Source: Escherichia coli O157:H7 | Lineage (GTDB): Bacteria > Pseudomonadota > Gammaproteobacteria > Enterobacterales > Enterobacteriaceae | NCBI RefSeq assembly: GCF_013167455.1 | Contig: NZ_CP038328.1 | Strand: one strand, 5' to 3' | DNA length: 64,000 bases | Shown here: one piece after another, positions 1-64,000 of the stretch | How the letters are laid out: each line of letters starts with the position of its first letter | Numbering within the stretch: position 1 is the first letter of the stretch | Translations under genes and position numbers: made by a program | Notes under the pieces: model-generated | The model's input: the letters and a program-made list of their open reading frames with translations, nothing else | Told to the model about the DNA's origin: nothing | Database searches by the model: none

Positions 1-10794: not shown

Positions 10795-10808
10795 TAAGAA
10801 ATATCGCA
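10795..10808 (+). promoter_or_regulatory. Candidate RcsAB box upstream of the colanic acid operon
   Basis: TAAGAAATATCGCA resembles the RcsAB-box consensus (TaAGaatatTCctA) in the long AT-rich leader upstream of wza. Confidence 0.3.
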
Positions 10809-11074
10809 TGTGGAGACGCAATATTAAATATTGTCAACCTAAAGAAACTCCTAAAAACCATATTGAATGACACTTAATATAATTCTTAAAAATAGCCAAT
10901 TGCCGAATTGTTACCTTGCCTGCTATTCCGTTAGCTGTAACACTTCCTCCTGCATTATTGGAGAGCCAATATTCAATTACCATAATGTCACCTTATATTC
11001 GGAAGTTAATTTCCGCAATAACCCTTTCTCATCAACGATTGTATGCAGAGAGGGTTTGAAAAATTAAGCTAAAT

Positions 11075-11113
11075 CAGTGTATTGGTAGCTAAAAAGCCAG
11101 GGGCGGTAGCGTG
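11075..11113 (+). promoter_or_regulatory. JUMPstart element with ops site (RfaH antitermination) in the wza leader
   Basis: CAGTGTATTGGTAGCTAAAAAGCCAGGGGCGGTAGCGTG; ops core GGCGGTAGCGTG at 11102-11113. Confidence 0.85.
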
Positions 11114-11291
11114 TCTGGATGCCTGAAAGACCAGTCTGAATTATTCTGTCAATAGCCTGCGGATGAAATCAATTTTTTTAGGACTGATGCCAGTTAAATT
11201 TTTATTCAATTAACTGCAAGGTAAATGTGCATGGCGACATTGCTATTAATAGTGCACAGGATAATTACTCTGCCAAAGTGATAAATAAACA

Positions 11292-12431
11292 ATGATGAAA
11301 TCCAAAATGAAATTGATGCCATTATTGGTGTCAGTAACCTTGATAAGCGGTTGCACAGTACTTCCGGGCAGCAATATGTCGACGATGGGCAAAGACGTCA
11401 TCAAACAGCAGGACGCTGATTTCGATCTCGACAAAATGGTGAATGTTTATCCGCTGACCCCGCGCCTGATTGACCAATTACGCCCACGCCCGAATGTAGC
11501 GCGCCCCAATATGACGCTGGAAAGTGAGATCGCGAATTACCAGTATCGCGTCGGGCCGGGGGACGTTCTTAATGTCACCGTCTGGGATCACCCGGAACTC
11601 ACCACGCCAGCCGGTCAGTACCGCAGCTCCAGCGACACCGGCAACTGGGTACAGCCTGACGGCACTATGTTTTACCCGTATATCGGCAAGGTTCACGTAG
11701 TCGGGAAAACGCTCGCTGAAATCCGCAGTGATATTACCGGGCGCTTAGCGACGTACATCGCTGACCCGCAGGTGGACGTTAATATCGCCGCCTTCCGCTC
11801 ACAAAAGGCCTATATCTCAGGTCAGGTGAATAAATCTGGTCAACAGGCGATCACCAACGTACCACTGACCATTCTCGACGCCATCAACGCCGCAGGTGGC
11901 CTGACCGACACCGCTGACTGGCGCAACGTGGTGCTAACACACAATGGTCGTGAAGAGCGAATTTCTTTGCAGGCGCTGATGCAAAACGGCGACCTCAATC
12001 AGAACCGACTGCTTTACCCCGGCGATATTCTCTACGTGCCGCGTAATGATGATCTGAAAGTGTTTGTGATGGGTGAAGTGAAGAAACAGAGCACCCTGAA
12101 AATGGACTTTAGCGGCATGACCCTGACCGAAGCCCTGGGCAATGCTGAAGGCATCGACATGACCACCTCCAACGCCAGCGGCATCTTTGTCATTCGTCCG
12201 CTGAAAGGCGAGGGCGGGCGTAACGGCAAAATTGCCAATATCTACCAGCTGGATATGTCCGATGCCACGTCGCTGGTGATGGCGACAGAATTCCGCCTGC
12301 AACCTTATGACGTGGTGTATGTCACCACCGCCCCGGTTTCCCGCTGGAACCGTCTGATCAATCAGTTGCTGCCAACTATTAGCGGTGTCCGTTACATGAC
12401 GGATACAGCCAGCGACATTCATAACTGGTAA
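11292..12431 (+). CDS. wza: Outer-membrane polysaccharide export lipoprotein Wza
   Basis: 379 aa, lipoprotein signal [21 protein letters not shown]. Confidence 0.93.
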
Positions 12432-12436
12432 TCGTC

Positions 12437-12880
12437 ATGTTTAACAACATCTTAGTTGTCTGTGTCGGCAATATTTGCCGTTCCCCGACGGCGGAACGCT
12501 TACTGCAACGTTATCACCCGGAGCTGAAAGTGGAGTCCGCTGGACTCGGCGCGCTGGTCGGTAAGGGCGCTGATCCTACCGCTATCAGCGTCGCCGCAGA
12601 ACATCAACTGTCTCTGGAAGGCCACTGTGCACGACAAATCAGCCGCCGCCTGTGTCGCAACTATGACCTGATTTTGACCATGGAAAAGCGCCATATCGAA
12701 CGCTTATGCGAGATGGCACCGGAGATGCGCGGCAAAGTGATGCTGTTTGGTCACTGGGATAACGAATGTGAAATCCCCGATCCGTATCGCAAAAGCCGGG
12801 AAACGTTTGCAGCGGTGTACACATTACTTGAACGGTCTGCCCGCCAGTGGGCGCAGGCATTGAACGCAGAGCAGGTATAA
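12437..12880 (+). CDS. wzb: Low-molecular-weight protein-tyrosine phosphatase Wzb
   Basis: 147 aa with the CVGNICRSP active-site loop. Confidence 0.93.
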   Translation: MFNNILVVCVGNICRSPTAERLLQRYHPELKVESAGLGALVGKGADPTAISVAAEHQLSLEGHCARQISRRLCRNYDLILTMEKRHIERLCEMAPEMRGKVMLFGHWDNECEIPDPYRKSRETFAAVYTLLERSARQWAQALNAEQV

Positions 12881-12882
12881 GA

Positions 12883-15045
12883 ATGACAGAAAAAGTAAAA
12901 CAACATGCCGCTCCGGTAACGGGCAGTGATGAAATCGATATTGGTCGCCTGGTCGGCACCGTCATTGAAGCGCGCTGGTGGGTGATTGGCATCACCGCTG
13001 TATTCGCCCTTTGTGCCGTGGTTTACACCTTCTTCGCCACGCCGATTTATAGTGCCGACGCACTGGTACAAATCGAGCAAAGCAGCGGCAATTCGTTAGT
13101 GCAGGATATCGGATCGGCGTTAGCCAACAAACCGCCTGCATCGGACGCCGAGATCCAGTTGATTCGTTCGCGCCTGGTGCTTGGTAAAACGGTGGATGAT
13201 CTCGACCTCGATATTGCGGTGAGCAAAAACACGTTCCCGATTTTCGGTGCGGGCTGGGATCGCCTGATGGGACGCCAGAACGAGACGGTGAAAGTGACTA
13301 CCTTTAACCGTCCGAAAGAGATGGAGGATCAGGTGTTTACGCTTAATGTGCTGGACAACAAAAACTACACCCTGAGCAGCGATGGCGGCTTTAGCGCCCG
13401 TGGGCAAGCGGGCCAGATACTGAAAAAAGAAGGCGTCACGCTGATGGTTGAAGCCATTCACGCCCGCCCGGGCAGTGAGTTTACCGTCACCAAATACTCC
13501 ACGCTGGGGATGATCAATCAACTGCAAAACAGCCTGACGGTAACGGAGAACGGCAAAGACGCAGGCGTACTGAGCCTGACTTATACCGGTGAAGATCGCG
13601 AACAGATCCGCGACATTCTTAACAGCATCGCCCGTAACTATCAGGAACAAAATATTGAGCGCAAATCGGCGGAAGCGTCGAAAAGCCTCGCTTTCCTCGC
13701 GCAACAGTTACCGGAAGTACGTAGCCGCCTTGATGTTGCCGAAAACAAACTGAATGCCTTCCGTCAGGATAAAGATTCTGTTGATCTGCCGCTGGAAGCG
13801 AAAGCGGTGCTCGATTCGATGGTGAACATCGACGCCCAGTTGAACGAACTGACCTTTAAAGAGGCGGAAATCTCCAAGCTGTACACCAAAGTTCACCCCG
13901 CGTACCGCACGCTGCTGGAGAAACGTCAGGCGCTGGAAGACGAAAAAGCCAAACTTAATGGTCGCGTAACGGCGATGCCGAAAACCCAGCAGGAAATTGT
14001 CCGTCTGACCCGCGATGTCGAGTCTGGTCAGCAGGTCTATATGCAACTGCTGAATAAAGAGCAGGAGCTGAAAATCACCGAGGCCAGCACCGTCGGCGAT
14101 GTGCGCATTGTTGACCCGGCAATCACTCAGCCTGGTGTGCTAAAACCGAAGAAAGGGCTGATTATCCTTGGGGCGATTATCCTTGGCCTGATGCTCTCTA
14201 TCGTGGGGGTGCTGCTGCGCTCGTTGTTTAATCGCGGCATCGAAAGCCCGCAGGTGCTGGAAGAACACGGTATCAGCGTCTATGCCAGCATCCCGCTGTC
14301 GGAGTGGCAGAAAGCGCGCGATAGCGTCAAAACCATCAAAGGGATTAAACGCTATAAACAGAGCCAGCTACTGGCGGTGGGGAATCCAACCGATCTGGCG
14401 ATTGAAGCCATCCGCAGCCTTCGTACCAGTTTGCACTTCGCGATGATGCAGGCGCAGAACAATGTGTTGATGATGACCGGGGTTAGCCCGTCAATCGGTA
14501 AAACCTTTGTCTGCGCCAACCTGGCGGCGGTGATCAGCCAGACCAATAAACGCGTGTTGTTGATCGACTGCGATATGCGCAAAGGCTACACCCATGAGCT
14601 GTTGGGCACTAATAACGTTAATGGCCTGTCGGAAATTCTGATTGGTCAGGGCGATATTACTACAGCTGCTAAACCGACCTCTATTGCCAAATTTGACCTG
14701 ATCCCGCGCGGTCAGGTACCGCCAAATCCTTCTGAACTGTTGATGAGCGAACGCTTTGCCGAACTGGTGAACTGGGCGAGTAAAAACTACGACCTGGTGT
14801 TGATTGATACGCCGCCGATTCTGGCAGTGACCGATGCGGCAATTGTTGGTCGTCATGTCGGAACCACGTTAATGGTGGCGCGTTATGCGGTCAACACATT
14901 GAAAGAAGTGGAAACCAGTCTGAGCCGCTTTGAGCAAAACGGTATTCCGGTGAAAGGGGTGATTCTGAACTCCATCTTCCGCCGCGCCAGCGCGTATCAG
15001 GATTATGGCTATTACGAATACGAATATAAGTCGGATGCGAAATAA
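12883..15045 (+). CDS. wzc: Tyrosine autokinase / polysaccharide co-polymerase Wzc
   Basis: MTEKVKQHAAPVTGSDEIDIGRLVG...; Walker A GVSPSIGKT; C-terminal Tyr-rich tail YQDYGYYEYEYKSDAK. Confidence 0.93.
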   Translation: MTEKVKQHAAPVTGSDEIDIGRLVGTVIEARWWVIGITAVFALCAVVYTFFATPIYSADALVQIEQSSGNSLVQDIGSALANKPPASDAEIQLIRSRLVLGKTVDDLDLDIAVSKNTFPIFGAGWDRLMGRQNETVKVTTFNRPKEMEDQVFTLNVLDNKNYTLSSDGGFSARGQAGQILKKEGVTLMVEAIHARPGSEFTVTKYSTLGMINQLQNSLTVTENGKDAGVLSLTYTGEDREQIRDILNSIARNYQEQNIERKSAEASKSLAFLAQQLPEVRSRLDVAENKLNAFRQDKDSVDLPLEAKAVLDSMVNIDAQLNELTFKEAEISKLYTKVHPAYRTLLEKRQALEDEKAKLNGRVTAMPKTQQEIVRLTRDVESGQQVYMQLLNKEQELKITEASTVGDVRIVDPAITQPGVLKPKKGLIILGAIILGLMLSIVGVLLRSLFNRGIESPQVLEEHGISVYASIPLSEWQKARDSVKTIKGIKRYKQSQLLAVGNPTDLAIEAIRSLRTSLHFAMMQAQNNVLMMTGVSPSIGKTFVCANLAAVISQTNKRVLLIDCDMRKGYTHELLGTNNVNGLSEILIGQGDITTAAKPTSIAKFDLIPRGQVPPNPSELLMSERFAELVNWASKNYDLVLIDTPPILAVTDAAIVGRHVGTTLMVARYAVNTLKEVETSLSRFEQNGIPVKGVILNSIFRRASAYQDYGYYEYEYKSDAK

Positions 15046-15137
15046 CGAGGCCTGCATTCGCACCGCCCCGTAGGCCGGATAAGGCGCTCACGCCGCATCC
15101 GGCAAGCAAACCAGCTCATAAGCCGGGAGTACAACCT
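15046..15137. repeat. REP element between wzc and wcaA
   Basis: GCCGGATAAGGCGCTCACGCCGCATCCGGCA palindromic unit. Confidence 0.6.
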
Positions 15138-15977
15138 ATGAAAGACAATCCGCTGATCTCAATCTATATGCCGACCTGGAACCGCCAACAACTGGCGATT
15201 CGGGCGATAAAATCGGTCTTGCGCCAGGACTACAGCAACTGGGAGATGATCATCGTGGATGATTGCTCCACCTCCTGGGAACAACTGCAACAGTACGTCA
15301 CCGCCCTCAACGATCCGCGTATTACCTACATTCACAACGACATTAACAGCGGGGCGTGCGCGGTACGTAACCAGGCGATTATGCTGGCGCAAGGGGAATA
15401 CATTACCGGGATCGATGACGATGATGAATGGACGCCCAACCGCCTGAGCGTCTTCCTCGCCCATAAACAGCAACTGGTCACTCACGCCTTTTTGTACGCT
15501 AACGATTACGTTTGCCAGGGCGAAGTTTATTCCCAACCGGCAAGCTTACCACTGTATCCCAAATCGCCGTACTCACGCCGCCTGTTCTATAAACGCAATA
15601 TCATTGGCAATCAGGTCTTTACCTGGGCATGGCGTTTCAAAGAGTGTTTGTTCGATACCGAACTGAAAGCGGCACAGGATTACGACATCTTCCTGCGGAT
15701 GGTGGTGGAGTATGGCGAACCGTGGAAAGTGGAAGAGGCGACGCAGATCCTGCATATCAATCACGGTGAAATGCAGATCACCTCGTCACCGAAAAAATTC
15801 TCCGGATACTTCCACTTTTACCGCAAGCACAAAGACAAATTCGACCGTGCCAGTAAAAAATATCAGCTGTTTACCCTCTACCAGATCCGCAATAAACGTA
15901 TGACCTGGCGCACTTTGCTGACGCTGCTGTCGGTGCGTAACGGCAAACGTCTGGCTGATGGTATTCGGGGGCGCTAA
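15138..15977 (+). CDS. wcaA: Colanic acid glycosyltransferase (GT2)
   Basis: 279 aa, GT2 motifs (ISIYMPTWN, IVDDCS); position in cluster. Confidence 0.85.
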   Translation: MKDNPLISIYMPTWNRQQLAIRAIKSVLRQDYSNWEMIIVDDCSTSWEQLQQYVTALNDPRITYIHNDINSGACAVRNQAIMLAQGEYITGIDDDDEWTPNRLSVFLAHKQQLVTHAFLYANDYVCQGEVYSQPASLPLYPKSPYSRRLFYKRNIIGNQVFTWAWRFKECLFDTELKAAQDYDIFLRMVVEYGEPWKVEEATQILHINHGEMQITSSPKKFSGYFHFYRKHKDKFDRASKKYQLFTLYQIRNKRMTWRTLLTLLSVRNGKRLADGIRGR

Positions 15978-15979
15978 AT

Positions 15980-16468
15980 ATGCTGGAAGATCTACGCGCC
16001 AACAGCTGGAGTTTACGCCCGTGCTGCATGGTTCTTGCCTATCGCGTCGCTCATTTTTGTTCGGTGTGGCGCAAAAAGAACGTTCTCAACAATCTTTGGG
16101 CGGCCCCGCTGCTGGTGCTGTATCGCATTATCACCGAATGCTTTTTCGGTTATGAAATCCAGGCTGCCGCGACCATTGGCCGCCGCTTTACTATCCATCA
16201 CGGTTACGCCGTAGTGATCAATAAAAACGTGGTAGCGGGGGATGATTTCACCATTCGCCACGGCGTCACTATCGGCAATCGTGGTGCCGATAACATGGCA
16301 TGTCCACACATTGGCAACGGCGTCGAACTCGGTGCCAACGTCATTATTCTTGGTGATATCACGCTTGGTAACAACGTCACCGTGGGCGCGGGCAGCGTGG
16401 TGCTCGACTCTGTCCCGGACAACGCGCTGGTGGTGGGAGAAAAAGCGCGAGTGAAGGTAATTAAATGA
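15980..16468 (+). CDS. wcaB: Colanic acid acetyltransferase (hexapeptide repeat)
   Basis: 162 aa with left-handed beta-helix hexapeptide repeats; position. Confidence 0.85.
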   Translation: MLEDLRANSWSLRPCCMVLAYRVAHFCSVWRKKNVLNNLWAAPLLVLYRIITECFFGYEIQAAATIGRRFTIHHGYAVVINKNVVAGDDFTIRHGVTIGNRGADNMACPHIGNGVELGANVIILGDITLGNNVTVGAGSVVLDSVPDNALVVGEKARVKVIK

Positions 16469-17682
16469 ATATTCTGCAATTTAATGTGCGACTGGCGGAA
16501 GGCGGGGCGGCAGGTGTGGCGTTAGATCTCCACCAGCGTGCGCTGCAACAGGGGCTGGCGTCACATTTTGTCTACGGCTACGGCAAAGGCGGCAAAGAGA
16601 GCGTCAGCCATCAGAACTATCCGCAGGTCATCAAACATACGCCGCGGATGACCGCAATGGCGAATATTGCCCTGTTTCGTCTGTTTAATCGCGATCTGTT
16701 TGGCAATTTCAATGAGTTATATCGCACCATTACTCGTACACCGGGTCCGGTGGTCCTGCATTTTCATGTGCTGCACAGCTACTGGCTAAATCTTAAGAGC
16801 GTGGTGCGCTTTTGCGAAAAGGTGAAAAACCACAAACCGGATGTCACTCTGGTCTGGACGCTGCACGACCACTGGAGCGTTACCGGGCGCTGCGCCTTTA
16901 CCGACGGTTGTGAAGGCTGGAAAACGGGCTGCCAGAAATGCCCGACCTTAAATAACTATCCGCCGGTGAAGATTGATCGGGCGCACCAGCTGGTGGCGGG
17001 CAAACGCCAGTTATTCCGTGAGATGCTGGCGCTGGGCTGTCAGTTTATTTCCCCCAGCCAGCATGTGGCTGACGCTTTCAATAGCCTGTACGGTCCAGGG
17101 CGTTGCCGGATTATCAATAACGGTATTGATATGGCAACCGAGGCGATTCTGGCGGATTTGCCTCCGGTGCGCGAAACTCAGGGCAAGCCGAAAATCGCGG
17201 TGGTAGCGCATGACCTGCGTTACGACGGCAAAACTAACCAGCAACTGGTACGCGAGATGATGGCGCTGGGCGACAAAATCGAACTGCATACCTTTGGTAA
17301 GTTCTCGCCGTTCACCGCTGGCAACGTGGTTAATCACGGCTTTGAAACTGACAAGCGCAAGTTGATGAGCGCGCTCAATCAGATGGATGCGCTGGTGTTC
17401 AGTTCTCGCGTCGATAACTACCCGCTGATTTTGTGTGAGGCGTTATCAATTGGCGTGCCGGTGATTGCCACCCATAGCGACGCGGCGCGTGAAGTGTTGC
17501 AAAAATCCGGCGGTAAAACCGTCAGCGAAGAAGAGGTGCTGCAACTGGTCCAGTTAAGCAAACCGGAAATCGCGCAGGCGTTATTTGGTACCACGCTGGC
17601 TGAGTTCAGCCAACGCAGCCGCGCCGCCTACAGTGGACAACAGATGCTGGAGGAGTATGTCAACTTCTATCAGAATCTGTAG
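16465..17682 (+). CDS. wcaC: Colanic acid glycosyltransferase (GT4)
   Basis: 405 aa; position in cluster. Confidence 0.85.
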   Translation: MNILQFNVRLAEGGAAGVALDLHQRALQQGLASHFVYGYGKGGKESVSHQNYPQVIKHTPRMTAMANIALFRLFNRDLFGNFNELYRTITRTPGPVVLHFHVLHSYWLNLKSVVRFCEKVKNHKPDVTLVWTLHDHWSVTGRCAFTDGCEGWKTGCQKCPTLNNYPPVKIDRAHQLVAGKRQLFREMLALGCQFISPSQHVADAFNSLYGPGRCRIINNGIDMATEAILADLPPVRETQGKPKIAVVAHDLRYDGKTNQQLVREMMALGDKIELHTFGKFSPFTAGNVVNHGFETDKRKLMSALNQMDALVFSSRVDNYPLILCEALSIGVPVIATHSDAAREVLQKSGGKTVSEEEVLQLVQLSKPEIAQALFGTTLAEFSQRSRAAYSGQQMLEEYVNFYQNL

Positions 17683-18874
17683 CTACCTGCTGCTGCCGCT
17701 GATCTACCTGCTGGTTAACGTCAAAATCACCCAGCTTGGCGAAAGTTTCCCCATCACCATCGTCACTTTTTTACCTGTCTTGTTACTGCTGTTTTTAGAA
17801 CGCATCAGCGTTAAAAAATTGATGATTGCCTTAGGGATTTGCGCGGGACTCACGGCGTTTAACTACCTGTTTGGTCAGTCGCTGGATGCCAGTAAATACG
17901 TCACTTCAACTATGCTGTTTGTCTATATCGTGATCATTATTGGTATGGTGTGGAGTATTCGCTTTAAAACGATTTCGCCACACAACCATCGCAAGATATT
18001 ACGTTTCTTTTATCTGGTGGTCGGGCTGGTGGTGGCGCTGGCGGCGGTGGAGATGGCGCAAATTATCCTCACCGGCGGCAGCAGTATTATGGAGTCGATT
18101 TCGAAATATCTGATTTACAGCAACAGCTATGTGCTGAATTTCATCAAATTCGGCGGCAAGCGCACGACAGCACTTTATTTCGAACCGGCATTTTTCGCTC
18201 TGGCATTAATCTCAATTTGGCTCAGCATCAAACAGTTTGGTATCAAAACGCCTAAAACAGATGCTATGATTCTCGCAGGGATAATATTATCCGGATCGTT
18301 TTCAGGGGTTATGACCTTTATCCTGTTTTATTTGCTGGAGTGGGCATTTCAATATCTGAATAAAGAGGCGATTAAGAAAAAGTTACCGTTAGCATTGATT
18401 TCTCTGGCAGTATTCCTGGTTGGTGTGGTAATTGCATTTCCTTATATTTCCACCCGTCTGGGCGATTTAGGTACGGAAGGATCGTCATCGTATTATCGTA
18501 TTGTCGGTCCGCTGGTGATGGTCGGTTATTCTTTGACCCATATTGACGGTGTAGTCAGATTTGGCTCACTTTATGAATATGTCGCATCATTCGGAATATT
18601 TAACGGTGCGGATGTCGGAAAAACCATAGACAATGGTTTGTATCTGCTGATTATTTATTTTTCTTGGTTCGCGGTGTTTTTATCGCTGTGGTACATGGGG
18701 AAAGTGATAAAAATGATGATCAACGCTTTTGGTGATAACCGCAATTTTCGCGTGCAATTATATCTTTTTACTCCGGTATCGCTGTTTTTTACCGGTTCGA
18801 TATTTAGCCCGGAATATGCATTTTTAATCGTCTGTCCGTTTATTTTGCGAAAAGCGTTAAATATTACGAGGTAA
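17657..18874 (+). CDS. wcaD: Putative colanic acid polymerase (multi-pass membrane protein)
   Basis: [26 protein letters not shown]...; highly hydrophobic; ATG at 17657 overlaps the wcaC 3' end. Confidence 0.85.
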
Positions 18875-18884
18875 GAATAAGAAC

Positions 18885-19631
18885 ATGTTGCTTAGCATAA
18901 TCACTGTCGCGTTTCGTAACCTCGAAGGGATAGTCAAAACACATGCCTCGCTGGCGCATCTGGCGCAGGCGGAAGATATCAGCTTCGAATGGATTGTTGT
19001 CGATGGCGGTTCCAATGACGGCACTCGTGAGTACCTGGAAAATCTCAATGGTATCTATAACCTACGCTTTGTCAGCGAGCCAGATAACGGTATCTACGAC
19101 GCCATGAACAAGGGCATTGCGATGGCACAAGGCAAGTTCGCGTTGTTTCTCAACTCGGGCGATATTTTTCATCAGGATGCCGCATATTTTGTCCGTAAGT
19201 TAAAAATGCAAAAAGATAACGTGATGATCACCGGCGATGCGCTGCTGGATTTTGGCGACGGGCATAAAATTAAACGTAGCGCCAAACCGGGCTGGTATAT
19301 TTATCACAGCCTGCCCGCCAGTCATCAGGCGATATTTTTCCCGGTATCCGGTTTGAAAAAATGGCGTTATGACCTGGAATATAAAGTTTCTTCTGATTAC
19401 GCGCTGGCAGCCAAAATGTATAAAGCAGGTTATGCATTTAAAAAACTCAATGGCCTGGTGTCTGAATTTTCTATGGGTGGGGTATCTACCACCAATAATA
19501 TGGAATTGTGTGCTGACGCGAAAAAAGTCCAACGGCAAATATTACATGTGCCTGGCTTTTGGGCTGAATTATCCTGGCATTTACGCCAGCGTACTACCTC
19601 AAAGACGAAAGCCTTATATAACAAAAGCTGA
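18885..19631 (+). CDS. wcaE: Colanic acid glycosyltransferase (GT2)
   Basis: 248 aa; position in cluster. Confidence 0.85.
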
Positions 19632-19646
19632 ATATAAGGGAAAACG

Positions 19647-20195
19647 ATGCAGGATTTAAGCGGTTTCTCGGTGCCGAAAGGGTTCCGGGGCGGCAACGCT
19701 ATTAAAGTGCAATTGTGGTGGGCAGTACAGGCAACAATATTTGCCTGGTCGCCACAAGTATTGTATCGCTGGCGGGCATTTTTATTACGTTTATTCGGCG
19801 CAAAAATAGGAAAAAACGTAGTTATTCGTCCGTCAGTAAAAATTACCTATCCGTGGAAATTAACCTTAGGTGATTACGTGTGGGTCGGCGATGACGTCAA
19901 TTTATATACCCTCGGTGAAATAACCATTGGCGCACATTCGGTGATATCGCAAAAAAGTTATTTATGCACCGGGAGCCACGACCATGCAAGTCAACATTTC
20001 ACCATTAACGCCACGCCTATTGTGATTGGCGAGAAATGCTGGCTGGCAACCGATGTTTTTGTTGCCCCAGGCGTCACGATTGGCGACGGCACCGTCGTGG
20101 GTGCGCGAAGCAGTGTTTTTAAATCGCTTCCGGCAAATGTGGTTTGCCGGGGGAATCCCGCAGTGGTGATACGCAAACGCGTTGAAACTGAATAA
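19647..20195 (+). CDS. wcaF: Colanic acid acetyltransferase (hexapeptide repeat)
   Basis: 182 aa, hexapeptide repeats; position. Confidence 0.85.
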   Translation: MQDLSGFSVPKGFRGGNAIKVQLWWAVQATIFAWSPQVLYRWRAFLLRLFGAKIGKNVVIRPSVKITYPWKLTLGDYVWVGDDVNLYTLGEITIGAHSVISQKSYLCTGSHDHASQHFTINATPIVIGEKCWLATDVFVAPGVTIGDGTVVGARSSVFKSLPANVVCRGNPAVVIRKRVETE

Positions 20196-20223
20196 ATTCA
20201 AAAAAAATACAGAGGAATAAGAC

Positions 20224-21345
20224 ATGTCAAAAGTCGCTCTCATCACCGGTGTAACCGGACAAGACGGTTCTTACCTGGCAGAGTTTCTGCTGGAAAAAGG
20301 TTACGAGGTGCATGGTATTAAGCGTCGCGCATCGTCATTCAACACCGAGCGCGTGGATCACATTTATCAGGATCCGCACACCTGCAACCCGAAATTCCAT
20401 CTGCATTATGGCGACCTGAGTGATACCTCCAACCTGACGCGTATTTTGCGTGAAGTGCAGCCGGATGAAGTGTACAACCTGGGCGCAATGAGCCACGTTG
20501 CGGTTTCTTTTGAGTCACCGGAATATACCGCTGACGTCGACGCGATGGGTACGCTGCGCCTGCTGGAGGCGATCCGCTTCCTCGGTCTGGAAAAGAAAAC
20601 CCGTTTCTATCAGGCTTCCACCTCTGAACTGTATGGTCTGGTGCAGGAAATTCCGCAGAAAGAGACCACGCCGTTCTATCCGCGCTCTCCGTATGCGGTC
20701 GCCAAACTGTATGCCTACTGGATCACCGTCAACTACCGTGAATCCTACGGCATGTATGCCTGTAACGGTATTCTCTTCAACCATGAATCCCCGCGCCGCG
20801 GCGAAACCTTCGTTACCCGCAAAATCACCCGCGCAATCGCCAACATCGCCCAGGGGCTGGAGTCGTGCCTGTACCTCGGCAATATGGATTCCCTGCGTGA
20901 CTGGGGCCATGCCAAAGACTACGTAAAAATGCAGTGGATGATGCTGCAACAGGAACAGCCAGAAGATTTCGTTATCGCGACCGGCGTTCAGTACTCCGTA
21001 CGTCAGTTCGTAGAAATGGCGGCAGCACAGCTGGGCATCAAACTGCGCTTTGAAGGCACGGGCGTTGAAGAGAAGGGCATTGTGGTTTCCGTCACCGGGC
21101 ATGACGCGCCGGGTGTTAAACCGGGTGATGTGATTATCGCCGTTGATCCGCGTTACTTCCGTCCGGCTGAAGTTGAAACGCTGCTCGGCGACCCGACCAA
21201 AGCGCACGAAAAACTGGGCTGGAAACCGGAAATCACCCTCAGAGAGATGGTGTCTGAAATGGTGGCTAATGACCTCGAAGCGGCGAAAAAACACTCTCTG
21301 CTGAAATCTCACGGCTACGACGTGGCGATCGCGCTGGAGTCATAA
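20224..21345 (+). CDS. gmd: GDP-mannose 4,6-dehydratase (colanic acid copy)
   Basis: [50 protein letters not shown]... Confidence 0.95.
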
Positions 21346-21347
21346 GT

Positions 21348-22313
21348 ATGAGTAGACAACGCATTTTTATTGCTGGCCATCGCGGGATGGTCGGTTCCGC
21401 CATCAGGCGGCAGCTCGAACAGCGCGGTGATGTGGAACTGGTATTACGCACCCGCGACGAGCTGAACCTGCTGGACAGCCGCGCCGTGCATGATTTCTTT
21501 GCCAGCGAACGTATTGACCAGGTCTATCTGGCGGCCGCGAAAGTGGGCGGCATTGTTGCCAACAACACGTATCCGGCGGATTTCATCTATCAGAACATGA
21601 TGATTGAGAGCAACATCATTCACGCCGCGCATCAGAACGACGTGAACAAACTGCTGTTTCTCGGATCGTCCTGCATCTACCCGAAACTGGCAAAACAGCC
21701 GATGGCAGAAAGCGAGTTATTGCAGGGCACGCTGGAGCCGACCAACGAGCCTTACGCCATTGCCAAAATCGCCGGGATCAAACTGTGCGAATCATACAAC
21801 CGCCAGTACGGACGCGATTACCGCTCAGTCATGCCGACCAACCTGTATGGCCCGCATGACAACTTCCACCCGAGTAATTCGCATGTGATCCCTGCATTGC
21901 TGCGTCGCTTCCACGAGGCGACGGCACAGAATGCACCGGACGTGGTGGTGTGGGGCAGCGGTACGCCGATGCGAGAATTTCTGCACGTCGATGATATGGC
22001 GGCGGCGAGCATTCATGTCATGGAGCTGGCGCATGAAGTCTGGCTGGAGAACACCCAGCCGATGCTGTCGCACATTAACGTCGGCACGGGCGTTGACTGC
22101 ACTATCCGCGAGCTGGCGCAAACCATCGCCAAAGTGGTGGGTTACAAAGGTCGGGTGGTTTTTGATGCCAGCAAACCGGATGGTACGCCGCGCAAACTGC
22201 TGGATGTGACGCGCCTGCATCAGCTTGGCTGGTATCACGAAATCTCACTGGAAGCGGGGCTTGCCAGCACTTACCAGTGGTTCCTTGAGAATCAAGACCG
22301 CTTTCGGGGGTAA
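21348..22313 (+). CDS. fcl: GDP-L-fucose synthase (colanic acid copy)
   Basis: [44 protein letters not shown]... Confidence 0.95.
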
Positions 22314-22315
22314 TG

Positions 22316-22795
22316 ATGTTTTTACGTCAGGAAGACTTTGCCACGGTAGTGCGCTCCACACCGCTTGTCTCTCTCGACTTTATTGTCGAGAACAGTCGCG
22401 GCGAGTTTCTGCTTGGCAAAAGAACCAACCGCCCGGCGCAGGGTTACTGGTTTGTGCCGGGAGGGCGCGTGCAGAAAGACGAAACGCTGGAAGCCGCATT
22501 TGAGCGGCTGACGATGGCGGAACTGGGGCTGCGTCTGCCGATAACAGCAGGCCAGTTTTACGGTGTCTGGCAGCACTTTTATGACGATAACTTCTCCGGC
22601 ACGGATTTCACCACTCACTATGTGGTGCTCGGTTTTCGCTTCAGAGTAGCGGAAGAAGAACTGTTACTGCCGGATGAGCAGCATGACGATTACCGCTGGC
22701 TGACGCCGGACGCGCTGCTCGCCAGTAACGATGTTCACGCTAACAGCCGCGCCTATTTTCTCGCTGAGAAGCGTGCCGGAGTACCCGGATTATGA
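22316..22795 (+). CDS. gmm: GDP-mannose mannosyl hydrolase (Nudix)
   Basis: [50 protein letters not shown]...; start may be the adjacent ATG at 22313. Confidence 0.9.
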
Positions 22796-24015
22796 AAATA
22801 CTGGTCTACGGCATTAACTACTCGCCGGAGTTAACCGGCATCGGCAAATACACCGGCGAGATGGTGGAATGGCTGGCGGCGCAAGGTCATGAGGTGCGGG
22901 TTATTACCGCACCGCCTTACTACCCGCAGTGGCAAGTGGGCGAGAACTATTCCGCCTGGCGGTACAAACGAGAAGAGGGGGCCGCTACGGTGTGGCGCTG
23001 CCCGCTGTACGTGCCAAAACAGCCGAGCACCCTGAAACGCCTGTTGCATCTCGGCAGTTTTGCCGTCAGCAGTTTTTTCCCGTTGATGGCGCAACGTCGC
23101 TGGAAGCCGGATCGCATTATCGGCGTAGTGCCAACGCTGTTTTGCACGCCGGGAATGCGCCTGCTGGCGAAACTCTCTGGCGCGCGTACCGTGCTGCATA
23201 TTCAGGATTACGAAGTAGATGCCATGCTGGGGCTGGGCCTTGCCGGAAAAGGCAAAGGCGGCAAAGTGGCACAGCTGGCAACGGCGTTCGAACGTAGCGG
23301 ACTGCATAACGTCGATAACGTTTCCACGATTTCGCGTTCGATGATGAATAAAGCCATCGAAAAAGGCGTGGCGGCGGAAAACGTCATCTTCTTCCCCAAC
23401 TGGTCGGAAATCGCCCGTTTTCAGCATGTTGCAGACGCCGATGTTGATGCCCTTCGTAACCAGCTTGGCCTGCCGGATAACAAAAAAATCATTCTTTACT
23501 CCGGCAATATTGGTGAAAAGCAGGGGCTGGAAAACGTTATTGAAGCAGCCGATCGCCTGCGCGATGAACCGCTGATTTTTGCCATTGTCGGGCAGGGCGG
23601 CGGCAAAGCGCGGCTGGAAAAAATGGCGCAGCAGCGTGGACTGCGCAACATGCAATTTTTCCCGCTGCAATCGTATGACGCTTTACCCGCACTGCTGAAG
23701 ATGGGCGATTGCCATCTGGTGGTGCAAAAACGCGGCGCGGCAGATGCCGTATTGCCGTCGAAACTGACCAATATTCTGGCAGTAGGCGGTAACTCGGTGA
23801 TTACTGCTGAAGCCCACACAGAACTGGGACAGCTTTGCGAAACCTTTCCGGGCATTGCGGTTTGCGTAGAACCGGAATCGGTTGAGGCGCTGGTGGCGGG
23901 GATTCGTCAGGCGCTCCTGCTGCCCAAACACAACACGGTGGCACGTGAATATGCCGAACGCACGCTCGATAAAGAGAACGTGTTACGTCAATTTATAAAT
24001 GATATTCGGGGATAA
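22792..24015 (+). CDS. wcaI: Colanic acid glycosyltransferase (GT4)
   Basis: 407 aa; position in cluster. Confidence 0.85.
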
Positions 24016-24017
24016 TT

Positions 24018-25454
24018 ATGGCGCAGTCGAAACTCTATCCAGTTGTGATGGCAGGTGGCTCCGGTAGCCGCTTATGGCCGCTTTCCCGCGTACTTTATCC
24101 CAAGCAGTTTTTATGCCTGAAAGGCGATCTCACCATGCTGCAAACCACCATCTGCCGCCTGAACGGCGTGGAGTGCGAAAGCCCTGTGGTGATTTGCAAT
24201 GAGCAGCACCGCTTTATTGTTGCGGAACAACTGCGTCAACTGAACAAACTCACTGAGAACATTATTCTCGAACCGGCAGGGCGTAACACAGCACCGGCCA
24301 TTGCGCTGGCGGCGCTGGCGGCAAAACGTCATAGCCCGGAGAACGACCCATTAATGCTGGTGCTGGCGGCGGATCATGTGATTGCCGATGAAGACGCATT
24401 CCGCGCCGCCGTGCGTAACGCTATGCCGTATGCCGAAGCGGGCAAGCTGGTGACCTTCGGCATTGTGCCGGATCTACCTGAAACCGGATATGGCTATATT
24501 CGTCGCGGTGAAGTGTCGGCGGGTGAGCAGGATACGGTGGCCTTTGAAGTGGCGCAGTTTGTCGAAAAACCAAATCTGGAAACCGCGCAGGCCTATGTGG
24601 CAAGCGGCGAATATTACTGGAACAGCGGTATGTTCCTGTTCCGTGCCGGACGCTATCTCGAAGAACTGAAAAAATATCGCCCGGATATTCTCGACGCCTG
24701 TGAAAAAGCGATGAGCGCCGTCGATCCGGATCTCGATTTTATTCGCGTGGATGAAGACGCGTTTCTGGCCTGCCCGGAAGAGTCGGTGGATTACGCGGTC
24801 ATGGAACGTACGGCAGATGCCGTTGTGGTGCCGATGGATGCGGGCTGGAGCGATGTCGGCTCCTGGTCCTCATTATGGGAGATCAGCGCCCACACCGCCG
24901 AGGGCAACGTTTGCCACGGCGATGTGATTAATCACAAAACTGAAAACAGCTATGTGTATGCCGAATCTGGCCTGGTCACCACCGTCGGGGTGAAAGATTT
25001 GGTGGTAGTGCAGACCAAAGATGCGGTGCTGATTGCCGACCGTAACGCGGTGCAGGATGTGAAAAAAGTGGTCGAGCAGATCAAAGCCGATGGTCGCCAT
25101 GAGCATCGGGTGCATCGCGAAGTCTATCGCCCGTGGGGCAAATATGACTCTATCGACGCGGGCGACCGCTACCAGGTGAAACGCATCACCGTGAAACCGG
25201 GCGAAGGCTTGTCGGTACAGATGCACCATCACCGCGCGGAACACTGGGTGGTTGTCGCGGGAACGGCAAAAGTCACCATTGACGGTGATATCAAACTGCT
25301 TGGTGAAAACGAGTCGATTTATATTCCGCTGGGGGCGACGCACTGCCTGGAAAACCCGGGGAAAATTCCGCTCGATTTAATTGAAGTGCGCTCCGGCTCT
25401 TATCTCGAAGAGGATGATGTGGTGCGCTTCGCGGATCGCTACGGACGGGTGTAA
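24018..25454 (+). CDS. cpsB: Mannose-1-phosphate guanylyltransferase (colanic acid copy)
   Basis: 478 aa [24 protein letters not shown]...; cupin-type C-terminal domain. Confidence 0.93.
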
Positions 25455-25598
<144 letters not shown>

Positions 25599-25646
25599 TT
25601 GGCCGTTTCGGTCAGGGCCAACTATTGCCTGAAAAAGGGTAACGAT

Positions 25647-27017
25647 ATGAAAAAATTAACCTGCTTTAAAGCCTATGATATTCGCGGGAAATTAGGCGAA
25701 GAACTGAATGAAGATATTGCCTGGCGCATTGGTCGTGCCTATGGCGAATTTCTCAAACCGAAAACCATTGTGTTAGGCGGTGATGCCCGTCTCACCAGCG
25801 AAACCTTAAAACTGGCGCTGGCAAAAGGTTTACAGGATGCGGGCGTTGACGTGCTGGATATTGGTATGTCCGGCACCGAAGAGATCTATTTCGCCACGTT
25901 CCATCTCGGCGTGGATGGCGGCATTGAAGTTACTGCCAGCCATAACCCGATGGATTACAACGGCATGAAACTGGTGCGCGAAGGGGCTCGCCCGATCAGC
26001 GGCGATACCGGACTGCGCGATGTCCAGCGTCTGGCAGAAGCCAACGACTTTCCTCCCGTTGATGAAACCAAACGCGGTCGCTATCAGCAAATCAATCTGC
26101 GTGACGCTTACGTTGATCACCTGTTCGGTTATATCAACGTCAAAAACCTTACGCCGCTCAAGCTGGTGATCAACTCCGGGAACGGCGCGGCGGGTCCGGT
26201 GGTGGACGCCATCGAAGCCCGCTTTAAAGCCCTCGGCGCACCGGTGGAATTGATCAAAGTGCACAACACGCCCGACGGCAATTTCCCCAACGGTATTCCT
26301 AACCCGCTGCTGCCGGAATGTCGCGACGACACCCGCAATGCGGTCATTAAACACGGCGCGGATATGGGCATTGCTTTTGATGGCGATTTTGACCGCTGTT
26401 TCCTGTTTGACGAAAAAGGGCAGTTTATCGAGGGCTACTACATTGTCGGTCTGCTGGCAGAAGCGTTCCTCGAAAAAAATCCCGGCGCGAAGATCATCCA
26501 CGATCCACGTCTCTCCTGGAATACCGTTGATGTGGTGACTGCCGCAGGCGGCACCCCGGTAATGTCGAAAACCGGACACGCCTTTATTAAAGAACGGATG
26601 CGCAAGGAAGACGCCATCTACGGTGGCGAAATGAGCGCCCACCATTACTTCCGTGATTTTGCTTACTGCGACAGCGGCATGATCCCGTGGCTGCTGGTCG
26701 CCGAACTGGTGTGCCTGAAAGGAAAGACGCTGGGCGAACTGGTGCGCGACCGGATGGCAGCGTTTCCGTCAAGCGGTGAGATCAACAGCAAACTGGCGCA
26801 ACCCGTTGAGGCGATTAACCGCGTGGAACAGCATTTTAGCCGTGAGGCGCTGGCGGTGGATCGCACCGATGGCATCAGCATGACCTTTGCCGACTGGCGC
26901 TTTAATCTGCGCTCCTCCAACACCGAACCGGTGGTGCGGTTGAATGTGGAATCACGCGGTGATGTGCCGCTGATGGAAGCGCGAACGCGAACTCTGCTGA
27001 CGTTGCTGAACGAGTAA
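25647..27017 (+). CDS. cpsG: Phosphomannomutase (colanic acid copy)
   Basis: [29 protein letters not shown]...; phosphohexomutase active site TASHNP. Confidence 0.93.
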
Positions 27018-27071
27018 TGTCGGATCTTCCCTTACCCCATTGCGGGTAAGGGGCTAATAACAGGAACAACG

Positions 27072-28466
27072 ATGACAAATCTAAAAAAGCGCGAGCGAGC
27101 GAAAACCAATGCATCGTTAATCTCTATGGTGCAACGCTTTTCAGATATCACCATCATGTTTGCCGGACTATGGCTGGTTTGCGAAGTGAGCGGACTGTCA
27201 TTCCTCTACATGCACCTGTTGGTGGCGCTGATTACGCTGGTGGTGTTCCAGATGCTGGGCGGCATCACCGATTTTTATCGCTCATGGCGCGGTGTTCGGG
27301 CAGCGACAGAATTTGCCCTGTTGCTACAAAACTGGACCTTAAGCGTGATTTTCAGCGCCGGACTGGTGGCGTTCAACAATGATTTCGACACGCAACTGAA
27401 AATCTGGCTGGCGTGGTATGGGCTGACCAGTATCGGACTGGTGGTTTGCCGTTCATGTATTCGCATTGGGGCGGGCTGGCTGCGTAATCATGGCTATAAC
27501 AAGCGCATGGTCGCGGTGGCGGGGGATTTAGCCGCCGGGCAAATGCTGATGGAGAGCTTCCGTAACCAGCCGTGGTTAGGGTTTGAAGTGGTGGGCGTTT
27601 ACCACGACCCGAAACTGGGCGGCGTTTCTAACGACTGGGCGGGTAACCTGCAACAGCTGGTCGAGGATGCTAAAGCAGGCAAGATTCATAACGTCTATAT
27701 CGCGATGCAAATGTGCGACGGCGCGCGAGTGAAAAAACTGGTCCATCAACTGGCGGACACCACCTGTTCGGTGCTGCTGATCCCCGATGTCTTTACCTTC
27801 AACATTCTCCATTCACGTCTTGAAGAGATGAACGGCGTTCCGGTGGTGCCGCTTTACGACACGCCGCTTTCCGGGGTTAACCGCCTGCTCAAACGTGCGG
27901 AAGACATTGTGCTGGCGACGCTTATCCTGCTGCTGATCTCCCCGGTGCTGTGCTGCATTGCGCTGGCGGTGAAACTCAGTTCACCTGGGCCGGTTATTTT
28001 CCGCCAGACTCGCTACGGCATGGATGGCAAGCCGATCAAAGTGTGGAAGTTCCGTTCCATGAAAGTGATGGAGAACGACAAAGTGGTGACCCAGGCGACG
28101 CAGAACGATCCGCGCGTCACCAAAGTGGGGAACTTTCTGCGCCGCACCTCGCTGGATGAATTGCCGCAGTTTATCAATGTGCTGACCGGGGGGATGTCGA
28201 TTGTCGGTCCACGTCCGCACGCGGTGGCGCATAACGAACAGTATCGACAGCTCATTGAAGGCTACATGCTGCGTCATAAGGTGAAACCGGGCATTACCGG
28301 CTGGGCGCAGATTAACGGCTGGCGCGGCGAAACCGACACGCTGGAGAAAATGGAAAAACGCGTCGAGTTCGACCTTGAGTACATCCGCGAATGGAGCGTC
28401 TGGTTCGATATCAAAATCGTTTTCCTGACGGTATTCAAAGGATTCGTTAACAAAGCGGCATATTGA
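27072..28466 (+). CDS. wcaJ: Undecaprenyl-phosphate glucose phosphotransferase (initiating transferase)
   Basis: 464 aa with N-terminal TM segments and C-terminal sugar-transferase domain (VGPRPH motif). Confidence 0.9.
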   Translation: MTNLKKRERAKTNASLISMVQRFSDITIMFAGLWLVCEVSGLSFLYMHLLVALITLVVFQMLGGITDFYRSWRGVRAATEFALLLQNWTLSVIFSAGLVAFNNDFDTQLKIWLAWYGLTSIGLVVCRSCIRIGAGWLRNHGYNKRMVAVAGDLAAGQMLMESFRNQPWLGFEVVGVYHDPKLGGVSNDWAGNLQQLVEDAKAGKIHNVYIAMQMCDGARVKKLVHQLADTTCSVLLIPDVFTFNILHSRLEEMNGVPVVPLYDTPLSGVNRLLKRAEDIVLATLILLLISPVLCCIALAVKLSSPGPVIFRQTRYGMDGKPIKVWKFRSMKVMENDKVVTQATQNDPRVTKVGNFLRRTSLDELPQFINVLTGGMSIVGPRPHAVAHNEQYRQLIEGYMLRHKVKPGITGWAQINGWRGETDTLEKMEKRVEFDLEYIREWSVWFDIKIVFLTVFKGFVNKAAY

Positions 28467-28467
28467 T

Positions 28468-29946
28468 ATGAGCTTACGTGAAAAAACCATCAGCGGCGCG
28501 AAGTGGTCGGCGATTGCCACGGTGATCATCATCGGCCTCGGGCTGGTGCAGATGACCGTGCTGGCGCGGATTATCGACAACCACCAGTTCGGTTTGCTTA
28601 CCGTGTCGCTGGTGATCATCGCGCTGGCAGATACGCTTTCTGACTTCGGTATTGCTAACTCGATTATTCAGCGAAAAGAAATCAGCCACCTTGAACTCAC
28701 CACGCTGTACTGGCTGAACGTTGGGCTGGGGCTTGTGGTGTGTGTGGCGGTGTTTTTGTTGAGTGATCTCATTGGTGACGTGCTGAACAACCCGGACCTG
28801 GCACCGTTGATTAAAACATTGTCGCTGGCGTTTGTGGTTATCCCCCACGGGCAACAGTTCCGCGCGTTGATGCAAAAGGAGCTGGAGTTCAACAAAATCG
28901 GCATGATCGAAACCAGCGCGGTACTGGCGGGCTTCACTTTTACGGTGGTTAGCGCCCATTTCTGGCCGCTGGCGATGACCGCGATCCTCGGTTATCTGGT
29001 CAATAGTGCGGTGAGAACGCTGCTGTTTGGCTACTTTGGCCGCAAAATTTATCGCCCCGGTCTGCATTTCTCGCTGGCGTCTGTTGCGCCGAACTTACGC
29101 TTTGGTGCCTGGCTGACGGCGGACAGCATCATCAACTATCTCAATACCAACCTTTCAACGCTGGTGCTGGCGCGTATTCTCGGCGCGGGCGTGGCAGGGG
29201 GATACAACCTGGCGTACAACGTGGCCGTTGTGCCGCCGATGAAGCTGAACCCGATCATCACCCGTGTGTTGTTTCCGGCATTCGCCAAAATTCAGGACGA
29301 TACCGAAAAGCTGCGCGTCAACTTCTACAAGCTGCTGTCGGTGGTGGGGATTATCAACTTTCCGGCGCTGCTCGGGCTGATGGTGGTGTCAAATAACTTT
29401 GTACCGCTGGTATTTGGCGAAAAGTGGAACAGCATTATTCCGGTGCTGCAATTGCTGTGTGTGGTGGGTCTGCTGCGCTCCGTAGGTAACCCGATTGGTT
29501 CGCTGCTGATGGCGAAAGCGCGGGTCGATATCAGCTTTAAATTCAACGTATTCAAAACATTTCTGTTTATTCCGGCGATTGTTATTGGTGGGCAGATGGC
29601 GGGCGCAATCGGCGTCACGCTCGGTTTCCTGCTGGTGCAGATTATCAACACCATTCTGAGTTACTTCGTGATGATTAAACCGGTTCTTGGTTCCAGTTAT
29701 CGCCAGTACATCCTGAGTTTGTGGCTGCCGTTTTATCTCTCGCTGCCGACGCTGGTGGTCAGTTATGTGCTGGGCATTGTGCTGAAAGGGCAACTGGCGC
29801 TGGGGATGCTGCTGGCGGTGCAAATAGCCGCGGGCGTGCTGGCGTTTGTGGTGATGATTGTGCTGTCGCGCCATCCGCTGGTGGTGGAAGTGAAGCGCCA
29901 GTTTTGTCGCAGCGAAAAAATGAAAATGCTTTTACGGGCGGGGTGA
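28468..29946 (+). CDS. wzxC: Colanic acid repeat-unit flippase (Wzx family)
   Basis: 492 aa polytopic membrane protein; position. Confidence 0.88.
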   Translation: MSLREKTISGAKWSAIATVIIIGLGLVQMTVLARIIDNHQFGLLTVSLVIIALADTLSDFGIANSIIQRKEISHLELTTLYWLNVGLGLVVCVAVFLLSDLIGDVLNNPDLAPLIKTLSLAFVVIPHGQQFRALMQKELEFNKIGMIETSAVLAGFTFTVVSAHFWPLAMTAILGYLVNSAVRTLLFGYFGRKIYRPGLHFSLASVAPNLRFGAWLTADSIINYLNTNLSTLVLARILGAGVAGGYNLAYNVAVVPPMKLNPIITRVLFPAFAKIQDDTEKLRVNFYKLLSVVGIINFPALLGLMVVSNNFVPLVFGEKWNSIIPVLQLLCVVGLLRSVGNPIGSLLMAKARVDISFKFNVFKTFLFIPAIVIGGQMAGAIGVTLGFLLVQIINTILSYFVMIKPVLGSSYRQYILSLWLPFYLSLPTLVVSYVLGIVLKGQLALGMLLAVQIAAGVLAFVVMIVLSRHPLVVEVKRQFCRSEKMKMLLRAG

Positions 29947-29949
29947 GTT

Positions 29950-30110
29950 GTTGTTTTCGGTTCCGACAACGGTTGCCGGGTGCAGCGTAAAACACCTTAT
30001 CCATCCTACGGTTCTGTGCTCGGGTCTTGTAGGCCTGATAAGACGCGCCAGCGTCGCATCAGGCAAAAAACGGCAACGAACACAACAAACACAGCCTCAC
30101 CTGGCATCAA
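29950..30110. repeat. REP/BIME cluster between wzxC and wcaK
   Basis: Repeated ...CCTTATCCATCCTACGG...GTAGGCCTGATAAGACGCGCCAGCGTCGCATCAGGC... units. Confidence 0.7.
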
Positions 30111-30125
30111 ATTTATGAGGAAAAA

Positions 30126-31406
30126 ATGAAATTACTTATTCTGGGCAACCACACTTGCGGCAATCGTGGCGACAGCGCCATCTTGCGCGGCTTACTTGAT
30201 GCCATCAACATCCTCAATCCACATACCGAAGTGGACGTGATGAGCCGCTATCCGGTCAGTTCTTCCTGGCTGCTCAACCGCCCGGTAATGGGTGATCCGC
30301 TGTTCCTTCAAATGAAACAACACAACAGCGCGGCGGGCGTTGTCGGGCGCGTTAAAAAAGTCCTCCGTCGCCGCTATCAGCACCAGGTATTGCTCTCACG
30401 CGTCACCGACACTGGCAAGCTGCGCAATATCGCCATCGCCCAGGGATTCACCGACTTCGTGCGCCTACTGTCAGGTTACGACGCCATTATTCAGGTCGGC
30501 GGATCGTTTTTTGTCGATCTCTACGGCGTGCCGCAGTTTGAACATGCACTTTGCACATTTATGGCGAAAAAGCCGCTGTTTATGATTGGTCACAGCGTCG
30601 GTCCCTTCCAGGATGAGCAATTTAACCAACTGGCGAACTACGTTTTTGGTCACTGCGACGCGCTGATCTTGCGCGAATCGGTCAGCCTCGATCTAATGAA
30701 ACGCAGCAATATCACCACTGCAAAAGTTGAACATGGCGTCGATACCGCGTGGCTGGTCGATCACCACACAGAAGACTTCACCGCCAGCTATGCCGTCCAA
30801 CACTGGCTGGACGTTGCCGCACAACAGAAAACGGTGGCAATTACCCTGCGCGAACTGGCACCGTTCGACAAACGCCTCGGCACCACTCAGCAAGTGTATG
30901 AAAAAGCCTTTGCCGGGGTGGTCAATCGCATTCTCGACGAAGGCTATCAGGTCATTGCGCTCTCCACCTGTACGGGTATCGACAGCTATAACAAAGACGA
31001 CCGCATGGTGGCGCTCAACCTGCGCCAGCACATCAGCGATCCTGCCCGTTATCACGTAGTGATGGATGAACTTAACGATCTGGAAATGGGCAAAATTCTC
31101 GGTGCCTGTGAACTCACCGTCGGTACGCGCCTGCACTCCGCCATTATCTCAATGAACTTTGCTACTCCGGCGATTGCCATCAACTATGAACATAAATCCG
31201 CCGGGGTTATGCAGCAGCTGGGACTACCGGAGATGGCAATTGATATCCGTCATTTATTAGACGGCAGCCTGCAAGCGATGGTTGCGGATACCTTAGGCCA
31301 GCTTCCGGCGCTGAACGCACGACTTAGCGAAGCCGTCAGTCGTGAGCGTCAGACGGGAATGCAGATGGTGCAGTCCGTACTGGAACGCATCGGGGAGGTG
31401 AAATGA
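30126..31406 (+). CDS. wcaK: Colanic acid pyruvyl transferase
   Basis: 426 aa; position in cluster. Confidence 0.85.
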   Translation: MKLLILGNHTCGNRGDSAILRGLLDAINILNPHTEVDVMSRYPVSSSWLLNRPVMGDPLFLQMKQHNSAAGVVGRVKKVLRRRYQHQVLLSRVTDTGKLRNIAIAQGFTDFVRLLSGYDAIIQVGGSFFVDLYGVPQFEHALCTFMAKKPLFMIGHSVGPFQDEQFNQLANYVFGHCDALILRESVSLDLMKRSNITTAKVEHGVDTAWLVDHHTEDFTASYAVQHWLDVAAQQKTVAITLRELAPFDKRLGTTQQVYEKAFAGVVNRILDEGYQVIALSTCTGIDSYNKDDRMVALNLRQHISDPARYHVVMDELNDLEMGKILGACELTVGTRLHSAIISMNFATPAIAINYEHKSAGVMQQLGLPEMAIDIRHLLDGSLQAMVADTLGQLPALNARLSEAVSRERQTGMQMVQSVLERIGEVK

Positions 31407-32623
31407 AGGTCGGCTTCTTCTTATTGAAATTTCCGCTGTCGTCAGAAACCTTCGTTCTTAACCAAATCACTGCGTTTATTGATATGGGCTTTGAAGTGGA
31501 GATTGTCGCGCTGCAAAAAGGCGACACACAAAACACCCACGTGGCATGGACTAAATACAACCTTGCCGCCAGAACCCGCTGGTTACAGGACGAACCTACG
31601 GGCAAAGTGGCGAAACTGCGCCACCGAGCCAGTCAGACCTTGCGCGGCATTCATCGTAAAAATACCTGGCAGGCGCTCAACCTCAAACGCTATGGTGCCG
31701 AGTCGTGGAACCTGATTTTGTCTGCCATTTGCGGCCAGGTCGCAACACCGTTTCGCGCCGATGTGTTCATCGCTCATTTTGGCCCTGCGGGGGTAACCGC
31801 AGCAAAACTACGCGAACTGGGTGTCATTCACGGCAAAATTGCCACTATTTTCCACGGCATTGATATTTCCAGTCGGGAAGTGCTCAACCATTACACTCCC
31901 GAATATCAACAACTGTTTCGACGTGGCGACCTGATGCTACCGATAAGCGATCTGTGGGCCGGAAGGCTGCAAAAAATGGGCTGCCCGAGGGAAAAAATCG
32001 CCGTATCGCGCATGGGCGTAGATATGACGCGCTTTAGCCCGCGTCCCGTGAAAGCGCCCGCAACACCGCTGGAGATTATTTCCGTCGCACGCTTAACCGA
32101 GAAAAAAGGTCTGCATGTGGCGATTGAAGCCTGCCGGCAGTTGAAAGAGCAGGGCGTGGCATTTCGCTATCGCATCCTCGGCATTGGCCCGTGGGAACGA
32201 CGCCTGCGCACGCTCATCGAACAATATCAACTGGAAGATGTGGTGGAGATGCCGGGCTTTAAACCGAGCCATGAAGTGAAAGCGATGCTCGACGACGCGG
32301 ATGTCTTCCTGTTGCCATCGGTTACAGGTGCGGATGGCGATATGGAAGGCATTCCGGTGGCGCTGATGGAGGCGATGGCGGTCGGCATTCCGGTGGTTTC
32401 TACTCTGCATAGCGGAATACCGGAACTGGTGGAGGCTGACAAATCCGGCTGGCTGGTGCCTGAGAACGATGCTCGCGCACTGGCGCAACGACTGGCGGCG
32501 TTTAGCCAACTGGACACCGACGAATTGGCTCCGGTCGTCAAACGCGCGCGCGAAAAAGTTGAACACGATTTTAACCAGCAGGTGATCAATCGAGAACTCG
32601 CCAGCTTGCTGCAGGCTTTATAG
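31403..32623 (+). CDS. wcaL: Colanic acid glycosyltransferase (GT4)
   Basis: 406 aa; position in cluster. Confidence 0.85.
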
Positions 32624-32633
32624 AGGAGAACGT

Positions 32634-34028
32634 ATGCCATTTAAAAAACTCTCCCGACGCACCTTCCTGACGGCAAGCTCGGCGCTTGCCTTCCTTCATA
32701 CCCCTTTCGCTCGCGCACTTCCCGCCCGACAAAGCGTTAATATCAACGACTACAACCCTCACGACTGGATCGCCTCATTTAAACAAGCCTTCAGCGAAGG
32801 GCAAACGGTTGTCGTGCCTGCTGGATTCGTTTGTGACAATATCAACACCGGCATCTTCATTCCTCCTGGCAAAACGTTACACATCCTTGGAAGCCTGCGC
32901 GGCAACGGCAGAGGGCGATTTGTCTTACAGGACGGCAGCCAGGTGACAGGGGAGGAGGGCGGCAGTATGCATAACATCACCCTGGATGTGCGTGGTTCTG
33001 ACTGCACCATCAAAGGGCTGGCGATGAGCGGCTTTGGTCCGGTAACGCAGATTTATATCGGCGGCAAAAACAAACGGGTCATGCGCAACCTGACCATCGA
33101 TAACCTGACCATTAGCCACGCTAATTACGCCATCTTACGCCAGGGATTTCATAACCAGATTATCGGTGCCAACATCACCAATTGTAAGTTCAGCGACTTA
33201 CAGGGCGATGCCATTGAATGGAACGTGGCGATTAACGACCGCGATATTTTGATCTCCGACCATGTCATCGAGCGCATCAACTGTACTAACGGCAAAATCA
33301 ACTGGGGCATTGGCATAGGCCTTGCGGGAAGCACTTACGATAATAATTACCCGGAAGATCAGGCAGTGAAAAACTTTGTCGTGGCGAATATCACGGGATC
33401 GGATTGTCGGCAGTTGATACATGTTGAAAATGGTAAACATTTTGTTATTCGTAATATCAAAGCCCGCAATATCACGCAGGATTTCAGTAAGAAAGCAGGT
33501 ATTGATAACGCCACAGTCGCTATTTACGGTTGTGACAATTTCGTGATTGATAATATTGAAATGATTAATAGCGCCGGGATGTTAATCGGCTATGGGGTAA
33601 TTAAAGGCAATTATCTCTCGATTCCGCAAAATTTCCGAGTGAATAATATTCAACTGGATAACACCCATCTTGCTTATAAATTGCGCGGCCTCCAAATCTC
33701 TGCCGGGAATGCCGTCTCCTTTGTGGCACTAACTAACATTGAGATGAAGCGTGCGTCGCTGGAGTTACACAACAAACCGCAACATCTTTTTCTGCGTAAT
33801 ATCAAAGTGATGCAGGAATCCTCTGTTGGACCCGCATTGATTATGAACTTCGACATGCGCAAAGACGTTCGAGGCGTCTTTATGGCGAAAGAAGAAACAC
33901 TGCTGTCTCTTGCAAATGTTCATGCGGTGAATGAGAAAGGACAAAGCTCCGTCGATATCGACAGGATTAATCACCATATTGTTAATGTGGAAAAGATTAA
34001 CTTTAGATTGCCGGAACGGAGAGAGTAG
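32634..34028 (+). CDS. wcaM: Colanic acid biosynthesis protein WcaM (secreted, right-handed beta-helix-like)
   Basis: 464 aa with Tat-like signal ([14 protein letters not shown]); last gene of the cluster. Confidence 0.85.
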
Positions 34029-34185
34029 ATTTGCGACCATTCATAAACTTACTGGATATAATGTTCTAAAAGATTATAATCCTCACACTAACTGTTAAAG
34101 CTGGGGCTGGGCAGCATTGACTACTCAGGGAAGGTACTCATCTTTATCTTGTGTTTCTTACGTAACAACCAGACTAAAGTGATTT

Positions 34186-35181
34186 ATGAACGATAACGTT
34201 TTGCTCATAGGAGCTTCCGGATTCGTAGGAACCCGACTACTTGAAACGGCAATTGCTGACTTTAATATCAAGAACCTGGACAAACAGCAGAGCCACTTTT
34301 ATCCAGAAATCACACAGATTGGTGATGTTCGTGATCAACAGGCACTCGACCAGGCGTTAGCCGGTTTTGACACTGTTGTACTACTGGCAGCGGAACACCG
34401 CGATGACGTCAGCCCTACTTCTCTCTATTATGATGTCAACGTTCAGGGTACCCGCAATGTGCTGGCGGCCATGGAAAAAAATGGCGTTAAAAATATCATC
34501 TTTACCAGTTCCGTTGCTGTTTATGGTTTGAACAAACACAACCCTGACGAAAACCATCCACACGACCCTTTCAACCACTACGGCAAAAGCAAGTGGCAGG
34601 CGGAGGAAGTGCTGCGTGAATGGTATAACAAAGCACCAACAGAACGTTCATTAACTATCATCCGTCCTACCGTTATCTTCGGTGAACGCAACCGCGGTAA
34701 CGTCTATAACTTGCTGAAACAGATCGCTGGCGGCAAGTTTATGATGGTGGGCGCAGGGACTAACTATAAGTCCATGGCTTATGTTGGAAACATTGTTGAG
34801 TTTATCAAGTACAAACTGAAGAATGTTGCCGCAGGTTACGAGGTTTATAACTACGTTGATAAGCCAGACCTGAACATGAACCAGTTGGTTGCTGAAGTTG
34901 AACAAAGCCTGAACAAAAAGATCCCTTCTATGCACTTGCCTTACCCACTAGGAATGCTGGGTGGATATTGCTTTGATATCCTGAGCAAAATTACGGGCAA
35001 AAAATACGCTGTCAGCTCTGTGCGCGTGAAAAAATTCTGCGCAACAACACAGTTTGACGCAACGAAAGTGCATTCTTCAGGTTTTGTGGCACCGTATACG
35101 CTGTCGCAAGGTCTGGATCGAACTCTGCAGTATGAATTCGTCCATGCCAAAAAAGACGACATAACGTTTGTTTCTGAGTAA
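34186..35181 (+). CDS. gne: NAD-dependent sugar 4-epimerase (short-chain dehydrogenase fold), Gne-like
   Basis: 331 aa; N-terminal Rossmann GASGFVG; catalytic YGKSK; sits between wcaM and galF where K-12 has no gene; lower GC than its neighbours. Confidence 0.75.
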   Translation: MNDNVLLIGASGFVGTRLLETAIADFNIKNLDKQQSHFYPEITQIGDVRDQQALDQALAGFDTVVLLAAEHRDDVSPTSLYYDVNVQGTRNVLAAMEKNGVKNIIFTSSVAVYGLNKHNPDENHPHDPFNHYGKSKWQAEEVLREWYNKAPTERSLTIIRPTVIFGERNRGNVYNLLKQIAGGKFMMVGAGTNYKSMAYVGNIVEFIKYKLKNVAAGYEVYNYVDKPDLNMNQLVAEVEQSLNKKIPSMHLPYPLGMLGGYCFDILSKITGKKYAVSSVRVKKFCATTQFDATKVHSSGFVAPYTLSQGLDRTLQYEFVHAKKDDITFVSE

Positions 35182-35423
35182 TGCAGACGAGTCAGAGAAA
35201 AAAGGACCAGGTTGGACTACGATTATTCGGAAAGAGGTACTGATTAAATTATCAGTATGTGGATTTCCGAGTAATCCGAGTAACCCAGATGCTGATGGTG
35301 TGTAGTGTTATCGTAAGGTTTAATCAAAGTTATGCGGAACTAAGCTTTGGTATATAGCCATAACGTTTGGCTAACCTATGGCAATAATTTACGCACTATC
35401 AGCCACTTAGAGGTAGGAAAAGA

Positions 35424-36317
35424 ATGACGAATTTAAAAGCAGTTATACCGGTAGCAGGTCTTGGGATGCATATGTTGCCTGCCACTAAGGCGATTCCCAA
35501 AGAGATGCTACCGATCGTCGACAAGCCAATGATTCAGTACATTGTTGACGAGATTGTGGCTGCAGGGATCAAAGAAATCCTCCTGGTAACTCACGCGTCC
35601 AAGAACGCAGTCGAAAACCACTTCGACACCTCTTATGAATTAGAATCTCTCCTTGAACAGCGCGTGAAGCGTCAACTACTGGCGGAAGTACAATCTATCT
35701 GTCCGCCGGGCGTGACCATTATGAACGTGCGTCAGGGTGAACCTTTAGGTTTAGGCCACTCCATTTTATGTGCGCGACCTGCCATTGGTGACAATCCATT
35801 TGTCGTGGTGCTGCCAGACGTTGTGATCGACGACGCCAGCGCCGACCCGCTACGCTACAACCTTGCTGCCATGATTGCGCGCTTCAATGAAACGGGACGC
35901 AGCCAGGTGCTGGCAAAACGTATGCCGGGCGACCTCTCTGAATACTCCGTCATCCAGACCAAAGAACCGCTGGATCGTGAAGGCAAAGTCAGCCGCATTG
36001 TTGAATTTATCGAAAAGCCGGATCAGCCGCAGACGCTGGACTCAGACATCATGGCCGTTGGTCGATATGTGCTTTCTGCCGATATTTGGCCGGAACTGGA
36101 ACGTACTCAGCCTGGTGCATGGGGACGTATTCAGCTGACTGATGCCATTGCTGAGCTGGCAAAAAAACAATCCGTTGATGCAATGCTGATGACTGGCGAC
36201 AGTTACGACTGCGGTAAAAAAATGGGCTATATGCAGGCGTTTGTGAAGTATGGACTACGCAACTTGAAAGAAGGGGCGAAGTTCCGCAAAGGTATCGAGA
36301 AGCTGTTAAGCGAATAA
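35424..36317 (+). CDS. galF: UTP-glucose-1-phosphate uridylyltransferase-like regulatory subunit GalF
   Basis: 297 aa [43 protein letters not shown]... Confidence 0.93.
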
Positions 36318-36543
36318 TGAAAATCTGACCGAATGTAACGGTTGATAAGGAAATAATATCGGCAGTGAAAAACTATAGATCAATAAATATCACTGCTGTT
36401 GAGCTTTTATAATTAACTATGCTACCAATGAATAAATCGTGTGCAGATATGTATTTTTTGTTTGGTAGTCTTGTTTCTCCCTCTGAATAATAAGATAATA
36501 AACGCTTGGAGATGATTTTTTTAACATGGATTATCATTTCGTA

Positions 36544-36577
36544 CACTGGTAGCGATTAAGCCAGGGGCGGTAGCGTG
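36544..36577 (+). promoter_or_regulatory. JUMPstart/ops element of the O-antigen operon
   Basis: CACTGGTAGCGATTAAGCCAGGGGCGGTAGCGTG; ops core GGCGGTAGCGTG at 36566-36577, about 60 bp upstream of the first O-antigen gene. Confidence 0.85.
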
Positions 36578-36635
36578 CATAAATTTTAATGCTTATCAAA
36601 ACTATTAGCATTAAAAATATATAAGAAATTCTCAA

Positions 36636-37418
36636 ATGAACAAAGAAACCGTTTCAATAATTATGCCCGTTTACAATGGGGCCAAAACTATAATCTCATC
36701 AGTAGAATCAATTATACATCAATCTTATCAAGATTTTGTTTTGTATATCATTGACGATTGTAGCACCGATGATACATTTTCATTAATCAACAGTCGATAC
36801 AAAAACAATCAGAAAATAAGAATATTGCGTAACAAGACAAATTTAGGTGTTGCAGAAAGTCGAAATTATGGAATAGAAATGGCCACGGGGAAATATATTT
36901 CTTTTTGTGATGCGGATGATTTGTGGCACGAGAAAAAATTAGAGCGTCAAATCGAAGTGTTAAATAATGAATGTGTAGATGTGGTATGTTCTAATTATTA
37001 TGTTATAGATAACAAAAGAAATATTGTTGGCGAAGTTAATGCTCCTCATGTGATAAATTATAGAAAAATGCTCATGAAAAACTACATAGGGAATTTGACA
37101 GGAATCTATAATGCCAACAAATTGGGTAAGTTTTATCAAAAAAAGATTGGTCACGAGGATTATTTGATGTGGCTGGAAATAATTAATAAAACAAATGGTG
37201 CTATTTGTATTCAAGATAATCTGGCGTATTACATGCGTTCAAATAATTCACTATCGGGTAATAAAATTAAAGCTGCAAAATGGACATGGAGTATATATAG
37301 AGAACATTTACATTTGTCCTTTCCAAAAACATTATATTATTTTTTATTATATGCTTCAAATGGAGTCATGAAAAAAATAACACATTCACTATTAAGGAGA
37401 AAGGAGACTAAAAAGTGA
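36636..37418 (+). CDS. wbdN: O-antigen glycosyltransferase (GT2)
   Basis: 260 aa; GT2 signature (VSIIMPVYNG, DDCSTD, DADD); AT-rich codon usage; first gene after galF in the O157-type order. Confidence 0.8.
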   Translation: MNKETVSIIMPVYNGAKTIISSVESIIHQSYQDFVLYIIDDCSTDDTFSLINSRYKNNQKIRILRNKTNLGVAESRNYGIEMATGKYISFCDADDLWHEKKLERQIEVLNNECVDVVCSNYYVIDNKRNIVGEVNAPHVINYRKMLMKNYIGNLTGIYNANKLGKFYQKKIGHEDYLMWLEIINKTNGAICIQDNLAYYMRSNNSLSGNKIKAAKWTWSIYREHLHLSFPKTLYYFLLYASNGVMKKITHSLLRRKETKK

Positions 37419-38599
37419 AGTCAGCGGCTAAGTTGATTTTTTTATTCCTATTTACACTTTATAGTCTCCAGTTGTATGGGGTTATCATAGATGATCGTAT
37501 AACAAATTTTGATACAAAGGTATTAACTAGTATTATAATTATATTTCAGATTTTTTTTGTTTTATTATTTTATCTAACGATTATAAATGAAAGAAAACAG
37601 CAGAAAAAATTTATCGTGAACTGGGAGCTAAAGTTAATACTCGTTTTCCTTTTTGTGACTATAGAAATTGCTGCTGTAGTTTTATTTCTTAAAGAAGGTA
37701 TTCCTATATTTGATGATGATCCAGGGGGGGCTAAACTTAGAATAGCTGAAGGTAATGGACTTTACATTAGATATATTAAGTATTTTGGTAATATAGTTGT
37801 GTTTGCATTAATTATTCTTTATGATGAGCATAAATTCAAACAGAGGACCATCATATTTGTATATTTTACAACGATTGCTTTATTTGGTTATCGTTCTGAA
37901 TTGGTGTTGCTCATTCTTCAATATATATTGATTACCAATATCCTGTCAAAGGATAACCGTAATCCTAAAATAAAAAGAATAATAGGGTATTTTTTATTGG
38001 TAGGGGTTGTATGCTCGTTGTTTTATCTAAGTTTAGGACAAGACGGAGAACAAAATGACTCATATAATAATATGTTAAGGATAATTAATAGGTTAACAAT
38101 AGAGCAAGTTGAAAGTGTTCCATATGTTGTTTCTGAATCTATTAAGAACGATTTCTTTCCGACACCAGAGTTAGAAAAGGAATTAAAAGCAATAATAAAT
38201 AGAATACAGGGAATAAAGCATCAAGACTTATTTTATGGAGAACGGTTACATAAACAAGTATTTGGAGACATGGGAGCAAATTTTTTATCAGTTACTACGT
38301 ATGGAGCAGAACTGTTAGTTTTTTTTGGTTTTCTCTGTGTATTCATTATCCCTTTAGGGATATATATACCTTTTTATCTTTTAAAGAGAATGAAAAAAAC
38401 CCATAGCTCGATAAATTGCGCATTCTATTCATATATCATTATGATTTTATTGCAATACTTAGTGGCTGGGAATGCATCGGCCTTCTTTTTTGGTCCTTTT
38501 CTCTCCGTATTGATAATGTGTACTCCTCTGATCTTATTGCATGATACGTTAAAGAGATTATCACGAAATGAAAATATCAGTTATAACTGTGACTTATAA
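37415..38599 (+). CDS. wzy: O-antigen polymerase Wzy
   Basis: 394 aa, very hydrophobic polytopic protein, AT-rich, GTG start overlapping wbdN. Confidence 0.75.
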   Translation: MKSAAKLIFLFLFTLYSLQLYGVIIDDRITNFDTKVLTSIIIIFQIFFVLLFYLTIINERKQQKKFIVNWELKLILVFLFVTIEIAAVVLFLKEGIPIFDDDPGGAKLRIAEGNGLYIRYIKYFGNIVVFALIILYDEHKFKQRTIIFVYFTTIALFGYRSELVLLILQYILITNILSKDNRNPKIKRIIGYFLLVGVVCSLFYLSLGQDGEQNDSYNNMLRIINRLTIEQVESVPYVVSESIKNDFFPTPELEKELKAIINRIQGIKHQDLFYGERLHKQVFGDMGANFLSVTTYGAELLVFFGFLCVFIIPLGIYIPFYLLKRMKKTHSSINCAFYSYIIMILLQYLVAGNASAFFFGPFLSVLIMCTPLILLHDTLKRLSRNENISYNCDL

Positions 38600-39314
38600 T
38601 AATGCTGAAGGGTTAGAAAAAACTTTAAGTAGTTTATCAATTTTAAAAATAAAACCTTTTGAGATTATTATAGTTGATGGCGGCTCTACAGATGGAACGA
38701 ATCGTGTCATTAGTAGATTTACTAGTATGAATATTACACATGTTTATGAAAAAGATGAAGGGATATATGATGCGATGAATAAGGGCCGAATGTTGGCCAA
38801 AGGCGACTTAATACATTATTTAAACGCCGGCGATAGCGTAATTGGAGATATATATAAAAATATCAAAGAGCCATGTTTGATTAAAGTTGGCCTTTTCGAA
38901 AATGATAAACTTCTGGGATTTTCTTCTATAACCCATTCAAATACAGGGTATTGTCATCAAGGGGTGATTTTCCCAAAGAATCATTCAGAATATGATCTAA
39001 GGTATAAAATATGTGCTGATTATAAGCTTATTCAAGAGGTGTTTCCTGAAGGGTTAAGATCTCTATCTTTGATTACTTCGGGTTATGTAAAATATGATAT
39101 GGGGGGAGTATCTTCAAAAAAAAGAATTTTAAGAGATAAAGAGCTTGCCAAAATTATGTTTGAAAAAAATAAAAAAAACCTTATTAAGTTTATTCCAATT
39201 TCAATAATCAAAATTTTATTCCCTGAACGTTTAAGAAGAGTATTGCGGAAAATGCAATATATTTGTCTAACTTTATTCTTCATGAAGAATAGTTCACCAT
39301 ATGATAATGAATAA
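38568..39314 (+). CDS. wbdO: O-antigen glycosyltransferase (GT2)
   Basis: 248 aa MKISVITVTYNNAEGLEKTL...IIVDGGSTDGT; GT2 motifs. Confidence 0.78.
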   Translation: MKISVITVTYNNAEGLEKTLSSLSILKIKPFEIIIVDGGSTDGTNRVISRFTSMNITHVYEKDEGIYDAMNKGRMLAKGDLIHYLNAGDSVIGDIYKNIKEPCLIKVGLFENDKLLGFSSITHSNTGYCHQGVIFPKNHSEYDLRYKICADYKLIQEVFPEGLRSLSLITSGYVKYDMGGVSSKKRILRDKELAKIMFEKNKKNLIKFIPISIIKILFPERLRRVLRKMQYICLTLFFMKNSSPYDNE

Positions 39315-40692
39315 AATCAAAAAAATACTTAAATTTTGCACTTTAAAAAAATATGATACATCAAGTGCTTTAGGTAGAGAACAGGAAAGGTACAGGATTA
39401 TATCCTTGTCTGTTATTTCAAGTTTGATTAGTAAAATACTCTCACTACTTTCTCTTATATTAACTGTAAGTTTAACTTTACCTTATTTAGGACAAGAGAG
39501 ATTTGGTGTATGGATGACTATTACCAGTCTTGGTGCTGCTCTGACATTTTTGGACTTAGGTATAGGAAATGCATTAACAAACAGGATCGCACATTCATTT
39601 GCGTGTGGCAAAAATTTAAAGATGAGTCGGCAAATTAGTGGTGGGCTCACTTTGCTGGCTGGATTATCGTTTGTCATAACTGCAATATGCTATATTACTT
39701 CTGGCATGATTGATTGGCAACTAGTAATAAAAGGTATAAACGAGAATGTGTATGCAGAGTTACAACACTCAATTAAAGTCTTTGTAATCATATTTGGACT
39801 TGGAATTTATTCAAATGGTGTGCAAAAAGTTTATATGGGAATACAAAAAGCCTATATAAGTAATATTGTTAATGCCATATTTATATTGTTATCTATTATT
39901 ACTCTAGTAATATCGTCGAAACTACATGCGGGACTACCAGTTTTAATTGTCAGCACTCTTGGTATTCAATACATATCGGGAATCTATTTAACAATTAATC
40001 TTATTATAAAGCGATTAATAAAGTTTACAAAAGTTAACATACATGCTAAAAGAGAAGCTCCATATTTGATATTAAACGGTTTTTTCTTTTTTATTTTACA
40101 GTTAGGCACTCTGGCAACATGGAGTGGTGATAACTTTATAATATCTATAACATTGGGTGTTACTTATGTTGCTGTTTTTAGCATTACACAGAGATTATTT
40201 CAAATATCTACGGTCCCTCTTACGATTTATAACATCCCGTTATGGGCTGCTTATGCAGATGCTCATGCACGCAATGATACTCAATTTATAAAAAAGACGC
40301 TCAGAACATCATTGAAAATAGTGGGTATTTCATCATTCTTATTGGCCTTCATATTAGTAGTGTTCGGTAGTGAAGTCGTTAATATTTGGACAGAAGGAAA
40401 GATTCAGGTACCTCGAACATTCATAATAGCTTATGCTTTATGGTCTGTTATTGATGCTTTTTCGAATACATTTGCAAGCTTTTTAAATGGTTTGAACATA
40501 GTTAAACAACAAATGCTTGCTGTTGTAACATTGATATTGATCGCAATTCCAGCAAAATACATCATAGTTAGCCATTTTGGGTTAACTGTTATGTTGTACT
40601 GCTTCATTTTTATATATATTGTAAATTACTTTATATGGTATAAATGTAGTTTTAAAAAACATATCGATAGACAGTTAAATATAAGAGGATGA
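39301..40692 (+). CDS. wzx: O-antigen flippase Wzx
   Basis: 463 aa polytopic membrane protein; position. Confidence 0.78.
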   Translation: MIMNKIKKILKFCTLKKYDTSSALGREQERYRIISLSVISSLISKILSLLSLILTVSLTLPYLGQERFGVWMTITSLGAALTFLDLGIGNALTNRIAHSFACGKNLKMSRQISGGLTLLAGLSFVITAICYITSGMIDWQLVIKGINENVYAELQHSIKVFVIIFGLGIYSNGVQKVYMGIQKAYISNIVNAIFILLSIITLVISSKLHAGLPVLIVSTLGIQYISGIYLTINLIIKRLIKFTKVNIHAKREAPYLILNGFFFFILQLGTLATWSGDNFIISITLGVTYVAVFSITQRLFQISTVPLTIYNIPLWAAYADAHARNDTQFIKKTLRTSLKIVGISSFLLAFILVVFGSEVVNIWTEGKIQVPRTFIIAYALWSVIDAFSNTFASFLNGLNIVKQQMLAVVTLILIAIPAKYIIVSHFGLTVMLYCFIFIYIVNYFIWYKCSFKKHIDRQLNIRG

Positions 40693-40694
40693 AA

Positions 40695-41789
40695 ATGAAA
40701 TATATACCAGTTTACCAACCGTCATTGACAGGAAAAGAAAAAGAATATGTAAATGAATGTCTGGACTCAACGTGGATTTCATCAAAAGGAAACTATATTC
40801 AGAAGTTTGAAAATAAATTTGCGGAACAAAACCATGTGCAATATGCAACTACTGTAAGTAATGGAACGGTTGCTCTTCATTTAGCTTTGTTAGCGTTAGG
40901 TATATCGGAAGGAGATGAAGTTATTGTTCCAACACTGACATATATAGCATCAGTTAATGCTATAAAATACACAGGAGCCACCCCCATTTTCGTTGATTCA
41001 GATAATGAAACTTGGCAAATGTCTGTTAGTGACATAGAACAAAAAATCACTAATAAAACTAAAGCTATTATGTGTGTCCATTTATACGGACATCCATGTG
41101 ATATGGAACAAATTGTAGAACTGGCCAAAAGTAGAAATTTGTTTGTAATTGAAGATTGCGCTGAAGCCTTTGGTTCTAAATATAAAGGTAAATATGTGGG
41201 AACATTTGGAGATATTTCTACTTTTAGCTTTTTTGGAAATAAAACTATTACTACAGGTGAAGGTGGAATGGTTGTCACGAATGACAAAACACTTTATGAC
41301 CGTTGTTTACATTTTAAAGGCCAAGGATTAGCTGTACATAGGCAATATTGGCATGACGTTATAGGCTACAATTATAGGATGACAAATATCTGCGCTGCTA
41401 TAGGATTAGCCCAGTTAGAACAAGCTGATGATTTTATATCACGAAAACGTGAAATTGCTGATATTTATAAAAAAAATATCAACAGTCTTGTACAAGTCCA
41501 CAAGGAAAGTAAAGATGTTTTTCACACTTATTGGATGGTCTCAATTCTAACTAGGACCGCAGAGGAAAGAGAGGAATTAAGGAATCACCTTGCAGATAAA
41601 CTCATCGAAACAAGGCCAGTTTTTTACCCTGTCCACACGATGCCAATGTACTCGGAAAAATATCAAAAGCACCCTATAGCTGAGGATCTTGGTTGGCGTG
41701 GAATTAATTTACCTAGTTTCCCCAGCCTATCGAATGAGCAAGTTATTTATATTTGTGAATCTATTAACGAATTTTATAGTGATAAATAG
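40695..41789 (+). CDS. per: GDP-perosamine synthase (PLP-dependent DegT/DnrJ/EryC1-family aminotransferase)
   Basis: MKYIPVYQPSLTGKEKEYVNECLDSTWISSKGNYIQKFEN...; aminotransferase fold; the classical O157 rfbE marker position. Confidence 0.88.
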   Translation: MKYIPVYQPSLTGKEKEYVNECLDSTWISSKGNYIQKFENKFAEQNHVQYATTVSNGTVALHLALLALGISEGDEVIVPTLTYIASVNAIKYTGATPIFVDSDNETWQMSVSDIEQKITNKTKAIMCVHLYGHPCDMEQIVELAKSRNLFVIEDCAEAFGSKYKGKYVGTFGDISTFSFFGNKTITTGEGGMVVTNDKTLYDRCLHFKGQGLAVHRQYWHDVIGYNYRMTNICAAIGLAQLEQADDFISRKREIADIYKKNINSLVQVHKESKDVFHTYWMVSILTRTAEEREELRNHLADKLIETRPVFYPVHTMPMYSEKYQKHPIAEDLGWRGINLPSFPSLSNEQVIYICESINEFYSDK

Positions 41790-41813
41790 CCTAAAATATT
41801 GTAAAGGTCATTC

Positions 41814-43028
41814 ATGAAAATTGCGTTGAATTCAGATGGATTTTACGAGTGGGGCGGTGGAATTGATTTTATTAAATATATTCTGTCAATATTAGAAACG
41901 AAACCAGAAATATGTATCGATATTCTTTTACCGAGAAATGATATACATTCTCTTATAAGAGAAAAAGCATTTCCTTTTAAAAGTATATTAAAAGCAATTT
42001 TAAAGAGGGAAAGGCCTCGATGGATTTCATTAAATAGATTTAATGAGCAATACTATAGAGATGCCTTTACACAAAATAATATAGAGACGAATCTTACCTT
42101 TATTAAAAGTAAGAGCTCTGCCTTTTATTCATATTTTGATAGTAGCGATTGTGATGTTATTCTTCCTTGCATGCGTGTTCCTTCGGGAAATTTGAATAAA
42201 AAAGCATGGATTGGTTATATTTATGACTTTCAACACTGTTACTATCCTTCATTTTTTAGTAAGCGAGAAATAGATCAAAGGAATGTGTTTTTTAAATTGA
42301 TGCTCAATTGCGCTAACAATATTATTGTTAATGCACATTCAGTTATTACCGATGCAAATAAATATGTTGGGAATTATTCTGCAAAACTACATTCTCTTCC
42401 ATTTAGTCCATGCCCTCAATTAAAATGGTTCGCTGATTACTCTGGTAATATTGCCAAATATAATATTGACAAGGATTATTTTATAATTTGCAATCAATTT
42501 TGGAAACATAAAGATCATGCAACTGCTTTTAGGGCATTTAAAATTTATACTGAATATAATCCTGATGTTTATTTAGTATGCACGGGAGCTACTCAAGATT
42601 ATCGATTCCCTGGATATTTTAATGAATTGATGGTTTTGGCAAAAAAGCTCGGAATTGAATCGAAAATTAAGATATTAGGGCATATACCTAAACTTGAACA
42701 AATTGAATTAATCAAAAATTGCATTGCTGTAATACAACCAACCTTATTTGAAGGCGGGCCTGGAGGGGGGGTAACATTTGACGCTATTGCATTAGGGAAA
42801 AAAGTTATACTATCTGACATAGATGTCAATAAAGAAGTTAATTGCGGTGATGTATATTTCTTTCAGGCAAAAAACCATTATTCATTAAATGACGCGATGG
42901 TAAAAGCTGATGAATCTAAAATTTTTTATGAACCTACAACTCTGATAGAATTGGGTCTCAAAAGACGCAATGCGTGTGCAGATTTTCTTTTAGATGTTGT
43001 GAAACAAGAAATTGAATCCCGATCTTAA
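41814..43028 (+). CDS. wbdP: O-antigen glycosyltransferase (GT4)
   Basis: 404 aa; GT4-like C-terminal domain; position. Confidence 0.75.
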
Positions 43029-43047
43029 TATATTCAAGAGGTATATA

Positions 43048-44166
43048 ATGACTAAAGTCGCTCTTATTACAGGTGTAACTGGACAAGATGGATCTTATCT
43101 AGCTGAGTTTTTGCTTGATAAAGGGTATGAAGTTCATGGTATCAAACGCCGAGCCTCATCTTTTAATACAGAACGCATAGACCATATTTATCAAGATCCA
43201 CATGGTTCTAACCCAAATTTTCACTTGCACTATGGAGATCTGACTGATTCATCTAACCTCACTAGAATTCTAAAGGAGGTACAGCCAGATGAAGTATATA
43301 ATTTAGCTGCTATGAGTCACGTAGCAGTTTCTTTTGAGTCTCCAGAATATACAGCCGATGTCGATGCAATTGGTACATTACGTTTACTGGAAGCAATTCG
43401 CTTTTTAGGATTGGAAAACAAAACGCGTTTCTATCAAGCTTCAACCTCAGAATTATATGGACTTGTTCAGGAAATCCCTCAAAAAGAATCCACCCCTTTT
43501 TATCCTCGTTCCCCTTATGCAGTTGCAAAACTTTACGCATATTGGATCACGGTAAATTATCGAGAGTCATATGGTATTTATGCATGTAATGGTATATTGT
43601 TCAATCATGAATCTCCACGCCGTGGAGAAACGTTTGTAACAAGGAAAATTACTCGAGGACTTGCAAATATTGCACAAGGCTTGGAATCATGTTTGTATTT
43701 AGGGAATATGGATTCGTTACGAGATTGGGGACATGCAAAAGATTATGTTAGAATGCAATGGTTGATGTTACAACAGGAGCAACCCGAAGATTTTGTGATT
43801 GCAACAGGAGTCCAATACTCAGTCCGTCAGTTTGTCGAAATGGCAGCAGCACAACTTGGTATTAAGATGAGCTTTGTTGGTAAAGGAATCGAAGAAAAAG
43901 GCATTGTAGATTCGGTTGAAGGACAGGATGCTCCAGGTGTGAAACCAGGTGATGTCATTGTTGCTGTTGATCCTCGTTATTTCCGACCAGCTGAAGTTGA
44001 TACTTTGCTTGGAGATCCGAGCAAAGCTAATCTCAAACTTGGTTGGAGACCAGAAATTACTCTTGCTGAAATGATTTCTGAAATGGTTGCCAAAGATCTT
44101 GAAGCCGCTAAAAAACATTCTCTTTTAAAATCGCATGGTTTTTCTGTAAGCTTAGCTCTGGAATGA
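43048..44166 (+). CDS. gmd: GDP-mannose 4,6-dehydratase (O-antigen copy)
   Basis: [50 protein letters not shown]...; protein highly similar to the colanic acid Gmd, but the DNA is AT-rich and diverged. Confidence 0.93.
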
Positions 44167-45134
44167 TGATGAATAAGCAACGTATTTTTATTGCTGGTCA
44201 CCAAGGAATGGTTGGATCAGCTATTACCCGACGCCTCAAACAACGTGATGATGTTGAGTTGGTTTTACGTACTCGGGATGAATTGAACTTGTTGGATAGT
44301 AGCGCTGTTTTGGATTTTTTTTCTTCACAGAAAATCGACCAGGTTTATTTGGCAGCAGCAAAAGTCGGAGGTATTTTAGCTAACAGTTCTTATCCTGCCG
44401 ATTTTATATATGAGAATATAATGATAGAGGCGAATGTCATTCATGCTGCCCACAAAAATAATGTAAATAAACTGCTTTTCCTCGGTTCGTCGTGTATTTA
44501 TCCTAAGTTAGCACACCAACCGATTATGGAAGACGAATTATTACAAGGGAAACTTGAGCCAACAAATGAACCTTATGCTATCGCAAAAATTGCAGGTATT
44601 AAATTATGTGAATCTTATAACCGTCAGTTTGGGCGTGATTACCGTTCAGTAATGCCAACCAATCTTTATGGTCCAAATGACAATTTTCATCCAAGTAATT
44701 CTCATGTGATTCCGGCGCTTTTGCGCCGCTTTCATGATGCTGTGGAAAACAATTCTCCGAATGTTGTTGTTTGGGGAAGTGGTACTCCAAAGCGTGAATT
44801 CTTACATGTAGATGATATGGCTTCTGCAAGCATTTATGTCATGGAGATGCCATACGATATATGGCAAAAAAATACTAAAGTAATGTTGTCTCATATCAAT
44901 ATTGGAACAGGTATTGACTGCACGATTTGTGAGCTTGCGGAAACAATAGCAAAAGTTGTAGGTTATAAAGGGCATATTACGTTCGATACAACAAAGCCCG
45001 ATGGAGCCCCTCGAAAACTACTTGATGTAACGCTTCTTCATCAACTAGGTTGGAATCATAAAATTACCCTTCACAAGGGTCTTGAAAATACATACAACTG
45101 GTTTCTTGAAAACCAACTTCAATATCGGGGGTAA
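44163..45134 (+). CDS. fcl: GDP-L-fucose synthase-like reductase (O-antigen copy)
   Basis: 323 aa [46 protein letters not shown]... Confidence 0.9.
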
Positions 45135-45136
45135 TA

Positions 45137-45646
45137 ATGTTTTTACATTCCCAAGACTTTGCCACAATTGTAAGGTCTACTCCTCTTATTTCTATAGATT
45201 TGATTGTGGAAAACGAGTTTGGCGAAATTTTGCTAGGAAAACGAATCAACCGCCCGGCACAGGGCTATTGGTTCGTTCCTGGTGGTAGGGTGTTGAAAGA
45301 TGAAAAATTGCAGACAGCCTTTGAACGATTGACAGAAATTGAACTAGGAATTCGTTTGCCTCTCTCTGTGGGTAAGTTTTATGGTATCTGGCAGCACTTC
45401 TACGAAGACAATAGTATGGGGGGAGACTTTTCAACGCATTATATAGTTATAGCATTCCTTCTTAAATTACAACCAAACATTTTGAAATTACCGAAGTCAC
45501 AACATAATGCTTATTGCTGGCTATCGCGAGCAAAGCTGATAAATGATGACGATGTGCATTATAATTGTCGCGCATATTTTAACAATAAAACAAATGATGC
45601 GATTGGCTTAGATAATAAGGATATAATATGTCTGATGCGCCAATAA
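45137..45646 (+). CDS. wbdQ: GDP-mannose mannosyl hydrolase (Nudix; O-antigen copy)
   Basis: 169 aa [50 protein letters not shown]... Confidence 0.88.
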
Positions 45647-47076
45647 TTGCTGTAGTTATGGCCGGTGGTACAGGCAGTCGTCTTTGGCCACTTTCTCGTG
45701 AACTATATCCAAAGCAGTTTTTACAACTCTCTGGTGATAACACCTTGTTACAAACGACTTTGCTACGACTTTCAGGCCTATCATGTCAAAAACCATTAGT
45801 GATAACAAATGAACAGCATCGCTTTGTTGTGGCTGAACAGTTAAGGGAAATAAATAAATTAAATGGTAATATTATTCTAGAACCATGCGGGCGAAATACT
45901 GCACCAGCAATAGCGATATCTGCGTTTCATGCGTTAAAACGTAATCCTCAGGAAGATCCATTGCTTCTAGTTCTTGCGGCAGACCACGTTATAGCTAAAG
46001 AAAGTGTTTTCTGTGATGCTATTAAAAATGCAACTCCCATCGCTAATCAAGGTAAAATTGTAACGTTTGGAATTATACCAGAATATGCTGAAACTGGTTA
46101 TGGGTATATTGAGAGAGGTGAACTATCTGTACCGCTTCAAGGGCATGAAAATACTGGTTTTTATTATGTAAATAAGTTTGTCGAAAAGCCTAATCGTGAA
46201 ACCGCAGAATTGTATATGACTTCTGGTAATCACTATTGGAATAGTGGAATATTCATGTTTAAGGCATCTGTTTATCTTGAGGAATTGAGAAAATTTAGAC
46301 CTGACATTTACAATGTTTGTGAACAGGTTGCCTCATCCTCATACATTGATCTAGATTTTATTCGATTATCAAAAGAACAATTTCAAGATTGTCCTGCTGA
46401 ATCTATTGATTTTGCTGTAATGGAAAAAACAGAAAAATGTGTTGTATGCCCTGTTGATATTGGTTGGAGTGACGTTGGATCTTGGCAATCGTTATGGGAC
46501 ATTAGTCTAAAATCGAAAACAGGAGATGTATGTAAAGGTGATATATTAACCTATGATACTAAGAATAATTATATCTACTCTGAGTCAGCGTTGGTAGCCG
46601 CCATTGGAATTGAAGATATGGTTATCGTGCAAACTAAAGATGCCGTTCTTGTGTCTAAAAAGAGTGATGTACAGCATGTAAAAAAAATAGTCGAAATGCT
46701 TAAATTGCAGCAACGTACAGAGTATATTAGTCATCGTGAAGTTTTCCGACCATGGGGAAAATTTGATTCGATTGACCAAGGTGAGCGATACAAAGTCAAG
46801 AAAATTATTGTGAAACCTGGTGAGGGGCTTTCTTTAAGGATGCATCACCATCGTTCTGAACATTGGATCGTGCTTTCTGGTACAGCAAAAGTAACCCTTG
46901 GCGATAAAACTAAACTAGTCACCGCAAATGAATCGATATACATTCCCCTTGGCGCAGCGTATAGTCTTGAGAATCCGGGCATAATCCCTCTTAATCTTAT
47001 TGAAGTCAGTTCAGGGGATTATTTGGGAGAGGATGATATTATAAGACAGAAAGAACGTTACAAACATGAAGATTAA
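45628..47076 (+). CDS. manC: Mannose-1-phosphate guanylyltransferase (O-antigen copy)
   Basis: 482 aa [24 protein letters not shown]...; AT-rich DNA unlike cpsB. Confidence 0.92.
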
Positions 47077-47079
47077 CAT

Positions 47080-48450
47080 ATGAAATCTTTAACCTGCTTT
47101 AAAGCCTATGATATTCGCGGGAAATTAGGCGAAGAACTGAATGAAGATATTGCCTGGCGCATTGGGCGTGCCTATGGCGAATTTCTCAAACCGAAAACCA
47201 TTGTTTTAGGCGGTGATGTCCGCCTCACCAGCGAAGCGTTAAAACTGGCGCTTGCGAAAGGTTTACAGGATGCGGGCGTCGATGTGCTGGATATCGGTAT
47301 GTCCGGCACCGAAGAGATCTATTTCGCCACGTTCCATCTCGGAGTGGATGGCGGCATCGAAGTTACCGCCAGCCATAACCCGATGGATTACAACGGCATG
47401 AAGCTGGTGCGCGAAGGGGCTCGCCCGATCAGCGGTGATACCGGACTGCGCGATGTCCAGCGTCTGGCAGAAGCCAATGACTTCCCTCCTGTCGATGAAA
47501 CCAAACGTGGTCGCTATCAGCAAATCAATCTGCGTGACGCTTACGTTGATCACCTGTTCGGTTATATCAACGTCAAAAACCTCACGCCGCTCAAGCTGGT
47601 GATCAACTCCGGGAACGGCGCAGCGGGTCCGGTGGTGGACGCCATTGAAGCCCGATTTAAAGCCCTCGGCGCACCGGTGGAATTAATCAAAGTACACAAC
47701 ACGCCGGACGGCAATTTCCCCAACGGTATTCCTAACCCGCTGCTGCCGGAATGCCGCGACGACACCCGTAATGCGGTCATCAAACACGGCGCGGATATGG
47801 GCATTGCCTTTGATGGCGATTTTGACCGCTGTTTCCTGTTTGACGAAAAAGGGCAGTTTATCGAGGGCTACTACATTGTCGGCCTGCTGGCAGAAGCGTT
47901 CCTCGAAAAAAATCCCGGCGCGAAGATCATCCACGATCCACGTCTCTCCTGGAACACCGTTGATGTGGTGACTGCCGCAGGCGGCACCCCGGTAATGTCG
48001 AAAACCGGACACGCCTTTATTAAAGAACGTATGCGCAAGGAAGACGCCATCTACGGTGGCGAAATGAGCGCTCACCATTACTTCCGTGATTTCGCTTACT
48101 GCGACAGCGGCATGATCCCGTGGCTGCTGGTCGCCGAACTGGTGTGCCTGAAAGGAAAAACGCTGGGCGAAATGGTGCGCGACCGGATGGCGGCGTTTCC
48201 GGCAAGCGGTGAGATCAACAGCAAACTGGCGCAACCCGTTGAGGCAATTAATCGCGTGGAACAGCATTTTAGCCGCGAGGCGCTGGCGGTGGATCGCACC
48301 GATGGCATCAGCATGACCTTTGCCGACTGGCGCTTTAACCTGCGCTCCTCCAACACCGAACCGGTGGTGCGGTTGAATGTGGAATCACGCGGTGATGTAA
48401 AGCTAATGGAAAAGAAAACTAAAGCTCTTCTTAAATTGCTAAGTGAGTGA
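47080..48450 (+). CDS. manB: Phosphomannomutase (O-antigen copy; near-identical to cpsG at DNA level except the extreme 5' and 3' ends)
   Basis: 456 aa [29 protein letters not shown]...; high-GC body matching cpsG; the last ~20 codons are AT-rich and divergent (...[19 protein letters not shown]). Confidence 0.93.
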
Positions 48451-48689
48451 TTATTTACATTAATCATTAAGCGTATTTAAGATTATATTAAAGTAATGTT
48501 ATTGCGGTATATGATGAATATGTGGGCTTTTTTATGTATAACGACTATACCGCAACTTTATCTAGGAAAAGATTAATAGAAATAAAGTTTTGTACTGACC
48601 AATTTGCATTTCACGTCACGATTGAGACGTTCCTTTGCTTAAGACATTTTTTCATCGCTTATGTAATAACAAATGTGCCTTATATAAAA

Positions 48690-49650
48690 AGGAGAACAAA
48701 ATGGAACTTAAAATAATTGAGACAATAGATTTTTATTATCCCTGTTTACGATATTATAGCCAAAGTTGTATCCTGCATCAGTCCTGCAATATTTCACGAG
48801 TGCTTTGTTAACTGAATACATGTCTGCCATTTTCCAGATGATAACGACGTCATCGCAATTGATGGTAAAACACTTCGGCACACTTATGACAAGAGTCGTC
48901 GCAGAGGAGTGGTTCATGTCATTAGTGCGTTTCAGCAATGCACAGTCTGGTCCTCGGATAGATCAAGACGGATGAGAAACCTAATGCGTTCACAGTTATT
49001 CATGAACTTTCTAAAATGATGGGTATTAAAGGAAAAATAATCATAACTGATGCGATGGCTTGCCAGAAAGATATTGCAGAGAAGATATAAAAACAGAGAT
49101 GTGATTATTTATTCGCTGTAAAAGGAAATAAGAGTCGGCTTAATAGAGTCTTTGAGGAGATATTTACGCTGAAAGAATTAAATAATCCAAAACATGACAG
49201 TTACGCAATTAGTGAAAAGAGGCACGGCAGAGACGATGTCCGTCTTCATATTGTTTGAGATGCTCCTGATGAGCTTATTGATTTCACGTTTGAATGGAAA
49301 GGGCTGCAGAATTTATGAATGGCAGTCCACTTTCTCTCAATAATAGCAGAGCAAAAGAAAGAATCCGAAATGACGATCAAATATTATATTAGATCTGCTG
49401 CTTTAACCGCAGAGAAGTTCGCCACAGTAAATCGAAATCACTGGCGCATGGAGAATAAGTTGCACAGTAGCCTGATGTGGTAATGAATGAAATCGACTAT
49501 AATATAAGAAGGCGAGTTGCATTCGAATGATTTTCTAGAATGCGGCACATCGCTATTAATATCTGACAATGATAATGTATTCAAGGCAGGATTATCATGT
49601 AAGATGCGAAAAGCAGTCATGGACAGAAACTTCCTAGCGTCAGGCATTGC
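48690..49650 (+). mobile_element. Degenerate H-repeat (ISAs1-family) transposase remnant
   Basis: Frame-hopping translation gives MELK..., [155 protein letters not shown]-repeat-protein blocks interrupted by multiple stops and frameshifts. Confidence 0.8.
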
Positions 49651-49712
49651 AGCGTGCGGGCTTTCATAATCTTGCATTGGTTTTGATAAGATATTTCTTT
49701 GGAGATGGGAAA

Positions 49713-50378
49713 ATGAATTTGTATGGTATTTTTGGTGCTGGAAGTTATGGTAGAGAAACAATACCCATTCTAAATCAACAAATAAAGCAAGAATGTGGTT
49801 CTGACTATGCTCTGGTTTTTGTGGATGATGTTTTGGCAGGAAAGAAAGTTAATGGTTTTGAAGTGCTTTCAACCAACTGCTTTCTAAAAGCCCCTTATTT
49901 AAAAAAGTATTTTAATGTTGCTATTGCTAATGATAAGATACGACAGAGAGTGTCTGAGTCAATATTATTACACGGGGTTGAACCAATAACTATAAAACAT
50001 CCAAATAGCGTTGTTTATGATCATACTATGATAGGTAGTGGCGCTATTATTTCTCCCTTTGTTACAATATCTACTAATACTCATATAGGGAGGTTTTTTC
50101 ATGCAAACATATACTCATACGTTGCACATGATTGTCAAATAGGAGACTATGTTACATTTGCTCCTGGGGCTAAATGTAATGGATATGTTGTTATTGAAGA
50201 CAATGCATATATAGGCTCGGGTGCAGTAATTAAGCAGGGTGTTCCTAATCGCCCACTTATTATTGGCGCGGGAGCCATTATAGGTATGGGGGCTGTTGTC
50301 ACTAAAAGTGTTCCTGCCGGTATAACTGTGTGCGGAAATCCAGCAAGAGAAATGAAAAGATCGCCAACATCTATTTAA
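49713..50378 (+). CDS. wbdR: Hexapeptide-repeat acetyltransferase, probable GDP-perosamine N-acetyltransferase
   Basis: MNLYGIFGAGSYGRETIPIL...; C-terminal left-handed beta-helix repeats; last gene before gnd as in the O157 cluster. Confidence 0.8.
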   Translation: MNLYGIFGAGSYGRETIPILNQQIKQECGSDYALVFVDDVLAGKKVNGFEVLSTNCFLKAPYLKKYFNVAIANDKIRQRVSESILLHGVEPITIKHPNSVVYDHTMIGSGAIISPFVTISTNTHIGRFFHANIYSYVAHDCQIGDYVTFAPGAKCNGYVVIEDNAYIGSGAVIKQGVPNRPLIIGAGAIIGMGAVVTKSVPAGITVCGNPAREMKRSPTSI

Positions 50379-50578
50379 TGGGAATGCGAAAACACGTTCC
50401 AAATGGGACTAATGTTTAAAATATATATAATTTCGCTAATTTACTAAATTATGGCTTCTTTTTAAGCTATCCTTTACTTAGTTATTACTGATACAGCATG
50501 AAATTTATAATACTCTGATACATTTTTATACGTTATTCAAGCCGCATATCTAGCGGTAACCCCTGACAGGAGTAAACA

Positions 50579-51985
50579 ATGTCAAAGCAACAGATCGGCG
50601 TAGTCGGTATGGCAGTGATGGGGCGCAACCTTGCGCTCAACATCGAAAGCCGTGGTTATACCGTCTCTATTTTCAACCGTTCCCGTGAAAAGACGGAAGA
50701 AGTGATTGCCGAAAATCCAGGCAAGAAACTGGTTCCTTACTATACGGTGAAAGAATTTGTTGAATCTCTGGAAACGCCTCGTCGCATCTTGTTAATGGTG
50801 AAAGCAGGTGCAGGCACGGATGCTGCTATTGATTCCCTTAAGCCATACCTCGATAAAGGTGACATCATCATTGATGGTGGTAATACCTTCTTCCAGGACA
50901 CCATTCGTCGTAACCGTGAGCTTTCTGCAGAAGGCTTTAACTTCATCGGTACCGGTGTTTCCGGTGGTGAGGAGGGCGCACTAAAAGGTCCTTCCATTAT
51001 GCCTGGTGGGCAGAAAGAAGCCTATGAACTAGTTGCGCCGATCCTGACCAAAATCGCCGCAGTGGCTGAAGACGGTGAGCCATGCGTTACCTATATTGGT
51101 GCCGATGGCGCAGGTCACTATGTGAAGATGGTTCACAACGGTATTGAATACGGCGATATGCAGCTGATTGCTGAAGCCTATTCTCTGCTTAAAGGTGGTC
51201 TGAACCTCACCAACGAAGAACTGGCGCAGATCTTTACCGAGTGGAATAACGGTGAACTGAGCAGCTACCTGATCGACATTACCAAAGACATCTTCACTAA
51301 AAAAGATGAAGACGGTAACTACCTGGTTGATGTGATCCTGGATGAAGCGGCAAACAAAGGTACGGGCAAATGGACCAGCCAGAGCGCACTGGATCTCGGC
51401 GAACCGCTGTCGCTGATTACCGAGTCTGTGTTTGCACGATACATCTCTTCTCTGAAAGATCAGCGCGTTGCTGCGTCTAAAGTTCTCTCTGGCCCACAAG
51501 CGCAGCCAGCTGGCGACAAGGCTGAGTTCATCGAAAAAGTTCGCCGTGCACTGTATCTGGGCAAAATCGTTTCTTACGCTCAGGGGTTCTCTCAACTGCG
51601 TGCGGCGTCTGAAGAGTACAACTGGGATCTGAACTACGGCGAAATCGCGAAGATTTTCCGTGCTGGCTGCATCATCCGTGCGCAGTTCCTGCAGAAAATC
51701 ACCGATGCTTATGCCGAAAATCCGCAGATCGCTAACCTGCTGCTGGCTCCTTACTTCAAGCAAATTGCCGATGACTACCAGCAGGCGCTGCGCGATGTCG
51801 TCGCTTATGCGGTACAGAACGGTATCCCGGTTCCGACCTTCGCCGCTGCGGTTGCCTATTATGACAGCTACCGCGCCGCTGTTCTGCCTGCGAACCTGAT
51901 CCAGGCACAGCGTGACTATTTCGGTGCGCATACTTATAAGCGCATTGATAAAGAAGGTGTGTTCCATACCGAATGGCTGGATTAA
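50579..51985 (+). CDS. gnd: 6-phosphogluconate dehydrogenase, decarboxylating
   Basis: 468 aa [30 protein letters not shown]... Confidence 0.95.
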
Positions 51986-52011
51986 TCTGATTTAATCAAC
52001 AATAAAATTGA

Positions 52012-52043
52012 GGCCCGGCGTATATTGTACCGGGCTTTTTTTT
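52012..52043 (+). terminator. Rho-independent terminator after gnd
   Basis: GCCCGGCG-tatattgta-CCGGGC stem-loop followed by TTTTTTTT. Confidence 0.75.
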
Positions 52044-52224
52044 GCCAATTATCTTATAGACTAAATATCACTGCTTAATATTAACTTAATAAATATCAGC
52101 TATTCTTATAAAGAAAATCTGAATTGTTTTTCGCTGCGTTGACCATCGAACAACGTAGCGTTAAAACTTTTAGCTCTTATCAGGATGTTAAAAACATCAT
52201 GATTCACAGTTAAGTTAATTCTGA

Positions 52225-53400
<1,176 letters not shown>

Positions 53401-53542
53401 CATCTTGTTATCAGGGCTATTTACGCCCTGATTGTCTTTTGTTACCTCCGCAATAATTCATTATTTTTATCACTTATCCTATAGCATTCACAGGGATTAT
53501 CGCTAAACTATGCGGACTTGGAAATTTCCGTCAGTTAGGGTA

Positions 53543-54523
53543 ATGATGAGAGTAGAAAATAATAATGTTTCTGGGCAAAACCATGACCCGGAACAGATTG
53601 ATTTGATTGATTTACTAGTGCAGTTGTGGCGTGGCAAGATGACAATCATCATTTCCGTCATTGTGGCTATTGCTCTGGCTATTGGTTATTTGGCAGTAGC
53701 GAAGGAGAAATGGACGTCAACAGCAATTATCACTCAGCCCGACGTGGGGCAAATTGCTGGCTATAACAATGCCATGAATGTTATCTATGGTCAGGCTGCA
53801 CCGAAAGTATCGGATTTGCAGGAGACGTTGATTGGTCGCTTCAGTTCTGCCTTCTCAGCATTAGCAGAAACGCTGGATAATCAGGAAGAACCAGAAAAAC
53901 TTACCATCGAACCTTCTGTTAAGAACCAGCAATTACCATTGACTGTTTCTTATGTTGGGCAAACTGCAGAGGGAGCACAAATGAAGTTGGCCCAATACAT
54001 TCAGCAAGTTGATGATAAAGTGAATCAAGAGCTAGAAAAGGATCTCAAAGACAACATTGCTCTGGGACGGAAAAACTTGCAGGACTCTTTAAGAACGCAG
54101 GAAGTAGTTGCGCAGGAGCAGAAAGAGCTGCGTATCCGTCAGATTCAGGAAGCGTTGCAGTATGCGAATCAGGCGCAGGTGGCAAAGCCACAGGTTCAGC
54201 AGACTGAAGATGTGACGCAAGATACGTTGTTCCTTTTGGGGAGCGAAGCGCTGGAGTCGATGATTAAGCATGAGGCGACCCGTCCGTTGGTGTTCTCACC
54301 AAACTACTATCAGACACGTCAAAACCTGTTGGATATTGAAAACTTAAAGGTTGATGATCTTGATATTCATGCTTACCGCTATGTAATGAAACCGACGTTA
54401 CCTATTCGTCGCGATAGTCCGAAAAAGGCAATCACCTTGATTCTGGCGGTGCTGCTGGGCGGCATGGTTGGCGCGGGGATTGTGCTGGGGCGTAACGCTC
54501 TGCGTAATTACAACGCGAAGTAA
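53543..54523 (+). CDS. wzzB: O-antigen chain-length determinant (polysaccharide co-polymerase)
   Basis: MRVENNNVSGQNHDPEQIDLIDLLVQLWRGKMTIII...; N- and C-terminal TM segments with a proline-rich C-terminal region. Confidence 0.9.
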   Translation: MMRVENNNVSGQNHDPEQIDLIDLLVQLWRGKMTIIISVIVAIALAIGYLAVAKEKWTSTAIITQPDVGQIAGYNNAMNVIYGQAAPKVSDLQETLIGRFSSAFSALAETLDNQEEPEKLTIEPSVKNQQLPLTVSYVGQTAEGAQMKLAQYIQQVDDKVNQELEKDLKDNIALGRKNLQDSLRTQEVVAQEQKELRIRQIQEALQYANQAQVAKPQVQQTEDVTQDTLFLLGSEALESMIKHEATRPLVFSPNYYQTRQNLLDIENLKVDDLDIHAYRYVMKPTLPIRRDSPKKAITLILAVLLGGMVGAGIVLGRNALRNYNAK

Positions 54524-54545
54524 TCTTTTCGGTTTTAAAGAAAAA

Positions 54546-54578
54546 GGGCAGGGTGGTGACACCTTGCCCGTTTTTTTT
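54546..54578. terminator. Bidirectional rho-independent terminator between convergent wzzB and hisI
   Basis: 10-bp stem GGGCAGGGTG/CACCTTGCCC with GTGA loop, flanked by an A-rich tract upstream and TTTTTTTT downstream; a second palindrome (GGATGCGA...TCGCATCC) follows at about 54582-54605. Confidence 0.7.
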
Positions 54579-54619
54579 GCCGGATGCGACAACAATATCG
54601 CATCCGCTTACCCCGCAAC

Positions 54620-55224
54620 TCACTGATGACGTTTACGCAGGTTCTCAATCACCGTTGTTAAATCCAGATCCTGATCCTGCAACAATACCAGCAGGTGATA
54701 CATCAAGTCAGACGCCTCGTTGGTCAGCTCAAAGCGGTCATGTACAGTCGCGGCCAGTGCGGTTTCCACGCCTTCTTCGCCCACTTTCTGCGCAATGCGT
54801 TTGGTGCCGCTGGCATACAGTTTGGCGGTGTAGGAGGTTTCCGGGTCGGCAGATTTGCGTTCGGCGAGCAATTGTTCCAGTTGATACAGGAACAGCCACT
54901 GGTGAGCGGTGTCGCCGAAGCAGCTGCTGGTGCCTTTGTGGCAGGTTGGTCCGATAGGATTCGCCAGTACCAGTAGCGTGTCGTTGTCGCAGTCCGGCGC
55001 AATATTTACTACGTTGAGGAAATTGCCCGACGTTTCGCCTTTGGTCCACAGTCGCTGTTTAGTGCGCGAGAAGAAGGTGACTTTGCCGCTTTCGATGGTT
55101 TTGTCTAAGGCTTCCGGGTTCATATAGCCCAGCATTAACACTTCGCCGGATACCGCGTGTTGCACAATCACCGGCATCAGTCCGTCGGTTTTTTCCCAGT
55201 CCAGTTCGCGACGTTGTTGTTCTG

Positions 55225-55231
<7 letters not shown>
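54620..55231 (-). CDS. hisI: Bifunctional phosphoribosyl-AMP cyclohydrolase / phosphoribosyl-ATP pyrophosphatase
   Basis: 203 aa [42 protein letters not shown]... Confidence 0.95.
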
Positions 55232-57309
<2,078 letters not shown>

Positions 57310-57310
<1 letters not shown>

Positions 57311-58376
57311 TACAGCACTCCTTTCGACGAGGGCAGGGTATCGCCTTCCACGCGGATGGCCTGGCGCAGGGTCCGACCAAAGGCTTTGAACAGGCTCTCT
57401 ACACGGTGATGATCGTTTTTACCTTTGGTTTTCAGGTGGAGCGTCACGCCCATGGTGTAAGAGAGCGAACGGAAGAAGTGCTCGATCATCTCGGTGCTGA
57501 GATCGCCCACGCGTTGGTAGGTAAACTCGGCTTTATATTCCAGGTGCGGGCGACCAGAGATATCCAGCGCGCAGCGGGCAAGGCATTCGTCCATCGGCAG
57601 CACAAAACCAAAGCGGCAAATACCGCGTTTATCGCCGAGGGCAATTTTTAACGCTTCGCCCAGCGCCAGGCCGGTATCTTCGACGGTGTGGTGATCGTCG
57701 ATATAGAGGTCGCCTTTGACGTTGATTTCCATACGGAAACCGCCGTGGGTGGCGATCTGATCCAGCATGTGATCAAAGAAGCCAACGCCGGTATTAATCT
57801 TGCTGCCACCTTCACGATCCAGCCACACCTGAACGTCAATCTGCGTCTCTTTGGTATTACGCACTACGTGAGCGTAACGGTCACGTCTGGTGAGTTGCTC
57901 GCCAATCATTGGCCAGTTCAGGGTTTCGCGGTCGTAGCGTAAACCATTAATGCCCATGTTTTCAGCGAGTTGAATATCGGTCGCGCGATCGCCAATCACA
58001 TAACTGTTGGCGCGATCCATCGCTTGCTCAGCGAGATAACGCTCCACCAGTTTTACTTTCGGTTTACGGCAGTCGCACTCATCGGCGGGCAGGTGCGGAC
58101 AAATCAGCACTTCATCAAACTGTACGCCTTGCGAGGTGAATATCTGCATCATCAGGTTGTGCGGGCCATCGAAATCCGCCTGCGGGAAACTTTGTGTTCC
58201 CAGACCATCCTGATTAGTGATCATCACCAGTTTGTAGCCCGCTTTTTGCAGCTTCAGCAGTTGCGGGATCACGCCCGGTTCAAAGGCGAGTTTGTCAAAA
58301 CGATCCACCTGAAAATCACTCGGCGGTTCGCTAATCAGGGTTCCATCGCGATCGATAAAAAGATACTTCTGACTCA

Positions 58377-58377
<1 letters not shown>
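57310..58377 (-). CDS. hisB: Bifunctional histidinol-phosphatase / imidazoleglycerol-phosphate dehydratase
   Basis: [60 protein letters not shown]... Confidence 0.95.
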
Positions 58378-60748
<2,371 letters not shown>

Positions 60749-60753
60749 GGCGA

Positions 60754-61653
60754 TCACTCCATCATCTTCTCAATCGGCAGGACCAGGATTGAACTGGCAC
60801 CCAGCGCTTTCAGTTTTTCCATCGTTTCCCAGAACAGGGTTTCGCTACTGACCATGTGCATCGCTACGCGCTGTTGATCACCCGCCAGCGGCAGAATGGT
60901 TGGGCGTTCGGCACCTGGCAGCAGGGCGATGACTTCATCCAGACGTTGGGTCGGTGCGTGCATCATGATGTATTTTGATTCGCGCGCCTGGATCACACCC
61001 TGAATACGGGTCAGCAGCTTGTCGATCAGTTGCTGTTTGGATTCTTCCATTTCGCCATCGCGTTGTATCAGGCAGGCTTTCGAGCGATAGATAACTTCGA
61101 CTTCGCGCAGGCCGTTTGCTTCCAGCGTGGCACCGGTGGAAACCAGATCGCAAATCGCATCCGCCAGTCCGGCACGCGGGGCGACTTCAACAGAACCGTT
61201 CAGTAAGCAGGATTTAAAAGAGATGCCTTTCTGGTCGAGATAACGCTTGAGCAGGTGAGGATAAGAGGTGGCGATACGTTTACCGTTTAAGGAGAGCGGG
61301 CCGTCCCAGGCATCATCAACCGGCGTTGCCAGCGAAAGACGGCAGCCGCCGAAATCCAGACGACGCAGGGTAAAGTAGCGTGGATCTTCACCCTGGGCGC
61401 GGCGGTTAAGCAGCTCTTCTTCCAGCACGTTTTCGCCGATAATCCCAAGATCTACCACGCCGTCCATTACCAGACCGGGAATGTCGTCGTCACGCACGCG
61501 CAGAATATCAATCGGCATGTTTTCTGCCATCGCGATCAGGCGCTGGGTGTGAAGATTGATTTTAATGCCACAGCGCGCCAGCAATTCGCGAGAGTCATCA
61601 CTTAAACGGCCGGATTTCTGCATAGCTATGCGTAAACGAGTGTTGTCTGTCAT
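60754..61653 (-). CDS. hisG: ATP phosphoribosyltransferase
   Basis: [65 protein letters not shown]... Confidence 0.95.
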
Positions 61654-61700
61654 TTTCTTATTCCTCTTTAAACCTGTCTGAACCGTTATCAACCGCGCAA

Positions 61701-61734
61701 TAAAAAAGCCCCCGGAAGGTGATCTTCCGGGGGC
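61701..61734 (-). terminator. his attenuator terminator hairpin
   Basis: Minus strand GCCCCCGGAAG-atcac-CTTCCGGGGGC followed by TTTTTT, between hisL and hisG. Confidence 0.85.
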
Positions 61735-61798
61735 TTTCTCATGCGTTCATGCACCACTGGAAGATCTGAATGTCTTCCAGCACACATCGCCTGAAAGA

Positions 61799-61849
61799 CT
61801 AGTCAGGATGATGGTGATGATGGTGCTGTTTAAATTGAACGCGTGTCAT
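61799..61849 (-). CDS. hisL: his operon leader peptide
   Basis: Minus-strand ATG ACA CGC GTT CAA TTT AAA CAC CAC CAT CAT CAC CAT CAT CCT GAC TAG = MTRVQFKHHHHHHHPD* with seven consecutive His codons. Confidence 0.95.
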   Translation of the reverse strand: MTRVQFKQHHHHHHPD

Positions 61850-62074
61850 AAAAGTCTCTGTGAATGTTTATTCAACTGATGTCTTTTAACCTAAACCACT
61901 TTCACGTTAGAAAGCAAGGGCTTTTTTATATATTTTATGGCGATGGATTTGTTTAATGAATGAGCGGGGAAAGGAGGGGGCTAAGAGTGACTAGGTTAAA
62001 AAAGTAATCGTGAAAATATGTCATTAAAACCCTCAAGAACATTGTGTTCTGTAACTAAAGTGGGCTTTGTTCCT

Positions 62075-62180
62075 GCCGGATGCGGCGTGAATGCCTTATC
62101 TGGTCTACAAATGTTGCCTAAATTCAATATATTGATGTTTTGTAGGACTAATAAGCGGAGCGCATCAGGCAATGGTATAT
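62075..62180. repeat. REP elements in the hisL-yeeZ intergenic region
   Basis: CCTGCCGGATGCGGCGTGAATGCCTTATCTGG ... GTAGGACTAATAAGCGGAGCGCATCAGGC. Confidence 0.65.
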
Positions 62181-62274
62181 TTGCTAACAGTTTCGATTTC
62201 ATTCATAGAATGAATTGTCAGTTTTGATACGCTAGCGTAGCCTTATAGATCTAAGGTGTATCAGGAGATAACGG

Positions 62275-63099
62275 ATGAAAAAGGTCGCAATTGTCGGGTT
62301 AGGGTGGTTAGGCATGCCGCTGGCGATGTCACTTTCAGCGCGAGGCTGGCAAGTCACCGGGAGTAAAACCACACAAGATGGTGTCGAAGCGGCCCGAATG
62401 AGTGGCATTGATAGCTATCTGCTTCGCATGGAGCCTGAGTTAGTTTGCGATTCTGACGATCTGGATGCCCTGATGGATGCCGATGCGCTGGTCATTACGC
62501 TTCCGGCCCGTCGTAGCGGCCCCGGCGATGAGTTCTATTTACAAGCGGTACAAGAGTTAGTGGATAGCGCGCTGGCCCATCGTATTCCCCGAATTATTTT
62601 TACCAGTTCAACGTCTGTCTATGGCGACGCGCAAGGCACGGTGAAAGAAACCACCCCGCGTAATCCGGTGACCAACAGTGGACGAGTATTAGAAGAACTC
62701 GAAGACTGGCTGCACAATTTACCCGGTACTTCGGTCGATATTCTGCGTCTTGCGGGCCTGGTCGGACCGGGGCGTCATCCCGGACGCTTCTTTGCCGGAA
62801 AAACCGCGCCTGATGGTGAACATGGTGTTAATTTAGTCCATTTAGAAGATGTTATTGGCGCTATCACTCTGTTGTTACAGGCACCTAAAGGCGGACACAT
62901 CTATAATATATGTGCGCCAGCTCACCCTGCGCGTAATGTTTTCTATCCGCAGATGGCCCGTTTACTGGGGCTGGAACCTCCGCAATTCAGAAATAGTCTG
63001 GACAGCGGCAAAGGTAAGATTATTGATGGCAGTCGGATTTGTAATGAACTGGGATTTGAATACCAGTATCCCGATCCGCTGGTAATGCCGCTGGAGTAA
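62275..63099 (+). CDS. yeeZ: NAD(P)-binding epimerase/dehydratase-family protein YeeZ
   Basis: 274 aa MKKVAIVGLGWLGMPLAMSLSARGWQVTGSKTTQDG...; Rossmann motif. Confidence 0.88.
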   Translation: MKKVAIVGLGWLGMPLAMSLSARGWQVTGSKTTQDGVEAARMSGIDSYLLRMEPELVCDSDDLDALMDADALVITLPARRSGPGDEFYLQAVQELVDSALAHRIPRIIFTSSTSVYGDAQGTVKETTPRNPVTNSGRVLEELEDWLHNLPGTSVDILRLAGLVGPGRHPGRFFAGKTAPDGEHGVNLVHLEDVIGAITLLLQAPKGGHIYNICAPAHPARNVFYPQMARLLGLEPPQFRNSLDSGKGKIIDGSRICNELGFEYQYPDPLVMPLE

Positions 63100-63144
63100 A
63101 CGATCACGCCAGCAGGACGCCGCATGCACTGCAAGGGGGCGTGT

Positions 63145-64000
63145 ATGAAACCACTGCTGGATGTGTTGATGATCCTCGATGCCTTAGAAAAAGAAGGCAG
63201 TTTTGCGGCGGCGTCGGCTAAACTCTACAAGACGCCGTCCGCTCTGAGTTACACCGTTCACAAGCTGGAAAGCGACCTTAATATTCAATTGCTTGATCGT
63301 AGCGGTCACCGCGCTAAATTCACCCGTACCGGAAAAATGTTATTAGAGAAGGGGCGGGAAGTTCTGCATACCGTGCGAGAACTGGAAAAGCAGGCGATCA
63401 AACTGCATGAAGGCTGGGAAAACGAGCTGGTGATTGGCGTGGACGACACGTTTCCTTTTTCTCTGCTTGCGCCACTCATTGAAGCTTTTTATCAACATCA
63501 TAACGTGACGCGCCTGAAGTTTATCAATGGCGTACTCGGTGGTTCATGGGATGCCCTGACTCAGGGGCGAGCGGATATTATTGTTGGCGCGATGCATGAG
63601 CCACCATCTTCCAGTGAGTTTGGTTTCTCGCGGTTGGGCGATCTGGAACAAGTCTTTGCGGTCGCGCCTCATCATCCGTTAGCCCAGGAAGAAGAACCAT
63701 TAAACCGTCGTATCATTAAACGATATCGGGCGATTGTGGTGGGGGACACTGCGCAGGCAGGCGCTTCTACGGCCTCACAACTTCTCGACGAACAAGAAGC
63801 CATTACCGTTTTCGATTTTAAAACCAAGCTGGAGCTGCAAATTAGCGGCCTCGGCTGCGGCTATTTACCCCGTTATCTGGCGCAACGTTTTCTCGATAGT
63901 GGCGCGTTAATCGAGAAGAAAGTGGTCGCCCAAACTCTCTTTGAACCCGTCTGGATTGGCTGGAATGAACAGACCGCAGGACTTGCCAGCGGCTGGTGGC
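63145..64000 (+). CDS. yeeY: LysR-family transcriptional regulator YeeY, N-terminal about 285 codons; 3' end outside the window
   Basis: MKPLLDVLMILDALEKEGSFAAASAKLYKTPSALSYTVHKLESDLNIQLLDRSGHRAKFTRTGKMLL...: LysR-type wHTH N-terminus; reading frame open to the window end. Confidence 0.85.
   Translation, partial: MKPLLDVLMILDALEKEGSFAAASAKLYKTPSALSYTVHKLESDLNIQLLDRSGHRAKFTRTGKMLLEKGREVLHTVRELEKQAIKLHEGWENELVIGVDDTFPFSLLAPLIEAFYQHHNVTRLKFINGVLGGSWDALTQGRADIIVGAMHEPPSSSEFGFSRLGDLEQVFAVAPHHPLAQEEEPLNRRIIKRYRAIVVGDTAQAGASTASQLLDEQEAITVFDFKTKLELQISGLGCGYLPRYLAQRFLDSGALIEKKVVAQTLFEPVWIGWNEQTAGLASGWW

Follow-up and report, generated by a model that had tools for sequence, protein, structure and literature searches.

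The surface-polysaccharide region of Escherichia coli O157:H7 raises the question of whether two closely similar elements, one in the leader of the colanic acid gene wza and one upstream of the first O-antigen gene, are genuine JUMPstart/ops signals for the recruitment of RfaH, and whether they mark the limits of the transcription units that they precede. The window analysed here is the whole stretch of 64,000 nucleotides, whose two sites are 99.9-100% identical to O157:H7-type chromosomes (megablast against complete E. coli genomes). Its gene map was drawn from the open reading frames of the window itself and from the annotated genome of a strain that is 99.988% identical over 50 kb; it gives the order yegH, wza–wcaM, gnu (formerly "gne", the name used in the sequence-only reading), galF, the O157 O-antigen cluster, gnd-ugd-wzzB and his. 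Upstream of wza are located yegD, alkA, a frameshifted dgcE, udk, dcd, asmA, a RelE/ParE pair and yegH on the minus strand. The colanic acid operon wza-wzb-wzc-wcaA to wcaM (11292-34028, + strand) lies 3' of the first ops site and the O157 O-antigen operon (36636-50378, + strand) 3' of the second, while gnu (34186-35181, + strand) and galF (35424-36317, + strand) are situated between the two sites. The O-antigen operon comprises a GT2 glycosyltransferase gene (wbdN), wzy, wbdO, wzx, per, wbdP, gmd, fcl and wbdQ, followed by manC, manB, an ISAs1 remnant and perB/wbdR; beyond the cluster come gnd, ugd and wzzB and then the his operon on the minus strand. The G+C content of the O-antigen cluster is 31-40%, compared with about 52% in its flanks.

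Several further features of the gene map deserve mention in their own right. The diguanylate cyclase gene dgcE (yegE; 1479-4797, minus strand) is split into two overlapping reading frames (1479-4328 and 4264-4797), in agreement with its annotation as a "frameshifted" pseudogene in the reference O157-type strain, and a RelE/ParE toxin gene together with an HTH antitoxin gene is inserted between asmA and yegH (8357-8975, minus strand). Each polysaccharide cluster has its own gmd-fcl-gmm-manC-manB set. The colanic acid gene cpsG (25640-26978) and the O157 manB gene (47074-48411) share 96% identity over 1.34 kb. They point in the same direction at a distance of about 21 kb, which makes them a potential recombination substrate between the clusters. 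Between cpsB and cpsG in the colanic acid operon, directly 5' of the phosphomannomutase gene, lies a full-length algC RNA motif (Rfam RF02929; 25593-25642, + strand; 78.2 bits versus a gathering score of 33.8). In the O157 paralogue manB (47080) both the gap and the motif are missing. The degenerate remnant of an ISAs1-family transposase (H-repeat; about 48740-49670, + strand) lies between manB and perB/wbdR within the O-antigen operon, so that transcription must traverse about 1.2 kb of untranslated DNA before it reaches the last gene.

The element in the wza leader is a 39-bp JUMPstart at positions 11075-11113 of the + strand (CAGTGTATTGGTAGCTAAAAAGCCAGGGGCGGTAGCGTG), which matches the Rfam family RF01707 over exactly this interval with 57.3 bits (E 1.6e-10; gathering score 35). 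Its counterpart in the O157 O-antigen leader extends from 36539 to 36577 on the same strand (TCGTACACTGGTAGCGATTAAGCCAGGGGCGGTAGCGTG); the corresponding RF01707 match (36540-36577) reaches 39.9 bits (E 1.7e-5) and thus exceeds the gathering score by 4.9 bits. A relaxed search (E<=5) retrieved no further JUMPstart in the window. The sequence-only reading had placed two nearly identical elements in these leaders, and the family matches together with a shared 20-mer (see below) establish that the pair is real; its coordinates were exact for the first element, and for the second 36539/36540-36577 is a better description than 36544-36577. Each element contains two GGTAGC direct repeats spaced 21 nt apart (11084-11110 on the + strand, with starts at 11084 and 11105, and again with starts at 36548 and 36569), the only two pairs with this spacing on either strand of the window, and carries the ops 8-mer GGCGGTAG towards its 3' end. 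The 5' CAGYG box reads CAGTG in the wza copy and is degenerate (TCGTAC) in the O157 O-antigen copy, which explains the lower score of the latter: its 5' half is degenerate and its ops part is perfect. JUMPstart was reportedly recognised upstream of the O-antigen (rfb) clusters of E. coli and Salmonella by Hobbs and Reeves in 1994, and the primary papers on the two leaders are reportedly those of Stout in 1996 for K-12 colanic acid and of Wang and Reeves in 1998.

The last 12 nt of each element, at its 3' end, form the ops signal. The motif GGCGGTAGNNTG matches the 64 kb exactly twice. Both matches (11102-11113 and 36566-36577) lie on the + strand with the sequence GGCGGTAGCGTG; shuffled sequences contain 0.04 matches on average, and two matches were reached in 1 of 100 shuffles. 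Both copies are intergenic, the first in the yegH-wza gap with its last base 178 nt 5' of the wza ATG (11292) and the second in the gap between galF and the first O-antigen glycosyltransferase gene with its last base 58 nt 5' of the ATG (36636). Since the elements share the strand of the genes downstream, ops is located on the non-template strand, which is the strand needed for the recruitment of RfaH (PMC9765446), and both copies agree there with the 12-nt consensus GGCGGTAGnnTG. Mutagenesis has assigned G4-G8 to the recruitment of RfaH and T11 and G12 to pausing (PMC5995543), and G4, G5, T6, A7, G8, T11 and G12 are all present in both copies. The identity of the two sites extends to the exact 20-mer AAGCCAGGGGCGGTAGCGTG (11094-11113 and 36558-36577), which among the matches listed is the sole repeated 18-mer family besides REP elements and the paralogous manB genes; an upstream TGGTAGC is likewise common to both, and the sequences that flank the two sites bear no relation to each other.

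The search for chance copies, by which the sequence-only reading had proposed to check its own claim, yielded the two leader sites only and no surplus of copies inside coding regions. The 8-mer GGCGGTAG occurs three times versus 1.2 expected, which is within chance. Its third, bare occurrence at 10515 reads GGCGGTAGTTTT, does not have TG at positions 11-12, is located within yegH, a gene of the opposite strand, and was rejected. If up to two mismatches are allowed, there are seven extra sites versus about 4.5 expected, a number that does not exceed chance, all of them in coding regions; those on the + strand of the operons are altered at positions that matter, namely at 13668 (T6A, G12C), 38829 (G5A, G12A) and 45281 (C3T, C9G), and they were discarded as well. 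Ops-like sites in coding regions have been found not to bind RfaH (PMC9765446).

The comparison with other E. coli genomes documents the conservation of both elements. Of 5426 complete E. coli genomes, 4817 (89%) contain the 71-nt region around the wza element with at least 90% identity. The wza leader of strain CFT073 bears an identical 39-bp element within a 600-nt leader that is 99% identical, and the O-antigen leader of the same strain carries the same ops 12-mer as the window. At the O-antigen locus, where the 39-bp JUMPstart is a recognised upstream landmark of all E. coli clusters (PMC4732683), an RF01707 match was found at the same place downstream of galF in all eight other loci investigated (K-12 O16, CFT073 O6, an O2:K2:H1 strain, an STEC strain and four further strains; 52.9-62.4 bits). 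The O157 copy shares with the other serotypes the invariant core, the ops 12-mer and the site downstream of galF. It differs from them in having TCGTAC instead of CAGTG, with one base fewer against the model, in its lower score (39.9 bits versus about 53-62 bits) and in its distance from the galF stop codon (222 nt versus about 258 nt). The ops sites of other members of the RfaH regulon, i.e. rfa (waaQ), kps region 3, hly and F tra, conform to the same consensus and are likewise located on the non-template strand of a leader. At the second site the spacing of 58 nt lies within the 40-67 nt that have been published for wzx, kps and rfa; by comparison with the O-antigen, kps and rfa leaders, the 178 nt between ops and the wza start codon are long.

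In the alignment of the serotype loci (the O157 copy and seven others) the core CTGGTAGC..AAGCCAGGGGCGGTAGCGTG is invariant, and directly after G12 the sequences diverge and can no longer be aligned. The O157 leader has diverged 5' of the element too, including a deletion of about 25 nt. The invariance of the core between two diverging flanks argues that the element is held by selection and not by mere linkage to galF. The opposite reading, namely that the O-antigen copy has been kept passively as part of the conserved galF-side flank of a recombination hotspot and that the wza copy is a relic or a product of chance, can appeal to the first 50 nt or so past galF, which are also conserved across serotypes. 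It is hardly credible, however, given that the core outlasted divergence and deletion on either side in O157, that the same 20-mer recurs on the correct strand of an unrelated leader 25 kb away, and that the RfaH ChIP signal of CFT073 begins at these sites (PMC9765446). Covariance-model matches, strand and leader position, and conservation across serotypes uphold the identification of the elements as JUMPstart/ops.

The first glycosyltransferase gene of the O-antigen locus in strain MLI108K3 is annotated to start at position 917 of that locus, 5' of the JUMPstart (961-999), and this start has probably been mis-called. At position 36438 the window has a single C where strain CDC#03-98 has an A, outside the JUMPstart and 33 nt 5' of the -35-like hexamer of the putative O-antigen promoter (see below). 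The other O157 genomes among those listed also show a one-base difference over this intergenic region (99.7%).

A second interpretation is that the element, modelled by Rfam as "JUMPstart RNA", acts at least partly as a hairpin of the nascent leader RNA, beyond a DNA signal alone. A 5-bp stem (YUGGU/GCCAG) is built into the model and also appears when the O-antigen copy is folded to minimum energy. Pairing would be maintained at the first position of this stem, where the wza copy has U-G and the others have C-G. Against this stand fold energies that equal those of shuffled sequences (z -0.03 and +0.14), the missing stem in the minimum-energy fold of the wza copy, and the finding of no compensatory change among 10 sequences. 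According to published mutagenesis and structures, it is the non-template DNA of the 12-nt ops that is recognised, and RfaH-dependent reporters were also built around ops; an action of the element as an RNA hairpin, even in part, is very improbable. Folding of the ops DNA itself gave a mini-hairpin of -0.9 kcal/mol, no better than shuffles; this fold is uninformative, because it is marginal and its pairing is unlike that of the published C3:G8 hairpin.

The DNA signal favoured here has been described in the literature on RfaH. RfaH reads the central bases G4-G8 as a small hairpin of the non-template strand, and ops is at the same time a consensus pause (PMC5995543). ChIP-seq in CFT073 revealed RfaH signals that start at the leader ops sites of wzx (O-antigen), hly, kps and rfa and, only in Δhns ΔstpA cells and hence with promoter firing, also at wza-wcaM; the signals disappear in a ΔrfaH mutant (PMC9765446). 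Transcription of the colanic acid genes has been described with JUMPstart-RfaH antitermination (PMC9976346), genes downstream of wzc need RfaH (PMC3673037), and rfaH is encoded in O157:H7 (PMC1431545), outside the window studied here. We conclude that both elements are almost certainly bona fide JUMPstart/ops signals and that RfaH loaded in the two leaders would support the expression of the two long operons. Since the wza locus of CFT073 recruited RfaH only without hns and stpA, the wza ops site may be used seldom under ordinary growth.

For the strain investigated here, pausing, RfaH loading and suppression of polarity would then be expected as follows, by analogy with the published systems. 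RNA polymerase starting from an upstream promoter, presumably Rcs-activated and H-NS-silenced in the case of wza and of a conserved sigma-70-like type in the case of the O-antigen operon, would pause at U11 of ops. The exposed non-template DNA would form the small hairpin that is read by RfaH, which would open and refold, displace NusG and ride with the polymerase through the operon. On the way, RfaH would suppress pausing, Rho-dependent termination and H-NS roadblocks, and it would aid the recruitment of ribosomes to first genes that have no Shine-Dalgarno sequence. In this way, the distal genes of both the 23-kb wca operon and the 14-kb AT-rich O157 operon would be expressed in full.

Several properties of the two operons fit this rationale. 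AT-rich, H-NS-bound DNA, Rho-sensitive untranslated stretches and likewise starts without a canonical ribosome-binding site have been linked to RfaH action in previous publications (PMC9765446, PMC5995543). No Shine-Dalgarno sequence is recognisable before wza or before the first O-antigen gene; galF and gnd each have one. The wca operon harbors REP-type hairpins in the wzc-wcaA gap (15073-15117, + strand), the cpsB-cpsG gap (25433-25588) and the wzxC-wcaK gap (30027-30065), and all three are very stable (z -2.5 to -5.1) and situated in untranslated gaps, which makes them candidate internal polarity sites. Together, the AT-rich cluster, the missing Shine-Dalgarno sequences and the REP hairpins would be consistent with a requirement for RfaH. 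A further REP-type palindrome is found at 1423-1469; these elements were recognised from the 18-mers that they share and from naRNA4 matches below the threshold.

The promoters that would deliver RNA polymerase to the two ops sites were sought in the leaders. Consensus scans for promoters and terminators in both leaders and the inter-operon regions returned counts at or below shuffle expectation, and any promoter named here is therefore no more than a candidate. A pattern match on the + strand 5' of the wza leader (10795-10808, TAAGAAATATCGCA) is a candidate for an RcsAB box, an assignment based on its position and on the RcsAB-box consensus; such patterns are not enriched over chance (10 found versus 6.0 expected). 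A TATAAT -10-like hexamer with a poor -35 (10878-10883, + strand), read from the sequence, is the candidate for an Rcs-dependent wza promoter, and the promoter scan offers an alternative at 10959-10986. The candidate region is conserved in CFT073, and the wza promoter is probably Rcs-activated. At the O-antigen locus, a promoter-like block (TTGTTT-17 nt-GATAAT; 36471-36499, + strand) is located about 60-70 nt 5' of ops. Its general form TTGTTT-17 nt-GAYAAT (alignment columns about 160-207) is conserved in eight serotype loci amid diverging surroundings and likely represents the O-antigen promoter.

The one claim of the sequence-only reading that has to be corrected concerns the limits of the transcription units, which the two sites were supposed to delimit. 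An ops site is the boarding point of RfaH inside a 5' leader; the promoters are located upstream of it, and it does not define the 3' ends of the units. The related placement of "gne" and galF outside the O-antigen ops unit is correct insofar as both genes lie 5' of the O-antigen ops, and the function of gnu and its position outside the O-antigen cluster have been documented (PMC3682973), but both genes are still 3' of the wza ops. According to the CFT073 study, RfaH-modified complexes run past predicted unit ends, at signals for termination that it describes as unknown (PMC9765446).

This arrangement raises the possibility that the O-antigen ops unit is not delimited by its promoter, but is entered by polymerases that started at wza, gnu or galF, resulting in partial co-transcription of gnu-galF with the O-antigen genes and possibly with wca too. 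The terminator scan found no intrinsic terminator on the + strand from wcaM to the O-antigen ops (36566), and the galF terminator, strong in K-12, has decayed in O157. What is left of it is the degraded remnant of a hairpin (36360-36398, + strand), recognised by folding of window positions 36352-36416 in comparison with positions 735-810 of the K-12 locus: its energy is -11.6 kcal/mol (z -1.9) versus -33.6 kcal/mol (z -9.0) in K-12, an 11-nt deletion took the inner stem, and the remaining 9-bp stem is separated by 6 nt from the U-tract. Given this degradation, polymerase arriving from gnu or galF could gain RfaH at 36566, and the reported passage of RfaH-modified complexes beyond predicted unit ends (PMC9765446) points in the same direction. 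Conversely, the serotype-conserved promoter-like block lies directly 5' of the O-antigen JUMPstart, and a 10/12 match to the sigma-70 consensus lies directly 3' of wcaM; we regard read-through of this kind as unlikely on balance. Its specific version, in which the O-antigen operon is entered by polymerases that acquired RfaH at the wza ops during Rcs stress, or by those from gnu and galF that take it up at the second ops, is decidedly doubtful. If it were true, the induction of colanic acid, the supply of the Gnu epimerase and the expression of the O157 O-antigen would be coupled in a read-through unit of about 39 kb. A long and stable hairpin with no U-tract after it was also observed in the gnu-galF intergenic region (35215-35285, + strand); the 149-nt segment folds with -39.6 kcal/mol (z -3.1), and 0 of 200 shuffles were as good.

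The reading that we retain is that of two leader-borne RfaH loading signals, each serving the operon downstream of it. Both signals are textbook elements and have already been described; the original observation is confirmed and its interpretation is supported with one correction, that of the unit boundaries. Nothing new is learned on RfaH, JUMPstart or O157. The result is of use for annotating leaders and transcription units as well as the upstream limit of the O-antigen cluster, and it means that both long surface-polysaccharide operons of the window bear the standard signals for the loading of RfaH.

Follow-up and report, generated by a model that had tools for sequence, protein, structure and literature searches.

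The duplication of mannose and fucose genes between capsule and O-antigen operons, the GC contrast between the copies, and the presence of a cpsG-derived manB among the O-antigen genes have been described since the 1990s. The colanic acid cluster of Escherichia coli K-12, reportedly characterized in 1996, runs wza-wzb-wzc-wcaA-F-gmd-fcl-gmm-wcaI-cpsB-cpsG-wcaJ-wzxC-wcaK-M; the O-antigen gene cluster of E. coli O157, reportedly described in 1998, runs wbdN-wzy-wbdO-wzx-per-wbdP-gmd-fcl-wbdQ-manC-manB-(H-repeat)-wbdR. Salmonella enterica LT2 is said, in work of 1991 and 2001, to carry a duplicate mannose pathway (rfbM/rfbK versus cpsB/cpsG). In E. coli O14, recombination between manB and cpsG produced a deletion (Jensen & Reeves 2004, as cited in PMC7685785).

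We analysed a window, meaning one whole stretch of 64,000 nucleotides, which matches many O157:H7 genomes at 100% identity (15 kb compared) and contains two GDP-sugar gene sets on which RefSeq annotation and an independent check of open reading frames agree: a colanic acid set (gmd-fcl-gmm-wcaI-cpsB at 20224-25454, together with cpsG at 25647-27017) and an O157 O-antigen set (gmd-fcl-wbdQ-manC-manB, 43048-48450; Table 1). An earlier note on this DNA had located both sets correctly, as the annotated coordinates and the reading frames concur, although the span that it gave (20224-25454) holds gmd to cpsB and not cpsG, which it had counted in the set. The colanic acid operon comprises 20 genes annotated from wza-wzb-wzc to wcaM in canonical order, upstream of galF; in organization, native GC and upstream JUMPStart it is like its K-12 counterpart, of which it is an allelic variant only. 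Between galF and gnd lies the full O157 gene set in its known order, with O157-specific wzx, wzy and per (the RefSeq names here are 'O157 family O-antigen flippase', 'O157 family O-antigen polymerase', rfbE/perA and perB), so that this is the described O157 locus with no substantive difference. Curated NCBIfam models for Gmd, Fcl, GDP-mannose mannosyl hydrolase, ManC and phosphomannomutase (TIGR01472, NF047922, NF011963, TIGR01479/NF012004 and NF011943) recognize all ten proteins at scores above their cut-offs, CpsB and CpsG doing so with the equivalog models NF012004 and NF011943, and by family score the ten are assigned as enzymes of the GDP-mannose/GDP-fucose pathway (ManB, ManC, Gmd, Fcl, Gmm). 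The gene wcaI splits the run of colanic acid pathway genes, and the O-antigen set has no partner for it. Two operons with their own GDP-mannose and GDP-fucose genes are the textbook arrangement of E. coli O157:H7, real but ordinary and already known.

Table 1. Features of the two polysaccharide operons in the window, by position
Feature	Position	Strand	Basis	GC3
JUMPStart/ops element 5' of wza (start of colanic acid operon)	11075..11113	+	Rfam RF01707, 57.3 bits (gathering score 35)	
gmd, colanic acid copy, GDP-mannose 4,6-dehydratase	20224..21345	+	RefSeq annotation; TIGR01472, 587 bits	0.636
fcl/wcaG, colanic acid copy, GDP-L-fucose synthase	21348..22313	+	annotation; NF047922, 552 bits	0.693
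gmm/wcaH, colanic acid copy, GDP-mannose mannosyl hydrolase, NUDIX	22316..22795	+	annotation; NF011963, 325 bits	0.619
wcaI, colanic acid fucosyltransferase	22792..24015	+	annotation	
cpsB/manC, colanic acid copy, mannose-1-phosphate guanylyltransferase	24018..25454	+	annotation; NF012004, 1114 bits	0.624
two REP-like palindromes, cpsB-cpsG gap	25475..25556	.	sequence and fold	
algC RNA motif directly 5' of cpsG	25593..25642	+	Rfam RF02929, 78.2 bits (gathering score 33.8), E=1e-15	
cpsG/manB, colanic acid copy, phosphomannomutase	25647..27017	+	annotation; NF011943, 1055 bits	0.632
JUMPStart/ops element 5' of wbdN (start of O157 operon)	36540..36577	+	Rfam RF01707, 39.9 bits (gathering score 35)	
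per/rfbE, GDP-perosamine synthase	40695..41789	+	annotation	
gmd, O-antigen copy	43048..44166	+	TIGR01472, 588 bits	0.241
fcl, O-antigen copy	44169..45134	+	NF047922, 539 bits	0.298
wbdQ/gmm, O-antigen copy	45137..45646	+	NF011963, 277 bits	0.359
manC, O-antigen copy	45628..47076	+	TIGR01479, 779 bits	0.257
manB, O-antigen copy, chimeric	47080..48450	+	NF011943, 1051 bits	0.617
cpsG-derived conversion tract in manB (gene positions 10-1319)	47089..48398	+	45 mismatches/1310 nt, 96.6% vs resident cpsG	
apparent AT-rich native 3' remnant of the original O-cluster manB	48399..48450	+	20 mismatches/52 nt vs cpsG, 61% identity	
ISAs1 (H-repeat) transposase pseudogene between manB and perB	48738..49669	+	RefSeq: frameshifted, internal stop, partial	
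perB/wbdR, GDP-perosamine N-acetyltransferase, final O157-cluster gene	49713..50378	+	annotation	0.221

As in Salmonella LT2, manC and manB occur in both the capsule and the O-antigen operon, the two manC genes have diverged deeply, the O-antigen one being low in GC, and the manB pair is near-identical, the O-antigen manB having been replaced by cpsG-type sequence; one Salmonella cassette has a GC3 of 0.30 in manC and 0.81 in the body of manB, which ends in an AT-rich tail. Because fucose and perosamine are part of the O157 unit, its cassette, unlike that of LT2, also brings second copies of gmd, fcl and gmm. The likeness to O14 is that cpsG and the O-cluster manB form direct repeats that act as recombination substrates; whereas in O14 everything between the repeats was deleted, the outcome in O157 is a non-crossover conversion that left both operons intact.

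Base composition parts the two sets. Colanic acid genes have a GC content of 0.54-0.57 and a GC3 of 0.62-0.69, and are native in composition; the O-antigen genes other than manB have values of 0.38-0.39 and 0.24-0.36, and manB is the exception within its set (0.54 and 0.62). A local codon-adaptation index gives the same division (0.64-0.76 for the colanic acid set, 0.49-0.52 for the O-antigen set, 0.72 for manB), so that the contrast claimed in the earlier note holds by both measures, with manB on the colanic acid side. Amino acid and nucleotide identities are, respectively, 89.5% and 73.4% for the gmd pair, 78.8% and 69.5% for fcl, 60.8% and 61% for wbdQ versus the colanic acid gmm, 60.7% and 60% for manC versus cpsB, and 97.4% and 95.1% for manB versus cpsG (dS ~0.18). 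The proteins had been called highly similar, which suits Gmd, Fcl and ManB but not Gmm and ManC; the companion claim, that the DNA is diverged apart from manB, agrees with these values throughout. In the four diverged pairs synonymous sites are saturated (pS 0.87-0.94; dN 0.07-0.33), no identical run exceeds 14 nt, a search for hidden conversion tracts found none, and third-position identity is 32-39% as against 89% in manB/cpsG.

The O-cluster ManC is 77-83% identical to ManC from O-antigen clusters of Salmonella, Citrobacter, Xenorhabdus and other E. coli, but shares just 61% with the CpsB of the same genome; when one genome per species was scanned, no ManC match exceeded 63% identity. In the tree the two ManC types form separate clades (100% bootstrap each), the O-cluster protein falling with O-antigen ManC across Enterobacterales. 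The O-cluster Fcl lies outside the 100%-supported clade of all enteric colanic-acid-type Fcl, as its sister (98% support), on a branch that precedes the split of Escherichia, Salmonella, Citrobacter, Yokenella and Atlantibacter; the matches listed for it when 5.8 billion proteins were searched include none at 80-99% identity. A recent copying of the colanic acid genes within the genome is therefore rejected, on the saturated synonymous sites and on these positions of ManC and Fcl, and for the four low-GC genes the sequences support the earlier view that the O-antigen copies were not duplicated in place. The earlier view is thus supported in part: it had also included import from a low-GC donor, but the searches run found no donor, and the nearest relatives of every O-set protein are enterobacterial.

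We propose that gmd, fcl, gmm and manC are probably part of an old low-GC cassette, gmd-fcl-gmm-manC-manB, that moves among the O-antigen clusters of Enterobacterales and would have come in with the O157 cluster, with no copying from the adjacent colanic acid genes. The same five-gene order is present in O-antigen loci of Salmonella, Citrobacter, Xenorhabdus and another E. coli serogroup, and manB in every related cassette has a high-GC body, a 5' junction at the same place and a unique AT-rich tail past the RLNVESRG motif. In O157 and four related cassettes the manB body is colanic-acid-like, and across those cassettes only manC stays low-GC.

In the four related cassettes gmd, fcl and gmm are also colanic-acid-like (85-94% amino acid identity to the E. 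coli colanic acid copies) with an intermediate GC3 of 0.43-0.59, and all cassettes together form a graded series from 0.24 to 0.71. Such a series could mean that gmd, fcl and gmm of the O set acquired their low GC in place, descending from enterobacterial colanic-acid-type genes through AT-biased mutation and weak codon selection inside the O-antigen cluster, with no low-GC donor organism; the closest relatives of the O-cluster Fcl and Gmd are indeed all enterobacterial and of colanic acid type, Fcl is sister to the enteric clade and not to any low-GC taxon, and the searches run returned no donor. We nevertheless regard this course as improbable, given the deep divergence and synonymous saturation, the lowering of GC1 and GC2 as well, and the placement of ManC in a well-supported O-antigen-type clade of its own and not as a CpsB derivative; moreover, because Fcl branches before the enteric genera separate, any drift in place would have to be very old. 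Low GC extends over the whole O cluster, including wzx, wzy and glycosyltransferases without a colanic acid partner, for which foreign ancestry is the simpler account, and the literature likewise favours a common foreign ancestry for the low-GC O cluster (PMC3715488).

A more tentative idea, which we think might be right but would not bet on, is that gmd-fcl-gmm of O157 is the one version of an ancient GDP-fucose cassette of low GC to have survived without conversion. The host's capsule genes would then keep replacing their counterparts in the O-antigen pathway, manC alone being an island proof against recombination, and the GC3 gradient of converted genes (0.43-0.71) could be used as a clock for the development of AT-richness in O-antigen clusters.

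The O-cluster manB is a gene-conversion chimera whose body is derived from cpsG. Mismatches to cpsG amount to 3.4% over 1310 nt and then, past a sharp change-point, to 38% over 52 nt; these terminal 52 bases, in which protein-level homology to cpsG is retained, look like a remnant of the original gene because they are AT-rich and only 61% identical to cpsG. GC is 0.38 in the last 81 nt and 0.55 in the remainder; GC3 drops from 0.64 in the body to 0.29 over the last 54 nt, and is 0.26 in the preceding manC. The sequences that flank manB cannot be aligned with those that flank cpsG, and the gene thus combines sharply bounded synonymous near-identity, diverged flanks and donor-type composition, as expected of gene conversion. 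Homologous recombination with an E. coli-type cpsG would have overwritten codons 4-440, leaving untouched the ribosome-binding region of the O cluster, the first three codons and the final 52 bases, and the near-identity of the two genes (direct repeats, with cpsG about 21 kb upstream) would be due to this overwriting.

The tract is 95-97% identical to the cpsG of nearly all E. coli (about 4,400 genomes, covering all serogroups), and among the E. coli genomes sampled outside the O157 set none has a cpsG allele at 99% identity or more. Since unrelated E. coli have cpsG genes that match the tract just as closely (up to about 97-98%) as the resident copy does (96.6%), the conversion is not recent in this genome, and it may have occurred in an earlier host of the O cluster. 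The earlier note had seen that manB is exceptional and left it without explanation. Replacement of the original manB by its colanic acid equivalent is already published (Samuel 2004, as cited in Iguchi 2011, PMC3158064); Iguchi 2011 also gives cpsG and manB as >95% identical and describes the REPs at cpsG-cpsB. What is added here is the ends of the tract to the base and the absence of a sampled allele at 99%.

Conversion between direct repeats can proceed in both directions, and manB alleles vary among O157 strains (Iguchi 2011, PMC3158064), but we give almost no credence to a transfer in which the O-cluster manB overwrote the resident cpsG: the shared sequence is native to E. coli in composition and belongs with the cpsG of those roughly 4,400 genomes, AT-rich remnants stand at the ends of manB and none at the ends of cpsG, and cpsG retains its own REP surroundings and, upstream, its algC motif. 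No algC RNA motif (Rfam RF02929) precedes the O-cluster manB. An origin of the near-identity in strong purifying selection or codon constraint acting on phosphomannomutase, without recombination, has next to no chance of being right, conserved though ManB is as an enzyme and low though its dN/dS is among O157 strains (0.045; Iguchi 2011, PMC3158064), for protein-level selection can neither keep synonymous sites nor make the boundaries seen here, and it is already refuted by third-position identity far above that of the other four pairs and by a GC3 that goes sharply from 0.26 (manC) to 0.62 (manB) to 0.29 (last 54 nt).

It is thus very probable that two separate operons for two surface polysaccharides each have their own pathway from mannose-6-phosphate to GDP-sugars, the O-antigen cassette having been imported and its manB converted. 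Gene identities, composition, saturation, tract boundaries, tree positions and the JUMPStart of both operons were computed here; the pathway enzymology comes from inference or the literature. ManB/CpsG is predicted to yield mannose-1-phosphate, ManC/CpsB GDP-mannose, and Gmd GDP-4-keto-6-deoxymannose, which Fcl would convert to GDP-L-fucose; Gmm, a NUDIX hydrolase, would take GDP-mannose as substrate. In the O157 operon Per and PerB would divert the Gmd product to GDP-N-acetylperosamine. Per is a second consumer of that product within the O-antigen operon.

The 5' leader of each operon has a JUMPStart on its coding strand, with the ops core GGCGGTAG at 11102-11109 upstream of wza and at 36566-36573 upstream of wbdN, and by this sequence criterion both operons are predicted to depend on RfaH. 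RfaH is documented for LPS and for colanic acid, the colanic acid operon being controlled by RcsA/RcsB plus JUMPStart-RfaH. The opposition of an Rcs/RfaH-controlled capsule to a constitutive O-antigen, proposed earlier, therefore fails, and the contrast lies not in RfaH but, according to the literature, in the Rcs dependence of the capsule operon. Near wza no site for the RcsAB box consensus TAAGAATATTCCTA occurs at up to three mismatches, the total number of sites being no higher than chance, and scans for consensus promoters and terminators gave matches no better than chance. The colanic acid operon is known to require RcsAB activation and is therefore normally off at 37 C. The O-antigen operon is probably active during ordinary growth and would for that reason require its own GDP-sugar supply; we infer, in part from the literature, that differential expression is why both sets are kept. 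All five O-set proteins have been detected in laboratory-grown O157:H7 (PMC3210124). Colanic acid set proteins were not seen among the proteins listed in the supplements to that source, which is weak evidence of their absence.

These results carry little weight as discovery, and their practical points are modest. Automated annotation labels the O-cluster manB 'cpsG', which can lead pathway assignments or serotype calls astray; manB serves poorly as a marker of the O157 cluster because it recombines with cpsG; and recombination between the directly repeated cpsG and manB, which lie 21 kb apart, is known to be able to delete the entire O-antigen region.

Two sets of GDP-sugar genes, one in the colanic acid (CA) operon and one in the O157 O-antigen cluster (the O set), are present as the earlier note had proposed: both appear in the RefSeq annotation of strain PA20, whose gene coordinates were projected onto the window, and all ten products score above curated NCBIfam cut-offs (Gmd, Fcl, GDP-mannose mannosyl hydrolase, ManC and phosphomannomutase). 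Used as a query, 15 kb of the AT-rich region is 100% identical to many E. coli O157:H7 chromosomes, and among 5,426 complete E. coli genomes ~305 have the O157 cluster in full. The picture as a whole was known already; the note's observation is correct and its interpretation partly so.

Features of the window, with GC3 of the paired genes and, on the O-copy lines, identity to the CA partner
Feature	Position	GC3	Protein identity (%)	DNA identity (%)	Remark
alkA, dgcE, udk, dcd, asmA, relE/HTH pair, yegH					in this order before CA operon
dgcE (diguanylate cyclase gene)	1479-4797 (-)				frameshifted pseudogene per annotation of matching O157:H7 genome
RelE/ParE toxin and HTH antitoxin pair	8357-8975 (-)				between asmA and yegH
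JUMPStart, CA	11075-11113				Rfam
CA operon, wza to wcaM	11292-34028				annotation
wcaD, wcaE, wcaF	17657-20195				
gmd, CA copy	20224-21345	0.636			
fcl, CA copy	21348-22313	0.693			
gmm, CA copy	22316-22795	0.619			
wcaI		 			fucosyltransferase, between gmm and cpsB
cpsB, CA copy	24018-25454	0.624			
REP-like palindromes, cpsB-cpsG gap	25475-25509, 25521-25556				
algC RNA motif	25593-25642 (+)				Rfam RF02929
cpsG, CA copy	25647-27017	0.632			past 25454, the end first given for the set
REP-like palindromes, wzxC-wcaK gap	29947-30125				within CA operon
gne, galF					between CA operon and O157 cluster; annotation
JUMPStart, O-antigen	36540-36577				Rfam
O157 O-antigen cluster	36636-50378				annotation
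gmd, O copy	43048-44166	0.241	89.5	73.4	
fcl, O copy	44169-45134	0.298	78.8	69.5	
wbdQ/gmm, O copy	45137-45646	0.359	60.8	60.5	
manC, O copy	45628-47076	0.257	60.7	59.7	partner cpsB
manB, O copy	47080-48450	0.617	97.4	95.1	partner cpsG
ISAs1-family (H-repeat) transposase pseudogene	48738-49669				inside O157 cluster, between manB and perB
gnd, ugd, wzzB, his operon					after O157 cluster; annotation

The contrast in composition and the divergence of the DNA apart from manB, both asserted earlier, hold in full: four pairs are 59.7-73.4% identical at the DNA level, with GC3 of 0.619-0.693 in the CA set and 0.241-0.359 in the O set, manB alone being excepted. With the housekeeping genes of the window as reference, the CA genes have a codon-adaptation index of 0.64-0.76; manB falls within that range at 0.72, and the four low-GC O genes lie at 0.49-0.52. 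Synonymous differences are saturated in the four diverged pairs (proportion 0.87-0.94), and dS is ~0.18 for cpsG/manB. Third-position identity runs flat at 0.2-0.5 along the gmd, fcl, gmm and manC pairs, in which no smaller conversion tracts were found, the longest identical run being at most 14 nt. The description of the proteins as highly similar suits the other pairs (78.8-97.4%); it is overstated for Gmm and ManC, since their partners are only ~61% identical. The CA operon is itself a compositional mosaic, wcaD, wcaE and wcaF having a GC of 0.43-0.48 and a GC3 of ~0.5, clearly below the rest of the operon (GC3 0.60-0.71); GC is also low in wcaM (0.47) and gne (0.455).

The exceptional gene, manB, is a cpsG-type body set into the original O-cluster gene. 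Along the region alignment, identity rises from ~40-50% to >90% at the manB start codon and collapses ~50 bases before the stop; codon 3 is wholly different (AAA versus TCT), gene positions 10-1319 hold 45 mismatches in 1310 (96.6% identity), the AT-rich last 52 bases hold 20 (61.5% identity), and the flanks are unalignable. A near-identical body with sharp edges and diverged ends thus marks manB as a chimera, which has kept the O-cluster ribosome-binding region, situated within the end of manC, and the native 3' tail, whose AT-rich sequence still codes for a C-terminus homologous to that of CpsG (16 residues of each compared). Selection at the protein level as the source of the identity is ruled out by the synonymous sites, third-position identity being 89% with sharp edges. 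Replacement of manB by the colanic acid gene has already been published, and Iguchi 2011 (PMC3158064) credits it to Samuel 2004. In the PGAP/RefSeq annotation the O-antigen manB is labelled 'cpsG: colanic acid biosynthesis phosphomannomutase CpsG', an artefact of naming, owed to the cpsG-derived body of the gene, that makes the genome seem to have two cpsG genes. The ISAs1-family pseudogene lies directly downstream of the AT-rich manB end.

A recent conversion from the resident cpsG is rejected, as that gene, at 96.6% identity to the tract, is no closer than unrelated E. coli alleles. Across ~4,400 E. coli genomes cpsG matches the tract at 95-97% identity, and with the resident copy no nearer than these, the donor was therefore a cpsG of E. 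coli type; a BLAST search of 5,426 E. coli genomes, run with the whole gene and with its two halves separately, returned no donor allele of at least 99% identity outside the O157 set, the best non-O157 matches reaching ~97-98%. Megablast gave no match to manB/cpsG in ~740 of the 5,426. The conversion may have taken place before the O157:H7 lineage acquired the cluster. At an identity of at least 99%, manB occurs in only 295 of the ~305 O157-cluster genomes, a count that fits the report that manB is the sole variable gene among O157 clusters, for which conversion with cpsG was blamed (Iguchi 2011, PMC3158064). As direct repeats at a distance of 21 kb, the two genes recombine; in O157 the outcome was a non-crossover conversion, whereas in serogroup O14, according to PMC7685785, recombination between these repeats removed the entire O-antigen region.

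Immediately upstream of cpsG lies a strong Rfam match for the algC RNA motif (78 bits, E=1e-15) that ends 4 nt before the start codon, and a small predicted hairpin in this leader pairs a Shine-Dalgarno-like AGGG. Despite its near-identity to cpsG, manB is without the motif because the conversion tract starts at codon 4, and the two genes therefore have a common coding body and different translation-initiation regions. The 206-nt cpsB-cpsG region folds far better than shuffles (z = -4.3), and REP-like palindromes occupy both this gap and that between wzxC and wcaK, positions at which REPs have been described as recombination junctions (Iguchi 2011, PMC3158064).

For the remaining O genes, the earlier note had argued for import from a low-GC donor rather than duplication in place. 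Relatives of O-cluster ManC and Fcl were sought among 5.8 billion proteins: ManC is 77-83% identical to proteins of Salmonella enterica, several Citrobacter species, Xenorhabdus and other E. coli serogroups, 72-74% to those of Pectobacterium, Kluyvera and E. albertii, and 61% to E. coli CpsB, while for Fcl the matches listed include no relative between its own cluster and 79%, those at 75-79% being all enterobacterial. In neighbour-joining trees (200 bootstraps), O-type ManC and CpsB form separate clades, each with 100% support, and all enteric CA-type Fcl group in one clade (100%), to which O-cluster Fcl is sister (98%); the Gmd tree is poorly resolved, with the O copy outside the CA group. 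These lineages parted before the divergence of the enteric genera, and the separate ManC clades, the position of Fcl and the synonymous saturation bear out that gmd, fcl, gmm and manC are not in-place duplicates. The other half of the claim fares less well, in that no donor organism can be named: the ManC relatives that protein searches brought up were all enterobacterial O-antigen ones (at most 83%), the Fcl matches went no higher than 79%, and a scan with ManC over one genome per species gave, among the matches listed, a best value of 63%, in Pantoea. The closest relatives all lie within other enterobacterial O-antigen loci, whose GC is likewise low. The standard reading is still import from a low-GC source (PMC3715488); the GC of 0.30-0.39 across the whole O157 cluster, with wzx, wzy and glycosyltransferases without a CA partner among its genes, is consistent with it rather than a demonstration of it.

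Around four of the ManC relatives (loci L083-L086, from Salmonella, Citrobacter, Xenorhabdus and another E. coli serogroup), gmd-fcl-gmm-manC-manB stand in the same order, at ~5400-10830 of each locus. Only manC is low-GC in all four (GC3 0.27-0.30); gmd, fcl and gmm are CA-like, with GC3 graded 0.43-0.71, and the Fcl of the E. coli locus (L086) shares 99.7% identity with the O157 CA Fcl. In each manB the body is high-GC, the junction falls at codons 2-4, and the AT-rich tail past a conserved RLNVESRG motif is unique. Gene exchange between capsule and O-antigen loci therefore recurs, and all that sets O157 apart is that its gmd, fcl and gmm have stayed unconverted. The fcl called in the Salmonella locus (L083) has just 237 residues and may be truncated.

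As to regulation, the earlier note had opposed an Rcs/RfaH-controlled capsule to a constitutive O antigen. A JUMPStart element containing the ops core GGCGGTAG precedes both operons, and in the literature colanic acid is activated by RcsA/RcsB with JUMPStart-RfaH antitermination, and RfaH is a regulator of LPS operons; RfaH is therefore no discriminator and drops out of the contrast, leaving Rcs dependence to separate the two. A scan for the RcsAB box by consensus with up to 3 mismatches gave no site near wza and a total no higher than chance, so that it is uninformative, and scans for promoters and terminators in the two operons gave counts at or below shuffled expectation. All five O-set proteins were detected in laboratory culture in a published O157:H7 proteome (PMC3210124), and none of the CA-set locus tags is among the supplement entries listed there, which is weak evidence. 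Differential expression is the conventional, and a plausible, reason for both sets persisting. ManB/CpsG, ManC/CpsB, Gmd and Fcl would lead from mannose-6-phosphate to GDP-L-fucose, and Per and PerB of the O157 operon would also turn the Gmd product into GDP-N-acetylperosamine; the O-antigen operon would carry its own sugar supply because the capsule operon is normally silent.

Upstream of the CA operon, the RelE/HTH pair, from its GC of 0.42-0.44 and GC3 of 0.36-0.38, resembles a small inserted islet.

Follow-up and report, generated by a model that had tools for sequence, protein, structure and literature searches.

The open reading frame between wcaM and galF in Escherichia coli O157:H7 is very probably gnu, encoding an epimerase of undecaprenol-linked N-acetylglucosamine

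Introduction

In E. coli O157:H7, an additional gene lies between wcaM and galF, just ahead of the O-antigen gene cluster. What does this gene encode, on which substrate does its product act, and how closely is it tied to the O serotype? An initial annotation, made from the DNA sequence, had placed the product among the nucleotide-sugar 4-epimerases. Here, the locus was analyzed within a stretch of 64,000 nucleotides of an O157:H7 genome, referred to below as the window.

Genomic context and identity of the gene

The window contains, in order, yegD-alkA-dgcE, the colanic acid cluster, gnu, galF, the O157 O-antigen cluster, gnd-ugd-wzzB, and the his operon. It is collinear with the EC4115 record, with 6/33,395, 4/18,745, and 1/16,256 positions differing across three stretches. 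According to the annotation of this collinear record, the diguanylate cyclase gene dgcE (1479-4797) is frameshifted, and genes for a small toxin of the RelE/ParE family and for an HTH protein are located between yegH and asmA (8357-8975). The spacer bounded by the wcaM stop and the galF start covers 34029-35423 (1,395 bp), which is exactly the interval delimited in the initial annotation, and the ORF listing shows a single long ORF in it, with no competing long ORF. The elements of the region are as follows:

32634-34028, + strand: wcaM, the last gene of the colanic acid cluster (left flank)
34029-34185, + strand: wcaM-gnu spacer, 157 bp, 36.9% GC
34053-34080, + strand: promoter-like site upstream of gnu, a 10-of-12 consensus match (TGGATA-16-TATAAT)
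34186-35181, + strand: gnu ORF, ATG start, 331 amino acids plus stop (from the ORF listing)
35182-35423, + strand: gnu-galF spacer, 242 bp
35424-36317, + strand: galF (right flank)
36566-36573, + strand: ops octamer GGCGGTAG of the JUMPstart, in the galF-wbdN spacer ahead of the O157 O-antigen operon
36636-50378, + strand: O157 O-antigen gene cluster (annotation of the collinear EC4115 record, coordinates converted)

An extra gene between wcaM and galF, as first described, is indeed present in the form of this 331-amino-acid ORF. Its translated product is 100% identical to RefSeq protein WP_000999466.1, named N-acetyl-alpha-D-glucosaminyl-diphospho-ditrans,octacis-undecaprenol 4-epimerase. It is also identical to protein cluster P0001, which has the same product name and 2299 member sequences, and the spacer DNA is 100% identical to that of many E. 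coli O157:H7 chromosomes. The gene gnu corresponds to locus tag Z3206 in strain EDL933, and its older name is gne. In addition, Cunneen et al. 2013 published two primers located inside O157 gnu, together with a gnu/galF primer pair (PMC3682973). All four (4/4) match the window exactly, in the order and orientation expected:

34314-34331, + strand: published gnu primer, exact match
34960-34977, - strand: published gnu primer, exact match
35117-35138, + strand: published gnu primer, exact match
35521-35542, - strand: published galF primer, exact match

We conclude with high confidence that the ORF at 34186-35181 is gnu (Z3206), which codes for the E. coli O157 N-acetyl-alpha-D-glucosaminyl-diphospho-undecaprenol 4-epimerase.

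The empty site of K-12 and the base composition of gnu

The initial annotation held that K-12 has no gene at this site. This is confirmed by a K-12-lineage genome, in which the wcaM-galF gap measures 174 bp and has no gene inside. When the window is aligned with this empty site, identity continues for approximately 15 nt past the wcaM stop and restarts approximately 40 nt before the galF ATG, leaving the following segment:

34043-35380, no strand assigned: segment present in gnu-bearing genomes only (from aligning the window to the empty K-12 site; boundaries approximate)

Approximately 1.34 kb in the window stands in place of approximately 115 nt of unrelated K-12 sequence. Insertion of a mobile element was considered and rejected, as the segment is without flanking direct or inverted repeats, insertion sequence (IS), transposase, or integrase, and only short repeats at chance level occur there. 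The spacer likewise contains no other ORF of at least 80 amino acids with a family match. Judged by this alignment, the wcaM-galF spacers of O157:H7 and K-12 are distinct alleles.

The gene had also been described as noticeably lower in GC content than its neighbors, which holds only in part. At 45.5%, gnu lies below galF (50.7%), wcaM as a whole (47.2%), and the entire window (48.2%), but above the 3' half of wcaM. The GC content of wcaM falls from 52.4% in its 5' half to 42.1% in its 3' half, the low-GC tract starting approximately 900 bp upstream of gnu. Since K-12 wcaM is about 95% identical to that of the window, this drop seems to belong to wcaM as such and not to the gnu-bearing allele. 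The first gene of the O-antigen cluster, wbdN, has a GC content of about 30%, far below that of gnu. Compared with its neighbors, the window, and wbdN, gnu is thus mildly, not strikingly, AT-rich.

Position of gnu relative to the O-antigen operon

The ops octamer of the O-antigen JUMPstart is found downstream of galF, between galF and wbdN, which puts gnu upstream of this element and, in agreement with the initial annotation, outside the JUMPstart-led operon. Another canonical ops octamer, at 11102-11109, lies 190 bp upstream of wza and represents the colanic acid JUMPstart; EC4115 reads GGGGGTAG at this position, one of just 4 differences in 18.7 kb. A third GGCGGTAG, located antisense inside yegH (10515-10522), is at chance level for 64 kb.

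Gene gnu itself may be transcribed from its own promoter. Eight promoter-like sites occur in the region, compared to 5.4 ± 2.4 in shuffled sequences, a count not above expectation. A terminator scan of the region, including the gnu-galF spacer, found no terminator-like site on the + strand.

The adjoining O157 cluster has the order GT2/wbdN, wzy, GT, wzx, rfbE/per, GT4, gmd, fcl, gmm-like, manC, manB, ISAs1 remnant, and perB. In the EC4115 annotation, this cluster includes wzx and wzy but lacks a gene for an initiating transferase, so that the first sugar would depend on WecA plus Gnu. The remnant between manB and perB (48738-49669) is a degraded ISAs1-family transposase gene with a frameshift, an internal stop, and a missing N terminus, according to the same annotation. 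In addition, a complete GDP-mannose/GDP-fucose gene set occurs twice in the window, at a distance of 23 kb: once in the colanic acid cluster (gmd-fcl-gmm-(wcaI)-cpsB-cpsG, 20224-27017) and once in the O157 cluster (gmd-fcl-gmm-like-manC-manB, 43048-48450).

Distribution and linkage to serotype

The gnu segment is carried by 1323 of 5426 complete E. coli genomes and is absent from about three quarters of them, which bears out the proposal that the gene is accessory in the species. Most genomes without gnu show a 2463-bp wcaM-galF arrangement. In 13 genomes, the gnu spacer takes the form of divergent alleles (80 to 95% identity). A plasmid record accounts for one of the matches, and certain genomes match at as many as 3 places. 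Outside the species, orthologues with 81 to 89% identity occur in Salmonella, Cronobacter, Kluyvera, Enterobacter, Mixta, and other genera.

The suggested link to serotype proved strong, but not absolute. All genomes with the O157 wzy gene (305/305) have a contiguous gnu-galF-wbdN-wzy arrangement, and in a PCR survey of 115 serogroups, the presence or absence of gnu was as expected from the O-antigen structure in 104 (PMC3682973). However, an identical Gnu protein is encoded in strain IAI1 beside a quite different O cluster, which may not need Gnu. [quoted passage not shown] 2013, PMC3682973). An O103 genome combines an empty wcaM-galF junction with a clade-A epimerase gene inside the O cluster. 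This agrees with the published rule that gne serves GalNAc which is not in the first-sugar position (PMC7685785).

The presence of gnu in some genomes that may not need it could indicate a dispensable hitchhiker, or a decaying gene, that travels with the adjoining O-antigen cluster. An IS1-associated loss in strain G6/7 (O169/O183-type; NZ_CP060061.1, L008 1849-3737) points the same way: IS1A takes the place of the entire gnu gene and the wcaM 3' end, and the gnu-galF spacer alone is kept. However, the ORF in the window is intact, the identical protein recurs in all member sequences of its cluster, the orthologues extend over many enterobacterial genera at the identities given above, the Z3206 protein is detected in cells, and gnu is conserved in each of the 305 O157 genomes. 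We regard a hitchhiking or decaying gene as extremely unlikely. An apparently interrupted copy, in O157 strain 27_141091 (NZ_AP026092.1, L009 409-1642), is not an IS insertion. Its insert is approximately 1.2 kb of poly-G/poly-C homopolymer, which marks it as an assembly artifact, and the gene is annotated as two fragments as a result.

Family membership and predicted fold

Gnu matches the Pfam Epimerase family (PF01370) with 107.6 bits, against a cut-off of 20.9 (E = 8.5e-31), as an extended short-chain dehydrogenase (SDR). The nucleotide-binding motif GxxGxxG (G9-x2-G12-x2-G15) is present together with S108 and Y132-x3-K136, and among 116 family members, the most divergent of which share 33% identity, these residues show little or no variation. 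An AlphaFold2 model built from a 116-sequence alignment (pLDDT 96.5, pTM 0.93) predicts an extended two-domain SDR fold; a first model, built from a shallow alignment limited to sequences with 81% identity or more, had a pLDDT of 63 and was discarded. Profile, catalytic motifs, and modeled fold all support the initial reading of the protein as an NAD-dependent SDR-fold epimerase. The solved structures nearest to the model are UDP-hexose and UDP-GlcNAc 4-epimerases and related dehydratases (TM 0.70 to 0.76, 17 to 22% identity). No close solved relative was found, with a best PDB sequence E-value of 2e-17 and a structural identity of at most 22%.

With its epimerase fold, complete catalytic motifs, and these top structural matches, Gnu might be taken for a true Gne/GalE nucleotide-sugar epimerase. 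The cytoplasmic product of such an enzyme would be UDP-GalNAc (or UDP-Gal), with direct transfer of GalNAc-1-P by WecA as the next step. Names in circulation point in this direction as well: some orthologue records read "UDP-N-acetylglucosamine 4-epimerase" or "UDP-glucose 4-epimerase," and a proteome paper labels the protein "putative UDP-galactose 4-epimerase." However, Gnu misses the GalE equivalog TIGR01179 by a wide margin (71.4 bits versus a cut-off of 262.3), and profile positions 2 to 182 alone are matched. Its identity is 30% to K-12 GalE and 27%, with 17% gaps, to the cluster-borne epimerase of O103, whereas these two proteins share 53% identity over 336 residues without gaps. Gnu thus does not reach full-length likeness to GalE/Gne at the level seen within the clade (27 to 30% versus 53%). 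Among the PDB sequence matches listed, E. coli GalE chains align only to residues 45 to 167, the cofactor and catalytic core. On these sequence comparisons, Gnu falls outside the GalE/Gne clade, and the Gne/GalE family membership proposed at first did not hold.

The best matches outside the Epimerase family are lipid-directed SDRs. Pfam 3Beta_HSD, which overlaps PF01370, is also above threshold (95.7 bits). The best NCBIfam matches, to HpnA (95.5 versus 367.65) and OleD-type reductases (74.3 and 68.2 versus 580), do not reach their cut-offs, and NSDHL is among the PDB chains. These profile matches offer weak support for a lipid-carrier context. They could also point to a lipid-directed SDR with another reaction (3-beta-HSD/HpnA/OleD-like), unrelated to O-antigen initiation and parked at a recombination-prone site. 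Besides the unmet NCBIfam cut-offs, this reading has against it that gnu presence tracks first-sugar GalNAc across serogroups (PMC3682973), that linkage to the O157 wzy gene is invariable, and that PMC3682973 relates a UndPP-GlcNAc (undecaprenyl-diphosphate-linked GlcNAc) epimerase activity for the Gnu protein. A different lipid-directed reaction is accordingly given next to no probability, and 4-epimerization of a lipid-linked sugar remains our preferred reading of Gnu.

A membrane anchor as the route to a lipid substrate was rejected on a hydropathy and amphipathic-helix scan. No transmembrane or strongly amphipathic segment was found in Gnu, a point against our preferred reading, and the top 19-residue hydropathy, 1.45, falls in the Rossmann beta-1 strand. 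A proteomic study of O157:H7 found the Z3206 protein, with approximately 25-fold enrichment in an insoluble fraction alongside other O-antigen enzymes. Gnu would be associated with the membrane peripherally.

In a wider search among 50%-identity representatives, 365 clusters score E ≤ 1e-30. In this set, Gnu-like domains are fused to GT4 glycosyltransferases in P0140, P0147, P0188, and P0189, and to a PF02397 initiating phosphoglycosyltransferase in P0248. These fusions would equally fit a nucleotide-sugar epimerase and are no more than suggestive of a lipid context. Given the lack of a close solved relative, the confinement of the GalE sequence matches to the core, and this number of clusters, some of them fused, one may speculate that recognition of a polyprenyl-diphosphate-linked sugar by Gnu is structurally unlike that of any solved SDR, and that the family could be a broad class editing lipid-attached sugars. 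We consider this a long shot. If true, such a class would concern the wider family and not the gene in the window.

Substrate and proposed pathway

The O157 unit contains one GalNAc and no GlcNAc (PMC3682973). The original assignment of 1998 to 2002 as a UDP-GlcNAc 4-epimerase followed from this composition and from the lack of an initiating transferase gene; according to PMC3682973, it was overturned by Rush et al. 2010. As that work is cited in PMC3682973, PMC7685785, and PMC9680116, the O157 enzyme is inactive on UDP-GlcNAc and converts WecA-made UndPP-GlcNAc to UndPP-GalNAc. The latter is the first sugar of the O157 unit (PMC3682973). As far as found in the literature, the substrate assignment is reported from the enzymology of one laboratory and from comparative genetics.

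The UDP-GlcNAc or UDP-Glc substrate that the initial annotation had assumed is thus replaced by lipid-linked GlcNAc, following Rush et al. 2010 as presented in PMC3682973. The suggested role in supplying GalNAc for the O unit stands, by way of UndPP-GalNAc as related in the same source. Against a nucleotide-sugar epimerase, the absence of UDP-GlcNAc activity reported there adds to the sequence divergence from GalE and Gne. Furthermore, O86 requires gnu and also a separate clade-A gne (PMC3682973), and in strains such as O103, in which GalNAc is not the first sugar, the wcaM-galF site is empty and the cluster itself includes a clade-A gene (PMC7685785). We therefore hold a nucleotide-sugar substrate to be very unlikely and retain the lipid-linked one.

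In the proposed pathway, WecA, encoded elsewhere, would move GlcNAc-1-P from UDP-GlcNAc onto undecaprenyl phosphate at the inner face of the inner membrane. Gnu, as a peripheral NAD-dependent extended-SDR enzyme, would invert C4 of the lipid-linked sugar to yield UndPP-GalNAc, which WbdN and the other cluster-encoded glycosyltransferases would extend to the O157 unit. By analogy with GalE-type SDR epimerases, the chemistry would proceed by oxidation, rotation, and reduction: bound NAD+ would take the C4 hydride with Tyr132 as the base, the 4-keto intermediate would rotate, and the hydride would be returned to the opposite face. By their conservation, four basic residues (R160, K195, R280, and K283) are candidates for binding of the diphosphate.

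This role of Gnu would explain O units that start with GalNAc in O157 and many other serogroups, with WecA making UndPP-GlcNAc only. Whether gnu lies ahead of galF serves as a predictor of the sugar with which an O antigen starts. For annotation, gnu should not be named gne or galE, as it still is in some orthologue database records.

Comparison with known systems

Gnu can be set against four groups of related enzymes. The lipid-directed SDRs 3-beta-HSD, NSDHL, HpnA, and OleD act on membrane-embedded lipid substrates and catalyze a net oxidation, reduction, or decarboxylation, not an epimerization. The GnaB/WbpP-type UDP-GlcNAcA (UDP-GlcNAc) 4-epimerases of clade B are SDR 4-epimerases and were likewise once named Gne. 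They are set apart from Gnu by the published tree (PMC3682973), and no WbpP chain is among the best 60 PDB sequence matches to Gnu.

Gne and GalE of clade A have in common with Gnu the extended SDR fold, the GxxGxxG motif, the Ser/Tyr/Lys triad, and C4 epimerization, and they likewise help to supply O antigens with GalNAc. They differ in their substrate, which is a nucleotide sugar and not the lipid-linked sugar of Gnu, and alignments of Gnu with GalE/Gne show many gaps after approximately residue 170. The location differs as well, with gne of O103 inside the O cluster and gnu outside.

The last comparison is with Gnu of O157:H7 itself (clade D, Cunneen et al. 2013; EC 5.1.3.26). DNA, accession, locus, and primer sites are all the same, with no differences detected. 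The gnu gene of the window is the type member of this published enzyme, and its identity, position, function, and distribution are thus already known.

Follow-up and report, generated by a model that had tools for sequence, protein, structure and literature searches.

An AT-rich galF-gnd interval of an Escherichia coli O157:H7 chromosome identified as the known O157 O-antigen operon

The O-antigen (rfb) cluster of Escherichia coli O157:H7, of the EDL933/Sakai type, was reportedly described by Wang and Reeves in 1998. It is covered in two papers (PMC3158064, PMC7685785), the first of which gives the same 12-gene content as that found here. A colinear cluster of the O30 type is known in Salmonella enterica, and the allele that O157 replaced, represented by O55:H7 strain CB9615, occupies the same galF-gnd locus. 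A 131-kb recombination or replacement event has been published (PMC2806823), and gene conversion between manB and the colanic-acid gene cpsG is likewise on record, according to the passage of PMC3158064 that cites Samuel et al.

The window analysed here is a stretch of 64,000 nt, in which positions 36541-50578 lie between galF and gnd. All 14,038 nt of this interval match many E. coli O157:H7 chromosomes at 100% nucleotide identity, EDL933 among them; nothing inside it differs from the EDL933/Sakai cluster, which has the same 12 genes and H-repeat remnant. Over the entire window only three SNPs separate the sequence from EDL933, one of which (36438) is in the galF-wbdN spacer, just 5′ of the interval. 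At least 80% of the interval is present in 305 of 5426 complete E. coli genomes, with an identity of at least 99% in every one. Open reading frames, family searches and RefSeq annotation together gave the order wbdN-wzy-wbdO-wzx-per-wbdP-gmd-fcl-wbdQ-manC-manB-(H-repeat)-wbdR, which bears out the O157 gene content and order proposed in the first-pass annotation. On the identical EDL933 stretch RefSeq lists GT2 (wbdN), wzy(O157), GT2 (wbdO), wzx(O157), rfbE/per and GT4 (wbdP), followed by gmd, fcl, gmm, manC, manB, an ISAs1/H-repeat pseudogene, perB (wbdR) and gnd; the NCBI labels include 'O157 family O-antigen polymerase', 'O157 family O-antigen flippase', 'GDP-perosamine synthase RfbE/PerA' and 'GDP-perosamine N-acetyltransferase'. 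The outcome for BLASTN of 40695-41789 and in-silico serotyping was O157, and wzx, wzy and per, checked for closer matches to another serogroup, are O157 alleles.

Since E. coli has two O157 cluster types (PMC3158064) and the Salmonella cluster is colinear, an O157-like variant specifying a different or cross-reacting antigen (PV01-185-type non-H7 O157, Salmonella O30-type or Citrobacter-type) was considered. The complete identity to O157:H7 reference chromosomes, with three differences from EDL933 in the 64-kb window, refutes this reading, which retains next to no probability; the Salmonella version is just 72% identical and carries wbdR 3′ of gnd. We put at about 97% the probability that the interval is the O157 O-antigen operon, carried on a chromosome of the E. 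coli O157:H7 clone and belonging to the Wzx/Wzy-dependent pathway. The locus is genuine and was read correctly, yet it is textbook and already known, and no evidence contradicts the O157 identification.

Table 1. Features of the galF-gnd region and its flanks, in window coordinates, with GC blocks from likelihood segmentation.
Feature	Coordinates	Strand	Assignment and evidence
gnu (gne, Z3206)	34186-35181	+	Und-PP-GlcNAc 4-epimerase supplying the initiating GalNAc; Pfam Epimerase PF01370, E = 8.5e-31
galF	35424-36317	+	NTP_transferase, RefSeq annotation; conserved left flank
JUMPstart with ops octamer	36540-36577	+	Rfam RF01707, 39.9 bits (gathering score 35)
wbdN	36636-37418	+	GT2 glycosyltransferase; Pfam Glycos_transf_2, E = 3.2e-35
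wzy	37415-38599	+	O157 O-antigen polymerase; TIGR04370, 44.7 bits (cut-off 40)
wbdO	38568-39314	+	GT2; Pfam Glycos_transf_2, E = 9.1e-15
wzx	39301-40692	+	O157 O-unit flippase; Pfam MatE, 32.1 bits (> 24.9); EDL933 annotation
rfbE/per	40695-41789	+	GDP-perosamine synthase, PLP aminotransferase; Pfam DegT_DnrJ_EryC1, E = 3.9e-128
wbdP	41814-43028	+	GT4; Pfam Glycos_transf_1, E = 6.4e-13; annotated family 4 glycosyltransferase
gmd	43048-44166	+	TIGR01472, 587.7 bits (cut-off 415)
fcl	44169-45134	+	GDP-L-fucose synthase; NF047922, 539 bits (cut-off 500)
gmm/wbdQ	45137-45646	+	Nudix GDP-mannose mannosyl hydrolase; NF011963, 277 bits (cut-off 146)
manC	45628-47076	+	Mannose-1-phosphate guanylyltransferase/mannose-6-phosphate isomerase; TIGR01479, 779 bits (cut-off 373)
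manB	47080-48450	+	Phosphomannomutase; 54% GC
H-repeat remnant	48564-49675	+	ISAs1/ISEc1 family; both ends kept, ~152 nt internal deletion, broken transposase frame
wbdR/perB	49713-50378	+	GDP-perosamine N-acetyltransferase, left-handed beta-helix; Pfam Hexapep, E = 6.2e-20, and PglD_N; annotated perB
gnd	50579-51985	+	Pfam 6PGD; conserved right flank
wzzB	53546-54523	+	O-chain length regulator; Pfam Wzz, 67.9 bits; EDL933 annotation
GC block 1	36313-42752		31.2% GC
GC block 2	42753-47115		38.1% GC
GC block 3 (manB)	47116-48394		55.9% GC
GC block 4	48395-50540		35.6% GC

The family matches were at equivalog level for gmd, fcl, gmm and manC, and at Pfam level for the glycosyltransferases, Per, ManB, WbdR and Wzz. 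Among solved structures, Per comes closest to 3bn1, a chain deposited as 'Perosamine synthetase' (E = 2.5e-102). WbdR, whose ATG is preceded at 8 nt by GGAG, has as solved relatives 4m9c (E = 4e-73) and chains deposited as 'Perosamine N-acetyltransferase' (4ea7, E = 1e-16). It is far closer to PglD/WeeI-like acetyltransferases than to the structurally solved PerB, and its substrate assignment therefore draws on annotation and background biochemistry. Judged from sequence, the gene set for GDP-PerNAc appears complete, comprising gmd, a perosamine-synthase-type DegT aminotransferase and a hexapeptide acetyltransferase. ManB and ManC would produce GDP-mannose, from which Gmd would form GDP-4-keto-6-deoxymannose, the precursor that Fcl would turn into GDP-L-fucose. 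GDP-perosamine would be made by Per (RfbE) and N-acetylated by WbdR/PerB, activities taken from the literature, with the GDP-mannose pool presumably trimmed by Gmm/WbdQ. The enzyme families found thus agree with the earlier proposal of one branch running from GDP-mannose through GDP-perosamine to GDP-PerNAc and another leading to GDP-fucose.

Within the window, two further genes of the pathway are located beyond the ends of the interval. The O157 unit needs gnu, which is a functional member although it lies upstream of galF; the identical EDL933 gene is annotated as N-acetyl-alpha-D-glucosaminyl-diphospho-ditrans,octacis-undecaprenol 4-epimerase, and gnu is described directly 5′ of galF in GalNAc-initiated O units (reviewed in PMC7685785). 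Similarly, wzzB belongs to the pathway although it is 3′ of the cluster. With the wzx flippase, the wzy polymerase and a nearby wzzB, the features of a Wzx/Wzy pathway were found, and family searches and annotation showed no ABC-transporter families (wzm/wzt or other) among the cluster proteins. In a search of 5.8 billion proteins Wzy had, beyond its counterparts in E. coli O157 clusters, relatives only in Salmonella enterica (59-66% identity; ∼60% at full length, with partial sequences reaching 66%) and among unnamed proteins of Logan metagenomes (55-60%, two at 55% representing a divergent third version). Wzx has about 10 hydrophobic segments and scored 26 against NCBIfam WZX_like, far under the cut-off of 300; its identity is taken from annotation, Pfam MatE and orthology rather than from a curated equivalog. 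The Salmonella Wzx orthologue is 70% identical and matches Polysacc_synt.

WbdN contains DADD at residues 92-95, which fits the DxDD motif described for WbdN-type GT2 enzymes (PMC4202792), and PMC7685785, where it cites Gao et al. 2012, describes WbdN as the beta-1,3-glucosyltransferase acting on GalNAc-PP-Und. WbdO is a putative inverting alpha-1,4-L-fucosyltransferase and WbdP a putative retaining alpha-1,3-N-acetylperosaminyltransferase. These two specificities follow from the rule that GT2 enzymes invert and GT4 enzymes retain, together with the O-unit structure that we take O157 to have. In the proposed assembly WecA would make Und-PP-GlcNAc, Gnu would epimerise this to Und-PP-GalNAc and WbdN would add beta-1,3-Glc (the latter two activities being from the literature), after which WbdO may add alpha-1,4-L-Fuc and WbdP alpha-1,3-PerNAc. 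Wzx would then flip the O unit across the membrane, Wzy would polymerise it, WzzB would set the chain length and WaaL would ligate the product to the core. The genes for the initiating transferase WecA and the ligase WaaL are outside the 64-kb window. All cluster gene ORFs are intact, and the sequence thus gives no grounds for predicting a rough phenotype.

The JUMPstart element that the first-pass annotation had placed after galF is present above the Rfam gathering score, and the ops octamer within it (GGCGGTAG, 36566-36573) is an exact match. JUMPstart/ops is a putative RfaH loading site for operon-long transcription; transcription probably starts in the galF-wbdN spacer, and RfaH, once recruited at 36540-36577, would carry it across the 14-kb AT-rich operon. 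A promoter-consensus scan gave 65 sites against 57.9 expected and so did not single out a promoter. The colanic-acid cluster has a JUMPstart of its own at 11075-11113.

An abrupt switch in base composition and codon usage had also been claimed, and both parts held. GC content is 36.4% in 36541-50578 and 51.5% in the rest of the window; among 500-nt windows the mean is 0.365 for the 27 within the interval and 0.516 for the 99 beyond it (Mann-Whitney p = 1.7e-12). Unsupervised likelihood segmentation placed breakpoints at 36312, adjoining the galF stop (36317), and at 50540, 39 nt 5′ of the gnd ATG (50579), in agreement with the proposed borders. The GC3 of the island genes is 0.22-0.36, compared with 0.54 in galF and gnd (galF has 50.7% GC overall), manB standing apart at 0.62. 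The description as an AT-rich island holds for the overall composition but not for its uniformity, as the stretch is a four-block mosaic in which manB has native E. coli composition.

Low GC need not signal foreign origin, and the shift could be due to chance or be purely functional, as with codon bias in membrane proteins. Both wzx and wzy are AT-rich across nearly all O-antigen clusters, and low GC is not confined to this one, with shoulders of intermediate GC (∼45%) at 33335-36312 and 50541-54095. However, the soluble enzymes Per, Gmd, Fcl, ManC and WbdR are encoded at a GC3 of 0.22-0.30 as well. The window also carries the colanic-acid (wca/cps) locus, which has normal GC and contains gmd, fcl, gmm, cpsB (manC) and cpsG (manB) as paralogues of the island genes; its gmd-fcl are only 71% and its manC 66% identical in nucleotides to the island copies. 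Among the island genes only the converted manB jumps in GC3. The native paralogues of the soluble enzymes do not have the low GC3 of the island copies, and an explanation by chance or function is very improbable.

Near-identity to the colanic-acid cluster is confined to manB, which is 96.0% identical to the cpsG of the window (25640-26978) and 95-99% identical to cpsG in 4228 E. coli genomes; gene conversion accounts for this. In the last 71 nt of manB 20 positions differ from cpsG, and the GC of this tail is 36.6% as against 56% in cpsG. Positions 47074-48411 are a gene-conversion tract copied from cpsG, the AT-rich original being kept in the last ∼50 nt.

Downstream of manB, the H-repeat remnant has an overall nucleotide identity of 83% to the ISEc1 copies found throughout E. 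coli. Piecewise alignment matched 48564-48749 to ISEc1 401-591 (72%) and 48737-49675 to ISEc1 744-1686 (85%), and the transposase match starts at residue 68 and is split over two frames. In RefSeq it is a pseudogene of ISAs1 type, frameshifted and interrupted by an internal stop. No intact DDE transposase is present in it, and the ∼152 nt deletion, frameshift and stops mark it as a dead remnant rather than a functional ISAs1 member.

Nucleotide homology to the Salmonella O30-type clusters (two loci) begins exactly at JUMPstart (36541) and is colinear, at 72% identity over 36541-48386. These clusters have gnu, galF, JUMPstart, GT2, wzy, GT2, wzx, per, GT4, gmd, fcl, gmm, manC and manB, with orthologues of all 12 genes at 60-91% amino acid identity and in the same order except for wbdR. 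The Salmonella proteins that match Wzy carry the names of serovars Soerenga and Urbana, which we take to be O30. A wbdR homologue is found 3′ of gnd in Salmonella, followed by a different DDE-transposase remnant, and the H-repeat is absent. The colanic type of manB is common to both. In Salmonella gmd-fcl-gmm are of this type too, being high in GC (55-60%) and matching the colanic genes of E. coli at 83% identity; the O157 cluster has kept low-GC versions of these three.

The O55:H7 CB9615 locus encodes an identical Gnu protein 5′ of galF and has the GDP-mannose genes gmd, gmm, manC and manB in common with O157, with an ISAs1 remnant nearby, but differs in wzx, wzy and the glycosyltransferases. 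Past gnd it has two additional genes, for an aminotransferase and an Fcl-family protein, which presumably make colitose instead of perosamine and fucose. The gnd genes of the two are only 82% identical (18% diverged), and the flanks diverge by 1-7% per kb from position 1 to ∼62.7 kb. Thus the interval is horizontally acquired as had been suggested, but this understated the extent: gnd was co-transferred with the O157 cluster, and the DNA replaced relative to CB9615 takes in nearly all of the window as far as ∼62.7 kb, consistent with the 131-kb event already published (PMC2806823).

The abrupt fall in GC and the IS remnant within the stretch might instead suggest a mobile genomic island of the classical kind, brought in by an integrase or phage, in place of an allele exchanged at a fixed polymorphic locus by homologous recombination. 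This is highly unlikely, as the locus is at the universal galF-gnd position and the divergence from O55:H7 reaches tens of kb into conserved flanks, as expected for homologous replacement (PMC2806823). The 64-kb window has no tRNA gene, no integrase or recombinase is annotated from galF to gnd, and no direct repeats were found at the island boundaries, all of which fits replacement by homologous recombination over integration. In the history proposed here, an old low-GC cluster is common to O157 and the Salmonella O30-type; in E. coli the resident cpsG overwrote its manB, wbdR adjoins the H-repeat scar, and homologous recombination brought the whole locus, together with >60 kb of flanks, into the O55:H7 ancestor.

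The O-antigen cluster between galF and gnd had been read in the first-pass annotation as O157-type, and this interpretation was supported with refinements. The 14,038 nt island matched many O157:H7 chromosomes, including EDL933, SS17, SS52, FRIK944 and derivatives of 86-24, at 100% identity and 100% coverage by megablast against 5426 complete E. coli genomes. At least 80% of the island was present in 305 of these, every one at an identity of at least 99%. In the identical stretch of EDL933 the annotated genes are, in the first half, a GT2, wzy ('O157 family O-antigen polymerase'), a glycosyltransferase, wzx ('O157 family O-antigen flippase'), rfbE ('GDP-perosamine synthase RfbE/PerA') and a GT4. 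The second half consists of gmd, fcl, a GDP-mannose mannosyl hydrolase, manC, a phosphomannomutase, an ISAs1 pseudogene and perB ('GDP-perosamine N-acetyltransferase'), followed by gndA, ugd and wzzB. Independent family searches were in accord with these identities. The best solved relative of Per was a perosamine synthetase chain (3bn1, E = 2.5e-102), comparison with solved structures identified WbdR as a PglD-like hexapeptide acetyltransferase, and WbdN contains, as DADD at residues 92-95, the DxDD motif reported for beta-1,3-Glc/Gal GT2 enzymes, WbdN among them (PMC4202792). The window differed from EDL933 at three positions in 64 kb (23794, 36438 and 57291), and its 25-kb left flank had matches of at least 99% identity in 307 records, a count close to that for the cluster itself; these data argue firmly that the strain background is the O157:H7 clone, more than merely 'an O157'.

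Judged by gene content, a complete Wzx/Wzy-type cluster is present, with three glycosyltransferases, a JUMPstart and wzz nearby. From the O-unit structure and the stereochemistry rule of the CAZy families, WbdO, an inverting GT2, is expected to add alpha-L-Fuc with GDP-beta-L-Fuc as donor, and WbdP, a retaining GT4, to add alpha-D-PerNAc. No biochemical characterisation of either enzyme was found in the literature searched. The GDP-mannose, GDP-fucose and GDP-perosamine/PerNAc branches proposed at first pass are all represented by genes, and D-Rha4NAc (PerNAc) occurs, among E. coli O antigens, in O157 only (PMC7685785).

GC content was 36.4% in the island (36541-50578) versus 51.5% elsewhere in the window, and in 500-nt windows the mean was 0.365 inside (n=27) versus 0.516 outside (n=99; Mann-Whitney p = 1.7e-12). 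GC3 was 0.22-0.36 for the island genes and 0.54 for galF and gnd. Likelihood segmentation blind to genes placed breakpoints at 36312, five bases before the galF stop, and at 50540, 39 bases before the gnd start, and the limits drawn in the first-pass annotation were therefore objectively recovered. Its AT-rich island is distinct in overall GC, but is made up of four unequal blocks, one of them at 55.9%. The strongest breakpoints of the window were not the island edges but 33334 and 54095, which enclose a broader zone of ~45% GC that takes in the wcaM 3′ end, gnu, ugd and wzz.

Features of the window, with coordinates and strand where assigned.
Feature	Coordinates	Strand	Description
dgcE (yegE)	1479-4797	-	diguanylate cyclase
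Second JUMPstart	11075-11113	+	RF01707, 57.3 bits; ops at 11102
'algC RNA' motif	25593-25642	+	RF02929, 78.2 bits (gathering score 33.8)
cpsG	25647-27017		colanic-acid paralogue of manB
gnu-galF patch	34001-36000		0.6-0.8% diverged from CB9615
GC block 1	36313-42752		wbdN to wbdP; 31.2% GC
Island JUMPstart	36540-36577		Rfam 39.9 bits (gathering score 35); ops octamer at 36566-36573
GC block 2	42753-47115		gmd to manC; 38.1% GC
manB	47080-48450		54% GC
GC block 3	47116-48394		manB; 55.9% GC
GC block 4	48395-50540		H-repeat remnant and wbdR; 35.6% GC
H-repeat remnant	48564-49675		~83% identity to ISEc1/ISAs1 elements
Histidine operon	~61.6 kb down to ~54.6 kb	-	
Histidine operon leader	61700-61823	-	RF00514, 131.6 bits
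yeeZ-hisL interval	61988-62197		~210 nt, without yefM-yoeB

The manB gene was 96.0% identical over 47074-48411 to the colanic-acid gene cpsG (25640-26978) in the same window, in contrast to gmd-fcl (71%) and manC (66%), which are far less similar to their colanic-acid paralogues. Differences from cpsG numbered 1-7 per 100 nt up to the last 71 nt of manB, where there were 20 and where GC was 36.6%, versus 56% in cpsG. This surge in differences and drop in GC indicate that a conversion tract stops ~40-50 nt before the manB stop, and the sequence beyond it is evidently the original AT-rich 3′ end of the gene. Identity of manB to the cpsG of 4228 E. coli genomes was 95-99%, and a match to manB at 99% identity or more was missing from 10 of the 305 O157-cluster genomes. 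Replacement of manB has already been published (Iguchi et al. 2011, PMC3158064, citing Samuel et al.). An Rfam 'algC RNA' motif lies directly upstream of cpsG; since homology between the two genes begins only at 25640/47074, the manB copy is without it.

Searching 5.8 billion proteins for Wzy returned the O157 cluster itself and Salmonella enterica Wzy proteins, named for serovars Soerenga and Urbana, whose identity was ~60% across the full length. Metagenome (Logan) proteins were 55-60% identical, two of them, at 55%, being a divergent third version. Two S. enterica loci (L007 and L009) ran colinear to window 36541-48386, the nucleotide identity being 72%; they have all 12 orthologues, 60-91% identical in amino acids, and gnu lies upstream of galF. 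In Salmonella, however, gmd-fcl-gmm (55-60% GC) and manB (61% GC) are high-GC and colanic-type, and in L009 (GCA_017139395.1; 14645-15975) a wbdR homologue, 72% identical at the amino-acid level, is found downstream of gnd, followed on the opposite strand by a DDE-transposase remnant (15493-15975; PF01609, E = 1.2e-7). An H-repeat was looked for in the Salmonella gnd-ugd interval and none was found, this other DDE transposase remnant being there instead. On the simplest reading, an old low-GC cluster would have been common to both genera, each host's resident colanic-acid paralogues would have overwritten a different portion of it, and wbdR would have been repositioned through IS-associated events. 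Samuel et al. in 2004 reportedly described the relationship between the E. coli O157 and Salmonella clusters. A more divergent third wbdN-wzy-wbdO-wzx set was observed at 302-3394 of a metagenome contig (L008; Logan SRR33902327), with 65.6% nucleotide identity and a Wzy of 55% amino-acid identity.

Aligned with intact ISEc1, the H-repeat remnant keeps both element ends and is without ~152 nt corresponding to ISEc1 positions 592-743 in L006, a locus with the intact element. Its transposase was matched from residue 68 onward only, split over two frames, and internal stops are noted in the RefSeq record; the element is dead. Pfam searches of the broken ORF fragments gave a single sub-threshold DDE_Tnp_1 match (E = 0.017), and the remnant was defined instead by DNA and tblastn comparison with intact ISEc1. 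A total of 307 records contain it at an identity of at least 99%, and it is kept in every genome with the O157 cluster. On an improbable reading, the remnant is more than a neutral scar: since the Salmonella wbdR homologue is placed after gnd, beside another transposase remnant, the H-repeat would mark the move of wbdR into the operon, and it could also now supply sequence that wbdR expression needs, as a read-through spacer or internal promoter. PerNAc acetylation could then be regulated independently of the remaining O unit.

Homology to Salmonella and other relatives begins exactly at the JUMPstart, the first base of which is the start coordinate of the first-pass island (36541); that of L008 likewise starts at this position. 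The operon is presumably RfaH-dependent. Consensus scans of 35400-52300 yielded 65 sigma-70 promoter-like sites (57.9 expected) and 13 terminator-like sites (11.3 expected), and were uninformative in AT-rich DNA, so no promoter is claimed. The difference from EDL933 at 36438 falls in the galF-wbdN spacer, the expected site of the operon promoter, and precedes the JUMPstart by ~100 nt. A second, stronger JUMPstart precedes wza, where the colanic-acid cluster begins.

Identity to E. coli O55:H7 CB9615 was 98.3% over 1-25453, ~96% over 25577-36289, 82% in gnd and 96.5% over 52037-61987, with the last difference at 62670 and complete identity over 63001-64000. With recombinant segments set aside, divergence across the genome is 0.06% (PMC2806823), and against this background the whole window up to ~62.7 kb is part of the replaced segment, in agreement with the published 131-kb event that included the his operon (PMC2806823). 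The AT-rich block was thus acquired, as first proposed, but belongs to a far larger recombinant segment. An integrative-island model was rejected: tRNA gene, integrase and boundary direct repeats were all absent, which argues for homologous replacement. The right-hand junction appears, from these alignments, to lie inside the window near yeeZ. In CB9615, yeeZ and hisL are separated by a toxin-antitoxin pair, yefM-yoeB, that the window does not have. Past 62197, divergence from CB9615 falls from ~2-4% to six SNPs and then to zero, resembling such a junction. The gnu-galF patch, with an identical Gnu protein (WP_000999466.1), is a conserved exception within the recombinant segment; divergence is 3-7.6% in wcaK-wcaM next to it and 18% in gnd. 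The EDL933 annotation treats dgcE, whose sequence there is identical to that of the window, as a frameshifted pseudogene; in CB9615 the gene is intact.

The O157 O-antigen locus is already known and among the best-studied in E. coli, and rfbE, wzx and wzy are targets of standard diagnostic PCRs; the present check leaves that picture unchanged, its gain being the correct annotation of the window. The cluster sets the serogroup of the source genome (O157), and the cluster with its near-identical flanks sets the clone (O157:H7 lineage). The locus is a textbook example both of antigenic shift, brought about by homologous replacement on a large scale, and of conversion between paralogous genes of sugar pathways. 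The check also serves as a warning that the recombinant segment far exceeds the AT-rich block.

Follow-up and report, generated by a model that had tools for sequence, protein, structure and literature searches.

A mosaic manB in the Escherichia coli O157 O-antigen cluster: probable concerted evolution with colanic-acid cpsG, and deletion between the two repeats

Described exchanges and deletions between manB and cpsG

In Salmonella enterica, O-antigen manB is said to be highly identical to the colanic-acid manB, with manC low in GC and diverged, and gene conversion was reportedly proposed for this by Jensen and Reeves in 2001. The locus described here would resemble that pattern, in other clusters of another species, and manB of the O86 cluster shows it within E. 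coli. For the O157 cluster itself, replacement of the original manB by its colanic-acid equivalent has been described (Samuel 2004, J Bacteriol 186:6536, as relayed in Iguchi 2011, PMC3158064). Among O157 clusters, manB was named as the one divergent gene and was attributed to gene conversion with cpsG, to which it is more than 95% identical (Iguchi 2011, PMC3158064).

Deletions between the two genes are likewise on record. [quoted passage not shown] A natural strain, the O14 type strain, is reported to have lost the genes between the same two repeats through a deletion of this kind (PMC7685785, 2020).

The locus analysed here is the gene treated by Samuel (2004) and Iguchi (2011) and leads to the same conclusion, with nothing essential differing as far as the former work is conveyed by the latter. 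REL606 differs in strain and O cluster, had already lost its O antigen, and underwent its events in the laboratory, whereas the O157:H7 deletions described below are 21,433 bp long, are found in sequenced isolates and would abolish the diagnostic antigen. Relative to the O14 type strain, the mechanism is the same and the serogroup differs. The mosaic origin of manB and cpsG–manB deletions are thus already known, and the current understanding of the biology is unchanged by our results. What is added to the O157 work is the exact position of the junctions (nt 9/10 and 1319/1320), counts of fixed and shared polymorphisms, and allele comparisons that argue against the resident cpsG as a recent donor.

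Anatomy of the repeat pair

The window, a stretch of 64,000 nt, is the cps/O157 locus of a chromosome of the E. coli O157:H7 type, with the genes for colanic acid and for the O157 O antigen. Positions given below are those of the window, and every gene or segment named lies on its + strand. The upstream copy of the repeat is the colanic-acid phosphomannomutase gene cpsG (25647–27017), which carries the same RefSeq annotation in O157:H7 genomes; the downstream copy is manB of the O157 O-antigen cluster (47080–48450; UniRef name MANB_ECO57). Both are ORFs of 1371 nt encoding 456 aa. A repeat search and a global alignment place them in a single ungapped register with an offset of 21,433 bp, and they differ at 68 positions (95.0% identity over the whole gene). 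Forty-five of these mismatches are spread over the 1310 nt of a gapless core at gene nt 10–1319 (25656–26965 in cpsG, 47089–48398 in manB), which is 96.6% identical. The sequence-only reading, made from the letters of the window, had announced a near-identical direct repeat of ~1.3 kb; its coordinates were correct to within ~10 nt, but near-identity in the sense of 99–100% overstates the case.

Beyond the core the resemblance stops abruptly. Codon 3 of manB (nt 7–9; 47086–47088) is TCT (Ser) where cpsG has AAA (Lys), a mismatch at 3/3 positions, and the final 52 nt (48399–48450, the last 17 codons and the stop) contain 20 mismatches, leaving 62% identity. Alignment shows no relation between the two copies 5′ of the ATG or 3′ of the stop. 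The junctions at nt 9/10 and nt 1319/1320 are accordingly sharp, the latter with a shift in mismatch density (Fisher p = 7e-15) and a fall in GC from 55% to 31%. TCT is found in 4/4 O157 manB alleles and AAA in 12/12 cpsG alleles, while the manB tail is identical in 4/4 O157 clusters; codon 3 is therefore taken as a cluster-specific 5′ remnant marking the 5′ junction, and the AT-rich tail as what is left of the original manB at the 3′ end. The 16-residue peptide encoded by this tail is colinear with a 16-residue peptide of CpsG. An AT-rich, divergent tail had been anticipated from the letters of the window, with a length of ~60 nt that is here reduced to 52.

Composition sets the core apart from its surroundings in the same way. 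GC is 55.3% in the manB core, 30.8% in the tail, 34.1% in the O-antigen cluster (36636–47076) and 36.5% downstream, and GC3 is 0.62 in manB vs 0.24–0.36 in its neighbours in the same operon. The early description of manB as a high-GC patch in an AT-rich island therefore holds. So does the description of the O-antigen copies of the other duplicated genes as diverged and AT-rich. The colanic-acid gmd, fcl, gmm, wcaI and cpsB (20224–25454, GC about 55%) and the O157-cluster gmd, fcl, gmm (wbdQ) and manC (43048–47076) are paralogues that remain un-homogenised: nucleotide identity is 73% for gmd, 70% for fcl, 60% for gmm and 61% for cpsB/manC, and GC of the paired genes is 54–57% on the colanic-acid side vs 38–39% in the O157 cluster. 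Their longest identical run is only 14 nt. In contrast to the uniformly moderate identity of these pairs, cpsG and manB share 19 mismatch-free runs that are ≥25 nt long, the longest of which (up to 77 nt) lie at nt 10–86 and 730–803. No Chi site was found when the homology tract was scanned. Antisense ORFs inside the two copies, which had been described as duplicated, coincide in part only (25830–26645 vs 47683–48267) and are a trivial by-product of the repeat.

Between the repeats (27018–47079) lie wcaJ, wzxC, wcaK, wcaL, wcaM, gne, galF, wbdN, wzy, wbdO, wzx, rfbE/per, wbdP, gmd, fcl, gmm/wbdQ and manC, identified from ORFs and from the RefSeq annotation of collinear O157 loci. Just 3′ of manB is the remnant of an ISAs1 (H-repeat) transposase gene (48738–49669), annotated as a RefSeq pseudogene in identical loci; its coordinates were carried over from a deletion locus of the 7.1_Anguil/CEC13002 type (L001, offset 39,932). 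It is followed by perB (wbdR; 49713–50378), annotated as the gene for GDP-perosamine N-acetyltransferase.

Both repeat products match the NCBIfam model NF011943, ‘phosphomannomutase CpsG’ (cutoff 801), over residues 1–455/456, manB with 1051.1 bits and cpsG with 1054.7 bits, and the domains PF02878, PF02879, PF02880 and PF00408 (PGM_PMM I–IV) are recorded for products of the locus in related contigs. Both translations contain the motif TASHNP, which we take to be the phosphoserine active-site motif of the alpha-D-phosphohexomutase superfamily. Family membership thus suggests that manB is a functional phosphomannomutase gene whose product would interconvert mannose-6-phosphate and mannose-1-phosphate.

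Allele pattern and origin of the manB core

In all likelihood, manB is a mosaic gene that evolves in concert with the cpsG alleles of the species and forms, with cpsG, a pair prone to repeat-mediated deletion. An ancestral, AT-rich manB of the O157 cluster would have had nt 10–1319 swapped for the sequence of its colanic-acid paralogue, with only codon 3 and the 52-nt tail left of the old gene, and this first replacement would have given the two loci an island in which they are >95% identical. Afterwards, ordinary RecA-type homologous recombination could have exchanged sequence across the island, through gene conversion within one genome or through the replacement of alleles by incoming E. coli DNA. 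Because the island lets the two loci exchange, the manB core would evolve together with the species-wide cpsG pool, with exchange halting at two fixed ends of homology, and gmd, fcl, gmm and manC would have remained 27–40% diverged, never having acquired such an island. The anatomy, the allele pattern in the population and the products of deletion are observed directly; from them we infer the dependence on RecA, the order of these events and the shares of intragenomic and inter-strain exchange. The gene would be a textbook-style case of a short island of identity that allows diverged paralogous operons to exchange while their neighbours do not.

Every O157:H7 genome listed carries the manB of the window at 100% identity, and 295 of the 305 complete genomes with an intact manC–manB–downstream junction carry it at ≥99% identity. 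As a query it matched 5724 places in 4689 genomes, from which a second cpsG-like copy can be counted in roughly 1000 genomes. Alleles were compared in a small sample comprising four O157 manB genes (H7, H16 Santai, NN5 and STECUZB006) and 12 cpsG alleles. Among the four O157 clusters, manC differs at 0–7 of 1449 nt and both manB ends at 0 nt, whereas the manB core comes as three distinct alleles 42–58 nt apart, Santai and NN5 differing by just 4 nt. The 12 cpsG alleles differ from one another by a median of 45.5 nt (range 8–61). Between the 4 manB and the 12 cpsG alleles, a single difference is fixed in the core (nt 1093) vs 20 in the ends. At 37 of the 45 sites where H7 manB differs from its own cpsG, the difference is a polymorphism present in other cpsG alleles. 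By these measures the manB core is indistinguishable in behaviour from a further cpsG allele of E. coli. The proposal of the sequence-only reading, that recombination or gene conversion with cpsG made manB a mosaic, is supported by the cpsG-like core and cluster-specific ends of the gene and agrees with the published account (Iguchi 2011, PMC3158064), and is refined here to probable exchange with the allele pool of the species. Mosaicism extends to O86, where manB is cpsG-like from nt 1 to ~1100 and continues as an AT-rich homologous 3′ part, with a junction that differs from that of O157.

A history with fewer steps, in which manB was replaced by cpsG once and long ago, was inherited with the O157 cluster and has since changed by point mutation only, would fit the codon 3 and nt 1319/1320 junctions that are the same in all O157 clusters examined, and the distance of ~3.4% between the H7 core and every cpsG allele. 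It would leave unexplained why the core has diverged so far beyond manC and the manB ends, a roughly tenfold excess in rate that covers exactly the homology tract, and why the variant sites, fixed in one case, are mostly polymorphisms shared with cpsG and arranged in patches. The divergence of manB was also found to be anomalous in earlier work, and its dN/dS of 0.045 makes positive selection an unlikely cause (Iguchi 2011, PMC3158064). We regard a single ancient replacement as unlikely.

Somewhat less probable again is a recent intragenomic conversion from the resident cpsG of the strain, for which the two copies are suitably placed, on the same chromosome in direct orientation, 21 kb apart and 96.6% identical. 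The resident gene does not look like a recent donor of the core, since its 45 differences from H7 manB match the population median of manB-to-cpsG differences (44). A cpsG allele from another strain (L006) is closer, with 36 differences, and is the closest in the sample; the longest run identical to H7 manB is 77 nt in the resident gene vs up to 209 nt in a foreign allele. The fixation of the manB allele at ≥99% identity over 295 O157:H7 genomes also speaks against a recent event. No cpsG allele at least 99% identical to the whole H7 manB core was present among 5426 genomes, so that no donor allele could be named. The allele pattern instead points to long-term concerted evolution rather than to one recent conversion. 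In the four O157 strains, manB cores lie 42–55 differences from their own resident cpsG, and intragenomic conversion is thus not directly seen in those genomes; their exchange pattern could equally well reflect inter-strain recombination at either locus. Two O157:H7 short-read drafts, at what is an artefact-prone locus, hold candidate conversions in both directions, one with a clean single cpsG patch in manB (L030, markers 1080–1197) and one with a clean single manB patch in cpsG (L035, markers 87–216). Every conversion variant that we predicted is present in public assemblies, but most of them, as multi-switch mosaics in metagenome contigs or in drafts dating from 2014, were rejected as artefacts.

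The similarity itself, or the deletion variants described below, might be products of assembly, which we consider very improbable. In its favour, short-read drafts often mis-assemble the locus, the chimeras that suggest deletions are matched by reciprocal ones, and multi-switch mosaics occur in 2014 drafts and a MEGAHIT metagenome contig. For the window, the 68 differing sites, the conservation of the manB allele across genomes and the 305 complete genomes with the intact manC–manB–downstream junction confirm that the similarity is real and exclude a collapse of one copy onto the other. That possibility, raised by the sequence-only reading against its own proposal, applies instead to many public short-read assemblies. 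Selection on protein or codon usage, acting without recombination, could be thought to keep two genes alike that encode the same enzyme, with ManB feeding both pathways, but it is already refuted by the reach of the similarity into synonymous sites (see GC3 above), with abrupt boundaries and with gmd, whose copies are 89% identical in protein but only 73% in DNA, as an example of what selection alone would leave.

Deletion products and short-read artefacts

Homologous recombination has a minimal processing segment of ~25 nt. The cpsG and manB copies are on the same strand and in the same register, share identical runs longer than this, and have single-crossover products among sequenced genomes; they are a substrate for direct-repeat deletion. 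Since they lie 21,433 bp apart in direct orientation, an unequal crossover would delete wcaJ through manC, which would remove O157 O-antigen synthesis and the completion of colanic acid and leave a single in-frame cpsG–manB chimera.

When complete genomes were searched with a synthetic junction query, two O157:H7 genomes, 7.1_Anguil and CEC13002 (L001 and L002), matched over 100% of the query in a single piece. Both have lost 21,433 bp as predicted: cpsB, the chimera, the ISAs1 remnant, perB and gnd stand next to one another, and the flanks match the window at ≥99.97% identity; perB is the sole O157-specific gene to survive. Each chimera has one clean crossover, at nt 1114–1122 in 7.1_Anguil and nt 1261–1319 in CEC13002, and no new mutations. 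rfbE is present in 305 genomes, the number with an intact manC–manB junction. A combined junction and rfbE query gave 11 places vs 12–13, which is no more than consistent with the absence of rfbE from the two deletion genomes, in a search made noisy by REP elements in the cpsB–cpsG spacer. A term search of the papers on 7.1_Anguil and CEC13002 found no mention of the deletion, and the literature searched, which lacked most subscription journals, held nothing specific on an O157 rough variant arising from cpsG–manB deletion.

Several observations weigh against these two deletions being artefacts. Both genomes were assembled from long reads (PacBio with HGAP3; ONT reads of ≥7 kb with Flye), and no junction of a loop or duplication occurs in any complete genome. 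In 7.1_Anguil, the crossover interval of 9 nt is too short for k-mer confusion, and the reciprocal protein is missing from a collection of 15 billion proteins. The CEC13002 junction was recovered from independent Illumina reads (run DRR381748, Logan contig L022). The expectation that the repeats are a substrate for deletion or duplication is therefore borne out for deletion; for a tandem duplication of the 21.4-kb unit, the complete genomes contained no junction, the best coverage of 87% coming from the native cpsG–wcaJ part.

Short-read drafts present a different picture. Chimeras of the ‘deletion’ type number 58 contigs in class C and 7 in class A, and the reciprocal chimeras, with the N-terminal part of manB and the C-terminal part of cpsG, number 57 and 25. 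The longest contig with a reciprocal chimera is exactly 21,433 bp, and an example of such a loop contig carries manC, the chimera, wcaJ and wzxC. Most of the ‘deletion’ contigs in these drafts probably arose in assembly, since loop contigs of 21,433 bp with the reciprocal chimera form their counterpart, and the 80–90 independent deletions that draft look-ups seemed to offer were mostly rejected on this ground. Switch points of the artefact chimeras fall in the two longest identical runs. At this repeat, short-read assemblers produce a spurious deletion contig and, alongside it, a circular contig of 21,433 bp that contains the O-antigen cluster. Serotyping in silico, pan-genome studies and plasmid analyses can all be misled by such contigs. 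An rfbE match on a ‘plasmid’ was considered as a loop contig and rejected, the record being a 438-kb one from a pig isolate.

A single deletion between the repeats is enough to take out the O157 antigen genes, among them rfbE, wzx and wzy, on which diagnosis usually relies, as the two complete O157:H7 genomes show, and isolates with the deletion would type as O-rough or O-untypeable despite belonging to the O157:H7 clone. We advance only tentatively, and with more doubt than conviction, the broader proposition that cpsG–manB is an active hotspot of instability in circulating O157:H7, recurrently yielding Shiga-toxin-producing variants without O antigen or colanic acid, which would be missed by O157-based culture, immunocapture, rfbE PCR and in-silico serotyping, and allowing conversion in both directions among members of the clone. 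Read-level contigs show three or more different crossover intervals (nt 1114–1122, 1198–1259 and 1261–1319), and the two deletion genomes, both published and of reference quality, belong to separate clades, 7.1_Anguil to clade 6 and CEC13002 to clade 8.

Boundaries and composition of the cpsG-manB repeat

The colanic-acid phosphomannomutase gene cpsG (25647-27017) and its paralogue in the O157 O-antigen cluster, manB (47080-48450), are each 1371 nt long and align in ungapped register. A repeat search across the whole window placed them in a direct repeat family starting at 25645 and 47078, 21,433 bp apart from start to start, and picked up the gmd, fcl, gmm and manC regions as far weaker families, at 71-74% identity. 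In a sliding window over the global alignment, identity is at least 90% from ~25645 to ~26965 and both flanks are essentially unrelated, giving a sharp high-identity tract rather than uniformly moderate identity. The ungapped alignment contains three mismatches in codon 3 (nt 7-9; AAA vs TCT), 45 in nt 10-1319 (the core; 96.6% identity) and 20 in the last 52 nt (the tail), with a sharp rise in mismatch density at nt 1319/1320 (Fisher p = 7e-15). Over the whole gene, 47 codon differences are synonymous and 12 nonsynonymous, seven of the latter falling within the last 16 codons. The sequence-only reading had called the two genes almost identical, which holds for an ungapped 1.3-kb match if near-identity is taken as 96.6% in the core. 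The AT-rich, divergent 3′-end it described is present but measures 52 nt, not ~60 nt, and the internal antisense ORFs it considered duplicated overlap only partially in an ORF comparison.

The GC content of the manB core is 55.3% and that of its tail 30.8%, compared with 34.1% in the O-antigen genes upstream and 36.5% in the DNA downstream, confirming manB as a high-GC patch in an AT-rich island. The O-antigen copies of gmd, fcl, gmm and manC are strongly diverged, as had been proposed, sharing 60-73% DNA identity with their colanic-acid paralogues. Since the gmd pair nevertheless retains 89% protein identity, selection on the protein alone does not keep DNA identity. Recombination requires ~25 nt of identity; cpsG and manB share 19 mismatch-free stretches of 25 nt or longer, up to a maximum of 77 nt, whereas the longest run in the other four paralogous pairs is 14 nt, which offers a simple mechanistic reason for exchange being confined to this pair. 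Both the CpsG and ManB proteins pass the curated CpsG phosphomannomutase model.

A 44-nt palindromic repeat with many matches genome-wide occurs in the cpsB-cpsG spacer (25515-25558) and the wzxC-wcaK spacer (30023-30066), the copies being 95% identical. Iguchi et al. (2011; PMC3158064) describe REP elements in the same spacers as junction points of indels and recombination, and the repeat corresponds to these. At position 23794, in wcaI, the window has T and all 11 related O157:H7 loci covering the position have G; the difference is either a SNP private to this strain or an error made in sequencing its source.

Origin of the manB core

The O157:H7 genomes listed share this manB at 100% identity and 295 complete genomes at 99% or more, while about 4,200 further genomes match it at 95-97% through cpsG. 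The 5,724 matching places lie in 4,689 genomes, which implies a second cpsG-like copy in about 1,000 of them. Collinear RefSeq loci have the order wcaD-F, gmd, fcl, gmm, wcaI, cpsB, cpsG, wcaJ, wzxC, wcaKLM, gne and galF, followed by the O157 genes (glycosyltransferases, wzy, wzx, rfbE, gmd, fcl, gmm, manC and manB), an ISAs1 remnant, perB, gnd, ugd, wzzB and his. The ISAs1 (H-repeat) transposase remnant (48738-49669, between manB and perB) is frameshifted with internal stops, shares 87-88% identity with intact ISEc1 copies elsewhere, and is kept in all O157 clusters examined, including those outside H7. An rfbE identical to that of the window was also found at 128364-129464 of NZ_CP114132.1, a 438,722-bp record from a pig-gut E. 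coli and the sole "plasmid" record with O157 rfbE; a record this large points to a mislabelled chromosome fragment or chromid.

We compared the O157 clusters of the window (H7), O157:H16 Santai, NN5 and STECUZB006, together with eight further cpsG alleles picked across the identity range. Among the four clusters, manC differs by 0-7 nt and manB not at all in its first 9 and last 52 nt, yet the three distinct manB alleles differ by 42-58 nt in the core; only 4 nt separate Santai from NN5. These distances resemble those among cpsG alleles (median 45.5 nt, range 8-61) and between manB and cpsG alleles (median 44 nt). Only one core site (nt 1093) is a fixed difference between manB and cpsG, against 20 sites in the two ends. 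Other cpsG alleles carry 37 of the 45 variants that separate H7 manB from the cpsG of its own chromosome. Variable sites are shared in patches among alleles; the H7 and STECUZB006 cores, for example, share a 284-nt stretch without mismatches near the 3′-end and differ in the 5′ two-thirds. From this combination of a diverse core, invariant ends and shared polymorphisms, the manB core is seen to behave like an additional allele of the E. coli cpsG pool, held between two fixed junctions. Recent conversion from the resident cpsG in this lineage can be rejected, as that gene, at 45 differences, is as distant from manB as an allele taken at random.

The cpsG alleles of NN5 and Santai are 49 nt apart and their manB genes only 4 nt, suggesting that the O157 cluster moved between these backgrounds without cpsG. 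NN5, a non-H7 O157 isolate from water, also carries an IS2 insertion between wcaM and gne (9211-10439 of its own locus sequence).

The manB of O86 follows the same cpsG-mosaic design with a different 3′ junction, being cpsG-like to about nt 1100 and AT-rich but clearly homologous thereafter. This supports the reading of the 52-nt O157 tail as a remnant of an original low-GC manB. The O86-type cluster is that of strain CH4796 (NZ_CM166348.1), whose manB has a 3′-end 24 nt longer. The strain is probably O-rough, judging from an IS1 insertion that splits galE and from frameshifted wzx and wzy.

The proposed mosaic formation of manB through recombination or conversion with cpsG is thus borne out by fixed junctions, shared cpsG polymorphisms and published precedent. 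In an earlier comparison, manB is the one divergent gene among O157 clusters, shares >95% identity with cpsG at a dN/dS of 0.045, and was proposed to undergo gene conversion (Iguchi et al., 2011; PMC3158064); its replacement by the colanic-acid gene is credited there to Samuel et al. (2004).

Deletions between the repeats in O157:H7

A synthetic in-register deletion junction, run against complete genomes, matched over 100% of its length in one piece in two: 7.1_Anguil (O157:H7, cattle, Argentina, clade 6) and CEC13002 (human, Japan, subgroup SG8_31A of clade 8). Downstream of cpsB, each genome has a 1371-nt chimera free of new mutations and then the ISAs1 remnant, perB and gnd, with flanks matching the window at 99.97% identity or more. 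The single cpsG-to-manB switch lies at nt 1114-1122 in 7.1_Anguil and nt 1261-1319 in CEC13002, indicating independent events. Several points argue that these deletions are real. The assemblies are long-read (PacBio, 30-kb library, HGAP3; and Flye on ONT reads of 7 kb or longer, respectively), and an independent Logan contig from the CEC13002 MiSeq run DRR381748 has the same junction. Furthermore, rfbE occurs in 305 genomes, exactly the number with an intact manC-manB-downstream junction, which is consistent with its absence from both deletion genomes, the direct check being noisy. Term searches of the papers on these genomes found no mention of O-antigen, rough, manB or rfb/rfbE.

Logan contigs are built with k = 31 and no repeat resolution. 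In eight runs they lead from cps-specific sequence upstream into O157-specific sequence downstream and change once, terminally, to manB-type sequence (nt 1114-1122, 1198-1259 or 1261-1319), one run also having an isolated marker at nt 606. With both copies in the genome, contigs of this kind would be expected to break, and these are therefore probably real deletions. The repeats had been predicted to support both deletion and duplication, and only the former was recovered, no complete genome containing a duplication junction.

In the LTEE, 10 of the 12 populations lost the manB-cpsG region, with seven events due to recombination between the 96%-identical genes (Raeside et al., 2014; PMC4173774), and a 2026 preprint describes the resulting chimeric enzyme (bioRxiv 10.64898/2026.06.14.732165). 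The O14 type strain likewise lost its O-antigen cluster through recombination between two manB genes (Jensen and Reeves, 2004, in Liu et al., 2020; PMC7685785). The feature is real, correctly interpreted and already described for this very gene, both its mosaic and deletion readings being established (Iguchi et al., 2011; Raeside et al., 2014; Liu et al., 2020). Our additions are incremental: exact junctions, figures that show manB evolving in concert with the pool of cpsG alleles, two O157:H7 deletion genomes of reference quality, and a warning on false deletion and loop contigs in public drafts.

Chimeras and candidate conversion tracts in draft assemblies

Exact-sequence look-ups of predicted chimeric proteins in drafts returned deletion chimeras on 58 contigs for class C (crossover at codons 54-364), 7 for class A, 8 for class D and 6 for class E. 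Many additional deletions might be read from these counts, but reciprocal chimeras (manB N-terminus, cpsG C-terminus) are about as common (R_C, 57; R_A, 25; R_E, 7), and the longest R_C and R_A contigs are exactly 21,433 bp, one such contig holding manC, the chimera, wcaJ and wzxC. Class A and C chimeras switch within the longest mismatch-free stretches of the two genes (nt 10-86 and 730-803). Systematic short-read mis-assembly is the parsimonious explanation for both classes, if both contig types arose in common assemblies: one phase switch inside the repeat would yield a false deletion contig and a circular "loop" contig. Class D, the 7.1_Anguil type with its switch within a 9-nt interval, has no reciprocal partner anywhere in the protein collection and recurs in a 2012 draft and three Logan runs.

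All four predicted patch variants were present at the expected loci in public assemblies, mostly as multi-switch mosaics typical of bubble-popping assemblers. Two are single clean patches, one of cpsG in manB (L030, markers 1080-1197) and one of manB in cpsG (L035, markers 87-216), and are suggestive as candidate conversion tracts within O157:H7. Other records (L031-L034 and L036-L038, from 2014 O157:H7 drafts GCA_0006xxxxx and ENA ERZ1308086; L020, ENA ERZ27236780) show 4-12 switches between parental markers in their cpsG and manB copies, most likely through paralogue mixing by the assembler, and inflate apparent allele diversity in protein databases. Contig ABHWDH010000056.1 of GCA_024922945.1 (21,433 bp) and some 80 public contigs like it have exactly the length of one repeat period and hold the O157 O-antigen genes and wcaJ-wcaM, closed through a reciprocal manB/cpsG chimera. 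Although such contigs could pass for circular elements, they probably represent loop artefacts of the assembler.

Follow-up and report, generated by a model that had tools for sequence, protein, structure and literature searches.

The closest described system to the element analysed here is ISEc1, the H-repeat (H-rpt) of the Rhs elements of Escherichia coli K-12 (yhhI, ydcC, ybfD), which is characterized by a left inverted repeat (IR), a leader of ~144 nt with an AAGGAG ribosome-binding site (RBS), a single transposase ORF and a right IR placed directly after the stop codon. The sequence located between manB and wbdR in the O-antigen cluster of E. coli O157:H7 presents this same layout, and it is ~85-87% identical to ISEc1 in DNA and 73% identical to its transposase YhhI in amino acids. 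Unlike ISEc1, which has 1,291 bp and resides in Rhs elements, it is a remnant of 1,117 bp in an O-antigen operon, with a 165-bp deletion, five 1-bp indels, seven stops and the terminal CAGGG mutated at both ends. "A remnant H-repeat unit" has reportedly been described in the O157 O-antigen cluster by Wang & Reeves (1998, Infect Immun 66:3545; ref. 28 in PMC3715488), and the fossil studied here is the same object, from which it differs in nothing substantive. The remnant is already known, as RefSeq annotates it as a pseudogene and the account of the cluster published in 1998 reportedly includes it. What we add is an exact map of its lesions, the survival of both ends of the insertion sequence (IS) and a re-derived comparison with Salmonella O30.

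An H-repeat remnant is also found in Salmonella enterica group D2, at the D1/E junction (Xiang et al. 1994, according to a passage of the review PMC3715488). As in O157, a decayed H-repeat lies there at the boundary of O-antigen blocks with different histories, and it has been proposed to mediate their joining. In the case of D2 both parental clusters are known and the recombinant origin is demonstrable, whereas for O157 the corresponding evidence is a different position of wbdR elsewhere; moreover, the D2 element is a Salmonella H-repeat, a type 63-64% identical to the O157 remnant. H-repeat relatives of the ISAs1 family (IS1358/rfbQRS) are present in the rfb regions of Vibrio cholerae O1 and O139, where they have been implicated in serogroup conversion, and one ISAs1-bearing V. 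cholerae O-antigen locus is perosamine-based. Within the family these relatives are distant ones, and they come from another genus.

Location and identity of the H-repeat fossil

The DNA analysed is a window of 64 kb (64,000 nucleotides) which is the rfb region of E. coli O157:H7, and chromosomes of E. coli O157:H7 match the interval between manB and wbdR within it (48451-49712) with 100% identity. A previous reading of the sequence alone (the sequence-only reading) had described an AT-rich stretch of ~1.2 kb between these genes. The interval runs exactly from the base after the manB stop codon (manB, 47080-48450) to the base before the ATG of wbdR/perB (49713), and its G+C content is 36.3%, compared to 55-57% for most of manB. 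It contains the fossil of an ISEc1-like H-repeat at 48563-49679 (+ strand, 1,117 bp), in the same orientation as the operon. The features of the region are the following:

47080..48398, + strand: part of manB converted by the colanic-acid gene cpsG; ~96% identical to cpsG, G+C 0.55-0.57; outside the IS
48399..48450, + strand: AT-rich 3' end kept from the original, native manB; its last 51 nt differ from cpsG at 19 positions
48451..48562, + strand: 112-bp spacer from the manB stop to where the IS starts on the left; found only in genomes with the O157 cluster
48563..48582, + strand: degenerate left terminal inverted repeat (TIR), TAGGAAAAGATTAATAGAAA versus ISEc1 CAGGGAAAGATCATCAAAAG; 11 of 16 positions match in the first aligned block
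48583..48700, + strand: left non-coding region of the IS with the transposase RBS AAGGAG, from the alignment to ISEc1
48701..49669, + strand: pseudogene of the transposase, beginning with the ATG at 48701 and ending with the original stop codon (YhhI tblastn, NF033564, Pfam, RefSeq)
48740..48741, + strand: point at which 165 bp have been lost in frame (ISEc1 nt 184-348, aa 14-68)
49660..49679, + strand: degenerate right TIR, reverse complement CAATGCAAGATTATGAAAGC versus ISEc1 CAGGGCAAGATTACGAAAGC
49680..49712, + strand: 33-bp joint from the right end of the IS to wbdR, with the wbdR RBS GGAG at 49702-49705
49713..50378, + strand: wbdR/perB, GDP-perosamine N-acetyltransferase (RefSeq product name); intact ORF of 221 aa

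As reference we used the K-12 ISEc1 of 1,291 bp, bounded by its inverted repeats (L002 1157-2447). DNA alignment showed that the fossil is colinear with ISEc1 bases 1-1291, with ~85-87% identity in the coding part, and an identity of ~85% over some 940 bp was found to thousands of ISEc1 copies. The sequence-only reading had noticed blocks of an H-repeat/ISAs1 transposase in shifted frames and proposed a TBLASTN analysis. This search, carried out with intact K-12 YhhI, the ISEc1 transposase, revealed significant homology in two frames, aa 68-132 being matched in one of them (77% identity, E 4e-30) and aa 118-378 in the other (61% identity, E 2e-101). Once the frame was repaired, the translation scored 240.7 bits against the NCBIfam model NF033564 (transpos_ISAs1, cutoff 70), compared to 412.4 bits for intact YhhI, and it was 73% identical to YhhI over 319 aligned codons. 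Chance or artefactual matches in AT-rich DNA have nothing in their favour and are rejected with E values of 2e-101 and 4e-30 and a score more than three times the curated cutoff. The repaired protein keeps the Pfam domain DDE_Tnp_1 (PF01609, 73.6 bits), while DDE_Tnp_1_assoc (PF13808), which is present in YhhI, was not detected in it because aa 14-68 are deleted; this loss fits a decayed member of the family and is no argument against an ISAs1 ancestry. RefSeq annotates a pseudogene of an "ISAs1 family transposase" at window positions 48738-49669, with flags for a frameshift, an internal stop and a missing N-terminus. These data support the assignment of the segment to a decayed H-repeat of the ISEc1 group, ISAs1 family, that lacks any functional ORF, as had been proposed from the sequence. 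A search of the literature for the locus tags Z3193, Z3192, ECs2842 and ECs2841 retrieved nothing relevant.

Furthermore, the feature is an end-to-end IS fossil and more than a transposase fragment, as leader, RBS, ATG and both degenerate TIRs are present. Window positions 48588-48742 align locally to ISEc1 (L002 1183-1341), with 25 of 26 bases identical at 48688-48713; the transposase RBS and start are kept (AAGGAGAACAAAATGGAACTTAAAA, ATG at 48701); and the homology reaches the last base of ISEc1 at 49679. The search for terminal inverted repeats that had been suggested recovered both ends, recognisable though degenerate: the IR cores (AAGATTA) are kept, 10 of 20 positions agree between the ends, and the terminal CAGGG is mutated to TAGGA on the left and to CAATG on the right. 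Between the manB stop and the IS, the 112-bp spacer harbors, at 48502-48555, a perfect inverted repeat of 10 bp (TTGCGGTATA...TATACCGCAA) and, inside it, a helix of 8 bp.

Lesions and decay of the element

The internal N-terminal deletion already noticed in the sequence corresponds to 165 bp removed in frame, that is 55 codons (aa 14-68) comprising most of the N-terminal DDE_Tnp_1_assoc domain. The five 1-bp indels are an insertion at 48714 and deletions at ISEc1 positions 540, 1083, 1172 and 1179. The many stops that had been reported amount to seven premature ones in the restored frame (48726, 48813, 48959, 49088, 49256, 49316, and 49528), and no uninterrupted transposase ORF is left, the longest stop-free stretch of the interval on the + strand being 74 codons. 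Mismatches to ISEc1 are distributed as 41/38/62 over the three codon positions, and the changed codons are 31 synonymous and 85 non-synonymous. This near-even spread, together with the excess of non-synonymous changes, indicates that most of the ~14% divergence was built up without selection on the protein. Moreover, as the outer CAGGG is mutated at both ends, mobilization of the fossil in trans by the other ISEc1 copies of the genome seems unlikely.

ISAs1 elements generate target-site duplications of roughly 8-10 bp. We looked for such a duplication here and the best 8-10-mer matches between the flanks of the IS were no better than those of shuffled sequences. Its absence could be due to decay or to a rearrangement that joined two different flanks, and it does not bar an ISAs1 ancestry.

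Distribution, age and origin of the element

The interval is present in full length and with at least 99% identity in 307 of 5,426 complete E. coli genomes, and none of the 307 genomes with the O157 cluster lacks it. The spacers on both sides of the IS (48451-48562 and 49680-49712) were not found outside these 307 genomes, other E. coli serogroups included; one of the 307 matches to the flanking spacers sits on a record labelled as plasmid. In PLSDB, the remnant was also found at 100% identity in a plasmid record of 438,722 bp from a pig-gut E. coli (NZ_CP114132.1, 136238-137354), which is probably a mislabelled chromosomal fragment or a very large chromid.

The O157 cluster also exists in a second type that is not H7, represented by strain STECUZB006. 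It contains the same remnant with the same indels and no length differences, which indicates that the element was already dead in the common ancestor of the known E. coli O157 clusters. Between both types the remnant differs by 8 substitutions over its 1,117 bp, or 7.2 per kb, in the range of the other cluster genes (3-11 per kb), and the 33-bp joint at 49680-49712 is invariant. Two of the seven stops are polymorphic between the H7 and the STECUZB006 types (48959, TAG versus TAT; 49256, TGA versus TGC, the latter being the ISEc1 codon), indicating that the fossil is still drifting. Within the cluster the two O157 types diverge by ~5 per kb, and this value jumps to 51 per kb in gnd.

Among E. 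coli chromosomes and plasmids we found no DNA copy closer to the remnant than ~85.7%. In a collection of 5.8 billion proteins the nearest intact transposases are those of the ISEc1 type from E. coli and Shigella (72-73%), followed by those of E. albertii (69%), Citrobacter (65%), and Salmonella (63-64%). As the nearest transposases are from E. coli and Shigella, the IS is of Escherichia type, and this comparison suggests that the IS event took place in the Escherichia lineage.

Position of wbdR and origin of the joint

The order of genes at the locus in E. coli O157 is wbdN-wzy-wbdO-wzx-per-wbdP-gmd-fcl-wbdQ-manC-manB-[H-rpt]-wbdR, from galF to gnd. In RefSeq terms, galF is followed by genes for a glycosyltransferase, wzy, a glycosyltransferase, wzx, rfbE/per, a glycosyltransferase, gmd, and fcl, and then by a GDP-mannose mannosyl hydrolase, manC, manB, the ISAs1 pseudogene, perB, gnd, ugd, wzzB, and his. 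In the window, the polymerase gene of the O157 O antigen, wzy (37415-38599), is intact and has no stop other than the terminal one. In 9.1_Anguil, a bovine strain from Argentina, the annotation of wzy (L001 4964-6149) indicates a frameshift, which could be a sequencing error or a rough/semi-rough variant.

A different arrangement was found in five contigs of Salmonella enterica O30, which belong to subsp. enterica and salamae (Urbana, Ago, and Nijmegen are among the serovars after which members of the WbdR homolog cluster are named). In them the order is gmd-fcl-NUDIX hydrolase-manC-manB-gnd-wbdR-[1.2-3.8 kb]-ugd-wzz-his, with a WbdR homolog of 72% amino acid identity placed on the other side of gnd. 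The gap that follows wbdR (wbdR-ugd regions L005 4146-8907, L006 3074-9144, and L008 8351-11825) contains a remnant of an IS5-family transposase (NF033580, 89.6 bits, below the cutoff), which in some strains is broken by an element whose orfA/orfB ORFs look IS3-like by eye; one strain has gained an IS110-family element in the gap as well. Many Salmonella O30 contigs break within the first few codons of wbdR and yield N-terminally partial proteins of 195-214 aa (L003 1-647; P0002 cluster), which hints at an assembly-breaking feature just upstream of wbdR in those genomes. Outside Salmonella, an enterobacterial contig with a WbdR homolog of 65% amino acid identity (L004, 1-2282) has the order gnd-wbdR-ugd. 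Another contig, with a homolog of 63% identity (L010, 1-1950), has the order wbdR-maoC-ugd, with a gene for a MaoC dehydratase in between; its upstream gene is not gnd by tblastn, and this contig supports only that wbdR adjoins ugd. Where L010 has the MaoC-dehydratase gene, L004 presents a seemingly degraded stretch. H-repeat sequences were searched for in the Salmonella O30, L004, and L010 loci, both as protein and as DNA, and none was found.

The sequence-only reading had left two possibilities side by side, a past insertion or a recombination junction. As both Salmonella O30 and L004 have wbdR beyond gnd, the comparative data favour a junction, a plain insertion being less favoured. The IS-associated rearrangement would have taken place in the Escherichia lineage and would have placed wbdR/perB between manB and gnd, so that the H-repeat would mark the left joint of the relocated segment; in relatives that share the O antigen, wbdR is found between gnd and ugd. 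The element would then have decayed neutrally, and it was already dead in the common ancestor of the known E. coli O157 clusters. The joint itself points the same way: the right end of the IS is located 33 bp upstream of the wbdR ATG, the similarity to the Salmonella sequence starts only 2-4 bp before the ATG, and the 33 bp show no similarity to the sequence upstream of Salmonella wbdR. Likewise, the spacers 48451-48562, 49680-49712, and 50379-50578 compared with Salmonella O30 intergenic DNA gave matches at the level of shuffled sequences, with the exception of ~45 bp upstream of gnd. We estimate at roughly 60% the probability that the ISEc1-type fossil is the trace of an IS-associated relocation of wbdR between manB and gnd, followed by neutral decay and with wbdR transcribed by read-through. 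That the IS caused the relocation is suggested by its place at the joint, and the direction of the move would follow from the gene order in three non-E. coli lineages. On the other hand, neither a target-site duplication nor another direct trace of a rearrangement is preserved. Salmonella wbdR adjoins IS debris of another family, and it might be its position that is the derived one.

This last point is part of the alternative that survives best, although we consider it rather unlikely: that an ISEc1 copy entered an ancestral manB-wbdR spacer and then decayed in place, the scar marking no rearrangement and the gnd-wbdR order of Salmonella being derived. The element is complete end to end, as a simple transposition would give, both spacers beside the IS are specific to the O157 cluster, and the IS5-family debris and the further IS that flank Salmonella wbdR mean that its location there could be secondary. 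However, wbdR adjoins ugd and not manB in all three non-E. coli lineages, and the end of the IS is only 33 bp from the start of wbdR, almost where the Salmonella homology begins. Furthermore, the target-site duplication expected from an insertion is not detectable, the flanks being at shuffle level.

Mosaic structure of manB

The mosaic 3' end of manB, which had been considered consistent with the IS scar, is real, and it stems from a separate event. Positions 47080-48398 are ~96% identical to the colanic-acid cpsG of the same strain (25647-27017; 49 mismatches in ~1,320 nt), and they are followed by a native AT-rich tail of ~52 nt, which differs from cpsG at 19 of 51 positions and also differs from the manB of Salmonella O30. 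Between the two O157 types, manB is the most divergent gene of the cluster (30.6 substitutions per kb). The conversion of this tract from cpsG explains that PGAP names the O-antigen manB "cpsG". Gene conversion of manB by cpsG has been proposed previously, and Iguchi et al. credit it to Samuel et al. (2004) in a passage of PMC3158064. The sequence comparison matches such a conversion, an event separate from the IS; a tie between both is unnecessary, as conversion from the strain's own cpsG explains the mosaic.

Expression of wbdR across the scar

As the sequence-only reading had pointed out, the remnant separates wbdR from the rest of the operon, and it does so by a 1.26-kb spacer behind which wbdR is an intact ORF of 221 codons. 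An ops element (GGCGGTAG) is found on the + strand at 36566-36573, in the galF-wbdN leader, upstream of the first gene of the cluster. Two other exact ops cores (GGCGGTAG) are located on the + strand at 10515-10522 and 11102-11109, within the colanic-acid region or close to it; a total of three could easily arise by chance, since 13 of 100 shuffles reach this number. Terminator-like matches within the spacer are limited to weak stems of 5-6 bp, with weak hairpins at 48613-48630 and 49230-49246. The hairpin that follows manB does not fold better than shuffled sequences (z = -1.1) and has no U-tract, and no Rfam match was found in the spacer region. In addition, 81% of 80-nt windows are richer in G than in C, so that Rho would find poor loading sites. 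Promoter-like sites are not enriched between 48300 and 50700 (11 versus 8.0 +/- 2.9 expected); one sigma-70-like candidate, TTCACA-17-TAAAAT at 48989-49017, matches at 10 of 12 positions. RNA polymerase modified by RfaH suppresses Rho-dependent polarity in operons of this kind. With an ops leader, neither a strong terminator nor promoter enrichment, and the anti-polarity activity of RfaH, read-through is the most economical model. wbdR would most probably be transcribed from the ops/RfaH-dependent promoter upstream of wbdN, by polymerases that read through the largely untranslated 1.26-kb scar, and an internal promoter, such as the candidate at 48989-49017, may exist. The WbdR protein has been detected in O157:H7, with an APEX value of 261 compared to 4,107 for ManB and 6,027 for ManC, roughly 15-20-fold lower in a fraction where ManB and ManC are abundant (PMC3210124, Table 3). 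This lower abundance is compatible with partial polarity and could also be due to weaker translation or to a separate weak promoter.

A wider proposal would combine an effect of the scar on expression with the history of the cluster: the scar would act as an attenuator or weak internal promoter keeping PerB far less abundant than the GDP-sugar enzymes encoded upstream, and the H-repeat event, by bringing wbdR to the galF side of gnd, would have created a single galF-gnd O157 cassette that spreads among E. coli lineages by homologous recombination in its flanks. We regard this combination as improbable. Even fainter is the prospect that the remnant has been domesticated as a regulatory spacer, kept as an internal promoter or as a partial terminator/attenuator setting the dosage of PerB. 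The sigma-70-like match, the two weak hairpins, and the scarcity of WbdR relative to ManB and ManC (PMC3210124) would be in agreement with such a role, as would the fixation of the remnant, which is colinear in all the O157 clusters examined. However, hitch-hiking accounts for this fixation, given that the cluster spreads as a block, and at 7.2 substitutions per kb the remnant is no more conserved than the neighbouring genes and spacers. The two polymorphic stops correspond to continuing neutral drift, and neither the number of promoter-like sites, nor the fold of the post-manB hairpin, nor the Rfam search sets the region apart. Read-through from the operon promoter across a neutrally decaying element is the explanation that we prefer.

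Implications for O-antigen cluster assembly

Finally, the fossil is a marker of how an O-antigen cluster was assembled, as a tailoring gene which relatives carry outside the galF-gnd interval is found inside it in E. coli, beside a dead IS of Escherichia type. With this arrangement all the O157-specific genes are located between galF and gnd and can move together. This fits a spread of the cluster as a block, in agreement with the low divergence inside it (~5 per kb) compared to gnd (51 per kb), and such a spread is described in a passage of PMC3158064. Moreover, the locus constitutes a natural test case of how an essential downstream gene is expressed across ~1 kb of untranslated DNA in an RfaH-dependent operon.

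Follow-up and report, generated by a model that had tools for sequence, protein, structure and literature searches.

The window (the whole 64,000-nt stretch of Escherichia coli O157:H7 DNA that was analysed) carries the his attenuator directly 5′ of hisG and on the same strand, at the head of genes in the order hisGDCBHAFI according to the open reading frame (ORF) list and the O157:H7 annotation. The ORFs of the operon run along the minus strand from 61653 down to 54620, in the order annotated in an identical O157:H7 record and in O55:H7. The first structural gene under the attenuator, hisG, occupies 60754..61653 (-) in the ORF list and is annotated as hisG in the identical record; RefSeq labels the same DNA in O157:H7 PV15-279 as hisL, 'His leader region' and hisG. 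The Rfam model RF00514 (His_leader) matched 61823..61700 (-) at E = 2e-23, its score of 131.6 bits lying far above the gathering score of 49. This match was full-length (model positions 1-126), the Rfam model itself beginning at the His codons. When complete E. coli genomes were searched with a 211-nt leader query, 5,423 of 5,426 contained a match, in every case annotated hisL plus 'His leader region'; those at 100% were O157:H7 strains. The element is the textbook his leader peptide and transcription attenuator, already known and annotated, and its architecture is intact.

The his promoter (61888..61916, minus strand) is identical to that of K-12 and consists of a -35 hexamer TTGCTT (61916..61911), a 17-nt spacer and a -10 hexamer TAGGTT (61893..61888). 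The transcription start was set at about 61881 (-) to give the 180-nt leader length reported in PMC10989985; the numbering used there equals ours minus one, and would move the start 1 nt further downstream. From this start to the end of the terminator U-tract, the leader transcript spans 61702..61881 (-), about 180 nt, and its last base lies 48 nt 5′ of the hisG ATG. The leader-peptide ORF hisL (61799..61849, minus strand) opens with an ATG at 61849 and closes with a TAG at 61801..61799, its 16 codons encoding MTRVQFKQHHHHHHPD. Codon 8 (61826..61828, minus strand) is CAG (Gln), and is followed by the regulatory codons, a run of six His codons (61808..61825, minus strand) reading CAC CAU CAU CAC CAU CAU. 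A simple consensus scan missed both the his promoter, because its -10 TAGGTT is a poor match, and the attenuator terminator, because the A-run pairs with the U-tract. The element was called from the Rfam match and from folding in place of the consensus scan.

Alternative hairpins and the attenuation mechanism

The minimum free energy (MFE) fold of the 180-nt leader, at -70.2 kcal/mol (z = -7.3 against 200 shuffles), contains three hairpins, A:B, C:D and E:F. The pause hairpin A:B lies at 61781..61816 (-) with -12.2 kcal/mol, and its two helices are 91.7% and 97.8% paired across 108 aligned leaders; arm A (61816..61803) overlaps His codons 12-14 as well as the Pro and Asp codons. Hairpin C:D (61757..61780, minus strand; -12.7 kcal/mol, z = -4.1) is 97.7% paired. 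The intrinsic terminator E:F, which is the attenuator proper, was located at 61702..61740 (-) as a 17-bp stem with a 5-nt loop and six U residues (-30.3 kcal/mol, z = -7.5). It is 96.1% paired across the 108 leaders, with compensatory changes at 7 pairs. Two further hairpins make up the antiterminator conformation. The first half is the alternative hairpin B:C (61772..61799, minus strand; -12.1 kcal/mol, z = -3.3), which is 99.4% paired. The second is the antiterminator D:E (61721..61766, minus strand), in which GAUCUUCC pairs with GGAAGAUC (-16.7 kcal/mol including inner pairs, z = -3.2); it is 94.6% paired across the 108 leaders and 3 of its pairs show compensatory changes. Neighbouring hairpins are mutually exclusive because they share an arm.

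The effect of a ribosome was modelled by masking its footprint and folding the leader truncated ahead of F (nt 1-161). With no ribosome, pairing was 0.96 for A:B, 0.98 for C:D and 0.00 for D:E. Placing the A site at His codons 9-13, under the longer of the assumed footprints (leading edge 12 nt beyond it), brought A:B down to 0.05 or below, whilst B:C reached 0.86-0.94 and D:E 0.86-0.98. A leading edge 3 nt shorter gave a mixed result at codons 9-11, with A:B up to 0.35 and D:E down to 0.38. When the full 180-nt leader was folded at equilibrium with the ribosome masked, E:F was favoured at every stall position, and in nt 1-127 at equilibrium C:D beats B:C. Equilibrium folding cannot display a kinetic switch, because E:F always wins and C:D beats B:C, and information was drawn solely from whether A:B is paired and from the folds of the truncated leader. 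Antitermination would be a kinetic outcome, as in the accepted model, and the folds alone do not demonstrate it.

Classical ribosome-mediated attenuation of the his operon is supported, and read-through when charged tRNA-His is low would be expected by analogy. We infer the regulatory behaviour from the systems of K-12 and Salmonella, on the strength of sequence identity, and from the Salmonella work of PMC4046918. In the proposed mechanism, RNA polymerase would start near 61881, transcribe hisL and pause after the A:B hairpin has formed; a ribosome translating hisL would then open A:B and release the polymerase. With charged tRNA-His plentiful, the ribosome should reach the stop codon, so that C:D and then E:F form and transcription ends at 61702. 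With tRNA-His scarce, it would wait on the His codons and cover arm A, leaving B:C and D:E to pair; with D:E paired no terminator would form, and hisGDCBHAFI would be transcribed. The hisL regions of K-12 and Salmonella Typhimurium (RF00514) share with the window the place 5′ of hisG, the promoter, the pause hairpin, segments A-F and the terminator, whereas K-12 differs in having CAC (His) at codon 8 and thus seven consecutive His codons rather than six. The trpL attenuator works on the same principle (PMC1183508): its leader peptide includes codons for the amino acid under control, and its RNA forms a pause hairpin and, as alternatives, an antiterminator or a terminator hairpin. However, trpL contains two Trp codons and its RNA is divided into four segments, whereas his has six or seven His codons and six segments; unlike trp, his has the extra C:D hairpin and no repressor.

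An earlier, sequence-only reading of 61701-61849 is borne out in part by these data: the element, its place, its hairpin and its mode of control stand, whilst the peptide sequence and the His count it gave do not (see below). The span it proposed brackets the element correctly. Its claim that leader and attenuator are intact agrees with the Rfam score, with the presence of all five hairpins and with a transcript one base removed from that of K-12. A minus-strand GC-rich hairpin with a U-tract before hisG, as it had described, was recovered as E:F. Classical attenuation control, which it also proposed, is in keeping with the Rfam match, the identity with K-12 bar one base, the conserved hairpins and the RefSeq annotation. 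It had attributed the absence of hisL from the ORF track to size, and at 16 codons hisL does not appear even in a list whose lower limit is 20 aa. Lastly, it had suggested folding as a check for mutually exclusive hairpins, whose absence would have counted against it; they are present, with arms shared between neighbours.

Conservation across Enterobacterales

One genome per species was scanned with the anchor CAYCAYCCNGAYTAGTCTTNCAGG, leaving the number of His codons free, and at least 120 leaders were obtained. The alignment was made from 107 distinct leaders plus the window, giving 108. Across these, pairing in the terminator conformation is 95.8%, with compensatory changes at 10 pairs, and it fell to 40-59% when the partner was slid by 1-3 columns. 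The antiterminator conformation is 97.2% paired, far above its slid controls, with 3 compensatory pairs, all in D:E. Compensatory changes were found in A:B, C:D, D:E and E:F. The B arm is partly fixed by the search pattern and therefore its invariance proves nothing. RNAalifold, run on the gapped alignment of 108 sequences, returned B:C and E:F alone, missing A:B, C:D, D:E and the long-range helix described below. Therefore, the support for these four rests on explicit pair counts.

The longest His run among the 120 leaders listed was six codons in 77, seven in 25, five in 7 and four in 10, one further leader being incomplete at a contig end. The seven-His leader of the model strains is not the rule, six being the commonest count among the matches listed. 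Several of the leaders listed keep the 16-residue frame with a residue other than His at position 8. The leader of Pluralibacter gergoviae, ...VQFKQHHHHHHPD, has the same Gln as the window (...FKQHHHHHHPD), and that of Enterobacter cloacae has Asn (...FKNHHHHHHPD). Both resemble the window in the 16-residue frame, the non-His residue at position 8, the six His followed by Pro and Asp, and the hairpins that follow downstream. However, in these two species six His is a species-level state, whereas in the window it is derived within E. coli.

Long-range pairing within the leader

The MFE fold also contains a long-range helix between hisL and the spacer separating D from E. Its X arm, GCGUUCA (61836..61842, minus strand; hisL codons 3-5), pairs with the Y arm, UGAACGC (61743..61749, minus strand), with P of about 1.0. 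Across the 108 leaders 90.6% of X:Y cells are paired, whilst the slid-partner control for the whole long-range pair set gave 21-45%. Moreover, 5 of 6 pairs are changed on both sides, compensated variants coming from different genera (GCATTC:GAATGC, n = 10; GCGCTC:GAGCGT, n = 5; GTATTC:GAATAC, n = 3; ACATTC:GAATGT, n = 1). In the aligned set the helix is absent from Aeromonas and Zobellella leaders. It lies outside the Rfam RF00514 model.

Next to X:Y, a second helix was predicted between window positions 61821-61826 and 61751-61756 (-), in which the His-codon run pairs with UGGUGC (61756..61751). The pairing is 69.5% across the 108 leaders. A 2023 study (PMC10989985) proposed that DnaA binds the leader RNA, and the two arms of this helix correspond to its 'rDnaA boxes' 1/2 and 3. 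Mutations in the partner stretch de-attenuate, and DnaA-RNA binding was not seen in vitro; the authors rate their own evidence as inconclusive. Loss of the His-run:UGGUGC RNA helix could explain the de-attenuating mutations equally well, and the X:Y element too could account for those in the 'rDnaA boxes' without DnaA.

The X arm begins 8 nt and ends 14 nt past the A of the start codon, and from this position a role in blocking hisL initiation or in stabilising a termination-prone fold is plausible. As a speculation, once the spacer has been made, X:Y might shut off hisL initiation, lock the termination-prone fold, or both. That the Enterobacterales his leader holds a fourth functional RNA element, namely a 6-7 bp X:Y helix flanked by the His-run:UGGUGC helix, is a tentative suggestion to which we give rather long odds. 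A tRNA-His-like fold of the leader is said to have been drawn by Ames et al. in 1983 (PNAS 80:5240), and it may already show the X:Y helix.

The O157:H7 allele of hisL and its distribution

A 321-nt alignment of the window with K-12, which starts 5′ of the promoter and runs into the first codons of hisG, shows three differing bases: one 5′ of the -35, the third base of hisL codon 8 and one between the hisG Shine-Dalgarno sequence and ATG. Within the leader transcript the codon 8 base (61826; G on the minus strand) is the sole difference, and promoter, pause region and terminator are identical. The sequence-only reading had quoted the peptide as MTRVQFKHHHHHHHPD, with seven consecutive His codons. 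This is the K-12 allele and is wrong for the window, where translation gives MTRVQFKQHHHHHHPD and six consecutive codons were counted (61825..61808), codon 8 being the CAG. The leader sequence quoted there is hereby corrected: intact is not the same as K-12-identical, and the window has an O157:H7 allele in which Gln replaces the first His. RefSeq gives the two peptides separate accessions, WP_010904803.1 for O157:H7 hisL and WP_001364200.1 for that of K-12.

The distribution of alleles was determined with 71-nt queries centred on the variant base. The exact sequence of the window was found in 299 of 5,402 complete E. coli genomes, and that of K-12 in 4,405 of 5,404 genomes. The exact-variant carriers among the matches listed were all O157:H7-type strains. 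The O157-specific gene rfbE, which lies in the same window (40689..41789), is present in 305 genomes; one strain, 7386Nal, carries the hisL variant and is also among the rfbE carriers listed. Because of these near-equal counts (299 against 305) and the strains sampled, we read the codon 8 base as a probable marker of the O157:H7 lineage, essentially confined to one clonal lineage, a reading drawn from sampled matches rather than a full cross-tabulation. A one-base lineage marker would thereby be located in a regulatory peptide. No discussion of the O157:H7 hisL allele was found in the literature searched.

Other alleles show that the length of the His run is polymorphic within E. coli, from five to ten. 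In O55:H7 CB9615 hisL encodes MTRVQFKHRHHHHHPD (L124:17167-17217), in which the second His is replaced by Arg (H9R) to leave His, Arg and five His; its exact 71-nt sequence occurs in 13 of 5,403 genomes. O157:H7 is held to descend from the O55:H7 lineage. Inheritance of the window's allele from an O55:H7 ancestor was considered and rejected, as O55:H7 has H9R instead, along with yefM-yoeB. Adjacent early His codons have, on comparison of the alleles, evidently been hit independently in the two lineages. The hisL of O111:H8 strain 8B (L125:313-372) is 9 nt longer than that of K-12 and was translated as MTRVQFKHHHHHHHHHHPD, with ten consecutive His. With the 71-nt K-12 query, strains EC31, P21_SE1_04.20, TL-14 and O111:H8 8E matched in two pieces over 80 nt, just as 8B does, and probably carry the ten-His allele as well. 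Like the window's allele, those of O55:H7 and O111:H8 8B are natural variants of the His run within the species, and the remainder of the attenuator is conserved in them, although the mutations differ (H9R and a 9-nt expansion). The run behaves like a short tandem repeat, subject to expansion as well as decay, and the O157:H7 allele is within normal natural variation.

Does glutamine at codon 8 matter?

Under each of three assumed footprints, A:B keeps a pairing of 0.87-0.91 while the A site is at codon 8. It declines from an A site at codon 9-10, is lost at about codons 11-14 and is gone at 13-14. A ribosome waiting at codon 8 cannot open A:B because it is too far upstream; a wait there would not free B in these folds, and presumably would not release the paused polymerase. 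CAG is an ordinary sense codon and so no new stall site would be expected. In Salmonella, replacing any one of the seven His codons by a stop codon (UAG) relieves attenuation, with the largest effect at His4-His6, and a leader with Ser-Ser at His4-His5 is still responsive to His starvation (PMC4046918). Near-neutrality is further suggested by the predominance of six-His runs among the leaders listed, by the same Gln in Pluralibacter gergoviae and by the ten-His and H9R alleles within E. coli. The codon 8 change would at most slightly lower sensitivity to histidine limitation. For a known his attenuator whose hairpins are unchanged, we infer that the Gln allele is very probably near-neutral.

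An alternative is that the Gln codon measurably resets the attenuator, so that deeper depletion of tRNA-His is needed for derepression in O157:H7; this would be a lineage-specific change of set-point, either adaptive or mildly deleterious. Such an effect is anticipated by a model in which sensitivity is tied to the number and fraction of regulatory codons (PMC1183508), and some de-attenuation follows when UAG takes the place of any of the seven His codons, even His1 (PMC4046918). The independent loss of the second His codon in O55:H7, which makes two early-His hits in one clade, also speaks for it. However, six-His leaders are the majority state among the Enterobacterales leaders listed, and codon 8 is too far upstream for a waiting ribosome to open A:B; a delay there would probably precede release of the polymerase. 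Moreover, O157:H7 is clonal, and drift or hitch-hiking would be enough for fixation without selection. On balance we regard a reset as unlikely. Should the allele indeed alter the set-point of histidine biosynthesis, a major lineage of pathogens would show a physiological difference that is small but can be tested.

Less likely still, indeed improbable, is that the base change works at the level of RNA structure or of a bound factor and not through codon identity, thereby altering basal termination, either by a stronger or re-registered His-run:UGGUGC helix or by a weakened rDnaA box 1/2. In the fold of the naked RNA, the O157 base (G at nt 56 of the leader) creates an additional G-C pair and moves this helix into another register, the MFE dropping from -67.3 kcal/mol for the K-12 allele to -70.2 for the O157 allele, with the new G56-C131 pair at P = 0.997; re-registering of a helix that flanks X:Y could shift basal attenuation. 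Yet the new pair is present in 3 of the 108 leaders, in a helix that is itself incompletely conserved (69.5% paired), and the region would be covered by the translating ribosome during the decision. As for a bound factor, the changed base falls inside rDnaA box 1/2 and mutations in the partner stretch de-attenuate, against which stands the absence of DnaA-RNA binding in vitro (all PMC10989985). Lastly, a sequencing or assembly error concealing a true seven-His sequence, for which the mismatch with the K-12 reference alone could be cited, was ruled out, as 299 independently assembled complete genomes share the exact 71-nt variant and RefSeq gives the peptide its own accession. Near-neutrality of the Gln allele is the reading we prefer.

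Surrounding region

Between hisL and yeeZ, both K-12 and O55:H7 carry the toxin-antitoxin pair yefM-yoeB. In the window this pair is absent from 61850-62274, and a 425-bp spacer with REP-like repeats is found instead. The arrangement lacking yefM-yoeB occurs in 1,192 of 5,416 E. coli genomes and is thus a common polymorphism. On the other side of the attenuator, the base that differs from K-12 between the hisG Shine-Dalgarno sequence and ATG is at position 61657 (GAGGAATAAGAAAATG in the window against ...TAACAAAATG in K-12), and O55:H7 shares the G. Further along the window, 36636-50378 holds the O157 O-antigen gene cluster, which establishes that the DNA comes from an O157:H7-type chromosome and in which rfbE (40689-41789) is 100% identical to O157:H7 records, with colanic-acid genes upstream of the cluster.

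Follow-up and report, generated by a model that had tools for sequence, protein, structure and literature searches.

In the chromosome of E. coli K-12 (NC_000913), the gene order is yeeZ, yoeB, yefM, hisL, with the yefM-yoeB toxin–antitoxin (TA) operon (b2017/b4539) lying between yeeZ and the his leader. Iguchi et al. 2011 (PMC3158064) found neither yoeB nor yefM at the yeeZ-hisL position in O157 Sakai, included this spacer among those holding REPs, and remarked on the involvement of REPs in many indels of the region; the TA-free junction and its REPs are thus already published, and the polymorphism is an ordinary one. The main-text passages of Zhou 2010 (PMC2806823) describe an O-antigen recombination of 131 kb, his operon included, and ascribe the indels within the tract to differences between donor and recipient; these passages name neither yefM-yoeB nor an end point in yeeZ.

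Variable TA content in E. coli has been reviewed by Fraikin et al. 2020 (PMC7167474), and two described sites resemble the one studied here. At folA-apaH, a chromosomal TA (ccdO157) likewise alternates with REP DNA in one intergenic site (Fraikin 2020, PMC7167474), but at that site it is O157:H7 that has the TA and K-12 that has the REPs, and the TA belongs to another family. At yafL-fhiA, the hicAB pair, mostly in B1 strains, occupies a site where others hold BIME DNA, and Ton-Hoang 2012 (PMC3333891) read this as a replacement; unlike hisL-yeeZ, that site also held a REP-associated transposase gene. Ramisetty and co-workers have described horizontally moving TA modules as a promoter plus two ORFs without a terminator. 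To these accounts we add the frequency of both hisL-yeeZ alleles in 5,426 genomes, the outgroup states, plasmid relatives of the TA, and a recombination end point in yeeZ.

The stretch of DNA that we analysed (64,000 nucleotides, hereafter the window) comes from E. coli O157:H7; positions 61650-62400 are 100% identical to many O157:H7 chromosomes, and O157:H7 strain Z852 is colinear with the entire window. An earlier note on this sequence had reported that about 425 bp holding REP elements and the his promoter separate hisL from yeeZ, and had placed yefM-yoeB between them in K-12. This placement agrees with NC_000913, and the gene coordinates give a spacer of exactly 425 bp (61850-62274) that holds two REPs and, in the flank next to hisL, the his promoter region. 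The absence of yefM-yoeB was borne out by tblastn of the K-12 proteins against the 64-kb window, where neither YoeB (best E = 1.3) nor YefM (best E = 2.9) has a homologue. The O157 spacer likewise contains no overlapping Phd/YefM antitoxin ORF and no palindromic PyefM operator, consistent with the dissimilarity of the sequences that fill the site in the two strains. Compared with the K-12 operon, the window therefore carries an alternative allele at the same site and between the shared flanks, but without either gene and without the PyefM operator. The features of the junction are as follows.

60754-61653, minus strand: hisG, first structural gene of the his operon (ORF; annotated in an identical O157:H7 record)
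61700-61823, minus strand: His leader/attenuator RNA (Rfam RF00514; score 131.6 bits, gathering score 49)
61799-61849, minus strand: hisL leader peptide MTRVQFKQHHHHHHPD (read directly, annotation, alignment)
61850-61992 (143 bp), no strand: hisL-side flank common to both alleles, with the his promoter region; 98.6% identical to K-12
61993-62061 (about 69 bp), no strand: unique part of the O157 filler; no gene, no repeat family
62062-62196 (about 135 bp), no strand: BIME-1-like unit (inverted repeats, paralogue alignment, copy count)
62198-62274 (77 bp), no strand: yeeZ-side flank common to both alleles; 100% identical to K-12
62275-63099, plus strand: yeeZ, NAD-dependent epimerase/SDR family (ORF, Pfam PF01370, annotation)

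Judging from the two flanks, the TA-free allele would leave his and yeeZ each with a conserved promoter of its own. On the hisL side, we take TAGGTT (61888-61893) and TTGCTT (61912-61917), both on the minus strand, to be the his -10 and -35 elements, an assignment made from the known his promoter; an A/T tract lies upstream of the -35. The promoter part of this flank is conserved across Enterobacteriaceae, and its distal ~50 bp are specific to Escherichia. The yeeZ-side flank contains a palindrome, TTCATTCATAGAATGAA (62198-62214), the candidate promoter TTGTCA-17-TAGCCT, which we predict serves yeeZ, and a ribosome-binding site; 75 loci from outside Escherichia conserve its core, ATGAATTGTCAG...GGCGTAGCCTTA. 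In a promoter/terminator scan of the junction, two promoter-like sites were returned (1.3 expected), the his promoter was missed, and no terminators were found. In an Rfam scan, only the His leader scored above threshold, and hisL overlaps this match; matches to naRNA4 and ES036 inside the BIME fell far under their gathering scores and were set aside. The O157 hisL differs from that of K-12 by H8Q (base 61826), leaving six consecutive His codons; K-12, E. albertii, and Salmonella have seven. This substitution lies inside the imported tract described below and could slightly shift the sensitivity of attenuation.

Between identical breakpoints, the O157 allele holds a 205-bp filler (~69 bp of unique DNA and one BIME-1-like REP pair), and the K-12 allele holds a 648-bp filler (promoter, yefM, and yoeB). 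The two fillers have no residual homology beyond the level of shuffled sequence, so the O157 filler cannot be the remainder of a TA deletion; judged from these alignments, the difference at hisL-yeeZ is a replacement polymorphism rather than a simple deletion. Two ORFs of 68 and 69 aa that cross the BIME were rejected as genes because they run through the REPs, are not conserved, and, in the case of the 69-aa ORF (62018-62227, plus strand), lose the start codon in E. albertii, where the ATG is ACG.

Several small symmetries mark the breakpoints. A perfect 10-nt inverted repeat pairs 61884-61893 (the his -10 region, TAGGTTAAAA, minus strand) with 61992-62001, placing the inverse copy of TAGGTTAAAA exactly where the allele-specific filler begins; about 0.1 such pairs are expected per 425 bp. 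At the left junction of the TA allele (about 6840-6862 of the K-12 locus) there is a perfect palindrome, GCTAAGAGGAC-T-GTCCTCTTAGC, one arm of which belongs to the shared flank and one to the TA filler; E. whittamii keeps part of this palindrome. The right end of the BIME-1-like unit coincides with the allele breakpoint, and the palindrome TTCATTCATAGAATGAA stands at the yeeZ-side breakpoint in both alleles, its right arm reaching into sequence that other genera conserve. This second palindrome could be a weak yoeB terminator in K-12 or a regulator site for yeeZ.

The repeat unit itself consists of a REP at 62074-62108, a 33-nt linker, and a shorter REP in inverse orientation at 62142-62171, putatively of the y and z types, respectively. 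A degenerate REP pattern matched three other REPs in the window and neither of the two in the spacer. No exact match to the IHF consensus WATCAANNNNTTR occurs in the spacer; the linker contains an IHF-like site, CATCAATATATTG (62125-62137, minus strand), with one mismatch to it. The linker, AAATTCAATAnATTG, is conserved with a genomic paralogue. The inverted repeats indicate a single unit at this locus, and each E. coli genome has 18-50 places that match the ~135-bp unit (filler positions 65-205), the best paralogue scoring E ~4e-22. From end to end, and across the linker, the unit aligns with the BIME that the K-12 lineage has between pitA and uspB. BIME-1/RIB (RIP) elements are described as a pair of y and z REPs with a long L linker that binds IHF (Ton-Hoang 2012, PMC3333891). 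The spacer unit is like them in having inverse REPs, a single copy, a long conserved linker, and a family dispersed at dozens per genome, and unlike them in that both of its REPs are degenerate and its IHF-like site, with one mismatch, is putative. In addition, RIB/BIME-1 elements are described from the 3′ ends of transcription units, whereas this one lies between the divergent his and yeeZ promoters. We infer that the REP pair is probably only a passive structural or insulator element.

To place these alleles in the species, 5,426 complete E. coli genomes were compared by matching at the DNA level. The yefM-yoeB DNA occurs in 4,218 of them (4,226 places in total, nearly always once per genome), and the remaining 1,208 have no match down to ~70% identity. 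The REP-bearing filler is complete in 1,196 genomes, a number close to that of the TA-free genomes, such that the two alleles together cover all but about a dozen. The unique ~69 bp matches only genomes that have the REP allele (934-1,196 of them), in one place each. Carriers of the REP allele include ~300 complete O157:H7 genomes, which are at least 99% identical over the filler, and ~900 non-O157 E. coli, among them the unrelated strains ATCC 11303, 1303, and M1/5. We therefore hold with considerable confidence that the 425-bp spacer is the TA-free allele of a common two-allele polymorphism at the Escherichia hisL-yeeZ junction, with the history proposed below.

To ask which allele is older, we examined yeeZ loci from one genome per species; these 80 loci do not include E. 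fergusonii, E. marmotae, and E. ruysiae chromosomes, which leaves few outgroups for judging the polarity. Each of the 75 loci from outside Escherichia that extend to hisG (from Citrobacter, Salmonella, Enterobacter, Klebsiella, Kluyvera, and other genera) has a compact spacer of ~165 bp with neither filler. Within Escherichia, three of the four sampled non-coli species have the REP allele. Their REP filler is 88% identical to that of O157 in E. albertii and 95% and 93% identical in two other species, in line with the divergence of hisG and yeeZ in the same species. The earlier note had regarded the REP elements as a plausible footprint of an indel; their presence in E. albertii and two other species at species-level divergence, and the unrelatedness of the 205-bp and 648-bp fillers in the alignment with the K-12 junction, instead identify the REP filler as an old alternative occupant of the site rather than a deletion scar.

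The TA allele is found in E. whittamii, and so is not confined to E. coli, but between K-12 and E. whittamii the synonymous differences number 9/112 in yefM plus yoeB versus 89/418 in hisG plus yeeZ (Fisher p = 0.0009), making the TA genes about three-fold less diverged than their flanks, an estimate that depends on only 9 differences. Plasmid-borne yefM-yoeB of Salmonella, Citrobacter, and E. marmotae matches the K-12 filler at positions 77-644 with 82-86% identity; the Citrobacter relative sits on an IncF plasmid between traT and traD. This homology begins 64 bp upstream of yefM, ends at the stop codon of yoeB, and corresponds to a unit of the type described by Ramisetty and co-workers, a promoter and two ORFs without the terminator. 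A REP allele that has diverged with its hosts, next to a TA that is younger than its flanks and related to plasmid modules, points to the TA as the newcomer. We conclude, with moderate confidence and from sequence comparison, that the REP allele is probably the older Escherichia state and that the TA cassette displaced the REP filler.

The proposed history would begin with an Escherichia ancestor that gained the REP-bearing filler in the compact (~165 bp) spacer. A plasmid-type promoter-yefM-yoeB module would then have displaced this filler, as a single event, in a lineage that now makes up ~78% of E. coli, after which homologous recombination in the O-antigen-linked hot spot would have shuffled both alleles. 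The polarity could also run the other way, with yefM-yoeB ancestral and a REP segment that overwrote it once and spread by recombination, including into E. albertii. The TA allele is after all the majority one (78%) and is also present in E. whittamii, the Escherichia-specific left flank is common to both alleles, and REP/BIME elements are themselves mobile (Ton-Hoang 2012, PMC3333891). However, such a spread sits poorly with a REP filler that differs by ~12% between O157 and E. albertii, in line with the divergence of the species, with its occurrence in three of four sampled non-coli species, with a synonymous divergence about three-fold lower in the TA genes than in their flanks, and with plasmid relatives whose boundaries match those of the module; we consider this reversed order unlikely.

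The window contains a second site of variable TA content, which the earlier note had paired with the first as a swap relative to K-12. This cassette lies between asmA and yegH.

8357-8975, minus strand: HigB-2-like TA cassette between asmA and yegH
8637-8975, minus strand: toxin of the Gp49/HigB-2 family (PF05973, E = 1e-30, 105.8 bits)
8357-8647 (ORF 8357-8665), minus strand: HTH_37 antitoxin (PF13744, E = 4e-22, 78.1 bits)

The cassette is real, as the two Pfam matches indicate, and is absent from K-12, where asmA-yegH holds an unrelated 273-bp spacer with one REP (3487-3759 of the K-12 locus). Its gene order (toxin first) and overlapping ORFs fit the class of HigB-2/Gp49 toxins with HTH antitoxins, a predicted assignment. 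In E. coli, the asmA-yegH spacer (window 8305-9049) comes in at least three lengths; it is a second TA-versus-REP alternation in the window, in which the O157/O55 allele has the TA. Relative to K-12, O157 does lack yefM-yoeB and does have an extra HigB-2-like cassette, but these differences do not amount to a swap: the two sites vary independently, with 1,196 of 5,426 genomes having the REP allele at hisL-yeeZ and 792 of 5,426 having the cassette. A single recombination exchanging both sites was discarded, given that O55:H7 CB9615 already has both the HigB-2-like cassette and yefM-yoeB. Because O55:H7 had both TAs, no swap took place, and the O157:H7 lineage only lost one TA.

The recurrence of REPs opposite TAs raises the idea that a REP-specific mechanism preferentially directs chromosomal TA cassettes to REP/BIME spacers, whether they land there or replace what is present. 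This idea is compatible with the proposed history and adds a mechanism to it, in which type II TAs would be gained and lost by hairpin-mediated or REP-transposase-assisted exchange. Both TA-variable sites in the window, yeeZ-hisL and asmA-yegH, have a REP in the TA-free allele, ccdO157 at folA-apaH alternates in the same way (Fraikin 2020, PMC7167474), and hicAB replaces tnpAREP and BIMEs at yafL-fhiA (Ton-Hoang 2012, PMC3333891). These four sites are anecdotes and not a test; REPs lie in many spacers and are themselves prone to indels, so their co-occurrence with TAs may be chance, and the TA junctions show no target-site duplication, REP remnant, or GTAG/CTAC signature. We regard preferential targeting of REP spacers as doubtful, and an exchange by either of these routes as equally so.

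To understand how O157:H7 came to have the TA-free allele, we compared the window with O55:H7 CB9615, the closest sequenced relative of the O157:H7 ancestor, in which yefM-yoeB is present at the site. Divergence between the two is 1.4% in the first 16 kb of the window and 3.5% on the his side of the junction (52037-61987, 23-50 SNPs per kb). The step down falls inside yeeZ.

62508-62670, inside yeeZ: last SNP cluster versus CB9615, six SNPs; the predicted his-proximal end of the recombination tract is just after 62670

Past 62670, there are only three SNPs in the next ~5.9 kb (~0.05%), which matches the O157/O55 backbone divergence of 0.06% given in the main-text passages of Zhou 2010 (PMC2806823). 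This pattern, 1.4-3.5% to about 62670 and backbone level thereafter, fits the 131-kb O55-to-O157 tract of the same passages. Since identity to O55:H7 is at backbone level from 62671 on, the window appears to contain one end of that tract, inside yeeZ, a new mapping made here by comparing two genomes. The hisL-yeeZ junction lies ~0.5 kb inside this end, and its his side, 3.5% diverged from O55:H7, is imported DNA. In the remainder of the window we note three further observations: dgcE (yegE, window 1480-4798) is annotated as frameshifted in O157:H7 Z852, and O55:H7 CB9615 has an intact copy; the O157 O-antigen cluster contains the remnant of an ISAs1-family transposase (window 48738-49669); and the colanic-acid gene cpsG (window 25650-27017) is flagged by RefSeq as partial (missing N-terminus), with a REP just upstream (25521-25556).

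The presence of the TA in CB9615, together with a SNP density that falls inside yeeZ, suggests that O157:H7 lost the TA through the recombination that switched the O-antigen. A yefM-yoeB-positive, O55:H7-like ancestor of O157:H7 would have imported the ~131-kb O157 O-antigen region, overwriting its own, and the TA would have been lost passively, the donor DNA having the TA-free allele and one crossover falling inside yeeZ just after 62670. The TA may instead have been gained within the O55:H7 lineage; this is conceivable because CB9615 is a modern strain and because the region has undergone multiple recombinations in both lineages, according to the main-text passages of Zhou 2010 (PMC2806823). 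A deletion in place, with the REPs as its scar, would follow from the earlier note's view of the REPs as a plausible footprint of the indel. It accounts for an O55:H7 with the TA and an O157:H7 without it, and indels associated with REPs are frequent near the O-antigen locus (Iguchi 2011, PMC3158064), but it is contradicted by a 205-bp filler dissimilar to the 648-bp TA filler, by the presence of this filler, 88-98% identical, in ~900 non-O157 E. coli as well as in E. albertii and two further Escherichia species, and by a his side that is imported DNA; we consider a local deletion very improbable. That the TA genes were simply missed, by assembly collapse or as a divergent, unrecognised homologue, is an explanation for which we found no support and which we judge nearly negligible, given a filler that agrees at 99% identity or better among more than 300 independently completed O157:H7 genomes, a tblastn of the window negative for YefM and YoeB, and a spacer that contains no conserved ORF.

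Taken alone, replacement at hisL-yeeZ carries little weight, as one more case of variable TA content in E. coli beside an O-antigen recombination hot spot. The recurring pairing of TA and REP alleles could merit a systematic test; if REP-linked exchange were true, it would provide a mechanism for TA mobility, which according to reviews is still unelucidated. For cells with the TA-free allele, the predicted consequence is the lack of the YoeB mRNA interferase and of the YefM repressor. These results call for caution in two respects. O157:H7 would lack YoeB through hitch-hiking with the O-antigen switch, with no evidence of selection on the TA itself, and K-12 should not be taken as the reference state at hisL-yeeZ, where the TA-free allele is probably the older one.
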